DNA from: Balanoglossus misakiensis
Lineage: Eukaryota > Animalia > Hemichordata
DNA length: 64,000 bases
Assembly: GCA_040954595.2 (NCBI GenBank)
Contig: CM082581.2
Coordinates: 8,781,778-8,845,777 of the forward strand
Direction of reading: 5' to 3'
Shown here: positions 1 to 64,000 of the stretch, in pieces
Layout of the letters: every line of letters starts with the position of its first letter
Position numbering within the stretch: the first letter of the stretch is position 1
The notes under the pieces: model-generated
Databases searched by the model: none
Told to the model about the DNA's origin: nothing
The model's input: the letters and a program-made list of their open reading frames with translations, nothing else
Program-made: the position numbers and the translations under genes

Positions 1-3000
1 TACATCACGGACCGGCCAGCCAGCCAGCCAGTAAATAGAAAACAATCGACAAATATACTCATGATTGAAGCCGCGTGACTGCAAATTCATTGTGATGGGA
101 GAAATGAGCCCTCTAAAATGACTTTTATGTACGGGCCAATCATTGTATTTCCCCCGATAGCGATGGGTAATTGCCCCGTGACCATTCCACTTATAACCCC
201 CGTGTAATTAATTCCATGCATTTGCCAGCAACTTTTAGTACTCAGCATTTGTCTTTTTTTGGAAATTTCAAACTAATGGACGCGATGCCGACCTGACAAT
301 GCGACGAAGTAATTTTAGAGAGTAGAAATTTTTATGATGGTCTCTTCTGAAAATAGAACCCGGTCATAATTCAAATGCAGCCGCTATACGCAGCCGAGGA
401 CAAGTGGTTTTAGTCGGTGGAGAAAAAACCGCCCACCATAGATCGTCAATTCCCTCACGAACGCATCACGTACACCGTCCTGCAGCGACAATAGAAAATT
501 CAACCACATGTCTCACAATAGGCATATGGGGCTCGTGGTGCGTTTCTGGACTGAATTTAATGAACGATGTTTTGTGTGAAGTGAATTTATTCTCCAGAGT
601 CTAAAAAACACACATCTTTTTCGCACCGTACGGCCATGTCGGAAGTCTGCCAAACGCTGGCGCTGCGAGTTCGCTTTCGAGTGAGTGAATCTGTGTAGTG
701 ACATAACAATGTATGTCCTGGGTCACAAGAGGTCACGATTGAGTAGAGCGTCGTGTCATTTCGCGATTTTAATACATGTAACCCGCATACCTTTTGTCGA
801 TATCAGTTAAATTCAAGGCTAAACAGTCGATAGCAAATGCAGTTTCGTCGATATAGAAATATTCATGTTATACTAAACAATCTTTATGTGTTTTTTTCTG
901 CCCACTACAAATATTTAAGTTTAAATGCCAAAAATACCAAAAGTACTATACAGTGATATACATGTATAGTATTTTGTCATATATGCCGTATCTTGTTTTC
1001 CCCTCAGCGGTTAGCGAATAGACATGTCAAATAAAAGAAAAAAAAGTATGACTTATAGTATGCACAGACGGTTACCGCTTTAGAGACGTTATGGCGCTAA
1101 GCTCGTGTGAGACCTTCCGGTTTAAAACTACCGTCTGATGTAATTGGCACCGTCGCAGTTCAAACGAACGCGACCTAGAAAAAAACTGTATTCAGCAACA
1201 CGATAACGACTGTAAATGAGTGTTTAACCTCTTGCGTGCACCTAGAAAGCGGAGAACACCATTGGGAGAACACCATCCGCGGTATCATCTGTCAACGTGC
1301 GGAGTGTAAACATATCCTGGCGCAATAATCCATATCTGACAGACACGCCACCAGGATACACTCCCGCCGCCCATACACATCACCGAGCGGCGAGTGAAAT
1401 TATTGATGGCGCTGCGGTGCAGTCGTCAGGCCCGGAACCCACACAAACATGACATCAAAAATTAAATCGTCCAGATGTGCGATTTTAAATTTGGGCTCAT
1501 GTTTTTTTTGTTCGTGTGTTGGTTTTGTTGTGTAACTCATCATGGTGACTGGTGCGGTACTATGTGACAGGTATTCCCGCGAAGGCCAGAAACCAAAATA
1601 TGGGTTTCCGACGATAAAGTGGTGGATCGTGTCGAATCAACAGGCTTCCGCAACCTTAACAACCGAAGTATAAAAAACATCACTTCCATCACTGTCTGTG
1701 TGTGCTTTCATACTGGACCGGCAGTGTATTTTTGACTATATAAATTTCACGTTGTGTGTACAACTTAGTGGAGTCACATTTTACCATCGCATTTTTGACC
1801 TTTGGTATTAATTTGTGCGGGCAACCACGAAAATCGTCGACCGCCCACCGCCGGTACGCATCGTAAAACGCTCCATTATCGGAGATATCGATGGCTGTAA
1901 ATGTTCTTTCACAAAGTGACTGCATGTATCGAGCATTGGCGAGCGTCTATTCTCAGTTCTTGCTTTGCTCTGGATATTTAACTGGTCTCTGTCAGTAGTA
2001 TATGAGTTTAGCTACAATAGGAGAGAGAGAGAGTATATCTGGCTCGCAACCGTTCTGGAAAAAAGGGAGGTTGTAGAGGCCAGCATGAAATACATTACGG
2101 ACATAATATCTATATCTATATATGCTTCGTTTAAATTTAGCAAAACATTACAACTTAATCCTGGAAAGCAATGCTTGCAATTTTAGTCGTGTGTCTGTTC
2201 ATGTGCACTAGTAGCCTCCGGGTACATTCTTCACTCAACCCATATTGAAATGTGCATATCAATGAGCATCGCGTAGTCGACAGGCCGGATACTGTTTTTA
2301 TCATCAACCATGCAGACAACAGAACGTGCCAGTGAAATTACAATCGAAACGCAGACCAGAATTGAGAAATGTAATACTAAGTTACAGCTGCTGTATCTCC
2401 GCAACCTCTGTCAACAAGGTGAATTATCGATTTTTCGGGTGGAAAAGCAGTCAGTGTTTCCATAAATGTCCTCACAATAACACCACGTCAACTTTACCTG
2501 TAATCTGGCACAGCGTGTGAAACGAAGGAGATTTCTACTTCTCGTGAAATTCGTCCCATGGGACTGTCTACTTTGAAGTCATGCGCGCAGTGTGTGTTTG
2601 CCGAAAACATCCTAATATATTTCAGTTAGGTTTAAAGAGACGACAAATTTAGTTTATGGCGACGAGTACCTGTTCGTAATTTAATGTTCGCTCGCTGTCT
2701 GCGCATGTGCAGGCAGATTTCTTTTTTTCAATGGCCTCTCTTCTCCGCGTATCCGTCGAAAATGCAATGAGTTTGATCACTGGTCGAAAACCCATTACGC
2801 TTTTACTGTTCGTATTCGAGGCAATCTGGAAGGTTGAGAAGAACATGTGCTTTATACGCTTCAGCTGATAAGTATACGTCACACGTTCTGCCTAATCAGT
2901 AAATACGTGTGATGTTACCCTCCTACCAACACTCTCCTCTTACATGTAGTATTATCGTGTTTTTTTTAAACTGTTTATGGCGCAAATATATTTGCCAAGA

Positions 3001-6000
3001 AACCGACTTCAGTGTTTTTTGTATTTTTTAAGTGTAACTCATTCTTATTTTGCTAACCATATACTCCTAAGGCACTGATGTAGATGTATGCTGTGATCCT
3101 TGCGAATCAAATAAGACGAGACTTTAATACCGTCCGGTCGGTTGCCAAGGGCGACGTATAGACGCATCAAAACGTATCGCATGTTGGATTCGGTTTGAAA
3201 GATCGTGTCTGTTGAACGTAATATGACAGGTTAAGAACGCCCGAGTGGCTTCTGGGTCAGCTGTCTTGAAATCTGCTTCACATCTCGAATTAACCCAACT
3301 TAACCAGTTCCGCCTTCTCTTGTGCCGTTCATCACCGAGTAGTGACGTTTCTCGAATGGCTGCCCCCGCGGGCACTAATTACCCAACGTTTGATTCCAAA
3401 TAATCTGATAATACACTTATTTTGAGGACACTCTAATCAAGGAGTTAGCGTCGTATATCTTTCTTTCGTGTACTGAGGTTTCCCTTTTATGCTTGAGTTA
3501 CTCACTTGTGCACTGCCAGCCGCCGATGCGCGATTACTGAAATTCACACGGGCACGTTTGTTATTCCCAAGATTGCGCGCGCACATTTCATAATTGCGAC
3601 GCGGAGGGACACGTCTTACAAACGCCGTATAAATGATGCAAATGGTGTATCTCCAGCAAAAAACTGCCTTGTTGAGATATCATCGAGGTGCCAACGAGAT
3701 TAACATGTGCAGTGTTGAACATCCCAGATAGTGGCTAGGTTATAACATTTATTGCGCGTTATTTTCTGACACTATCAGTTATCTTAGTCTCGTTTTCCCC
3801 GCTCTACATAAACCTCCAAAATATCTGTCACGTGCGCACACTAGCAACTCAGACAACACTTGCTTACGAAGGGCAGCAGAGCAAAATTGACGATTCCGCG
3901 CCGCCACCGCGAGTAATTTTGTTTTTCCATCGTGCGAGCACGTTTGCGCGATCGGATGCCTGTGATTAGACCAAAACAAGCCCCTGTGACCTTACCTTTG
4001 AAACGTGGAAGATTAGGTACATGTTATTTCAGAGTGGGTCGTATTCTGATTGCTTGTATCGCGTTTCCCTTATAGCTTGAAAGGAGACTGAGGGGTGAGA
4101 AGGAAATCAAACACGACACAGATTTTCAATGTTCAACATATAAAATCTGCAACATTACCCGCCTGAATGGCGTGGCTAATAATTCAATTCTACGATTGCA
4201 TACATCGTTATTAATGCACACAAGCAACATTGCTATCGTCAGCATCACTTATGTAAAACCGATCCCGTCAACACAGACCACGTAGTTCCTGGAGGCAAGC
4301 GGCTGTTGATTGCATAGAGACCCAGCCAGGTGAGGTGACGTCATAGTAGTGAAATGGGGGTACTATATGCGATTAACGAGAAAAGAAATGTCTTGAACTG
4401 CGAAGTATAGATTCAGGACTGATCGGACAACTAATTGATGTGCCTCAGCTAGTTTTAATTCTGACTGTTTTAATACCGTCGAAACCAGACTTCGCAGTAT
4501 TCGGGCACATCGGCCCATGCGCATTATGAGTGTTGAGCAGTAAAAACCGAGCATATTTTAGCGAGCAGAACATAAATATCTCAGCAACAGAAACAAAAAT
4601 AACCAACACATTGTCAGAAGTTAACGACTGTCCCGTTTCACCAAATTGCTGAAACATACATGTAAATGGTACACTGAAGAGACTGTATGCGAGCTAGCGA
4701 TCGTTTGTGAACCACAAGTCAACCGGAAGTAGCGCCGACGCCATATTGGCTAATGAGAGAAACCCTGGTGTATTGGCATGGGAGGCGTTGTCCAAGGAAG
4801 AAACTGGTGGTGAATAATATTTTATTACCCTCGTATAGGTCCAGAAATGGGTAAAAATGAAACTGTATATGACGATCTCTTCTTAGCATAAAATATTCAG
4901 TACTCTGACCACGCTGCATATAGTTTAAATTGCGAAAAAACAATTTGCTCGGTAACAATTCTTTCCAATTAACTGTCTCCGGGGCTACTTAAAGTACTCT
5001 GCTCAGACAAATGCTCGTGAGGTTAGCCAGGTTCCCAGTTTAAGAAGAATTCATTTTGTACTATAGCACCTTAGCCCAGTGTCTGTCCGAGCCACATTAA
5101 TGGTATTGTAATTACCACGTCATAGTAGCGGGCCTTGGGGTAATCTTCAAAGACGTCGTGATGCCAACAGTATTAAGATTACCCCGATAAATGGCGGTCC
5201 GGCCCCCAGGCAAGCAGCTGCATATGCACGGGAAAACCGTAGTCGATTAATAACACAAGGATCAGCGCAGTTCTCTCTCGCATTTGGGGGAAAAAGAATC
5301 CTTTGGTTAAAGATCAGTCAACCGTAGATAAATTCGAAGTCCACATCTATCTTTTTTACACATTCAAAGCAGTCTTACCGGCTACACTTTTTCATCCAGC
5401 CCGGGCTTTGCCTTTCACTGCGGGGGGAGGGGGGGGGGGGGGTTAGACTGCAGGTTTCATTCTTTAATCTCGCAAAAGGTGGATAAAACACTATCACTAT
5501 CGTGTTTTAAGTACAACGACAGAATGTTGCCAGTATTGAGTAACAGATTATAATGATGCCAGTCTCACACAACCTTTTACAGAAGCATAATGTATACAGC
5601 GGACAGAAGCTGTGTCAAAAGGCTCAATCATTCCTCGCTAGCCATTCTTCTGATCTGCCACTTGATCCCGAGAGCTTGAACCGACGTACTTTTTTTCTGA
5701 TAAAACTTTGAATGGTGTGAAAATTGACAATATGCCATCACTCATCAACGATATTTATACCTCCATTTCTATTTTTTCTGGAACTCGCTGATGAATGAGA
5801 TCCGCGCACAAGTACGTGTAAATTCACTACAACGGTCACATATTGATACTGTGGTCGACTCATTTGTGGCTGAAAACCCAACCAGTTCTTCAATTCGTCA
5901 GCGTGTAATTTGGTTAGGTCGAATTCCATTCCATTAACCTCAGTGAATACGTACTTGCGTGTTCATACGACCATCATCTAGGACACACCAACTTGACTAT

Positions 6001-9000
6001 CGTTTCACTGGTTCTACGCCATTGTCACGATTCTGCCCTTTAACAAAAACAGGCATCGTAAAACATCACTGGTTATAGGCTATCTTATTTGTGAGGGGAA
6101 AGTCGGTTACAACCTTGTGCGTGGGCGTCGCCTATAGCGACAGCATCTTTAATTTTTGGCCTTTTTGGTGCAAGACACTTTTCCCGAAAGGCAATATTGT
6201 GTTTAATGAGAGGTTGGTGCAGTTTGTTGAGAAATAAAGTATTACAGGGTTTACGGCGTTGGACTAAATTGGAACTATTTTGCAGTAATTGGGCGCGGAT
6301 AGAATGTGTGCAAATCTCAATAGCGTACGTTGTATACTAAGCACCCAATGTATTTTTCGTTTCGTGTTGTTTAAACACTGGCAAAACATCACATTCTAAA
6401 AATACACCTAATACTAATAGACCGCCATTTTAATTTATTCAAATATACAATTTACATAATGTTCTTTTGAACGCTGTTGCCATTATGCTCCATGCTAGTT
6501 ATTTATGTGAAATTCGTAGGAACAAACAATAAACAATGTGTCACGATAATTATGATGTATGATTCTATGAGATGTAATGTTACCTCTAAACCACCTCATC
6601 GCTACATTATTAATCACGTACATCTAACAAGCGTTTCGAATACAACGTTAACGCTTTTAACTGCAGTGTGTGTAATAGAGATCTTTACTGGCCTCCATGC
6701 GGGCAAGAGGAATATTTTAATCTGTCCGGTTTTTGTAACACGTGTCTGCAGCAGGCTCGGTTAGCCAGGGAAAGTTGTTTTTGGCAACATCGTGACAGTG
6801 GGCTTTGAATCGTGATGCAGTTAAATTTGTAAAATTTGCCACTCGGGAACGAACAGTCGACTTGTGTGTTCGCTGTATACAGCCGTATCACTCTGTTCAC
6901 TGTGACATGCTGTAGGATGTTGAAGGGGCCAATTTTGCATGACGTACATTGTATAAAACATAAACACATGTCCAATTAAATGGCGAGGGTTTTAAAACTG
7001 AAAAAACATAGACACCTTATTGAAGACCATCTGTTCGATATTATTTTTTTTTCAATGGACCATACAGCGTCAAAACAGCGGTCTGAAAAATATGCAAATC
7101 GATTTTTTGCGAGAAGTTGTTAACTTAATCCTTACAACGCTGTAAGCATATACAGCTTAAGGATTGACAAGTTGCCACCTACGAAGATGATAAAATGAGA
7201 ATCCCATTTGTTTTGGGTTATTTCAGAGGAAAAGTGGCATAATATCACGTGTGCTCTATTAGGCGTGACACACTGAGTGGCATTTTTATGCTCAGCCATA
7301 AGGATACGGCAGATTTAGTTTGCACCGGTGTCTATAAAATTGATTAATTACCCAAAATGTGCAGGGTGCCTTGGATATGCAAATGGCAATACTGCTTATG
7401 CAAATAGTTTGCTGTTAAGTTCACTGAAATCATTCGTCATACTTGCATAATGTAGATTAAGTTCCACTCATTGACAAAATGACAAGCCCTTGTCCGCGCA
7501 CTGTTTAATATGCAAGCGCGAAGTACATGTACCATGCATGAAACGGTATGTGTTTAAGTCACATACTTGAAGAACCTATCTTTATGGTATCATTTCCCAG
7601 ACGCTATTAAACACAAAAGATAGCAAAATGAGATATTTTCTACCAGTATAAATTTTACAATGGCGAGGAATGCTTCCTATAATAGTTTTCTATACTGAAC
7701 GCTGAAGAAAATATAACCTCTATATGTATCACTGGTGTATTGTCAGTGCAGGAAACACGGAAGCGGTTGTTCAAGTAACCTGTAGCGATGCAATGACCTC
7801 TTTGCTTAGCGAGAAATCATTTACATGTATACCCTCCGGAGGACACGACTGCTATGTAATCATTTACATATGTATGGTATGAAGTGAACCCGCCGAACGT
7901 TTAGTCACCATGCTGTATGCAATTACGCCCGTTTAATCTGTGTGTGCTCGGGGAGATTGGAGTACGGTGTGGTTATGCGTATGCCGTTAAACCACCATGC
8001 CATTATCACCTCGAAAAATAACATGTTGTAGACAAACGTGGGTGATGGTGACGTCATTCCTGGGCCATGCAGCCAACCGAGAGATTACGATTTTCAAATA
8101 ACCTGATGATTAACCGTTATAGAACATAATAGGCCTAAACGTTACCCCGTAAAAATAGGTGTTCGTTTCTTGCTGGGTGGAAGAAAATTGAAATGTTGTT
8201 CTCTGGATAGTCGGCCTTTTTACATTAAAAAAAGAAAGACGAACAAGAGTCCACTTAGCAGAATTTGATATCCAGAGACGAGAATTTCTATGCAAATTAC
8301 CCATTGGAAAGTGAAGTTAGTTGCCTGTAGTCAGTCGTGTCTGGCGAGCGCGGGAATCAAATGTCATGACGTCTAAAGTCAACACCTTTGCATGTGTATC
8401 GTCGGCAGAGATTCAGGTCGACTTTTGTCATTTGATACAAACGACGGGTTTACTGTCGCTTTTTTTAACGCGAATGAGATGAAATTGTACAAATCAAAGA
8501 GCCAAACCTTGATTAATGACGTCATTATAACGCCTCGAAAAAAGGCGGTGGGTGGTTTTACTAGTAAGGTGCCTAAACGATTTTTAAAATTGAGCGATTT
8601 TAGTACTAGTGTCAATTTTAAGTCGTCAAGCGCGGTAGACATTCTGTGTAGTCCCCGCGACTAGCGAGAGCCGAGAATAAACGAAGCAAATTACCCTAAG
8701 GGAGCGACGTGCCATGGTTAATACCTACCGTCCCCCATTTTCTAGATGCGAATGAATGCTGAGGTAAACCATATTTTTGGTCCAACAGATGGAAACCCCA
8801 TAAAGAGGAAGACATTTTTTTGGCATCGGCCAGGAGACATAAATTGGAACCGCCACGATTTCTGCAATCAAGTGGTTTGAATGAAATCTGCCAAAGAAAA
8901 CACGCGTCCAAATAGCCTTTTTTAACAGCCACAGCCGTATCTCAACGAATACCAGAAAGTCTACCACAATTATTGTTAACATACAGTAAATATTTTAATA

Positions 9001-10790
9001 GCGTAAAAACTTTTCAAATATTTTACTACTAGACAAATGCAGTAAATTCTATGCTTTATGGTTGGTAGGGAAATGGTCATAACACAAACTTTAGCGGTAA
9101 TATTTGAATAGGGCCCAATAAAAGATTGATCAACCGTAAGGAAGAAGTTTGAAGAGTAATATAATATATGTAACTGGCGGCTGGTACTGCTTTATGGTAT
9201 AGGTCGCAGCTTTGTCTCGTGAAAAAAATCGTCAATAAAATGTTACAAATATTGTGTACTTTTTATGAAGTAAAACTGCGTAGTCAGCCTTTGGTGGAGA
9301 AAGGTTACAATTTTGTTTCCAGGGTCACCATGTTGTTGGGCAGGGCATATGGATTTTACCCTTTGTAATGCATTTTTCCTGAACGATCTCCAATATAAAT
9401 ATTTGTTTGCATCTATATGTTTTGGTACTTGTAGCTGAAGCCGGAAATTGCCATGACCGATTCCATATTTTCTATATATTATAAAAAGAGTTCATAAGTA
9501 CACTCTTTTGGGTCTATGACGTAGGAAACAAAAATGAATGCGTTTAACTTGCGTAGTTACGGAACCGTATGTACCCTATAGTAGCGAAAGTTATTGAGCG
9601 AACGCCCTAGGTTTAAGGACAGCGGGTTACTTTCGTTTGATGGGCAAAAAACGTCAATTATTAATATCCACATCAGCCAATAGGGCATTCGTTCCTATGG
9701 GCCCTTGGTGTTTTAAGTTTATCAGCCAAAAGTTTGCTGCCCCCTGAAGAGAGAAGGGCAGCCCAATAAGTATTCCACTGTTAGTGAACTGTTGTTAACC
9801 CGGGCGATCACAACATTTAACTTGGAAGACAGAACGATGCCGTTTGAATCGACGCAGTTGTGCCAAATGGACATAAAAGTGGACAATAAAACTTATGATC
9901 ATATCAATATTGTATAGAACCCCGCATAGAGATGATATCTTTTCATATTCGTAATCCCGCTTCGTGCATGCCTCCATTAAGGAGTGTGATTCAACATTTA
10001 ATGTTTTTTTGTGACGCGCTGCAGTTGGTCTATCGATGTTTTCATCTTTGAGACCATTTTCCGCGTTTCAATCCACCATAAATAGAATCGGACAAAATGC
10101 GGGTATGGCAGTGACGAACAGGGCTGGCTTGAAACGTTTGCTAACGTCATCCACTGTACCTGCCAGGTTTAAGGCCAGTGACTCATTCTAAACCTCGGTC
10201 TATCATTCACTCACGGTGATGGGAACATGCCCTTGACTTGCACAACCGTAAACGACACGTTCTGGGTCGTAAATGTCACCACTACGAAAAGAAACAGGAT
10301 GTCCATCAATCAACAGTATCTATTTCGGTTCAATCTCTCCCCCCCCCCCTACCCCCCAAAAACATCCAAGCAATCATGACGTGCACTCTGACGCAAACCT
10401 AAATGGAAAGTAATCTGAAAATGTATTCATTGAAAATTCGTCAACCTTTATCTCACTCATCGGATGCTACCTGTGTTTTTCTTCTGCTGTTGCTATGACA
10501 GCATCGCAACCGATATTACAACATCTCTATTGCATCCATTATCCTTTAAACGAATTAAATTATTCGAATGGGCTTCTGCTCACACCAGCGGCAGACATTT
10601 GAACGTTATGGCATCTTGGTATTTGAGTACTCGGCAAACAAGAACTCCAGCTGCAGCTGCGTTCCGAGTCAGCCGTGGGATGAATTGCGCTCACAAAGTG
10701 CTTTCCAGATCAACACTCGGAGTGAAAATGGTTCTCAGCCGATTGACTTTGTTTGTTGTAGTTTTACTTCACAGTATATGGCTGTTATCG

Positions 10791-10855
10791 CAGCAACCAC
10801 CACCACCACCAGCACAACAACAACAACCAGAAAACAGCAGCCACCACCACCATTA
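10791..10855. repeat. Imperfect (CAC)/(CAA)/(CAG) trinucleotide microsatellite
   Basis: cagcaaccaccaccaccaccagcacaacaacaacaacc...ccaccaccaccat. Confidence 0.85.
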
Positions 10856-11400
10856 CAATTATGACCCTCAATATCATCATTCCATGCATAACGACCACCA
10901 ACCCCACCACCAGCCACGCCCTTCTTGCGGAAATAAAAATAGTAAAATAATACTATTTTTCCGGCCTTAGTACTCACTGACTTATTTATTTTACTTTTTT
11001 TATCAGGTAGCAAAATAAGACAATTACATGTAGTCACATGGAATCCCTTCATTTTATATCGATTTCCTACAATGGCGTTACTATAATCAACCAAAGTCAG
11101 TGTCAATTTTCCTGGAATAACCCAAAGTGAACAGGCAAAAATGTAAAGGCGAAGACTTTCTTTCTAAGTATTGTGACATGCACGGCCCCAGGTGTTGCCA
11201 CTAACTGTTTGCCAGGATGTTTGACGAAAGAGAATTTAATATAACTTTAATTGTACGCATATCGATTTCCCATGCCCCATTTTATTCCCGCCAAGTTATT
11301 ACGATGTATTTTTCCCTAGAGTATTCGTTTAGCCGGGGCGCGGGCATATATCCATAACGGGTCAGGCAAACTAACCATATCATTTTATGGTTAGGTCATA

Positions 11401-11653
<253 letters not shown>

Positions 11654-12470
11654 ATAAGAATACGACGGTGTTACTTTGCTACTACAACTATATGGCATGC
11701 TGTTACTAATAGCGAGAGGAAATGACGTGACCATCAGTGAACTCAGTGAAGCAATCAGGCTCTGCTCAAGTGTCACCAATTATATCTGCAGACATGCAGC
11801 AGTGATGTCACGTGCTCATTTGGCCGAAAGTGGGTCGGCTCGATGGGTTCTTTGCTGCACTTACCACCGTCAATCAGTAACCTAAGTGAGGTTCAATGGA
11901 ATTAAAGTACATGAGACTTTCTTGCAAGGGTTTAGTTCAAGTGCCATCGGCCATAAAAAAAGGGACCTCCCTAGCAAATGGATAAACAGCAAAATCAATT
12001 TCCGACGCGAAAAAGTAGAATGACCTCTCTGTTATCAAATACAACATTAACTCGGATGATTACGAGCTTCCCACGACACACACAAATTGTCAGCGTTGAA
12101 GACGTAAGCATTTTCTTAGAGGTCTTGAAGTGGGAGAATAAGTAACGGGGGCTTGCGAGCTTCACTTTAAATAAAGCGAATGGAAACCTTAAATAACATA
12201 GTTCATGCTAATTTATACATTAGTTACATAGCAAACTGTAGCCAATTAACCTTTTTCTCAGAAGCGCTTATCAGGAATAATCACAGTACGCTTACATGCC
12301 GTAACTATGGCGTCCCCTTGTACAAATTCGAGTACCATATATACCAACACACACAATGTATAGACGGCGAAGGGTCCAATAATGCCCATGTGATTTATAT
12401 GTAATTGATTCACTAGATATCATGTTATGATGCCAGAAGGCTAGAACGAGCCGAACGTGGGTATGTGCAC

Positions 12471-12740
12471 ATCTGTTACGGTTGGTGCGAAGTCAAAGGT
12501 CGACCCAGATTTGTAATTAAAAGTGTTAAATGTGTCGATAATCTCGCCCAATCGTGAAAGTGGTAAATGGCAACTTGGAAAGTTGCATAACCAAAATGTT
12601 CATTTATCTGTTACGGTTGGTGCAAAGTCAAAGGTCGACCCAGATTTGTAATTAAAAGTGTTAAATGTGTCGATAATCTCGCCCAATCGTGAAAGTGGCA
12701 AATGGCATCTTGGAAAGTTGCATAACCAAAACGTTCATTT
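12471..12740. repeat. 135-bp tandem direct duplication (2 copies, 4 mismatches)
   Basis: atctgttacggttggtgc...gttcattt at 12471-12605 and 12606-12740. Confidence 0.95.
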
Positions 12741-15700
12741 ATTTTCAGCTTTCAAAACGGCATATTATCCTCACGTTTGTTTCCATTGACTCCTGGCATC
12801 ACAGTTTCGGTAATTCACATTGCTGCCTGCCGAGGACAATATCGTGCTGGAACTACAACACTTACTATGCGACAAAACGAAAAGAGCCCATGACCAAACC
12901 TAGTGGATGACCAAACCCTGTGGACACCGGTCAGAAAAAACAGAAGGTTGTGTCTAAAGGTTTGTCATAAGTTTTGTATCTACTTCGCCATTTTCATAGT
13001 TAAAGGTTTTGACACAGAGCGCTTTATGCAAATAGATCGACGGAGCTGAGGTGTTTGTTGGAAGTACCGGTACCAATTATCACATCGATCATCCGCGCGT
13101 CATAAACGCAGCCATCACTTCTCGTGTCCCGGGGCGCGCCGAGCGAAAACTCCCGCAGATAGTATAGCAATTCATCGAACCCATCTAGTGCTTGTTTAAT
13201 ATCTCCATTCTTCCGCGTGCGTGAGCGTGGAGGCCCTACGCGGTGGATATAGAAGACCCCTATTTGTCGCGACATTACTACATACCTCCGAAATGGAGAC
13301 GTGGACACCTCAAGCTGGGCGATGACGGATTCAGTTACCGATGAAATGATCGGCAAAAAAGTAACACACGGAGACAACTTGCGAATGTTTCTATAACGTT
13401 TCGCAGTCTTGTCAAAACAATTTCTCCTGATGGGCGACCGAAGATAGAGCGATGCCTGCTGTTTAATTCCAAAGGTGAAGACTAATGGTATGCCATTTGG
13501 TCGATGAAAAACAACACCGTGTGTAACACGCGTACACATGAACATTGAATATCACATTCCATTCGCATGTTGCAGTCAATTCACTATGGATATCGCGATG
13601 TTTTCAAAGGAAAGTGATCTTTCTCCCTATAATTATTTTGAATGGAGACGTCGCATCTCTGGGCATTCAATGTACCGTTATAAGTTCACATGAGGTGTCG
13701 ACTTGAATAGCACACATACACATATACCAACAGAAATACACAGAGGTTAAAATCCTCGTCGTGTCACAAGAAAAGAAAAGACACCACCGTTTATGATGCA
13801 AAATAGCACACCTGGATACCGATTGAATATGCTACATTTGCGTATTCACGCGTGTACTGTTCACAGCGAATAAACGTTTTCATAGTCTGCGGGTTATATA
13901 ATTTCTCGTGTATTTGCGATGTTATGCGATATCTAGCAACATTGAAACAGAAACGGATGTTTTCATGCCAGCGTATTTGAGACAGTCGCCTTTACGCTAG
14001 TCCACATCAGTACACCGTTCTATTGAGGAAAACTGTAATTAATGCTTTCAAATGTAGTCTGCACACAGCGTTCAAATCTGCAATTTTATGTGTACAAGGG
14101 AAGGCAGATGTGTCTGTAGTAGTCTCTCACATACGGAATGGGTCCTTGACTAGGGTATAGCCATGGTAATTTAATCTACGATGCATTAAGTAACGGGGGT
14201 CTTGGACTTAATCAACTGGTTACAATCTATATAACGTGCCTCAGGGACGAGACTAGTCAAATGACCAGGAAAAGGCCTTTAAATGGGGCGTGTGGTAGTC
14301 AGGAGAAATCGGGGAGTTTCCCACCTTCCCAATTATTCCTCAGAGTCTCCTTGTCGTGGCGTAAAAATGGGATAAATTCAGTAGAGCGATCGGGATCGTT
14401 GACAGACGGCAAAGTCTATAAAGCGAAAGCGCATATTTTATATTATTTCCGTTGTTTGGCGACACTCAAAATGTATCGGAAATAATCTCGGTTGGTATTA
14501 AATGACATTTTAAATGCAATGCCGTCGGTAACGGGAAACACTTAATGTAATAATTTTATGCTCTTGGGAGATGGGCAGAATGGAAATGGGAAAATAGGTG
14601 GGCTCGGTTCATGGTCGTGGAGTAGAAACTGTCCATCAATTTAAAATGCGGTGTTTGCGGTGTGGGGATTTGGTTACACATACAATGTAGAGTAGTAGAA
14701 TGAGTGTTTCATTTATCAATTGTGCAACGTCCTTACATGTATGCCGTGCCTTACTTATTTGCATAGTCGTTTCCGTGTTTCGATTACAAAAAAACTGCCA
14801 AGGCCGAACACCAAAGGTACAGGGACAATTGTTCGGTTTACAGAGGTATCTGGTTTATGAAGGTCATGAACACAGTTCCCTACGTGAGATGAACTTGATA
14901 ATGTGTTAAGTATAGACATGTGTCCATATTTACATGTAGGCTTGATTTTTTAAAGCGTCGCTGTGGTTCGATTATCTACTTAAAATGAAAAAAATAACTG
15001 GCGTTCCCAGGGGATGTTGGAACAATTATATAATATAATGCGAAGTTATGCGAATTAACAATTACCAGGCCGATCGAGGCAGGCGTACGAGTAGGTCGAT
15101 CAATACACAGGACAGGAATTTCATCACCACAGCAAAGATCTGTGAACCATACCCCTTTTGTGATAGGTGCATATTATGCAATGCTTATAAATACATGTAC
15201 ATAATAGGAGTACAGGAATCAGGAATGTCTACGAGCGGGCGATTAGCTTTTGATACACAAGCGTGAAATATCTGCATCATCCATTCTCTTGTAATTTACC
15301 GTTATTCCAATTGATGATCTCTTTTTGATCGATTGGCTGGCCTAATAACCCTAGCCATTCATACGCGGCAATATGTAACGGCGCTAAGGGTTACCCATGG
15401 TTATTGCTGCTTTTTTTTCGTGAACTGATCAATCACTTCACGCTCCGATTAGAAATTCGTCATGACATCACACATTTCACAAGCAACACTGATAGTCGAG
15501 ACGGTGGCCCGTGTCGCTTTGTTGGCATAATATCAGCTGCGTGTTGCGGTTTACACTTCGGTCAACATCATTAAATTAGCTTTTATGGAAAGTCTGCGGA
15601 GGATGTGTCCATCTGTGGGCCTGTAATGTCAATGACCAGTCAGTTTGTATCTAGTTAGACGAGTATGCGCGCTTTTATTTCTATGCGTAAACATTAATAA

Positions 15701-18700
15701 AAAAATCCCACATTTTACATATTACTTGCCTCCGGAGGTATTAATACAGTTTGCCATTTAGAAATCCCATAGGTAGATAAGGCAATAAAAAACGCCCCGC
15801 AAAAGACAAATAAAACACCGATGAGACAAATGAAGGCCAGACGTCATACTTGAGACAGATTCGTATTGTATCATGGGTATTTTCAGCATAGCTACCGTCA
15901 TTACGTATCAGGCTAGATGTTATGGTGATTACATATTTAGGCCACTTATACAGCTGTACATTAATATTTTTCAAGTGAAAATAAACCCAAAACTTACGAA
16001 GGCGCAATGTGTTTCGGTTGGTTAGTTTTTGAAGAAAAAAGAAACGAACGGTGCACAGTAGACAAGCCTTTCGAACGAGTAACACAGTGGCAGTTAAGGA
16101 TCACATCACACGCTGACTTTAGGGCTTTAATCTTAGAAACAATTAGAGAAATTAGATGTACTTGGGCTTTGCCACAGTTCTGCTTCGTCAACCAACCACG
16201 GAACGAAGGTAATGAAATGCTCCATCTAGGTGCATTGTCCGCGTTTGACCAGTTGCGCAGTTAGTGAATTCTTGGTTATATTTAGACCCTCCGCATAAAT
16301 CCTATTCAAATTCATGAAATGATCGTGTAAACGGAAGCCATAATCAATGAACATGGCCTTTCAGACGTTGCTTCATAACTCGGCTAAAGAGCTCCCTTTT
16401 CAGAGGCCAGACGTGCAGGCGTACACTGCAAGGGCCGTATGTTCCCCATTGAAGCGCAACTTTAATTGGCTTTCTCCAGATAATAAGTGTTTGTTTAAGT
16501 GACAAACGTCTGCGAGACAGGTCATTAATCAAGGGGCTTTAAAGTATTGCCTAGATTACGGGATGACGCGCACGCATGCGGGCATCGGCTGATCTCACTG
16601 ACATTTTACTATTTCCACATCGCAGTGATTATTTGACCTGTAAGACCGCTGAATGGCCCAAACGCCAGTGAATCTGATTTTTGGACACAAGAAACCAAGG
16701 AGGGGGGGGGGGTCTATTTCTTCTCTTTGTGCCCATCTTGGGTGCACATGCCAAAAAGATGCCATAACCTCCGCGAGGAAAATTAAATTTGTAAAGGTGC
16801 AGTTTCGCAAGTGGTGAGATTACTAGGAGCCCCCCCCCCCCATACCACCGAGGTTAGGAACTACAGTATCTAAAGGGGCCACCATTGAGGTATTGCAGTG
16901 CCCCCTTAAATAAACTGTTAACTGCAGAAAACAGCGGCATTTGAAGCACACCACTTCTGGTCTTCTTGTGACAATCACACCAGGGATCACGTTGTTGAAG
17001 ATGATGCAGGCGTCGGCGGCAGTGGTTTGAGGGCGCTCACGAGCTACACTTGACTCCTGTCCCGAGGTTTCTGACCTCAACGTATGTGCGCGAAGAAAAC
17101 AATTATAATTTATAGATGACCGCGGGCATTAAAACGAAAGGTAAACAGCATAAATTTAGAGACAGTTACCTCGGACTCTAACCTACCTAACTGAATATAG
17201 CTATGCTTGTTCACTGCCCACAATGCAATGCGTCAACACTTTAATTCGAGAGAGGAAAACACCTTTGATGCAATGGCCTTGACGAAGGACTTGGCTAGCT
17301 ACATCGATTCGATATTTCTCAGAAAAAGGAAACGAGTCACAAATAAATATTTCCTGAAGAATTGCCAATTGCCAATCATACATCACCCACAGAGAGACAT
17401 CCAACCTTTATATCCGTTCCATAATTGGTTTCAGGTCTGTTCATATTATGAAGAAAGTGGCGAGTTTTATGGGTCATGATCACTGTCGTAAAACGAGTAT
17501 TTTTACGACGATGCAATCAGTGTCGCCCAACACATGCTATGTCGTAAGTTTCCTTGCGGACAGTACATACTATGGATATTCGATATTGATATTGCCACAA
17601 CCTATTTTCTATAGGTTAGGGTCGTTGAAAGGCTAAAATATTAATCAATTAATTGTTCACATTGTGGTTTCTGTGTAAGATTTCATTTTCCGTGCAGAGG
17701 TTTAACAAGGCATATGTTTTACAAAGCAATTGTTACCCAATGCCTTACTTTTCGATGCATTGTTGTTCTATTAAATAACGGAGATGAAAACACGAATGGA
17801 TGAATAAACCATTTCTTTAATTTCCTGTAATTCCTTTGTATTTTCAACAAGACATCTTCATGTCTCTGAAGGTTTAAAATGGTATTCTATCTTTTCATCT
17901 CAAGTTATTAACGTTCAGGACAGGTGTACATACACAGTGTAGACTGAGGCTTTGGGTTATCAAGAACATGGACAGGTCATGCGTGCGGTTTACCTAGTAA
18001 GTGCGCCGTTGGCTCAACGTACTATATTATGCCATCAGATTCAACAGGCAATGTTACGGTCGCTCCCCTCTTTGCATGCCAACTTATGCAGTCTAGCTAA
18101 ATCTCATGAAATGTGGAGATTGTAAGCCGGCCTTAGTCTTTGTCAGGGGGTGCCGAGTTTTGCCTAGGTAGAAGTAATGGATCACGTGTCATCAAAGTTT
18201 ATAATCAGATAATTCGAAACGATTTAGAAAATAAAGTTCCTCTATGAGGAAATGATAGATTACACAGCAATAAAATAAGACACAGCCTGTTTCAGTATTA
18301 ATAATTCTAACATTTTCAAAATATAAACTGTAACCGAGTATTGATACAGTTTTCTTTTAAATTAGGTCACTCTCCGTGTTTTTAAGCATTTAATTGTGAA
18401 ATCATTTTTGTGTAAATGATTTAAATCAATAATTTCCCCAAAACGAGGAAATACAAACGTAGTATGTTAACCTTTATCAAGCTTTCTGTTATGAAAACTG
18501 ACTTAAACTCAGAAATTCACACAATTTTTCTGTGAAAATGGTGAAAACCCCTGTCATTTTTTGTTTTGTTTTTTTGTTGTTGTTGAAACATTTAATTCAA
18601 TGCCATAATCATTCATTACGATTGCAGCTGTTGCAATGTACATGTATCTCTCTCGATTTCATTTCGACACTTATTGTCGAGCGATCATTTTACAATATAC

Positions 18701-21420
18701 ACCGATGCATAATTAGTTAAAAGCATTGCCGAAACCTTGTTGTTGCGTCAAAAATGGCCATGCCGTACAAGGTTGAATTAGTATTAATACAATACTCTGG
18801 GTGTAGTTCGAGTCCCCGTACATATTTGCTGCGTCATTGACAGGGTCGTGCCCGTTTGGTTAGAGAAAGTTCGGCTTGCCTTAAAGTTCAGTTGTGCTTT
18901 CAATTTAGTCCGACCCTGAAGGTCGGTCGCTCACGCAGGCATAGGGCCATATGCCTGTTATTACCAACAAGCAATAGTAATCGTAAACCGTAATTGCCCA
19001 TACATACAGTACTATCAAAATGACCCAAAAACAAGGCGTTCGTGGATAATTACCTCCTAAAGCGGCAACGATTTCAGGAATTTAACGATTTAACGAATAT
19101 GTTCGTTCCATGCACCAAGTAGTTTGGCCCGTATGTCACGTGTTTGAATTGATTTCATACAGGACATAATTTTTTTACATTCCTAAAAGTCAACATCGAA
19201 TTTTACAAACACGGAAATCAAATTTTGCGTGCGCTCACCACTGATGGCAGCAGTGGTCTTCAAAAGATCCCGGTACACCAATATCCCACACCCTTAAAAA
19301 TCTGAAACTCCCAAGCGGAAAATATGTGGCTAATGGAACTAACCTTTAAAGCTACGACAAATGGACGACAGGCTATACATTTTGTACCTTCGGGGTCTTT
19401 TCATTAGGGAGGTAAACATAGCATTTATGGAAAACAAGCCGTCCTTGTGTACCGACTATTTGCCCTTTGGAAGTATTCAGGCTAAACCAGTTCTGTTTCA
19501 TCAGTTGACCAGTCGTGTGGCATATGCATATCTGCTATAATTGATTTGGTAATTTTAGATTTTGTGTACGATTACTTTACTCGCAAACTTATCATTCTAC
19601 ATCATGACCCATGTCTTTTCAACATTAATGCTGTCAAGATGTCGCATAAGTGGCCACTCATATTACACAGGTGTGGTGTAACTTTACACTGGATTGAAAG
19701 AACTAACACAATCAGATTTTTCCATTTTTGTTTGAGGTGGACAGTCTGTGTCAAAATTAAAATGTAAATCGCCCTTTTTCAAATAGATTTGGGATATTCA
19801 ATATTATATAAAACTGGTGAGCATACATTTTAGCGATTTTGTTCTCGCGTCAAACGATATCCATATGTCCCAGAATTCCGTTGAAGTATACCCGATGATA
19901 TATAGAACAACTGATTACAAACGTAGTTCCCTTCCCGGCGAGTTCCTCGTGAGTGATTATTGAGGTATATGTGCATGTATGGAGTCTGCAGGTAAACTTG
20001 GCACCCTGTTGATCTGGTTTAAAGCGATTCTCTTAGATATAGACGCCAATTCGAAAGTATTGCAGGCTACAATGCTTCTGTCCTTCAAATCACGCCGGTG
20101 CCGTAGGCTGCATGATGCGCATGCTGCTATTTTTAATCCGTTGGCTTATACATGATGTGCCGGAGTGCTTACTTCATTAATGACGCCTACACAAGACATT
20201 TCCCACGCCGTGTACAACTGTGTTTCAGAGAGGCGCCGAAAATGCGTATACTTGCCGAAAGATCTTGGGTGGAGAGAGTGTACAGTTCTGTTTTCACTTT
20301 ACATGCAGTGAGCGTCAAAATACATGCAAATATGACAATTCACACCCTTTCAAAAATATTGAATAAGTTAAAATGCTCCACATCTTTTCAATTGTTTCGT
20401 CATGGGTGACATCACTTCGACTGGAGGATAAGACTTAGTTTTTTAATCAACTTGGTCTTTCACGTAAATCACACGCCGACACATTATCAGAGATTACGAA
20501 ATTACTTTTCACACGCCAATATTCCAGGTTACAACATATTTGAACCGTGCGTGTCAGCATACCCTTTGTCATTCGTAGCTAGGCTGGACGATAGTAACGA
20601 TACAATCTAGAATCTCCAGAAACGCGTTACCGGAGACCATGTTTCACGTAAATGTCACCGAAACACTGAGGGGAATAGAAACACTATCTGCTGTTACTTT
20701 GGAGACATCGTTTGGTCTCATTTGAGGGTTCGACGCTGATAAAAACTTCCCGCGGTGGGAGAATTGGGAGGAAAGATACAAAATTAAAGGGATTTTGCTG
20801 ATGAGATACCAGCCATATGTCGCTGTGAAATGCATTTCTCATTTTGTAAGAACCCGATAATTCGAGATCGTCCATTCGGCGATTGACAAGTCAGATAAAA
20901 GTTCAGCCATTTTACCATACTTGTTTTTATCACTTTTTGTCCCTTTTGATGACGTCGTCACACAATTGTAACAGGGGCCCGCTTGAACGCGGAGGCGTCG
21001 CTATTTTCGCGTCGAATGCACGCTAGTGAAAAACAACAACGCCGAACGACCAGCTTTGTTGTATCCGATTTACGCACGACAACATCAATTTTAAATGTCT
21101 ATATGCCTCGCCTAATTTTCTTCTCAAATGATCATCGCAGGATGTGAGGGTATTGGCGCAAGCCGCAATTTGGCGACCTCAGTCTCTGGGTTAGATCAAA
21201 ATGTATGAAAACAAGTTAGTAAATTATGGTAACATATGACACGAACCTACTCCATTTTCGCGTATGATCACACTCATCATTCATAAGCACACAAATCAAT
21301 GGGAATTTAGATAGGCTTAATTTTGCCAATTTAATCTTGCCATTTTAATATCACGGTGAGTGTACAAATGAAAGTGTTATTCCTTTGAGCCGTTCTTAAC
21401 ATATCGCGCCAAGGAACATA

Positions 21421-21510
21421 CAGGCAGACATGCAGGCAGGCAGGCAGTCAGATAGGTAGGTAGGTAGGTAGGTATAGGTAGGTAGGTATAGTATTAGGTA
21501 GGTAGGTTGA
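21421..21510. repeat. Imperfect (AGGC)n/(AGGT)n tetranucleotide microsatellite
   Basis: caggcaggcaggcag...taggtaggtaggtagg. Confidence 0.9.
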
Positions 21511-22461
21511 CAGGTATCATTATGTGGTGAGGTCCAAAAGACAGAAACGTACGGAAAATAGACATTCGTAGTTTGGTGAGTTACAAACACAGCAAATATT
21601 AACGATTAGTGATCATCCGCAGCCATAGATTTCAGCTGCAAGATGAACAGTGACATTCATACGTTGGGGGCGAATAGGGGACAAGTGATAATTGCCAACA
21701 GCTGACACTGATAGTTACGTTTACTAAATCATGCAACAGCCGTGGTGTGCAAATAACGGCTTATTTACGCGGCAAAAAGAGAAGTATGTTATTGCATCTG
21801 AAATTCAATTTTGTGTCCACTGTTTGCAATTTTATATACGTTACACTAACAAGTTAAGCTGGTTCTTGGTGCCGCTGGTCATTGCATACCTATTTATAGC
21901 ATTTCAGTGACGCAATGAAATCAAATTGTTCCATTAGAGACGGGTGAAGACGAATCAGTTGGATTAGAGCACCGTTAAATTGCTGGACAGCTTTCACCAA
22001 TTATCGAAATCAAAAATAGATGAGTAACAGCTGGACACGCATACTGACAAAGGCACAAGTGTTTACCGCAACGTGGCTATCATAAAGGCGGAATATTTCG
22101 GTCCCTCGTTGCGCCTGTACATCAATGACATTCGTGCACAAAAGCTACGACGTTCTCTGTGCACTTCGATGCATGTGGTCAGAGTTTGCAACCAATGTTA
22201 TGCGATGTCATATATTTATCTAGAGTTGCATGGCTAATTTACGATTGAATATTTGTGGATAGAACTGAAATATGACAGCAGCGGCAAACTGGACATTATA
22301 CATGTAAATGTAAGGATGTCTCTGCAGTAAAGTTTATTGTTGGGGATAGTGGTCATGAAACAAAGCTGTAGTACATGTACTTTTATATGGCAGGCTTAGA
22401 AGACAACAGTATGTGAATATGTGTTTGTCACAGTCAGGTCAGCGAGGGGAAACGATGTCAC

Positions 22462-22519
22462 GAGAGGGGGAGAGGGGGAGAGGGAGAGAGAGGGGGGAGG
22501 GAGAGGAGAGAAGGGGAGA
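22462..22519. repeat. Polypurine (GA/GGA) low-complexity tract
   Basis: gagagggggagagggggagagggagagagaggggggagggagaggagagaaggggaga. Confidence 0.9.
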
Positions 22520-25157
22520 CTCAAACCTCCCTTGTAATTGTTTAGCGAAAGCATCAGCTGATGAATTGCTTCAATCTAATGTCGCACTGTAGAAAAAAAA
22601 ACAATTGTATCCCTTTCGAGTGAACAAATCTTGATGTGCGTTGTGTGAAAACTTATTGTCATGCAAAGATTAGAAGCCTTTTTATTCCGATTATTATCAG
22701 ATGGTTTTCCTGCTGCGAGTGCGTGCCCTTAACAACCTCCATACATTTTGGTTTCCGCCAGAAAAGTTATTAATAAAAGGAAAAATTCTGAATATATTTA
22801 TATTCTTATTAATAGTTATTAATCAATACCATGTATGTGATAGTATAGATCGTGTTATGCCCCGTTGCAAATTCTGTGGATACAAAACCCCGGCGTTGTT
22901 TCAAAGATATAAAAGACACGTTATCCATCACTTTGGCTTCATTAGATAAAAATCGTAATTAATGGCCCCGAGAGAGGTGATTCCATTAATCACACCTGGG
23001 ATGTAGATGCATGTCACACATCACGCTTAGAGAATGTTGAATAGAAATGATACGATCAACGTTTAGCGGTAAAACGCCACACGTTTGTGCGCGGCTAAAA
23101 GGAATGGTAAGTGTTTTTGAGAGTCAATTGCGTACTTGGTGAGTCGTCAGGGGTTTATTGATTATTTGGCTTTAATATGCGATAGATGCTAGGTATAGGT
23201 GCGTGTGGGAAGTTAGTTAGTGATTTTGTTTCTTCTTTAAGATAAAAAATGGACAACAGGTGCGCTCGGCAGAAATGAAAACCACTGCAAGCAAAATGAA
23301 TATGTGATTACAGAATTGGACACTGAACCGCGTCACGAAATGCTCGTGGTCGGTAGAATGAAATATAGATGTGAGCCTGTTTTGCAACCCACGGAGGTTA
23401 TTTTCTTTCATTAAACGGAGAGCAACCGACGGATATTGCAGTTGTTGTACCAGGCCTGCTTGTAACTATCTTCGCAGGCAAGTTAAGTACATTTTGATTC
23501 AGAAGTGACTGACACATGTGTTGGCAGACACTGTACTGAGACGCACAGTATTGGCGGTTTGGATTCTTCAGGAGTGCAAATTGAGTACTAAATTGATTTC
23601 ATAATGAGGAAACGATTTAATCACTGTATTCCCTTGCCGTTGAGGCGATTGAGAAACACACCGTTTTCAGTGTCGGTCGCCGCTTGTGTCTGTGATGTGA
23701 AGAGATTTGCAGAACGGGAACACAGCAAACCAGCGTTCAATCAATTTCATTGATGCCGTAGTCCGTGCGGGATACGCAGTTGCTTTTATGTTGAAAGGAA
23801 CTATTTGAAACCTAAATGAATTATATTTCGAGTGGATTAATTTAACGCTGCACGCAGAGCGTCACTGTCGTGATATATTCTTTCGAGGTTGTTGTGAACA
23901 GTGCCTGTAAAAATCGCGTTAAACACCAGTAGATGTCAGCGTAACCTACATCAAACAATTTCCATCTAACCCTCGCTCATAGTGAGTGAGACTAAGACGT
24001 CTTTTGGAACTCTATAGACAGGGAAACCAACTCACCCATGACCACCGCTGTTTACTAATTTAAAGTATCGAAGTGTGATTATCAACATGGCTCAGTCAGG
24101 TATTTGTGTTTAAAAAATGCTTGATCCAATATCACATCCACATGACGTGGTGACAATATAACATCTCTCTAGATTTAGAGGATGGACGCCGACCAGTAAC
24201 GATTATTCGGCAGAATTTAATATCTGGTGTCTTCCTTTGCGCAATCGCAAATGCCGTTTCAAAGCAAACCGCGGCCGTGTGAGTCGTGCATGTGTAATCA
24301 GGACATTACTGGTTACAATGGATGACTCAAAACCGGGTCACAATCCTATTTTGTGATGATGTTTTCATCTAGCCGACACGTGGTGTCGCTTGATTGATGA
24401 CAAAATTACTGATACTGCGTACATGCATGAATGATCAAAGCAACCCATGTGTTTGATTTTTGTGGTAGCGTTCTTTATCTCGCCGACGTGTGCTCTCGCG
24501 GGATCAATGACGTAATTGACATTGTTTCGTTCATATGTAATCAAAGTAATGTATGTATGTGCATGGATATATGAAATTGTATGTTGTAGCCAGATCTTTT
24601 GTATAATAGAAGTAAAATTGAGAAGGTGAAAAGACGTACGCGAAAAGTTATACTGTAAATGTTGCTATGGATGACAGAGCTTTATGGCTCACTGAGACCT
24701 AAATTTGTTGCCTTGGATACTTAAAGTGGTTTCTTCCGCTAAGAGGGCCCATTATTGAACGCGGCTAGGTAAGAAATGGCTCCATACATGTATCGCAGGG
24801 CAGTCGATACTTTAAGCCTTCGAGAGACAAATCAGTTGGCACCACACAGACGCCTGGCATTTATTTTTCCACAATCATTTTCTGTCAACATCCGTGTGTC
24901 AGAAATAAGCCGACTTGCGGTTTCTCTGGAAAAACTGCTGGATAGCTGTTCCACAAACGTCTTGATTAGAGTACCGATTTTGACCCGCCGACATCTCTTT
25001 TTCTGCTGTTTAATCTGCCGCTTCCAGTTGTGTTTTTTTCTGTTGTAGATCAGACACACTGAGACTCGACTTAGCGATGGCTGCTTTAATCAGAGGGACA
25101 CGCAGCGTAAAAGTTCTCACTCACACGTAGCGTTTATGCAATGGCACTCCAATGATA

Positions 25158-25181
25158 ACCACCACCACCACCACAACCACC

Positions 25182-25256
<75 letters not shown>
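25158..25256. repeat. Compound microsatellite (ACC)n + (ATC)24
   Basis: Directly visible; the ATC run spans 25185-25256. Confidence 0.98.
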
Positions 25257-28200
25257 GGACACACACACTCTCCCCCCCCCCCCACACACCCACACACTGC
25301 GAACAATCAAGATATGCATATTTGCAGCACACGTACGGTATCTAAAATGGCAATGTTCCTCGGGATTTGGAGACATCTGGGCGCCAATCGAAACGGTGGA
25401 CGGGCGTCATCAGTATCCTTCAAGCATTCGGGGATGTCTGAGATGCGGTACCCATCCGGAATTATAGTCGGATTCAAACCAAAATAACGACCCCGGGATA
25501 TGCATTCTGTCGCCAAGTGCAGCGTTTAAAGTTTGAACAATCAAAATTGCATGAGAATGAGTTCGGTAAACCTCAGTGATTAGTGAGTGGCACCGGATGG
25601 GTCCAATCCGGTGGAGATTGCAACAATCGCCTCCAGCAACCCTATGATGTGTGCATTTATTTCCCCAGCTGATTCGTTTAATGCAAGCGCACGCACTGCC
25701 GGCATGTGCTGAATCTTTGAAGAGACATACTTCTGTATAAACCGCTGTAGATCAATGGCACCTCAGGAGTCGGCTCGTGTGCATTCAAGCGTTTCTATAA
25801 TAGATATCATGGGCTGCTGAATAAATACGGCGTCTCTATTAGACAAATAATCCCTCCCAGATGATATCACTGAAACAATTTAGGATTTCAATTGTGTGTC
25901 TTGCCTATAGTGTATACGTATACCTGTGCTTTGATTCTTTGTTTAAAGCCTATTCTCGTTCGTGCTATCATAAACATTGTATTTGGGCATGACAATTCCT
26001 GATGGACATATTTACATGTGGGTTTTATGTTGCTCGGCTTAGGATAGGTAATCACTTTGCCTTTGAACGAATTCGGATGACTTCGGTTTTTAAATCGTCG
26101 TTGAGCTTAGGTTTATTAATGCGTCACCGAATCCCCGATACCATGAACGGCGGTCTTAAATTCTACTCATACAAATCAGTTCGGCTCTTGGCAGGTTCTT
26201 GTACATACGTTCCGGCTATCGCCTTTCACCACAGCAACAGGCAATGATTAAACTTTCCAGTCTCTTAAAAGGGGATTTATCTCTTTGCTTGTATTGATTT
26301 TTGATTACCGTGTCTGATTGTCTCTTAGCTGTTAATGTTGACGATGTCTGCTTGTATTGAGAATGCCGTCACGTATGCTACAGGTGTTGAGAACGTTCTA
26401 TACGTGGTGCAATTCATAGGTCTGTGCAGGAAGCACGTTCCCGCAGATACTGTTGTTTCTTCTCGTTTTGATTTTGTTCCTTGTTTTTTTCTCGTGATAA
26501 AATACGTTTGAACACTATACATGTACTATAACAGTGGAGTGTACGGAATATTATTGAGATCAACAACGACACATATCCCCGTATTCCCACTTTCGTCCCT
26601 TTATTTGATAGTCAAGTGTAACAGAATATTTGTATCGTTAGAAATATCTAAACCCTTAACAGCTTTGGCCTCGACTCGATTAATATCCATCAGTCTGTCA
26701 TACAATGTCGAAAACATAAACAATAGATGTTTGATATGTAGCCAACTTACCCATCAAGGTTAACATATTACGGAACGGATGGTGTCCACATTGGACGTTT
26801 CGGGAGATAGTATTGGATTGTAACTGAATATTCTGATGTTAGCTCATAGACAATCCGACCTTATTAAATGGTCTCATTTGCCACATTCGTCTTTTGAACG
26901 TGACCACTTCCAAGAATTTCCAGCAAAATGGGGTGATAGTAAAGATAGGGGTCATGCAGCGCTCTCTTCTCTCCTACAGGTTTCTGAAAATCACATATTT
27001 CCTTCGGCTCTGAAGATCTGTGTGATTCTCCGCCAAGAATGACTTTGTCTTTTTGATTTCGTGTGTCTGTAGCGTATCCTGCTCAGTTTGACAGATGAAA
27101 GACTCGCGGCAGCAGCCACATACTGAGGGACCGTGAATGTGACACGCACAGTCCCGAGGATAGACAGGCGCCGTGCTGTTATACCCGAATGAGGCCGGTT
27201 AATGTATTATGGTTGTTTTGTAGCACATGTCAAATGATTTTGCCGTCATGCGTGGCTTTGGCTGCAACACAGACGGACATTGTCATTCGTGCGTTTCCTC
27301 GGGTGCTTCGTCATCTTGAAGCTGTCCTGTTACCTGGTCAGGTACAATGTAAGCGTATGCAAACTGCTGGCCAATAACCGAGCTCGTTGTTTTGTATCAG
27401 CGCAAAGAGAAATCGGTAAAACCTTTGCCGTCGGCAACAACAATTTAAAGTCATAGTTTCCAGCGCGAAACCGAGCAACACGTACTGAGTTTCCCAATGG
27501 TGAGTGATGATGTCACGGGGAATCTGTCAGGAAGACATAAATCTCGCTGCCGTCTGCTTATAACTCAATATCTCTAACTTAACAGAACAATTCACTTGTG
27601 CGTACGTTCAGATCAATCTCGAATTCCTGGCTGGTGACATAATAAACGGTGTCGAATTGTTCTTCACGTCTGTTCAAATATGTCTTTATTCAGGCCCATA
27701 TCGTGCGTGTTTCATTCCCCATTATTCCACATTACCAGAAGTATGTATGATTAACAGTCCCATATGGTACGGAGCAGACACAAAGGGTCGCGTGATCTGG
27801 ATATATTTAACCAGTATACGTATATATGTTTGGTAATGTATTGATTAAATACAGATACGTGACGCTCCATGGGACGTACGTGTCATAACACTTTGACATT
27901 AGTACTCCTGTCGAGAATGACAAATACGCGTCTCTGTATCCCTTTTCAATAAAAGAACAATATATAACCTATATGTACTAAATGTAGGGTCTCGTGGCTG
28001 TAATTTCCTCTTCTGGGACATTTTTAAAAACAAATCTGTATCAATTCCACGAATGCATCGAAAAGACCCACTGCGTGGAACATGAGACGACCGAAGAAAC
28101 GCGATCTGGTTCATCATCGATTCCACGGATGCAACATTTATGGATACAGTATCTTTTGAACTGAATAAATAATAGTCTGGTCAAGGAAACGATCTTCGGG

Positions 28201-31200
28201 GTCACGAACTCTTAAAGTTTAACGATGTGAAATACGATGCTTGTTCAGGGCAGCTCTCATTTTTCAACTGACACTCATATTGGAGCATATTTGTTACATT
28301 CGGTCGTGTGACAGAAATATAAATCAACAGAAATATAAATATACAAGTGATTAAAGGCTTAGATTCTGGGATTCGCTATATAGCGTGAAATGCATGCGGC
28401 CAAGGGGTGCGTTTAGTCAGTATTAATCATTTGTGCGACCACAAATCGTGCGGTTTCTCTAAAAAAAAGAGATGGTGCTTCCCCTGAACCGGCTGTAGTT
28501 TGCATCATGGGAAGAGAGTTATTTCGGGAGAAACCATTTAAGCGCAGGTAGAGGCCAAGTAAGTTGACATATTGCGGCTGGTTGGATTTGAATATTTTGT
28601 CGAAACCTTTTTGTGCACAAATTTTGTTTTGTCTTTCCGATTTTTTTTTCCAAATTGTGTAGCTTTTTAGAGAGAAATCACACAAGTAATGAAAGTAACG
28701 TCTATTGGCTACCGATCCCTCAGCTTGAAGTCATTAACTGTGTCATCAGTGGCTTTAGAAGATTGGTGACAGCAGTTTTGATTACAATGTGAATTCTTAT
28801 GCAAATTTCAAGTGATAATAGCGACGAAAGGGTGTTGTATACATGCAGTCTTTCTACCAGAAAATGATGATTCGTTACAGGTGGGATAGTGGTGCCTTAT
28901 GACGCCAATACACAGTAACCAATCGGGCGATCACACACCAAAAAGAATCTGCCTGACGTGCAAATTAAACCGCGCAACAATGAAAACCGCACAAGTGTGA
29001 ACCTTTAGTTGGAAGTATGATTGTTTTTTGACATCTTTGCCTATGGTGATACCTACATCAATGTACATGTAATTGTCGGATTGGTTTGTTCGTAACACCC
29101 TCGAAAAGTACTTGAAAGTATTCAAGGTCAAATTATGAGTAATAACCAGGTTATTATCTCGTCTGTCGGTGACACCATGCGCAGTTGCATGTACTCAATG
29201 TTTGGCTTGATTAAAACTTACCTAATGGAAATTATTCCTAATGCTACTTCGGCGTGCGCTATGAGTACAAGTTAAATAGCTAACGTCGCTTGATTTTATA
29301 TTACATGCGCACGTTGTTACAGTTATGTAGTCACGTTTTTTAATGTTTTCCCTGAGGTTGGAAACTCGCGCTGTCGCAAATGCGTCGGATGTACGCTACA
29401 TTAATTATCAGAGCATTCGACTAACATCCGATCCTGAATAAAACTGTTTTTTTTTTGTTCACTTAATTCAAATGAACGTAATTTTGCTGAAGGGATTTGA
29501 TATTTCATGAGTTTTTTAACAGGGCACCTAGGGGCGAAACCCCGGGACGCGGTTCCCCATTAGTCGTAATTGAACTATAATACGTTTCAATTAACGTACA
29601 AGGCACTAGTAGCCGCCGGGTAGTTGGCGAAGAAATAGTTACCGGCAACATTTTGAGTCACCCCAAGTCACAGTTCGCGGTTTATATTAAGGTAGAGCGT
29701 CTGTGAAGGTCTCGGGTAAGGCCCTCACATATGTAAGAGTACATCAGGCAACTATTAAATTGTGCAGTAGAGTAAGCAATTGCGTTCAAAAGCCAACGGT
29801 TATACGGCGTAATGGATTTTAGTAAAGTCAATTTAATAATATTAACACAATTTTTTGTACAACGTACATGGTGTGGATTGCGCTGGAGTCATTTAACACA
29901 TGGCAGTGAGCAGAATAACATAACTAGCCTATCAAAAGAAATAAAACATAACAAAAATAATATTAGAAGTTAGCGAATTTAAGGGACAGGGTCGTGTCTT
30001 TTTTCACAGCGTTGTGAAATTAATGAACATCGGTATGCATGCGACAGACAGATGTTGTTGCTCTCACATGCGCGGGTGCTTGTAATGAACCACTGCGATT
30101 TAGAGGCTCGTTATAGAGGACGAAAAATCGATCACCGCCATCCGAACTCTTTTATTCTTGCAGAAATGCCAATACTTGGAAATAGATAATTCCATTCACT
30201 TGGAAAACCAATGCAGTTGTGTCCTACGGCGTCAAACGACATGGATCCGACGTTATTTTATCAAAGGGGAAAGTTCACGCCGATTTCAAGGCTAAGGTCA
30301 AAGCCTTGATTTCCAGGTGTCTGGTTTCAATACATGCAGTTTCACGTGAGGAATTCTGCCATTGAATTAGGCATTGTTCATAAGTATGACACTTTTGACA
30401 ATAAAAAGAACCATTTGTGACACGCATAATACAAAGGTAATATTTGGCGCTGGATAACGATTAAAGGTATATAATCACGTTTAATTGACAAATGCCCGTA
30501 TGTGACGTAACTGGCGTGTCTAAGTCTTCGAATGGCCGTTTGGTGGCTCACTTTTGTTTTCGCGTGGCTACCCCGCCATATCTCAAGTTTCCACGGTAAA
30601 AATGTCAAAATTTGCATAGGTGACCGTGTACCGTTAAACCTCCAAGGTCGCTAGCGCTCTCACATACTCATTCTCGATTGTGAATTGGGGGAAGTGTACT
30701 GTTCACATTATCACGCGGTAAATAAGCTTATTGATCGCACACTTTTAATGTCCAATCCACTGCATTTGTAAAATCGATTTTCCCCTGTAAGTTCGCGATA
30801 AGGTGCCATGTAATCCGTAAAACTGCAGTTTCAGGAGGTGGTTTTCCAGGAAAAATAAAGACGCGGAGAACGCATGTGTCAAGTGATCTTAAAGAAAACG
30901 TTCATTAACGGCGACCGGGCCACTGCTAGAGAATTGATTAGTCTACTGTGAATAGAAATGGCGGCAAGGGTGCCGTTTGAGTATCACGTCGTATCTTCTT
31001 ATATATGCCATTATCATTCATCTTGCAACTTGACATAACTTCAAATATCTACCGCGGGTGATAAAAAAACGTGTTTGTCTTTAGGAATTTTGAAATATTG
31101 TCTGTCTACAAGTTTAGGTGTGGAATGTGTTTACAAGTTGTAAATTATATGGTGGTGGTAGAGGTAACTGATAGTAATTCATTAAATGCATGGATTGCAA

Positions 31201-34200
31201 TGTGTTGAATAGTAGGCGGCTAGCTTAGTTACAATTTTCAATTGTGATTGATATTATCGATGTATTTGCTTCTCGGGATCTCAGCGAAGGTCACTGCACG
31301 GCGTTGCTGTCTGAATGCTTTTACAACTCACTGCATTTTCGTAATAATCTTTCACAGTCATCGTACATTTCTAACATCTCTTTCATTTGTCCACGCTATC
31401 TTTCCAACGATTTTCACACACCACGTAAACGTGCCCGAGGCAGTTCGTGTGAAACCCGGTCGCATCTGCATCACGACGTAAAATACGCCAGCAAAAAAAC
31501 GGGGCCTTCCATTTTGAATGGGGGGGGGGGGCACACATCTGCCATTCTACATTCCATTCTTGAATGGTCCAGTAAAATGACACTCGCTGCATAATTTAAC
31601 GCGATATTTCTATCAACAGAAGAAAAAGGGGACATTTTCATTTTTATCTGGCTATAGCGTATTTGTGGACATTTAGACTGTACAGTTTCAGGAGGCGATA
31701 TAATTAAACATGTAACGTGTACACATGCTGGTCACAAATGTCGTTTTGTCAAATATTACATGTGTATTTTAGGGGGATCATTTATATAGAATATTATTAT
31801 ATAGCGGCGGTATACAAAAAATCGTGCATAGGGCCTGTCCTGAAATATTAGCATACGTGAACAAAAACAATGAAAAGTGCTAGTTCCGTGAACATCAATT
31901 TAGGCAGTTTTTATTTCACTACATTTGATACGTTCTGTTTCACCCGAGGCTATCTACAAATCCATTAAATACTCTTTGAGTATAGCAGCAAAACAGAACA
32001 CAGACCTTGAAAACTGAAAGTAGCGCTGGACCGACACGACACGGCCAATTACTGCACGTGCTTGAAAAAATCAACTGAAGTATTAGTGTCTAGATTCATG
32101 CATTGACATCGCATATTAAATTCGGTTTGTGTGACATACTTTTCTATCGTAATGTCCCTTTGTATGGTGGTACATATGACTTGTTACATGTTATTCTTGT
32201 GTCAAGAGCGAGGGGAATTTTCTGGGATATGAAAGTCTGGCTGGGGATTATTTCCACTGCATAGTGTCATAGGTCACCGGGGTCAAGGCGGTTGATGTCT
32301 ATTTTTTAACGAACAAAGGTGCGTGTGTGCTTGACTGTTTACGTGCCTGAGAACTTTATTAAAATGTGTTCCAATACCTTGAGAATGATTGAAACAAAAT
32401 TGCCGCAAATTGGAAATCGAGTATATCGTATCTAGATAAAGAATAGCAGACACACGTGGCGAAAATTGATGAAAACATGCCTACACCTTCAGATAGAAGC
32501 TGGAATTTAATGATTGCGAACTCCATCATTCTGGTGTACACACCAACAAAACACGTTTTTGATATACAGGATAATGACCAAAATCGAATGTGTGCCACAA
32601 GGCAGACGTACTGTCGCCTATGGAATCTCTCCTTACTTAATGGGTGTCTTAAAACCACGAAGCTCTCTCTGTACATGTCTTTCTATAAAAGCAATGACGA
32701 TTCAGGGTATTTCACTGCAATCAAGCAATTGCCAATCCGAGCATCTTCAGGGCGTAAACTGACAACACCAATGGCAGGTTTTAACTTTGTTGCAACCGCT
32801 CAAGATCTGTATGGTGGGTGTGGTATTGCGTCTGCGCATGGCACCTTATGAGCAAGTTTCCAAAATCTTGGCATTAAATGCATTAACTTATTGTCCACCC
32901 AGCCCTGTCAATGTCATGCGGGCAACGACCTCTCGGTCAATGAATAGCCCAAGCGCGCAACAGTATAGCTTCAACAACCCCCGGGTTGTTTTTCTCTCTC
33001 TCCAAACACATCATCTCCCATTTCCAATAATTGCTTTCTTGAATGCATGCTAGGCTCTGACATCATTCCGTGGTGTGATTTCACAAGAGTCGCATTGGTA
33101 AGCTAAGCATTGTGAGATAATGAATTTTTTTATCGCTTCGCTATCCATACACTGTAGACCTTGAGATGTTGGGGTATTTTCTATACACGTATATTTCAAC
33201 ACAAAACAGTCTCCTAGATGTATTTGCATGGGAGTCTAGTTTATGACGTCCCTGTAGGTGAAACGTTGATGAATCTATTGCCGAATGCTTCATCAGTACA
33301 TCTATTCAAAAAGATATCAAAATTGAAAACGATTTGGCATTGCCAATATTGATTTCCCGAAGCCATATGCAATCGCGCTTCTTTGAATGCATTGTTGTGG
33401 TACCTCTTGAATTAATCCCGCCATTACAGGTCGTGAAACATCAACAATATGGCCAAACAAGGAAAATAATACTTCTTTGATCAGTTACACGGTGATCAGG
33501 CGTCTTGAAAAAAGTAATGTTTCAATTATCAATAGCCTTGGCAGGCATGGAACGCGTATCAGCCTAATGCGTTGTTAGAACCGTTCAGTCCGTAATTTGT
33601 GATAATTATAGCATTGCTAGCACACTCTCAGTATAATCACAAACCGATATTGTGGTAGCGACTAAAGGTTCATGAACTTTCATAAAGGGCAACATGCATG
33701 ATTTTCAGTAAGTTTAGTAAAATCAAGAAAACATATATTAATTGTCGAATACATGTGCTTCAGGCGGCAATTCCAGTTTGTGGAATCCCCACTCGTTTTA
33801 ATTTTGTTTAGGTTAAATATGGAAATGCCTTTTTGCCACTGGCAGGCCCGGACCTTGCAATGTCAAGTTGCAAGTCGACAGATTCTCGCCATATCGGCAA
33901 ACCTTACAAAGCCTTCCTTCGTTTCATAGACATGCCAAATGTTGACAAAAATCCACCGGCATTTGCGCCATGTCGAAATTGCGGCCGAGTGCTTGGTTAT
34001 TGAATCTTTCTCTGTATTTTTTTCTTTTCGCAATGACAACGCTAGAGTGTTCCACAAACTAATGAAACGGTTTTGGCTGTTAAGTCTTAATTGCAAGTGA
34101 ATCATAAAAAAGTCCGGGGGTTGTCGGGGCGATGTGTTATTGTGTTAGTTCTCAGCAACAAAGGCGCCAGTAAGTGGATATTTACCTGCGTGGAAATAAA

Positions 34201-37200
34201 TCAGATTCCAATCAAGAGGACTACTATCGGAGCCAGTAGCTGATTGCTTACGAAATACAGGATCAGAGTTGTCATAATATTTTACATTTGAAATTTTCGA
34301 GGGGATTAGAGAATTAATGAATGCCACCAGGAGAGTTTGCGCATTTGACGAAACAGCAAAGCAAGCACCGTTGGATTTAGTGCATACGTTCATCCCAGAC
34401 ACTACACTGTATGTGACTGCGTTTTGTGGTGGGGTGGTCGTTATGTGGTTTATTGCGGTTTTGTCCCATTGACGCAAAGACCTGAATTCATTGCTAATCC
34501 ACCGATTGCATGCAGAAAGTCGGAAAAAGGTTAACCATTAAATTGATTTCGGCGTTTATCGCCGACTCACGACCGTATAGCAGGCAAGAGTATTTCTTTA
34601 CATGCACAGACTGCCATGGCCGGCAGATCATTTCAGAAGGAAGGGCCCATTTTGTAAGCCGATAACGCCAAGGATATTCAGTCCATTAGGGGTTTGAATG
34701 TTGTTGTTGATTATCTTCCTAATCAGATCACAAAATAAGGCTCCGATGCCGGCGTTATGCAGCACAAGAAGATTGGAGTGTTTTATACGTGTAGTGTATA
34801 TATACCTGCGTCGAGTATCATTAGTGTAAGCGAATACGTGGGTATAGCTGCGAGTGATGACAATCGAAAGCCGGGGGGCCCGATCACTATCTTGGAGATG
34901 TCGATTGCTTGTCTTGCCACAAGGTAAAGGCCTTGTGTTGAACTTCACGCAAAATGTCAAATCGGAATCCGCCTCCGTGGAAGGCTGTTTTATAAATCTG
35001 CAATTTGCATTCAAGGCCCAAGTACATGTATTAAAGCCGGCGAGTCGCTACTGTTTGATATGTTCCCACCACCCGTGAGTAACGTAGCAATTTCAAAGCC
35101 CTTCCGGCATTTGGCCAGAATTTGATGAATTTTTCCAGATGCGACTGTGGCGTCTCAGTATATGTTAATACATGTAGTTTTATTCGCCAAAAACCTGAAA
35201 CTGTCGAATATCAATGCTTCAATTTGTCTGCGACAAAGCGCATGCGCCATATTTGTAACAAAGACGTTTTACATTTCAATAGACAGCATATAGGACTTTC
35301 GATAAGTATCCCAGAGTTAACACCTAAGGGACATGTGTGTAAATTTGCATGTCAACACATCGAGTATGTAACTGTTCATTCATTATCACCTGTACTGTTC
35401 TTGTTGGCACTGCAGTATGTAGGGCAGTGTTGATATCCTGACAGTCTATGTAAAACACGCTCTCGAGACGTGAACAACAAAGCGTACCTGGGAAACAGCA
35501 GAAAATACAGATACACTTCCTTGAACGACTCTTCTGGCAAACGACTGATGAAAACGGAAGCACCTGCTTCGTAAGAAATTCAAACAATTCCAAGGTGTGT
35601 TTTAATGAACGATGTCTCTGACTTGAAATCGATCACTCCACTGTGCATGTGTCATTTTCAAGTCCTTCATTTCATTTACGCAGTTTCTAATCATTGTTCT
35701 AAGCTGAACGGCTTCGCATTCATTCAGACGTCTGTGAAGACAGAGATAACACAGAAACGCTTTACAAATTTGGCATAACAACATTGGCCATGTCTTTATA
35801 TCAGGAATGGGGCCTTTTACCTCTCCGACAAAAAAGTCAAGACTAAATGCTACATATAATTAAGCCAGACGTTTATAGCTGGGGAAAACATTTGGCGAAC
35901 GTAGCCTATATATACGTGCCAGTCTCCCCCTACCACAGGAAATCCGGAGGTCACGATATTTTGCTTAATTGCAGCTAAACTATTGACGTATAAATTGTTC
36001 GGAAATAGGAACCACCGGTAATAGCTGCCTCTGAAATGCGCAATTGCCTGAAAGGCCAGTCAGTCACGGAAATGTCATCTCACATTTGATTAATATCTAA
36101 CTTGGCATTCGAAGTTGGCAACAACACCAAAAGGCCATCAGTTCATGACAATAAACTCGAAACCTAGCGTGTATAGCGATTACCGGCGCACAAAAGGCGT
36201 TATCCTCCTGTTTATTCATCGTATTCAGCATTTGGCGGTAAATTTACACCGGTAAATCGTGGGCTTCATATTTGTGGCCACCGCTGCACAATTTACCGTC
36301 TATTTTATTGTTGTTCATTTGGTTGTCGTGATTGCATGTTTTCGGCTGTTGTACTTCATGTACAATATCACAAATGCTGACGGAGTGATGACCTGGCAAG
36401 TTTAACGTTTTGATAAATGGAAGTTTTCAATCGAAGACTATAACTCAGTTGGTAAATGCCAGTCACGTCCCAGTTTGTGCACGACATTACACCCTAGGCC
36501 GAGCTGTCACGCGCGCTCACACCTGACATTGTACACAACCAACGACAATAAATGTTTAAGGGTAGATATTCGAACTTGATTTGTAAGGCGAGATTGAGGT
36601 TTGACGTATACGCATACGTCTAATACATATATCGCCACCCGGAGTTTAGTTTAAAGTAATACTTGCAGCCGATCAAAATTTATTTCAGTTGTCAATTTCG
36701 TTCCAACTTTGATGAATAGCAGTCCAATACGCATTCTCTAAGTGAAGCATCTGGTCATGAAGATGCAAAAAGGTCATCAGTCGGGTCCCGTGTTTGCGTG
36801 CATTGTTAAAACTAATGCACCTTGTCAGTAGCAACGATTTTTTAGAATCTGTGTTTTCATTATATGCCCAAATAATATAAAAGAGTTGGTTAGAACACAC
36901 ACACCTTGACTTATAGGTGATAAGATAGAATGAAAGTGCCGTGTTCAATATTCTCAGAACTCAAGACATTTCATAATGTCGAAGTAAGTGGTGGGTTTTT
37001 GCATTGAGCGCCCAGATGTCTGCGCTTACGTGCGGCCTATTTAGTAACGGTCATTACTCTCACGTGTTACCGTTGAAAACACGACGACATATATTATTCC
37101 AGTGCAGAGTAAAAAGGGTAAGGAAGATGCATCGAATTATGGAAATGGACGGCGTCCGTCTAATCGGATTATTCCTGTCGGGCCGACGAGATCTACGGCG

Positions 37201-40200
37201 TAATACGGCGTGACAGACAGGGGCAGGCACTCAGCCGCAACTGTAAGTTTGTGCGGATCGCTCAAAGGGTTGGCAAGGGTTTACGTTAAACGGACTGAGT
37301 GGATATGAATTTGCGTTTCGACGTCTTTCGTCTATTTCAAAGTATTGGCGGGTGTAATCTCAGAGTCACGATTGGCAACGATGTGCTGGCAGATCTGTCT
37401 CCGTATCTCCCGCGACACACAGTTTATGCCTTGTTCTTACAGGGTATCAAACTATACTAACACGAGGAATAAAATAGCCATCAAATTTAAGATGTCCACA
37501 AACGAAAAAAAATAAACCATTTCCACGTTTCACAGGTAAATTTTAAATGTAGTGAAAAAAGGTCTTTACCCGTTTCTGCAAATATCAACAACCACTATAA
37601 AAGCAGTACACGACGCGTGATAGCAATTACGGGGAAAACCTTCTTTTAGGTCAAGGCTATGTACCGGATAGCTTTACCACAGTAAATTAAATTTCTTGCG
37701 ACCATTTATTGTATACTTTGTGACTTATTGCCAATCACAGATAATCATCGAATTTTCTCACAGTGTTTACACCGTGCAAGCAAGGAAGCATAATCTAGAA
37801 CAGCTTAGCGTAGCGTACAGTGTCGTGACACGGAAGCGGCCCCCACTGTGCGGTGCCGTCATTTATCGTCGGAGTCTCTCCGGTTTCATCATACCTCTCA
37901 CGCTGACAATGCATCACAGTTTCCCCGCGGTGCTCGACTATCTCATTCGCCGATCAAGCGCACAATGACGCAATTGCGGGACGCTTCCTCTCCCGTGATG
38001 CTTTGCAGTCACGCAACAAAGGCGTTGCCTTTCGATTTCGACGGCGATTTTAATTCATTTCGACTGATTGAGTATTCGCCGAGTTTTATCACTAATATCT
38101 AACTTTTTTTTGGAATTTGACGAATCGGTTCCATTTGTGCGTTGCTGGTTCACTTTGAGATAACACATTTGTATGAAGTGTATTTGGAGCAATCATAAAA
38201 CACGATAAATCACACATTTCTGAGTAAATTAGTATTTTAGGGTTTTTTCCAATCCTAGAATGAGAAGGGTACTATTCAATGTCATATTTCACCATTATGA
38301 CTTGTTAATCGCCGCCATCAACCTTCATATCTCAGCCCTATGTACAAACCTCATACCACACCGAGACCCATGGGCCTATTTGCTGCACTTTTGAAACTGT
38401 TATTAAGAGCTATGGCAAGCGCCGTCATAAGCGAACAATTGTGGTGGTGGCCTTACGTACTGACGTTTGTATGTGGGATGTCTTATTATAGAAAAAATGT
38501 TTCCACAAAATTCGTCTAACGGCTATTGCCTGTATGATAATATATATATATATACATGCCGTGTGGGTTTTCAAATCCGTTTGTTCTGCACACATGACGC
38601 CCATCCTCGTTCCCACGAGTCGTTTAATTCTCACGATCGGACTTCTGCACGACACGAAAACAAGAATGCGTTTTACATTGAAATTGAGATATATTTAAAT
38701 CGTCCCCCGAGGAGACGCACTACTACGATGAATATTGCCTTATTACGTTAGTAACGAACCGGTAGTTGGAAGTCTTAAAAGCAGGATAGCAGATCCGCGT
38801 CTAGTCTAATTTTAGGACTTCGTGGGCACATAGACGGACATCGTTTTTATTCCGAGTAAAAAAAGGTCCGTTTTTACGAGAGACGGTGTGTTTGATGGAC
38901 CAAAGCTGTTGTGTTTAAACTGAACATTATCACCAGAAATACCGAGAGATTTATGAAGTCATAAAGGAACAGTTTCGATGTCAATGATTTCACGCGTCAT
39001 AGAAATCTATTATAGTTTGAAGAGCGCAAAGCCGCCATGTATCCAGCTGAAATACAATTAAAATGACAGCATTCAATCGGAGCTGAATAGCTTTTCATAG
39101 ACTTAGGGATTTTCCAAATGAGACAACTTGTAAGTTTATTATGTCAACTTGTGTGCTTTACGGGATTCGAAATCGGAGCCGCGGGATTCACGCAGTTACG
39201 ATTATTATACTCCTGAAGGCAGAATGATGAAATTAATAGAGAAGCGTTCTATGTCAGAGGATGTAAAAGTAAGATGATTAGACATCAAAGGAGAACGCTC
39301 TTTTTGTGGAGATGCCTGTAGTTTCAATCTATCTTTTGTTTAACAGTTGAAGTGAAAGTTTTTTTGACTTTTTAAGTTTTGCTAATCGTGTTGGTAAGGA
39401 CGTCATCTGAGATTTCTGGTTTTTGACAACTATCGTGAGGCGGGGGGGGGGGCTTATATGTATATCTGGCTAGTCAATAATGTGGTAGCTTTGACGGAAG
39501 TATTCATATAATGCTTGCCTGCTATCTAGATTGCAGTGTGTCGCCTTGAAACACTGTGATAACTGCAGCAGATTCGGTTAAGCCGGGAAGCGTGTCTACA
39601 ACGGTGATGCCATAAAGATATGTAGTAAATCATCTCTTCTCGACCATCCGTCCCTACACATTTTGTTGCGCGCGGATTGTCAGGCATTCAACCATAGCAT
39701 CTCAATGTCAAGGGCTGTCGTCATGCATGACGGATATCTCTTCCGATACCAATCTTGGCGCCAAACTACACTGCTGGGATTCAAGTTGTAAAATATAGAT
39801 TATTGTAATCTCGGAAGATCATGTGAAACATAAAAACCGTATGTTACGCCCCAGTTTCCTGTCTTAAATACATACATGTATGTAGCTTCGTTGCCATAAA
39901 AATTGTCTGTAGTCTTTCTTCTTGTACATTTCTTCCCAATTTCGCATATAACAAGAAAAACAAAACCACAAATCATATTTTAACGCCTCCCATATGACCC
40001 TATTTCCTGCGTTTGTCGGAACGACAGCTTTGGCCGAAAATTACACTCCGGCAAATCGTTTGCATATTTTTCGCAGAAATTTATCGAATTTTAAATGGCA
40101 AAGGCGTCGTAAAAGCACGGGTCCCCAAGAAAAGCACGTACAGGGGCCGTGAAGATATAGCTTCTGTATACACATGTTGCAAAAAAGAATACGTGTATGT

Positions 40201-41232
40201 TTGGGCGGATAATGATAGAATTCCCTTCAGATGCGTTCATCTTTACCTACATTATTAGAACCGGCAAACAATGTCGCACGACACAAAAACATTACTTTCC
40301 CCACAGAAAACTATTAGTGAAAATAGCTTTTGTGCATGCGAGAGTTAATAAACATCGATGACATCAAACAATTACCGGTGACTTGATTCGTGACAAGGGG
40401 GAAAACATGGTATAATTACGCGACTATTTATATCATAGTGATTCTATCAGGGAATTTAATGAGGTGGTTTCTGACAAAGGACAACATCTGCTTGGCAACT
40501 CGACTTTTTTTAGCGCAAATTAGAGCGCATGGTTCGGATGAGGCATCATGAGAGAGCGGATGCAACTGGTGCTTTTAAGTGCGGTCCTTAATAAGGCATC
40601 TTCTGATGTTCGCATGGGTATTTAATTCAGAATTTCTAGAAAAATGTTATATTAATCGAGATATAGAAAAAATGGTATTTTCTGCACCCTATCATATACA
40701 TGTAAACCGTTTGATTGTATTCGAGCAGTCATAGTAATCACAGTTGTGTGTCGCGGATTCATGATTGTCCCGCGGACTAGTTTTGTTTACTTTCTATAGG
40801 TACCGGACACGATTTGTGTAATCATCTTCTTTGAGTGCGTTGTGACCTCTTTCAAGGGAAGAAAATGTTGCTTTCACTGGCTGACAAAACGCTGTGTTCA
40901 GACGAAACACTCGAATAAACAATGGGAAATGGTTGTTTGCCCCAACAGGGCTGTGAATCAATAGTTACGGGCTGTATAGCATAATTCACACGTCGTGAAT
41001 GCCATTTTCACGACCCTCGACGAATGTAGTAATCGATAATCCAAGACATAAACGATAAGCCCGAGTAACAGTGCAGTCGACCTCAAAGCACAAAGTAAGC
41101 ATATTATATAAAAGGTCATATACAGTCAAATCCGTGGGGAAAGTAATACGTGGCCCGCAAGGTGTATGACCGAGAAACGTATACGTTTGAAATCGCATAC
41201 TGGACTTTTTTTAAGGTTTGCAATGAAATAGA

Positions 41233-41530
41233 TCAATATAGCTCTGTTGTTGTAATATAAGAAGGAGAAAACAGCTGGAACAAAGATTCGTTGCTAAGGA
41301 TAGGAAGGCGTCTTCGATCTCCCTGAACGTGAAATTCAAATTTTTGGAACCTGAGTATTTTGTTTTGATCCCAGTCGGAAGATATCGGCATTGTTCGGTT
41401 ATAGAAATAAGCCAGTATACATGAGGTTACATTACTTCCCACTGGAATTCCAGTTCCTTGTTTTGAAAATGCATCCGACAGGCACACATGGTGCATATTG
41501 GGAATTTCCTTTAGAACATACTCTGTACGT
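41233..41530 (-). pseudogene. Decayed Penelope-like retroelement reverse-transcriptase fragment
   Basis: The minus strand gives FSKQGTGIPVGSNVTSCILAYFY (compare PLE RT Q..GIPMG.N.AP.LA.LFL). After a frameshift it gives KNLNFTFREIEDAFLSL (compare FNFTFRYIDDVLSL). Motif order and spacing fit; the catalytic YIDD is degraded. Confidence 0.6.
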
Positions 41531-44500
41531 GGGTTTAATAAGTAAATGATGTATCCCACTGCAACCGCTGATGCTATATTCCGACACATGCCAAAATAAA
41601 CATCTGTCGTCATAAAATTTGTGATATTTTCATAGATGATCTTTAATGTGGACTGTACCAAATGAATGCATTAATGTACATACATTGTACGGTATATGCT
41701 GCACACGTAATATATTGTCCTCGCTTCACGATGCTCTTTCCATTGTCAAATTTCACTCACCCTGTCAGCTATCTATTTATCTCGTCATTTCGCTTCATTT
41801 TCATTCTGGCCTAACCTCTGATCTTTTTTTGTTTGTATTTTGCCGCGTTATCCGTTGATCTGTCGCCGGCCCTGTCTTTCCCCCACACACACTCTCACGC
41901 GTGCGATAAATTGGAACGATAGGGCTCGCCGAGAACGTAATTAGGCCCTACCTTCAAACAAGTCGCGGTGACTATTACAACAATGATCTGTTTCGTCGGA
42001 AAGATAAAAAACCGCATAAATGTATTCCCTTACACGCAGTCTACAACCACGGGGTTAATCCGCGCAACATCCAAAAATCGATTTTCACTTTGATATCTCA
42101 TTTATTACCTTGTTATTTTGAACGTAAAAGGGACACGACTTGTTTTCTTACGTTTGTAGACATAATCCTACGTATTCAACTACGACTTCTCGATTAATCG
42201 ACACAACAGGATATTGGCAAATAAACTGTCCAATTTGCATAATGGGAAGGGTTGAGGACCTTTTCACAAACTTTGTTGCAGCCGCAAGTTGCATGCATCA
42301 TGTGCGTCTGGCTGAACATATAGCAGGAAAATCGACCTTTGTTGACGTCACTTTATTAGTATGGTGCAAGGACTATTTTGACAGTTGGGAGAATTTTGTA
42401 ACCCACGAAATAAGTTTCTTTCCCGTTTCACCGTCTTTAGAATTTGTTAATTGAATTCTCTGAATGCTTGCATTAAGCGTTGCGGTCACGCTCAATTCAC
42501 TCAGAAACCAAGCTTTATCTGATTGTGGAAATGGGTCCAATGGTGCATGCGAAGCCAACGCTCTGAAGGCCGCGGCAGCAGTATAGAACGGTGATGGCGC
42601 TGTTGACGCGCAGCCTGTCACTTCATAGGCACATTCTTCTGTCTTTCAGAAGGCAGCATACTCTATTTCTGAACGCAGAAGACCCAAATATAACCCGGGA
42701 TTTGCAGAATAGCGATATGACAATATTCACCCGGACGACATTCAATTAAAAGTGTACCGACATCCCGCTCCGAGTCCGTGATCACCGTGGGCTTATCTCA
42801 GCCACATTCATTACTAGCAAAAATGACTTGCGCGTGACCTTGTCAAGTTTGACACGTCTCCTATTGATAATGGCTCGCAACCACTTATCGTGGCTATTAT
42901 TTTCACCTTATTTCCACAAAACACTATCCTGATTGACAGGGTTTTGATCGCGAAGTCATTCAGAGCTGTTTATGATTCATTCGGGATCTGTTTCTCAAAG
43001 TAAAATAGGGACATTTTGGCAAGCAAATCTGACACAGAATATGTATGTAGCTTACTATGCGGTTTTTCTGACTTGATCAAGTACATCGAATTTCTTTTTT
43101 GGCGTGCGTCAGAAAAAAGTTAACCAGCAGATACACCTGATGTGGTAATTTAGGTTCGTCCCATGCACATTCATCGGTTCCCCTGTCTGTATACAATGTA
43201 CACCTCCCAGCGTGTCCGCTTTTGGTAGAGCAGACATTGCACATGCTGATTGTTTTTTTATCAGACACACAGCTTTGCTGTTGAGAACCTTTAAATTATC
43301 AGGTTGCTGGCGAGACTGACTTGTACATGTATCTATACACTCAAGCTCTTCTGTGGCAGTTACCATGGTTTCACGATAGGTATGGCGTATCTGTTAGCCG
43401 AATGATACCAGATGTCTTTGGTGATAGTGGTATCATTATATTGAGAATGTGACCACTCGCGATTTTGACATTAGATAGATAGATGTCTGATAGGCAGGTT
43501 GGTGGCAGGTGCTTCGTGTGGAGCATGGTTTGCTCATACTTTTCGGAAAACCTTGAAACACTTCCTTGATATACTAGGGAAGTCCAAATATCTTTCAGGA
43601 CCGACTGATACTTTTAATACAAGCATAAGAAGACCATACATGTATAACCAATGAGAAAAGTGCATGCGTAGTAGTTATCAGGAGGTTTAGCTCATTTGTA
43701 ATGTTAAAAGTAGATGGCAATGTTAGAACAAGCGTCGAATAATGGTCAACTGTACTTAGCACTCATAGAGGATAATAATTCGATCATACATTATGTAAAA
43801 ATATCCGGTCACAGGAAAAGCAAAGCATCCGGTTTTTTATCTGTGCTGAAAACCGGCTGTTCATGTAGACCGCTTACATAGAGGTATCTTGCAGTGAATC
43901 GCACGACATAAAATATGTTCCCTTATCGTGCGTTTTACTTCTACTTTCAGTAATTATTCCTGAAAAAATAAATGCTAGAAGGCTGGTAGCCAAATTAATA
44001 ATTCTTACAGTGACATGTTTGATCTGGATACAACGTGATCCTGTCATGTTGCTTAATACATGTACATGCTCTCGGGATACATGTTATCAGAAATAATTAA
44101 AATTAATATCACCAGAGTTTTCAACAGAATTACGTGCCAAACAGTGTATGGGAATAGCTTATCGTTTGATTTCTAGAAGGGATTCATGTCCCGCTGCGAT
44201 GCGCGTATCTTGCGATAAAGATCCCAATATCCTAAGCGCGCTTTTCCCCGCCATGGAAGTAAAGCCTTGGGTGATATGGTCGTGGGAAGCTTTCAGACAG
44301 TCGATTCAGACGATAGGCGCCAGATGTCTATAGTTTGATTGATTCGTGTAGGTAAAATCGTCTTCTGTCGTATGAGTAGATAGGAATTTGACAACGACAA
44401 CGCGCCGCACAATGGATGTTTACGAACAATGTGAAAACCGATTGCAAATCTATACCCACTGTCACACGTACACGTACATGTACATGTACATGTGCGTTTC

Positions 44501-47500
44501 AGTAAAGCGTTGTCCAGTTTCATGTAGCTATGAAAGTTTGTGACGTGTGACAAACGACGGTTTATATTCAATGAAAAGTCCATTGCACTTGAATGAATGA
44601 AGTAACTTAAAGTCTGCAGCAGAAACAAGCCTTTCCAAAAGTCAGCTAAAATATACGTGATTGGGGGCGCTATCACCGTGCTAACGAGAAAAATTATAAT
44701 CAACATCTCGGTGGGGGGGGGGGCAAGAACTATGAAGCAACGCGCCGGGAATCGATATACAAATTCATGCGTGATTCTGACAGTTTAGAGGAAAAGGGGG
44801 AGATAAAGGCTCCAATCAACCAGAGCAAACAGATGTCCACTGTCGGAAGCAGAAACGGCACAGAGAATTGAATAGCCCCGTTCAAGAGTTATTTGATTCT
44901 CCGGGACTGGGAGATCGTAAAATACATTTTGTACCAGGAGACAAACGCCGGTCAAATTGATGGATTGCGTGAAAGGTAAAACGGATGCTTATAATTCCAA
45001 AGGCATTTGTCCGTGAAAAATTATGACAATCCACAACCCAGCACGTATGGTATTGTTGGCGGCGATGCGGGAGTTGTGCGCGTCGCGTCTGCCACGTTCC
45101 CGTTAAGAGTTGCATTTCAGTTGACAAGAAGGAGAAATTAAATTGATGGATGCAAGTTTATCTCTTTGATTATTCTTTAAGTGAATCAAACTTGGCGATT
45201 ATAAGATTGATTTTTTTACTCTCCTTTTGAATAGAACATTTTTTAATTCGAACGCTGTCACGATTGCAATAAATTCGTGTAGTGCGCAAGCTTTGCTTCG
45301 TCCAGCGTAAGTAAGTCGCTTGCTTCGACAATTTTCATAGAAGAAGATTAAGCGGTCTATTCAAAACCACCGAATAAGTGTTTACTAATAGGAAGGGATT
45401 ACTTAAGATTTCGCCCATTTTGACTCACGGCCTTATTAAAACTGGCGTGATTGCCGCAATTGATAGTAATGGGAACAGGGCGAGTTATAAACGAAAACAC
45501 GCGTTCGTTTGTTTTGTTTCGTCTTCCCTGCTGCACGACAACTTGAGTGGGCGGCAGTTCTTGGAAGTTGTAGCTTTGCGCAACCTCCAACATTTGACCT
45601 TCATATTTCATGCGAAAAGTTTAATGACAAACGCAGGTCCTTTTTACCGATTGGAAGATGTATTATGTTGCTGTCGCGTCGAAATGAAATGAAATACATG
45701 TTTATCAAAAATTTTACATTAATGTACTCGGGGAAGAAGATTATAGTCCAAACTACTGCGTTGCCGTGATATCTTCCAACCTAGACTTTTGTCTTTCAAC
45801 AGCAGCCCTGTATGAGTGCATCTCGTTGTATAGGATTGACAGGATTAAATGTCACGCTCAGTTTGGTGGGTGATTCCGTGTAATGAAATTTTTGTTAAAT
45901 GGACTAGTTAACCGCTAACACGGCAATGATAATTATCTTGAGTAGAATTGTGTGTTTGTTAGAACAGTACCTATAGCAAAGCTCACCAATGCAATGTAGC
46001 ATTTCTCGGTATGCTGCACAACTTACTTGTTAAATCTGCATGCGCATTAGGAGGCAGATTAAAAGATGTTGTTAGGTGCCTCTCGGGGGAATAACATATA
46101 TTGGGATATACATTGTATCGGGGGTAGTTTGGCATATTCCCAATTGGTAAATATTGGCAAATGACTTTGCCGTTTATTCCAAAGTCTAGTCTTTTCTTCG
46201 CAGTCTTTCAAGTTGTTGTCACTCCTGTATCTCCAACAAGGCATGCTTAGTGGGTTCAATGTTAACCAGGCAATGGACAGACTCAGGTGATTTTTGCGAA
46301 ACGTGTTCTTTAGCATGGGACACATCTTCCACTCAAAGATTTAGTGCTAAACGCATGCGCATTGCAAAGGAAAGACATTTCGTTCCGGAAAGTGTGATAT
46401 GCACAATAACGTGACTGGAAATGCGCGAGAAAAATAAGCATACTTCGGCGAGGAAACTTCTTGAGCTACAAAAATCACAGAAACTCTCCTTTGCTAAAAC
46501 ATAAACACGTCTGTCTACTTGTAACAGGAAGCGCAATGCAGCACAGGTGAAGCTCGATCGTATCAAGTAGTAATTGAGTTATCTAATTTATGAGCCATCA
46601 ACTTGTCAGCGATGGCATACTAATTGATCGTTTATCCCAATGTTCTCTGGGAATTAAATGAGAACTCCGCGGCCTGTACGGCTAACATGCGAATAAATTC
46701 AATTGATACCGACGTCCGGTCTGAGTGACGAGGTTGCAGTCTGTAAAGTTTGAAATATTTTTCCCTGGCCCCCTCAGGTCATGTTTTCACAGATACATGC
46801 GCATGCGCATCTTCCCATGCGGCTTTGCAGTTTATGTAGTCCTTGAACTGCAAATGGCTTTTCATGAAATTTATATTCTAAAAGCATAAATTGCAATCTA
46901 ATCAGACTGTCATCAATTAATTTCGTGTTTACATCTCCTGGGATTCGTGTGACGCAGACTTTAATTAGATTAGCTTTTAAAAAACACGATAACATCCTGT
47001 CTAATTAAATCGACTTGGGTATTCTTTATAGAGACATTTTCCGTTTCCAGAATTCCTCGATTTATCTTAACTTTCTTAAATAACAATGACGACAACAGTT
47101 AAGCTCAAGTCAATTTCCCCAAATGTAAAATACAATGCACCCATTTCCATAGCAACATGAAGCCCCATTGTAAGATGATTTACAATGTGCATATTGTCAC
47201 GTACCGCTGTTATTTATTCGATCAGAAGTTGTTTAAAAACTTGTTGCTCCGAAATTGCTTGCAAATATACTGCAGAACTGGTGTAAATCAATCAGCGAGC
47301 ATGTCTAACCACGCGTCACCCCACAACCTGCTGTCCAAGTGAAACGTAATGAAATTTTCTTCTAGATGCAATTAACATCATGTAAGGACATGAATAATTT
47401 ATCACTTAATCATGATTGAAAAAATGTAATTGTATAAAAACAACTAGATCGAATTCTCCAGAGAAAGGGTAATTATTTTAAATCCTGAAACGATGTTAAA

Positions 47501-48935
47501 CATATTTATCATGCTTGGCACATACACCGTTTACTTTTCATCAACTTTTTATTCTGTCGGCAAAGCGACGTGTTTGCTATTCTGTGCATTTACCAATGTA
47601 CATACAGAATACAAAATATCAGGTGTTTACCACAAAATGTCGTCTAATCACGTATAACATTCATGAGTATACCACTTGGAACCCAACGATCGATCTTTGC
47701 GTTAATTGCGTCTGATGAAATAACTTCAAGATAAAACAGATTCAATTAGCGTCTTTAATGGGTATCTAATGAAGAAACGTCCGGCGGACTCGATTAATCT
47801 AGTACCTTTAATTACTACTGATGAAGTAACGGGAAATGAACAAAATAAGTTCAACTGAAGAACAGTGGATTGGCCCAGTACAGAGATCGAACCCTTTCGT
47901 GGCCCGTTCCCAACAAGATATTTTTGTGAGAACTTTCAACATGGGGGAGAATATATAACAATACCCTCAGTAGACGTTAAATTAAATCAAGTCAATTAGT
48001 AAGTACATAATATGTATATGGTCCAAGCAAAGACATTTTTCTGCCTGTCTGTCTGTCTCATTGCATGACTGGCCGTGTCTCTCTGCCTCTCTCCCTCAAG
48101 TAATTCACACGAGATGTTTTACCAACTGACTCAGTCTATATCTGGAGCAATAACGGCGTTCACCGTCCTCGTTTCTCCGGGAAATGTAACGTGTCTGGTG
48201 CACACGTACCAGTAAACGAGTAACAGATCCGACGACAGACAGGTCTGTGCGCGGGAGACAGCAGCGTCGCCGAGCATGTGACATTTCCGTCATGTAACCC
48301 GGGTCTGGAACCGGACACGTTCTGACACGAGGCGCACAATAAAGACATGAGTTATTAATGTGACAGAGGTCAATTTAATTCTATTAAGGTAATTAAAGAA
48401 CGCCACGTCGGCCTCGTTTGGCTTTCAAATCACTCGCGATCTCCAAGAGACCATAGCGAAACTTCATTATCGACATGACAGTTTTCATCATACAGTATTC
48501 TCCTTGTTAAATGCACGTGCAATGTAGCGGTAAATTGACGTCAATATTTGTTAAATGTGAAGCTCAAGCCGCTGCCTATTATCTCCGAGGAATAAAAATC
48601 TTGGTTCAGACTAACAGCTTCATGCTGTCTGTATTTTGCGCCTGGACTACTAGTAACCGGTTAGGATGTGTACTGAGCATATAGTTGAAATTGCTGAAAT
48701 GCATTAAATCATTTCATGTCTGAAGACGAAGAGCTTAATGCTTGGACATGCTTTGTTCAAATTTTAATTCAGTAAGATTAACATTAGACTTAGAGAAAGC
48801 CGCCAGGTTCCAAATCTGCACGTGTAAGCTATTTATGAATTTGAGTGTTCTATTTTTGTCCAATTGCTTTCTAACATTTTCAGTGCTCAACTTCAGGACC
48901 AGTGTGACGGAAAAATACACGGTGCGCCATGGAAA

Positions 48936-49063
48936 TTCTCAGGCAGTTACCCCTCCGGAGATAGAGCTACCGCCCGTACATTTCCCGACCACCCACAGCT
49001 TAGGGTTGAGGTTAGGCGCAAGGTTAAGGTTGTGTAAATGTCTAGGGGGCAACTGTCTTAGAA
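48936..49063. mobile_element. Short non-autonomous element with imperfect ~18-bp terminal inverted repeats and a degenerate TTAGGG-like core
   Basis: Left end ttctcaggcagttacccc versus reverse complement of the right end ttctaagacagttgcccc (15/18 match). Internal cttagggttgaggttaggcgcaaggttaaggtt. No clear target-site duplication. Confidence 0.45.
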
Positions 49064-49877
49064 CTAATCTCAAAAAATGCTCTTTGCGTCTGGTCAACGG
49101 TCAAAACCATTTCTGCAAGCAATCGTGTGAAATGTAAATAAATCTATCGCAATTTTTCGCCAGAAATTGGCCAGTCACAATCAAATTAATTTTCAATTCT
49201 CTCGTTCTTTGATCTTTGGCGCGTAGGCATGGCAGTCATTCCTTACACGAAAGAGCATGTGCAAAATAATCTTGACTGACACTAAACACGAAATTCTAAC
49301 TCTGGTCCAATTTTCGTGAGACATTTATAACTTATGTCGCTTGGTGGCGCCATGTCCGCCAGGTCGGCAACATTGGTGACTTGCTATTCTCCATTTCAAT
49401 CACAGACTCTTTACATTCATTTGGAGTATGAATGAAAATAGAGTCAAACTGGCAGGGTGAATTGATTAGTGCATATCGTGAAAGCTCTCTTAGTACCTGT
49501 CCGTCTGTCTCCCCTTTACTTAGTGTCGCTGTCCGTTCTACCAGGCTAACGCCTTTCAAGCCGACCAAAGGCCAGGGCTCAACAGCAATGCTCCTCGAGA
49601 GCAGACCGAAGGCCGACAGCAATGAGCCCTTTGGCCTCGGCCGGACCTCACCCATGCAGTACGGCCTTCGGAATTCGTGGGCATCATTGCCCTGACGACG
49701 TCACGAGCACAATACGCGAGTATTAAAACGATATGTTGGCGGTTACCCCTTTGACACATGTAGCATCCGAACATTTCGCACCCACTTGATAGTTCATGTC
49801 TAGGTGTCCGGTGAGCCCTTGAAATAAACCCGTAACCACGTGTCCTGTCAGTCATTTTACTTGAATATATCGATTTT

Positions 49878-49883
49878 TTTATT
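49878..49883 (-). terminator. Candidate polyadenylation signal for the SLC16 gene
   Basis: AATAAA on the minus strand, about 390 nt downstream of the stop codon. Confidence 0.4.
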
Positions 49884-50272
49884 GTCCAAGTTAATTGATT
49901 GATTGTAAATCGCAAATTCGCGATAATGATATTTACATATGCATGCCCAACTCGTGATAACGCGTCCTGGGCAAAGGACTACACGTGTCACTTCAGTGTA
50001 CTGATCAGGTGATTGTTGATATTGAAACAATATCCCACATGATGTACGTATAATTTCTGTGGTTGTGATGGCAAGACACTGAACGTCTTGTTCTGTCTGT
50101 TTTGTATCATCTCGCGTGATGAGGAGCGAACAAAATACGACTCGTCTGCCTACGTGCACTGCGTTGCATAAAAAGACCAAACCAGCTGGATGCCGGCCGG
50201 GGTATATAAAATAGGACAGATCGGCACGTGCCGTCGATCATTGTTTTTTTGTGGGGCAGCGGTTCAACACGT

Positions 50273-53200
50273 TCACACAACCGTGACAAATTGAAATACG
50301 GTTGGCAGGTCATCCGATGCCGGTGGGTCTTTGGTCTCGCCGGCTGTTCGAGTGGTTTGCCGTCGTCGTTGGCACTTCGTTATCAGCGGAGGCGTGACCA
50401 TCAGCATGACAGCCGACAGACAGAGTAGACTGCCGGTGAAGAAGTAGCAATAGTTGTAGCTACCAGTCAGGTCCAGAATCCGACCTGAACAGAGAAACAT
50501 ATACTTGTAAACATATATGTCTTGTGTGTCCAGTGTTGTTTTTGTGTGGTGGTTAAAGGTTAGTTAGGAATTGCTGCACGTCTACTTGTCTGAGGTGGTT
50601 AGACAGTCAGTTACACATCTTAGCATCTGACGGCTTTGACAAAATGAACTCTGCTATTTATGACACACAACCAGTGGGAGTAACTGCGCATGGACAATTC
50701 ACCAGCCCTGGATTACATAATCTCTGCACTGACTTGGTCTTCATGAATAATTCGGAGGTGATAATTCGGGGAGAAACTAAAACAATAGACAGTGGAGAAC
50801 AGTGGACAATCATTCTGAATAAATTATTGTAGAAAATATGTACAGCAATGCACCTGGAAGGTGGTATAAAAGGCTGCGTGCCCATTATTGAGGGGAGAGA
50901 CTGACATGACAGCCAGCGGTAGCACTGAGGCACTGTGTGTGTAATCCTACTAGTACCAGAATCTGACTGCCAGGCCTGTTTGGCGAAACTACAACGGTGA
51001 CGGAGTTTTCCACCAAGTGTGATACGAGACATCCTGTGCGGCCACGGATCGACCATCATCTCGATGAAACTGGAAAGACTGATCTATTCTGCGACCCATT
51101 TCCCGGAACATTGTCACTACTGAACTCACGGGTAGGGCAAACGTTCGATAACCACCTGTTAATGTCGTTTGTCATGTTTGTACCGTTTCATGTCTTTGTG
51201 TTTGTGTTTTGTGTAATATTTCTTTACTGTGCATACAGTCCACTTGTATTTTGTCTATAGTAGCTGTCCCTGTACAATTTATTGGATCCATCGATACAAT
51301 TCTGCAAGTTGAATAAATAGTCTATGCATAAACGTAATAAAGTATCTGAGTTTTACGATTCCCGGAGTAAGGGGTCCCCAGCACAAAAGAACCCAATCAC
51401 ATGGTCTGAAGGAAAAGCTACAAGGTACTGCCTCAGTATCATCCCTTGTATCATACCTTGTGACACAGACCTTTCTCTGGTCGCGGACAATTTAATAACT
51501 GTGACACCTCTTTAATCTTTTTCTTTTCGTTTTTAAATTTTGATCATTACCTGATATAATTACCTGTTATCGGTGGCCCTATAAGAGCGCCCAGTCCGTG
51601 GCAGAGGTTGCAGAAACCCAGCGCCCCCGTCAGTCTTCTGGTACCCACAAAATCCTTCAGAGTGACGGCCAACATCGGGTGGTAGACGCCGTTAGCGAGT
51701 CCGAAAATCGCGTAGAGCACGGCGAGACCGACGTACTTCTGCACCATGGCGCTCGCCAGGTTGACAGCGCCACAGATGAAGACACTGCCGGCGAGGGCGC
51801 GAATCGGCGTCACCAGTCCGATATCGACCAAGTGTCCGTGTCCCGCGCGGCCGAACAAACTCACAGCCCCGGTGATCGTCATGAGTGTGGTCGGCAGCGG
51901 GTAAGGGATGCCGAACGACTCTGCCCGGGCGACTAGGAATAATATAGTGGGGTAGAATCCCACGGCTATGATGAAATAGGCAACCGCCATGAGAACAAAA
52001 AGAGGGTGACAAAACAATGAAACGTCGATGAATTTTGAAATTGCTTGAAGGCATTTCACATCTGTGGCGCGTTTGTTGCTATGTGTCTTGTTGATACTAA
52101 AGGTACTCATAGTTGTTTTGCGAGGCTTAGCTTCTTGCCATTTTGTAATGTCCAGTTTCCGATTGCGTTGACCTATATCGTGCATTCTAGAGTTCAGGGA
52201 GATATCGCTCGTTAGCTCACAGTAAGGTGCCAAATCTATATTTGCCGCGTCCTTGTTTTTATCCGATCGTGCCCTCAAGGTGACGACGCGATTTGTGAGT
52301 CGAGGAGGTCTAAACAAAGCACCGCACACGCAGATATGAAGGTCCATTGCCGCCAGGCACACCATGGAATTGCGCCAACCGAAGCGGTTTATTAAAACTT
52401 GATAAAGTTGCGGCAGGGCGATCCAGCCGATGGCAAAGCCGGCAAACACCAGACCGTTGGCCAGGGCATAGCGTTTCTTGAAGTATCTGGCGATGAAGGC
52501 TATACTCGGTGTGGCCACAAGTCCAAAGCCAATGCCTAAAGTGAGCAAAGAAAATGAAATATAAACATACACAGTCTTTTGAATCAAAATGTGTTGTGAC
52601 ACTTATACCTATGAAAAAAAATCGGTCATTGCAAGTAATCGAACTAACATCTTCAATGTGTATATCAATAATTTGTTTTTAAAAGTTGACGCTGAATACG
52701 TAGTTTTTATATTGCAACGTGCAGACTGAAGTTAAAAAATAATTTATTGGTTATAATGGTCCCATATTCATCTCCCGTGGCCTTGCAGAGCAGGAGTAGG
52801 CGTCTGATAAAACAAGTGCTCCGAAATCTGAAACCGTGTCTTACTGACCCACAATGACTCCGCACGTGATGTAGAGGTGGGACAATTGGTTTGCCATGGA
52901 ACTTGTGAAGTGACCCACGGTCGACACTACCCCGCCGATGACAACTACAGCACGACATCCAAGCCAGGAATTCAGTGCGCTGGCAATGGGGCCTGCAAAG
53001 TAAAGAAAGGGGGACACGGGATGTGAATGACCTCTGATTAAGACCAAGACAATGAGTATACTGAGGAGTCCCAGACGTGACCAATCGCAGACAAGTCTAC
53101 TATAAGGCTGTCTACTCTCCGTCATTGGGTTAATTCAACGAAACAGACGCATGTTTTTTGTGACCATCCAAATGAAAGTCCGTGATTGGCTAGATCTCCC

Positions 53201-54127
53201 CTTCCCATTTGGTAGCTATGGTAACATTTTCATAAGTGACCACCCCTTTCATACCTGTAGCAAGAGTCACGAAGAGGGCGGTACCGCTGATGCCAGCCAC
53301 TTCTCCGGCGCCGCTTTCAAAGTACTGCTGCAGGCGAATGATGAACGGACCAAAACCGGTGAGACTTCCCTGGGAGAGCAGCAGTGACAGGTGCACCGCC
53401 ATGACAACCACCCACCCCCAGCCGCCATCCGGAGGATCGTCATCTTCGTAGTCGTTTTCCGGATCTTCGCTGTCCTTCGTTTTTGTTGGCAGTCCTTGCA
53501 AATCGACAACTGCATCTGTTACGCAGGAACAGTTACAGAAGTATTGACAAGCGTAATGTTATTCCAAGTAAAACACTCATTAAATTCATTTGTCATGAAA
53601 ACAGTTTTAACTTTTATCAATAAAATCCTTGGTCTTCTGTCAAATGGGACGGTAGTAAGCACAGAGTAACCCAGCGAGTCAGAAATAGTAAAGCGCGCCT
53701 CTCTCTCTGTAGTGAAATTAGTACTGACGACAAGAAAAGTCATAGTTGCCATTTTACGGAATGCGAATGACTTTCGACTAAATCTTAACAACATTGCCAG
53801 ACGTGGCAATTCGTTCAATCTGTATGACTTCGCCTTGATATAAAACGTGAATGTCAAACATCAAAGCTCAATTGGAAAACTTGGTGATAAAATTATAAAC
53901 AAATAAGGAGTGTTCTAGTTATGGATTGTCGTTGCCGACAACTTGAAAAGTAAGTGACGCTCAAAAGTGCAATGGAAATGGTTCTTTTTTGGCTTACCTG
54001 TGGTTCTGGTGTCGTCAGGAGAGTCAGAAGTGATTAAGGAAATCCTGACGCCATTGGCTGCCTTCACTCTCGCTTCGTGCACATCGCCATCGGCGGCGTT
54101 GGTTTTACACATGGCGATGGAAATCAT
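50273..54127 (-). CDS. SLC16/monocarboxylate transporter (MCT) family MFS transporter, 5 coding exons, ~572 aa
   Basis: Exons (minus strand): 54127-53998, 53515-53255, 52992-52849, 52535-51564, 50484-50273. All introns are GT-AG and phase 1; total 1719 nt, open frame. SLC16 signatures: PPDGGWGWVVV before TM1, YFKKRYALANG after TM4, long hydrophilic central loop, GRAGHG in TM8, GPPITG|RILDLTGSY near TM11-12. The start could instead be the ATG at 54112 (better Kozak context). The orthologue cannot be assigned by eye. Confidence 0.92.
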
Positions 54128-54980
54128 TCGGCGACGGTATTAAACGCGCCGGTCTATACGGTTCAACGTTTCGCATGGAATGTCGAGTCCCGGACTCATG
54201 ATCTACATGCGTGTCACACGAGGCCGTGGACACTCGCCTCTTTTGAGATGCCGCTACGGCATACGTGCAAAATTACACGTTCTGTCTCGGCGGCCACCAT
54301 AGTACTATCAGGAGAGGGTACAACCGGACGCGATATTTGATCAAGATTTCATTCACACCTAGTGTGCGCCGATATGAATATCGTGCTGCTTTACATATAT
54401 TAAGTTTAAGCTAAATCTATTTAAACTATCTCATGTTACCTCTGACACTTTCATAAGTTAATGAGCGGGCGAGAAATCGCAAAATATCTACAGTTTTAGG
54501 ATTGGCCGTGTTCGTGGTCTTAAAGAACAAAGCCATGACGCACGTGACAAAGTTTAAAGACAGATTACACACGGGCAAGTATGGTTTGAATTGAAAACAA
54601 AACATTGAATTCTGATTTAGGCCGGATTGAACTTAGAACGCACTTAAATTCTATAGAGGAACACTATATTAATGTTGAATATTGTAGTCTGAAAGAGGCA
54701 CACGAATAATTCAAACATCACACCTAATCATGTATTGGTCACGACACTCCAAACCATTAATAGTCAATCAATCATGTTAAGTCCATTCAGGGCCTACCAT
54801 ATCATTTCAATGGCTACGGCGGACTTCCCTGTGTAACTTCGTCTATTAGGAGTCACTTGTGACCTTTTTAACTAAAGCCACCGGTAACAAGACCCGTGCA
54901 AGACTAATTTCTGCCGGCACTCAAGGCTGTATTGTACCAATATTTGCATTCCGAGGGCACTTATATTCTTGGAACGGTTA

Positions 54981-54996
54981 CAGTGCCCTCAAGTGG
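54981..54996 (-). promoter_or_regulatory. Candidate CTCF site upstream of copy 1
   Basis: Reverse complement CCACTTGAGGGCACTG, one mismatch to the CCASYAGRKGGCRS consensus. Motif match only. Confidence 0.4.
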
Positions 54997-55335
54997 TGAA
55001 GATGAAACACACCTCAGCTCATATAGCCAGGCATATAGTACTAATACTCCTTTGAGCCCGTGGTGTGCGTCCATAGAATTGGGCGTGTGCATTGTAAAGA
55101 CTTGGGAAAAGCATGGTCGACTCAATTTCCCTCCATCCAACCAACCAATCCACCCACCCAAAGACTAGTCCACCCATACACCCATCTATCTAATGAATTG
55201 CATCACGAATTTTGACCGGCTTGGAATAGTTCAAAGGGTGTGTCTCAACTCGTTTGCATACAATTGGCAGCCCTTTCAGTGACCATTTGACGAACGACAT
55301 CATTACACGCGTGTTCCCGCGAGCTCTCGTCGAAC

Positions 55336-58300
55336 ATGAATTCGTCAGGACTGTTCTGGATTTCCTTCTGTCTTCTTCTTGAAGGTATACCTTTTTGTTG
55401 CGTTTATCGTTTTGGTCATTTCGGATATGTTTCTAAGTTTTCCGCGTCGTTTCTTACATTGTGTATCTGTTAAACCCAGGTGTGCTTAAAAAGTTGGACA
55501 TTCATATTTTGAGATCAGGCAGTGATTGGCCAATATGAATGTTTTGACTGATGACGTACGTACATGTACATGTAGATGGGCTTGTTTAATTTCATAATTT
55601 GTACAGCCCACTGGCGAAGATAGACATCGACTTTATTTTAATTCTATTACGATTATGGTTTTCATAACTTAGGAAACTATGCTTCTGTACACGCACACAC
55701 ATTCATTCCAGAATATGTGTAGCTATCGTGCTCGATTTCCCCAAAGTATATTTCTTTAATCCGCAGTCGATCATGGGCGCGTTTGCACAGAATCGTTTAA
55801 ATGATTTTGGACTAGTCATGACAATATTCGCTGTGTCACAATGGATGTTTTATTTTTATCTGGAATGAAGACTGACCCCCGGGACTGACCTGACCGGGGT
55901 CACTCTTAGTATAGTTTGCAACCCTAGTTGCTGTTAGATAGCTCTCCGGAAATGTAGTCCAGCGGATAACGATGAGATACAGTAATGAGACATTGTTGCT
56001 GTGGATTTTATCAGATTACGGAACTCGTCAAGTCTTTTCACAGGATCGGCGTCTATGCCAGGTCACAACCATGGCGACAGAGGTGAACGGCTCCAATACA
56101 GAGACAACCCGTCAGATGATGACCTGTTGGAAGAAATCGCCACCGTGGTTCGGACCTCCCTTGATGAGTCAATGCCTCTTCTCCAATCTATGACGTCGGA
56201 TCGACTTCCGTTTCCAATGGCCCGTGCAATCTTAACAAATTATGGCGGCAGGGTAGGATAAAATTATAATTGTTTAAAGGGACAAAGTCCCTCTCTCGCT
56301 GTCCCTTTACCATTATGTTTGATTATACAAGATAATGTTTATGTTATTATACATGTGGACATATAGCGAATCAAATTTCGACCACACACAACTTCCATCC
56401 CACTTTTAGACACGAGAGTGAAAAACTCACCAAAATGAACAATCGTCATTTTATTTTCCATTTTTTTAAAGTTGGGATTTGGTGATGCCATGGGGCCCTT
56501 AATCAGAGGCATGGAACAACGGGAAGACTTGGATCAAGCATTGTTATTGTTCATGGAAATGGGAAACGCAATGGGAAACGCGATACTGGAAGGTCTCAAG
56601 AAGCAGAAAGAGGAGAGGACGTATACGTTTCTATTTGACGCCATTTGTAACTGTCCTCTACATTACATGTAAGTTAAATTTATATTGGCGAGATAGCTCA
56701 GTGGCAGACCAACATCCGAAATTAATAACCAGTAGATTCAAGATACATGTATACATGTATCTTGAATCCTGGTTATTAATTTCGGATGTTCTATGAACCG
56801 ATCGAAGAGGCCAATGTCATATATACTTAACAGTAATACATAATTTTATTTATTAAATTTTAGAGAAGACGGTGCCAGTGAGATGAAGGGCTTTTGCATC
56901 GATATTGTTGAAGAAGGTGAGTATTAACCACAAAGATTTGGAAGGAAAAGGGAGAGAAGAAACATTGCACTGTGATTATAAATGCGATATTAGACTGAAC
57001 GTACAGAAGGTTTTCAAGAATATATCCATGGAATGTTTGAGTCTGACTCTAATTGCACTGTCGTCAAAATGTGCATTTCTCATGAAAATACAGATTTTAC
57101 ACGGGTCCGATAGTGAATTATTGTTTCAATTTTGTCTCTCTTTTCTTCATACACAGTCTGCAGGGCAGCCGGTAAAACATGTTTTATTCAGCAAGCACCC
57201 TATGATATGTGCTTTAAAAGTGGCACTGGAGAGCGTCTAGATGGTATTGGAGACGGTAGGTGGCGTGAATGATTTGTCTGACTGAAATATTGCCTATTTT
57301 CCCAGTATATGCATGGATGATGCAAACACAATCAATGGTCTGTAGCACCATACATGTTCATGTGTAATAGCAAGGTCTCTCCAAACCCCTACACAGGTAT
57401 ATCTTCCGGTCAGTACGATGGCTGTATAGCCGCAAACAACCCCGGAGTGACCAATTCAATGGCCCTTACTGATGTGTTTGAACTTTATAGTGGACCGTCC
57501 CGATATTATGTTCCTGTCGGGAACCCGGGAAAATTCAACGCCGACGACATCAGTGGAAAGAAAATAGGTATGTCCCCTTCCACCGTTTCATTACTTGAAT
57601 TCGTAAAAATTTCCCTCCTAGGTTTAAGTCTGTGCTTTATTGAATCCCCAAACGACAACACGGCGAAGCATGTACATGTACAGAGTGACTTAGCTCTGGT
57701 ATGGGAGTCAAGTGGTGGCACTCCCGGTAAAATAAATTTATGGCTGTTGATCATGTTAAGAAATCGAGGAGAAATGTCTCATTTTCGTCACTGCAGTCTT
57801 TGTTGAACTGGTTGCTATCAATAATTTGATATTGTCCCTGTGAAAACAGCGCCGTCATCAATTATTGGGTTTATTCTATTACATACATGTACCTGTATGT
57901 ATGCATCGATTACCTTCGCATCAGCAAAGGGGTTTCATTCTCCATTCTCACACAGGATTTATCAGCGGGTGGCCGAGTAATAGAAACTGCCTGGTCGGAA
58001 ACAAGGTCAACGGGGCCGAAACGCTCGGACCGGAACAAATGCTATATTTTGACTCCACCAGAGAGTTTCTCGCCAGTATGGAGAATAAAAAGGTAAACCG
58101 TGTAGCTGAATGAAAATGCGTTGCTAATTTGTATATATTTTTTAATATTCTTCGAAGCTCAGTAAGTTCATACTAGTATATGGTTTGTGCAGAATACAGT
58201 TCAATGAGTGTAATTATTTGTCACGGCTCGTAACCACAACGACCTATAGCTTTTCACATTTATCTGCTTTTTTTGTTCATCACAAACAGATTGACGCCGC

Positions 58301-59139
58301 CTTCGTGTATCAGACATGGCCCGAGGACGGTGTTGACGACAAAGACCTTGAAATGCTTTCGGGCACACCTGACGGGCTGGAACCGGTCGGTGACGTCATG
58401 TACTGTTTTAACGGCACCCACATTGGTACGCGTAAAGACAGCCCCGTGATCGAATGGTTTAACGCCGGTTTGAAGACGATCATGGAAAGTGGCAAATATG
58501 CTCAGCTGTGTAGGAAGGCACGGACCGAATACGGTAAGTCGCTAAAAGCGGGTGTCACTGTAGGCGAAAGTTCAGAAAAAAACATGTTTTTGAAACATGT
58601 TTTTTTCAAGTTTTTAAAAGCTTCAAAACTGATGCTCGTGTTATTAAAACTTGCTGAGTGTTGTGGTGATGGGAAAGAACAAAACAACGTAATTATATGC
58701 TTTCTTCGCAAGCCCACTGCCGTTCACCGTGTTCGCGGTCCCTAATCGGGTGGGTGCTTTTGGCCGCGTATCATCTTTGCCTTGACTCACATTTTCGATA
58801 TTTTATTTGCGATGGCATTGTTCTAAACACATCAGATTTCTTTTACAATTACTAATACTTCGAGCTGTGTTTAGCCAATGGATTTTTATAAGTCATTAAC
58901 AATATCAATCATACATGCCCGTGTTTTTTTAATTACAGTTATTATCTTGGCTCCGTGAACAACGTATTTTGTTCTCAGTGGTTTCAAGCGAATATGAGGG
59001 TATTGCTATGCATTTGTCCTCACCCCTAGTACTTTTACTTTCTCACTCTGTTAAATGCGCCTCAACGAAAACTAATTGAAACAATTCAATGTATTTTTCC
59101 TTTGTAGGTTCCAAAGGACGAATTGATTGTGTATTTTAA
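55336..59139 (+). CDS. Secreted type-2 periplasmic/solute-binding-protein-like protein (SBP_bac_3 / iGluR-LBD-like fold), copy 1, 9 exons, 396 aa
   Basis: Exons 55336-55384, 56044-56252, 56472-56668, 56864-56916, 57157-57255, 57397-57567, 57956-58092, 58290-58533, 59108-59139. All GT-AG, phases 1,0,2,1,1,1,0,1 are consistent, total 1191 nt. Signal-peptide-like N-terminus MNSSGLFWISFCLLLEGSAS. SBP-like blocks: PLHYIEDGASEMKGFCIDIVEEVC, ISSGQYDG, DDISGKKIGFISG, MENKKIDAAF, RKDSPVIEWFNAGLKTIMESGKYAQL. The exon structure is conserved in copy 2. Confidence 0.85.
56711..56790. repeat. 80-bp near-perfect loopless palindrome in intron 3 of copy 1
   Basis: aacatccgaaattaataaccag(ta)gattcaagatacatgta|tacatgtatcttgaatcctggttattaatttcggatgtt. 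The arms are exact reverse complements except for a 2-nt bulge. Confidence 0.95.
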
Positions 59140-59237
59140 AAAGCGGTCGACATACAGGACAAAGATGATGGATTACTACCCTTTTCATTTCAATGTTCAT
59201 GTAATTAATAGGATTGACACTTTGATACTCTGCTTAG

Positions 59238-59259
59238 AATAAAAATGTGGTTTAATAAA
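59238..59259 (+). terminator. Polyadenylation signals (AATAAA x2) for copy 1
   Basis: AATAAA at 59238-59243 and 59254-59259, about 100 nt after the stop codon; conserved in copy 2. Confidence 0.6.
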
Positions 59260-59318
59260 ACGCATCCCATAGTCTGAATGTTGGGCAGCAGGTAATATCC
59301 AGGGAAGGCGAACGGTGG

Positions 59319-59334
59319 CAGCGCCCCCAAGTGG
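59319..59334 (-). promoter_or_regulatory. Candidate CTCF site upstream of copy 2
   Basis: Reverse complement CCACTTGGGGGCGCTG, one mismatch to the consensus; paralogous to 54981-54996. Confidence 0.4.
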
Positions 59335-59511
59335 TGAAGATGACACACGCCTCAGCATCCGTCTATCTAATGAATTACATTTCGAATTTTGACCGGCTTG
59401 AAATAGTTCAAAGTTTGTGTCTCAACTCGTTTGCATACAATTGGCAGACCTTTCAGTGACCATTTGACGAACGACTCCGTTACACGCGTGTTCCCCGGAC
59501 TCTCGTCGAAC

Positions 59512-62500
59512 ATGAATTCATCAGGACTGTTCTGGATTTCCTTTTGTCTTCTACTTGAAGGTACTTTTGTTGTTTGTGTCGTTTTGGTCATTTTGGATAT
59601 GTTCCGAAGTTGTCAGCGTCGTTAGTAACATCGTTTATCTGTTAAACCTGGGTGTGCTCAAAAAGTCAGACAGTCATATTTTGAGATCAGACGTTCATTG
59701 GCCAATATGAATGTTTTGACTGATAACGTGCGTACATGTACATGTAGATGGACTTGTTTAATTTCATGGCAATATTCGTTATATCACAATGGTCTTTATT
59801 TTTTTTATCTGGAACGAAGACTGACCTGACCGGGGTCACTCTTAGTATAGTTTGCAACCGTAGTTGCTATTAGATAGCTCTCCGGAAATATAGTTCAGCT
59901 GATAACGATGAGATACAGTAATGAGACATTGTTGCTGTGGATTTTATCAGATTACGGAACTCGTCAAGTCTTTTCACAGGATCGGCGTCTATGCAGGGTC
60001 ACAACCATGGCGACATAGGTGAACGGCTCCAATACAGAGACTACCCGTCAGATGATGACCTGTTGGAAGAAATCGCCACCGTGGTTCGGACCTCCCTTGA
60101 TGAGTCAATGCCTCTTCTCCAATCTATGACGTCGGATCGACTTCCGTTTCCAATGGCCCGTGCAATCTTAACAAATTATGGCGGCAGGGTAGGATAAAAT
60201 TATAATTGTTTAAAGGGACAAAGTCTCTCTCTCGCCGTTCTTTTTTCCATTATGTTTGAGACAAGATACTGTTTATGTCATTATACATGTGGATATATAG
60301 CAAATCAAATTTCGACCACACACAACTTCCATCCCACTTTTAGACACGAGAGTGAAAAACTCACCAAAATGAACAATCGACATTTTATTTTCCATTGTTT
60401 AAAAGTTGGGATTTGGTGATGCCATGGGGCCCTTAATCAGAGGCATGGAACAACGGGAAGACTTGGATCAAGCATTGTTGCTGTTCATGGAAATGGGAAA
60501 CGCAATGGGAAACGCGATACTGGAAGGTCTCAAGAAGCAGAAAGAGGAGAGGACGTATACGTTTTTATTTGACGCCATTTGTGACTGTCCACTAATTTAC
60601 GTGTAAGTTAAATATATATTGGCGAGACAGCTCAGCGACCTATCTTGAATCCTGGTTAATTCATTTCGGATGTTCTATGAACCGATCGAAGTGGCCACAT
60701 ACACTTAGTAATATATAATTTTATTTATTAAAATTTAGAGAAGACGGTGCCAGTGAGATGAAGGGCTTTTGCATCGATATTGTTGAAGAAGGTGAGTATT
60801 AACCGCAAAGATTTGATGAATTGATAACATTGAACTGAAGCCAACAAGACGCATGTAATGAGAAATGAGGGAAGAAGCATTGTATTGGGATTATACATGC
60901 GATATACTGAACGCACAGAAGTCTGACTCTAAATGTGCATTTCTCATGAAAATAAAGACAATCTGATTGTACATGGGTCCAAAAGTGAATGATTGTTTCA
61001 ATTTTGTCCCGCTTTTTTCTTCACACACAGTCTGCAGGGCAGCCGGTAAAACATGTTTTATTCAGCAAGCACCCTATGACATGTGCTTTAAAAGTGGCGC
61101 TGGAGAGCGTCTAGATGGCATTGGAGACGGTAGGTGGCGTGAATTATTTGTCTGACTGAAATATTGCCTATTTTCCCAGTATATGCATGGATGATGCAAA
61201 CACAATCAATGGTCTGTAGCACCATACATGTACATCTGTACTTCTGGGGTTAACTACAGTTAAGGGGTTGTTGAGGGGAGATATTTAACCGCCAAATGAA
61301 ATGGAAGGGCTCGGAAATCGGGTTGTGACTCGTGTTTTACAAACCTGTCCCAGAGGGAAGGTCCCGTAGGATGATTTTACAAACATTTGAGTGGACCACA
61401 GCAAAGTATCATTTTGTCATCGCTTATTTCGCCTGTTGTTATAGCAGCATGAGCTTCGATCTATCAACCATGTAATTGCAAGGTCCCTCCAAACTTTTAC
61501 ACAGGTATATCTTCCGGTCAGTTCGATGGCTGTTTAGCCCCAAACAACCCCGGAGTGACCAATTCCATGGCCCTTACTGATGTGTTTGAACTTTATCGTG
61601 GTCCGTCCCGATATTTTGTTCCTGTCGGGAACCCGGGAAAATTCAACGCCGACGACATCAGTGGAAAGAAAATAGGTAAGTCCCCTTCCACCGTTTCATT
61701 ACTTGAATTCGTAAAAATTTCCCTTCCAGGTTTAAGTCTGTGCTTTATTGTATCCCCGAACGACAACACGGCGAAGCATGTACAGAGTGACTTAGCTCTG
61801 GTATGGGAGTCAAGTGGTTGCATTCTCGGTAAAATAAAGATATGGCTGTTAAAAATCGAGGAGAAATGTCTCATTTTCGTCACTGTAGTCTTTGTTCAGA
61901 ACTGGTTGCTATCAATAATTTGATTTTGTTCCCGTGAAAACAGCGCCGTCATCAATTATTGGGTTTATTCTATTACATACCTGTATGTATGCATCGATTA
62001 CCTTCGCATCAGCAAAGAGGTTTCATTCTCCATTCTCACACAGGATTTATCAGCGGGTGGCCGAGTAATAGAAACTGCCTGGTCCGAAACAAGGTCAACG
62101 GGGCCGAAACGCTCCGACCGGAACAAATGATATATTTTGACTCCACCAGAGAGTTTCTCGCCAGTATGGAGAATAAAAAGGTAAACCGTGTAGCTGAATG
62201 AAAATGCGTTGCTAATTTGTATATATTTTTTAATATTCTTCGAAGCTCAGTAAGTTCATACTAGTATATGGTTTGTGCAGAATACAGTTCAATGAGTGTA
62301 ATTGTTTGTCACGGCTCGTAACCACAACGACTTATAGCTTTTCACATTTGTCTGCTTTTTTGTTCATCACAAACAGATTGACGCCGCCTTCGTGTATCAG
62401 ACATGGCCCGAGGACGGTGTTGACGACAAAGACCTTGAGATGCTTGCGGGCACACCGGACGGGCTGGAACCGGTCGGTGACGTCATGTACTGTTTTAACG

Positions 62501-63204
62501 GCACCCACATTGGTACGCGTAAAGACAGCCCCGTAATCGAATGGTTTAACGCCGGTTTGAAGACGATCATGGAAAGTGGCAAATATGCTCAGCTGTGTAG
62601 GAAGGCACGGACCGAATACGGTAAGTCGCTAAAAGCGGGTGTCACTGTAGGCGAAAGTTCAGAAAAAAACATGTAGTCAAGTTTTTGAAAGCTTCAAAAC
62701 TGATGCTCGTGTTATTAAAACTTGCTGAGTGTTGTGGTGATGGGAAAGAACAAAACAACGTAATTATATGCTTTCTTCGCAAGCCCACTGCCGTTCACCG
62801 TGTTCGCGGTCCCTAATCGGGTGGGTGCTTTTGGCCGCGTATCATTTTTGCCTTGACTCACATTTTCGATGTTTTATTTGCGATGGCATTGTTCTAAACA
62901 CATCAGATTTCTTTTACAATTACTTCGAGCTGTGTTTAGCCAATGGATTTTTATAAGTCATTAACAATATCAATCATACATGCCCGTGTTTTTTTAATTA
63001 CAGTTAGTATCTCGGCTCCGTGAACAACGTATTTTGTTCTCAGTGGTTTCAAGCGAATATGAGGGTATTGCTATGCATTTGTCCCCACCCCTAGTACTTT
63101 TACGTTCTCACTCTGTTAAATGCGCCTCAACGAAAACTAATTGAAAGAATTCACTGTATTTTTTCTTTGTAGGTTCCAAAGGACGAATTGATTGTGTATT
63201 TTAA
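59512..63204 (+). CDS. Secreted type-2 periplasmic/solute-binding-protein-like protein, copy 2 (tandem paralog), 9 exons, 396 aa
   Basis: Exons 59512-59560, 59980-60188, 60406-60602, 60739-60791, 61031-61129, 61505-61675, 62044-62180, 62377-62620, 63173-63204. Exon lengths and phases are identical to copy 1 and the frame is intact. About 16 amino-acid differences by manual comparison. Confidence 0.85.
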
Positions 63205-63302
63205 AAAGCGGTCGACATACAGGACAAGGATGATGGATTACTTCCCATTTCAGTTCAATGTTCATGTAATTAATATGATTGACACTTTGATACTCTGCTT
63301 AG

Positions 63303-63324
63303 AATAAAAATGTGGTTTAATAAA
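63303..63324 (+). terminator. Polyadenylation signals (AATAAA x2) for copy 2
   Basis: AATAAA at 63303-63308 and 63319-63324. Confidence 0.6.
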
Positions 63325-63467
63325 ACGCATCCCATAGTCTGAATATGGTTACAGAAAAAGTGTGTGAGTTCTTTTTTACATTTATCACTATTTTTTTGAC
63401 ATGTGAAAAATGTCCAAAAATGACAAAATCACCATAGTTCGCAAAGTCCGGAAATTGTCATTTCTTG

Positions 63468-64000
63468 AAAAAAGCATGGGTTATAGCTCATGAAAATCAT
63501 CCAAAAATGACAATTTTTCGACTTTCCGAGATATCAAAATTTCTTCATTTTTTCGAAAAAAGCATGGGTTATAGCTCATGAAAATCATCCAAAAATGACA
63601 ATTTTTCGACTTTCCGAGATATCAAAATTTCTTCATTTTTTCGAAAAAAGCATGGGTTATAGCTCATGAAAATCATCCAAAAATGACAATTTTTCGACTT
63701 TCCTAGATATCAAAATTTCTTCATTTTTTCGAAAAAAGCATGGGTTATAGCTCATGAAAATCATCCAAAAATGACAATTTTTCGACTTTCCGAGATATCA
63801 AAATTTCTTCATTTTTTCGTAAAAAGCATGGGTTATAGCTCATGAAAATCATCCAAAAATGACAATTTTTCGACTTTCCGAGATATCAAAATTTCTTCAT
63901 TTTTTCGAAAAAAGCATGGGTTATAGCTCATGAAAATCATCCAAAAATGAAAATTTTTCGACTTTCCGAGATATCAAAATTTCTTCATTTTTTCGAAAAA
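63468..64000. repeat. 88-bp AT-rich tandem satellite/minisatellite, 6 full monomers, continues beyond the window
   Basis: Monomer aaaaaagcatgggttatagctcatgaaaatcatccaaaaatgacaatttttcgactttccgagatatcaaaatttcttcattttttcg. The gcatggg motif recurs at 63474, 63562, 63650, 63738, 63826 and 63914. Only about 3 substitutions across the copies. Confidence 0.97.

Follow-up and report, generated by a model that had tools for sequence, protein, structure and literature searches.

How an acorn worm, Balanoglossus misakiensis, came to carry genes for a free bacterial-type solute-binding protein, and what the predicted secreted products might do, is the question raised by this locus. Animals are known to use the SBP_bac_3 fold as part of glutamate-gated channels. 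An earlier note on this DNA had instead described two intact 9-exon genes for a stand-alone version of the fold. In the window, which is the whole 64-kb stretch of DNA analysed, the pair was laid out as follows.

55336..59139, + strand: copy A, nine coding exons, 396 aa, with a full-length match to P0004
55336-55384, 56044-56252, 56472-56668, 56864-56916, 57157-57255, 57397-57567, 57956-58092, 58290-58533, 59108-59139, + strand: exons of copy A
59238..59259, + strand: two AATAAA polyadenylation-type signals of copy A, 99 and 115 nt past the stop
59512..63204, + strand: copy B, nine coding exons, 396 aa
59512-59560, 59980-60188, 60406-60602, 60739-60791, 61031-61129, 61505-61675, 62044-62180, 62377-62620, 63173-63204, + strand: exons of copy B
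63303 and 63319, + strand: two AATAAA polyadenylation-type signals of copy B, 99 and 115 nt past the stop
55179..63344, no strand: tandem duplication, with a unit at about 55179-59279 repeated at about 59356-63344 (blastn; repeats)

The two gene models proved sound. Exon lengths are identical in both copies (49, 209, 197, 53, 99, 171, 137, 244 and 32 nt), all 16 introns are of the GT-AG type, and each copy of 1191 nt holds an open 396-aa frame with a single stop. The spliced model could be aligned with the Ptychodera flava RefSeq protein P0004 over 391 aa (44% identity, E 1.5e-112), and because this alignment extends through the short final exon and the cysteine conserved there, the choice of exons and the C-terminus are independently supported. 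Between the copies, 32 of 1191 coding nucleotides (2.7%) and 16 amino acids are different, with dN 0.018, dS 0.058 and dN/dS of about 0.3 (Fisher p 0.0015), and their aligned introns show 1.5-10.6% mismatch; constraint acts between two intact, tandem, intron-bearing copies. Thirteen of the 17 replacement changes fall within residues 133-295, an interval with boundaries set post hoc that contains 383 of 930 replacement sites, and two changes sit at the Tyr14- and Ser72-equivalent positions.

The duplicated unit is 86-88% identical in its 5' part and 95% identical in its 3' part (blastn), and tblastn found no third copy in the 64-kb window. It is improbable that the pair is an assembly artefact in which two haplotypes of one gene were placed in tandem, which would affect the copy number and not the protein. 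Very heterozygous marine invertebrates can differ between haplotypes to a degree that overlaps the coding and intron divergence of copies A and B, and a satellite array starts directly after copy B, which would also suit this reading. However, the unit ends are sharp, 47 nt that lie upstream of copy A (54972-55018) are reused at the unit junction (59310-59356), the single SLC16 gene that flanks the pair head-to-head lies outside the duplication, and Ptychodera is also multicopy for this family. With its eight introns and the head-to-head SLC16 gene, the pair lies in a bona fide animal locus, as section 21 of PMC4729200 asks of a horizontally acquired animal gene. No ABC permease or ATPase gene was seen in the 64-kb window (0/60 longer frames match Pfam).

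The protein is divided as listed here.

55336..55384 (copy A) and 59512-59560 (copy B), + strand: exon 1, predicted signal peptide, from hydropathy only
56044..56609, + strand: helical N-terminal extension of about 110 aa in copy A, exon 2 and the 5' part of exon 3, from alignments
56610..59136, + strand: contiguous SBP_bac_3 (type-2 periplasmic binding) domain, residues 133-396 of copy A, exons 3-9
57159..57182, + strand: C171...C178, the HisJ C38/C45 cysteine pair, from the HisJ alignment

Both copies have a hydrophobic N-terminus (best 9-residue mean 2.48), similar to that in 47 of 59 family proteins examined, and are predicted to be secreted. As the earlier note had stated, no membrane segment follows the signal peptide (best 19-residue hydropathy after residue 35, 1.07), and its division into an extension and one contiguous domain was borne out by the alignments. 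The extension is common to Ptychodera and Saccoglossus members, whereas gastropod members have none; its equivalent in P0004 is modelled as all-helical (pLDDT 70.6) and, folded alone, gave no informative fold match (best Z 6.0). The domain of copy A scores 279 bits with the family profile. Exon 8 alone scores 15.5 bits with PF00497 (E 0.015), under the cut-off; a PPR match on exon 3 (E 0.002), also under the cut-off, was set aside as noise. Eight cysteines are conserved family-wide, for which up to four disulfides are predicted, and the C38/C45 pair is present in 48/51 bacterial rows and in every animal row with letters at those positions.

The earlier note had left two sources open for this domain, a bacterial solute-binding protein gained by horizontal transfer and an animal ionotropic glutamate receptor (iGluR) whose ligand-binding domain had become soluble, and had judged it to look more bacterial. 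Three kinds of evidence favour the bacterial side. First, among profiles, PF00497 matches 25 of 26 aligned members at E<=0.05, with the closest homologues exceeding the cut-off, compared with one of 26 for PF10613 (under cut-off) and none for PF00060. TIGR01096 (Lys/Arg/Orn) is the best NCBIfam match for all seven members compared, at 19-48 bits against a curated cut-off of 256. When the family profile was compared with PDB sequences, the best 60 of 105 matches were all prokaryotic binding proteins or reconstructions and included no iGluR, though S1S2 constructs are in the library. Second, fold comparisons, which use a model of P0004, a relative with 44% identity (pLDDT mostly 80-96 in the domain blocks), gave a two-lobed type-2 fold with Z 18.8 against LAO (rmsd 5.1, 221 aligned) and Z 18.4 against one LAO lobe (rmsd 2.0, 132 aligned); an animal iGluR reached Z 15.6 (VIA-align), and iGluR domains lie only 2-3 Z units below LAO. 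In Foldseek, bacterial proteins rank first (best E 2.2e-14) and the first GluA2 domain is at rank 33 (E 5.6e-12). Third, the eukaryotic members form one side of a branch (support 99) in all three trees, the first a quick tree of 98/150 rows; the trees hold no animal iGluR, and their bacteria were chosen by similarity, mostly Pseudomonadota at 16-23% identity. The mixture-model tree nests the eukaryotic members inside the cysteine-pair HisJ/ArtI group (support 88-92), an unstarred arrangement that emerged after 16/67 rows were dropped and that the LG tree of the full set of rows does not show. A GluR0-type grouping, which involves bacterial GluR0-type domains only, is 29 log units worse and is not rejected (p-AU 0.106). 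Profile, fold and tree evidence thus point to the proteobacterial HisJ/ArgT/ArtI arginine-binding proteins and not to iGluRs, and the family likely came from bacteria.

These presumed bacterial counterparts, HisJ, ArgT/LAO and ArtI/ArtJ (STM4351; PDB 1hsl, 1lst, 2y7i; PF00497, TIGR01096), are proteobacterial cluster-F amino-acid-binding proteins. The window pair shares with them the contiguous two-lobed type-2 fold, the motif order, the C38/C45 pair, the Asp11 position and a soluble, exported (here predicted) product. It differs in its eight introns, an identity of about 20%, six extra conserved cysteines, the 110-aa helical extension, a rebuilt pocket and the lack of an adjoining permease or ATPase gene.

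Homologues in other invertebrates, which the earlier note had suspected among uncharacterised annotations, do exist. The stand-alone family was found in the acorn worms Ptychodera, Saccoglossus and Glandiceps, in many gastropods and in one green alga (P0026, Prasinococcus). Ptychodera flava (XP_070539770.1 and XP_070539552.1; at least 13 paralogues with varying pocket residues in Ptychodera), Saccoglossus, Glandiceps and gastropods (Aplysia, Biomphalaria LOC106072884, Haliotis, Patella, Elysia) share with the window pair the eight cysteines, a predicted signal peptide and the lack of a pore; unlike it, gastropod members often carry the domain two or three times in tandem, and in a few of them the C-terminus is hydrophobic. 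An exon 8 query against 1.84 billion representatives gave 26 matches, of which 20 were family members and the repeat-rich P0013-P0015, P0018, P0020 and P0022 were set aside as noise, and a profile of five distant members gave 51, of which 47 were family members and all named ones gastropods. A word-based search with exon 8 gave no match, and since such a search with a 13-row alignment recovered six proteins only and missed most of its own rows, taxon absences cannot be read from word-based searches. A search of 401 Pseudomonadota genomes, with up to three candidates scored in each, gave no bacterial protein with the full family cysteine set (best score 77 bits), and nor did 41 plasmid records, where identity was 24-26%. 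DNA-pattern scans, for which the alignments are too divergent, found no relatives of P0021 or P0025 in metagenome contigs and none of P0063 in viral contigs, and a viral fold library gave distant binding proteins only.

Because the family spans deuterostomes and protostomes, any transfer must be old and not peculiar to one genome. We infer that it predates or falls close to the split of protostomes and deuterostomes, or that it was early and the gene afterwards spread from one eukaryote to another; the Prasinococcus member also allows an older eukaryotic origin with losses. MSP130 (PMC11878542) and the deuterostome genes that Simakov et al. 2015 (PMC4729200) described as microbe-like offer a parallel in which bacterial extracellular proteins with introns and a bilaterian expansion were read as old horizontal transfer, but their folds and roles are unlike those of the window family. 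Databases name family members by automated pipelines only, for example as 'arginine-binding protein-like', and no description of the family was found in the literature searched, which lies outside subscription journals and bioRxiv supplements. It is not mentioned in the main text of PMC11940790, the supplement of PMC10799875 or PMC6006793, and 'periplasmic' is absent from the main text of PMC13554239. In PMC4729200, family terms had no match in the supplements, and 'solute-binding' and 'binding protein' did not occur in the main text.

The pocket sets the window pair apart from its presumed ancestors at two positions above all.

57447..57449 (copy A) and 61555-61557 (copy B), + strand: Val220 at the HisJ/LAO Arg77 (alpha-carboxylate) position, from the alignment
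58308..58310, + strand: Tyr312 at the HisJ/LAO Asp161 (alpha-amino) position, from the alignment

In HisJ/LAO, Arg77 binds the alpha-carboxylate and Asp161 the alpha-amino group of the ligand, according to an excerpt of PMC4917951. After removal of 16 partial or duplicate domains, Arg77 was retained in 50/51 bacterial, 44/44 gastropod, 3/3 Saccoglossus/Glandiceps and 32/35 unnamed domains, and its equivalent was missing from all 13 Ptychodera and both window domains, which form a single clade (support 98). Asp/Glu161 was retained in 42/51 bacterial domains and in none of 62 named animal domains. Judged by alignment, the window/Ptychodera branch has replaced both amino-acid-gripping residues, which is new, and the equivalents of Arg77, Asp161, Tyr14, Asp30 and Thr121 have jointly become V, Y, N/D, C and P. 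Since Arg77 is replaced by V220 and Asp161 by Y312, the ligand of this branch is probably not a free amino acid, and the automatic 'arginine-binding' names are probably wrong for it. With Val, Tyr, Trp, Pro and Cys at its pocket positions, we infer that the window pair would bind an uncharged ligand, probably aromatic or aliphatic. Of the two sources proposed in the earlier note, the bacterial one is supported and the receptor one is not, and the protein is probably no scavenger of amino acids.

Where such proteins might act is suggested by a relative. In the Schizocardium cell atlas (PMC13554239, supplementary file 5), a digestive endoderm cluster, number 7, shows raised expression of nine of the 11 genes that carry a family-3 solute-binding protein annotation, in counts that cover 13 of 56 clusters (through cluster 12; the other 43 include four secretory and four endoderm clusters). 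Six of them are raised by 2.2-2.9 log units in 67-95% of its cells, with the column meanings of the headerless sheet taken from the usual Seurat layout, and are lowered in every other cluster row covered; two of the 11 instead show a mild rise in mesoderm, in a further endoderm cluster and in one neural cluster. These genes were matched by annotation alone and could belong to the Arg-keeping branch. Cluster 7 looks absorptive, with lactase-like, ACE2-like, SLC3A1-like, GLUT-like and cubilin-like genes, and a reeler-domain gene is raised alongside. By analogy, the window locus would be expressed in the gut. The Biomphalaria homologue is well expressed, with 977-5253 counts in 17 samples, and shows a two-fold change between two diets (padj 0.0036), to which we gave no weight because 6501 of 21,887 genes also differed.

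The reading that we prefer, while giving it somewhat less than an even chance, is that an old bacterial gene has come to encode a protein that is secreted into the gut lumen and carries an uncharged solute there. A proteobacterial arginine/histidine-binding protein would be the likely ancestor of the clamp domain, which, joined to the helical extension and predicted to be secreted, likely shuts around some small uncharged molecule within the lumen of the gut. The protein would then likely carry its solute to the gut wall and hand it over to apical transporters or endocytosis, on the model of intrinsic factor and cubilin. A bolder version, which we regard as unlikely in full, is that early animals adopted, from a bacterial ABC transporter, the receptor half but not the pump. 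Secreted in abundance into the gut, this carrier would collect dilute solutes from swallowed sediment or food and pass them on to cubilin or to transporters of the animal; acorn worms would later have rebuilt the pocket and expanded the gene into a panel of binders for ligands other than amino acids, perhaps including the worms' own halogenated aromatics. If true, a free, secreted, multi-copy version of the fold, shared by acorn worms and snails, would reveal a part of invertebrate digestive or defensive physiology that had gone unrecognised, and one more old transfer of a gene from bacteria to animals. The idea is directly testable, since these are small and soluble proteins that occur in animals kept in laboratories (Aplysia, Lymnaea, Biomphalaria, Saccoglossus), and the natural pocket variants on one fold are a source of new biosensor scaffolds.

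The same origin and fold could also serve sequestration, of small toxins from the diet or made by the animal itself, such as halogenated aromatics, or of microbial signals or nutrients in gut or mucus, in the manner of a lipocalin or nutritional-immunity protein. We consider this rather unlikely, although the differing pockets of the Ptychodera paralogues, the concentration of replacement changes after a fresh duplication, the uncharged pocket, the reeler-domain gene in cluster 7 and the accumulation of halogenated aromatics by enteropneusts (excerpt of PMC6315191) are all consistent with it. The absorptive look of cluster 7 speaks against it, and the Arg77 of gastropod members, with Arg/Lys at their Tyr14 position, fits anionic metabolites better than halogenated aromatic toxins.

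Less probable still is a secreted enzyme built on the binding-protein fold, with Cys-x-Cys 145-147 and C163, next to the pocket, as catalytic or metal-binding residues. Cyclohexadienyl dehydratase (PDB 5jos, 5wjp), whose ancestor was arginine-binding, is a precedent for an SBP_bac_3 protein leaving transport, and it and its ancestors are among the profile matches (5jos E 4.8e-10), but it is a bacterial periplasmic enzyme, like the animal family by profile and fold alone, and its matches rank under plain binding proteins. C145 and C147 each occur in 9/13 Ptychodera domains and adjoin the Tyr14 position, and the relative's genes are expressed among digestive genes; however, no polar pocket residue is invariant across the family, and structural disulfides could explain the extra cysteines equally well.

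That amino-acid or short-peptide binding persists at lower affinity in the rebuilt pocket, as the automatic names assume, seems similarly improbable. D142 retains the Asp11 position, Y185 stands at the Phe52 position and cluster 7 expresses an SLC3A1-like amino-acid transporter chain. Single residue losses need not abolish binding, because in a LAO-based sensor R77L weakens lysine binding 3-fold and D161I 20-fold (excerpt of PMC4917951), but here all five equivalents are altered together.

The weakest reading is a soluble iGluR offshoot that buffers neurotransmitter: iGluR ligand-binding domains (GluA2, GluN1, GluR0, plant GLR) share the fold class (Z 14-17), the GluR0-type grouping survives and one Schizocardium gene is mildly raised in a neural cluster, but this is scarcely credible against sequence matches led by bacterial proteins, a domain that is not pore-split, with no pore remnant between its lobes and no membrane helices, the HisJ cysteine pair, the loss of the carboxylate-binding Arg, a mainly endodermal signal in the 13/56 clusters covered, and an NMDA-S1-like cysteine (C163, at the HisJ Asp30 position), once taken as a receptor mark, that is confined to the window pair (0/13 Ptychodera, 0/44 gastropod and 0/51 bacterial domains). 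The molluscan AChBP, a buffer for acetylcholine, is a secreted free ligand-binding domain derived from the animal's own receptor. Its likeness to the window family is conceptual only, as the fold is unrelated and the family points to a bacterial transporter component.

The gene pair and its family are real. The two copies lie on the plus strand (copy A, 55336-59139; copy B, 59512-63204), where repeat analysis of the window showed a tandem duplication. Both genes were intact, as had been claimed from a first reading of the sequence: each has nine exons of identical lengths, GT-AG introns and a frame open over 396 codons (borders taken from the sequence). The N-termini are hydrophobic and hydropathy stays below membrane-helix level everywhere downstream, which agrees with the earlier claim that no hydrophobic segment follows the signal peptide; the mature chain has a computed mass of ~41.5 kDa and a pI of 4.7. 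The copies differ at 32 of 1191 coding bases, and the low dN (0.018) relative to dS (0.058; Fisher p 0.0015) indicates that both have been retained as coding genes.

When exon 8 was searched against 1.84 billion representatives, 26 proteins were matched, and 20 align to the spliced model; the other six were discarded as repeat noise. The named relatives were RefSeq models of Ptychodera flava, Saccoglossus kowalevskii and Glandiceps talaboti and one Prasinococcus protein, and the nearest shared 51% identity with the window protein over the domain and 44% over the full length, a result that backs the gene model. A profile built from five distant members retrieved 51 proteins (47 family members, 4 weak bacterial-type), in which the named family members were exclusively gastropod, with 1-3 tandem domains apiece, in searches too insensitive to infer absence from any taxon. 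The uncharacterised homologues anticipated in other invertebrates were thus found in acorn worms and gastropods. Two LOC1197 genes are given as best matches in the last column of the Schizocardium marker table (PMC13554239). If this range belongs to Patiria miniata, a sea star, as is probable, the family would extend to echinoderms. Eight cysteines are conserved across the family, and a signal-like N-terminus was present in 47 of 59 proteins examined, with a later hydrophobic stretch in four. Three homologues from Haliotis and Elysia (P0077, P0079, P0069) have an added hydrophobic stretch, either at the C-terminus or as a second one near the N-terminus, and membrane-anchored forms may therefore exist. 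In another family member, P0025 (a JGI record), repeats rich in His/Asp alternate with helices rich in Lys/Leu along the N-terminal extension, which suggests metal binding or assembly.

The earlier note had proposed a bacterial-type solute-binding domain, and several lines of evidence favor this assignment. PF00497 matched 25 of 26 family members, the best 60 of 105 matches in the PDB profile search were all prokaryotic binding proteins, and TIGR01096 was the best NCBIfam model for all seven members compared, yet far under its cut-off. For structure, P0004, the Ptychodera flava relative, was used in place of the window's spliced protein (mean pLDDT 73.6; domain high, first 59 residues low). 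Foldseek with this model placed bacterial Gln, His and Lys/Arg/Orn binding proteins on top and GluA2 from rank 33, and VIA-align gave Z scores of 18.8 for LAO, 16.9 for GluR0 and 15.6 for animal iGluR, so that fold alone separates the two weakly; sequence is the better discriminator. PF10613 matched one of the 26 members, below cut-off. Cysteines C171 and C178 of the window protein align with C38 and C45 of HisJ. The cysteine behind the proposed likeness to NMDA-receptor S1 was present in both window copies and in no other of the 150 domains compared. No informative match to the helical N-terminal extension was found in the fold search; any part that it may play in oligomerisation would be a counterpart to the gastropod tandem domains.

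A transfer of the gene from proteobacteria is, in our judgement, probable. The bacterial rows were drawn from 401 Pseudomonadota genomes and three plasmids, and from searches with PF00497 (three genomes) and PF00060 (151 genomes); in every tree the eukaryotic rows formed one side of a branch with support 99. Under the LG model, all 67 rows included, they were placed with long divergent bacterial rows, and constraining them to the cysteine-pair HisJ/ArtI group was 24 log units better than the free search and 29 better than a GluR0-type constraint (GluR0 grouping, p-AU 0.106, not rejected). With a mixture model they fell inside the HisJ/ArtI group at 88-92, closest to ArtI/ArtJ-like rows, in a tree from which 16 rows, chosen once the first tree had been viewed, were dropped. 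Hemichordate and gastropod rows separate in accordance with species, which would suit one old transfer event. With an algal protein in the family, the origin may instead be eukaryotic and older, there may have been a second transfer, or that transcriptome may be contaminated. The protein concerned, P0026 (Prasinococcus capsulatus, EukProt), is green-algal, has at least three family domains with Arg and Asp/Glu both retained, a low-complexity linker and a hydrophobic tail, and may be the nearest living form to the donor state.

According to PMC4917951, lysine in LAO is held by Tyr14, Phe52, Asp11, Ser72, Arg77 and Asp161. In our alignment the window protein has N/D146, Y185, D142, A/P215, V220 and Y312 at these positions, the Tyr14 and Ser72 mappings adjoining gaps and being less certain than those of Arg and Asp; the Ser/Thr120 and Thr121 pair is replaced by W265 and P266. 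Arg77 is kept in 50/51 bacterial, 44/44 gastropod, 3/3 Saccoglossus/Glandiceps, 2/2 algal and 32/35 unnamed domains, and in 0/13 Ptychodera and 0/2 window domains, which together form one clade (support 98). XP_002732422.1 is a hemichordate protein that retains this Arg. The Glandiceps fragment P0010 bears an insertion characteristic of this Arg-less clade, which may therefore reach past Ptychodera. Asp161 is gone from all 62 named animal domains, and Arg or Lys stands at the Tyr14 position in 31 of 44 gastropod domains, which would suit anion ligands. Residual amino-acid binding is a rival reading of the altered pocket; lysine binding persists in single LAO mutants, cautioning against over-reading such changes (PMC4917951).

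Most economically, the protein would act as a soluble clamp, secreted into the gut lumen, that closes round an uncharged solute and delivers it to the absorptive surface. For clusters 0-12 (13 of 56) of the Schizocardium atlas table (PMC13554239), 11 genes, which may or may not fall in the window's clade, are annotated as family-3 solute-binding proteins, and nine are raised in cluster 7, of endoderm class. Six of them rise by 2.2-2.9 there, with 67-95% of cells positive (column meanings inferred from a sheet without headers), and are lowered in every other row among clusters 0-12. Cluster 7 also lists lactase-, ACE2-, SLC3A1-, GLUT- and cubilin-like genes (PMC13554239). Sequestration in place of delivery is a rival to the delivering clamp, as is catalysis by the binding-protein fold.

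The fold itself is familiar, and automated annotation already gives these proteins names. In the literature searched, no description of a secreted family of SBP_bac_3 proteins in animals was found; a search of the hemichordate genome paper and its supplements (PMC4729200) did not turn the family up, and one of the atlas text (PMC13554239) gave no mention of the solute-binding genes.

Other features of the window are as follows.

11400-11650 and 25150-25260: long ATTG and ATC microsatellites
12471-12740: 135-nt tandem pair
50274-54120, minus strand: monocarboxylate transporter gene of the SLC16 family in several exons, MCT1/MCT2-like (PF07690, E 1e-24; MCT2, E 1e-27)
63458-64000: 88-nt satellite, at least 6.2 copies, 98% match, beginning just past copy B and continuing beyond the window end

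None of the 60 longer open frames tested in 1.7-53 kb had a Pfam match. The SLC16 gene lies head-to-head with copy A, its start ~1.2 kb upstream on the opposite strand, and a common promoter is possible, if unsupported. Across 55179-63344, the copies are 86-88% identical in their 5' halves and 95% in their 3' halves, with introns 7-8 differing by just 1.5-2.2%, and this unevenness points either to gene conversion or to a mosaic duplication. Intron 3 is 195 nt long in copy A and 136 nt in copy B; that of copy A contains a near-perfect (95%) 80-nt palindrome (56711-56790), largely absent in copy B, which looks like a small hairpin insertion.
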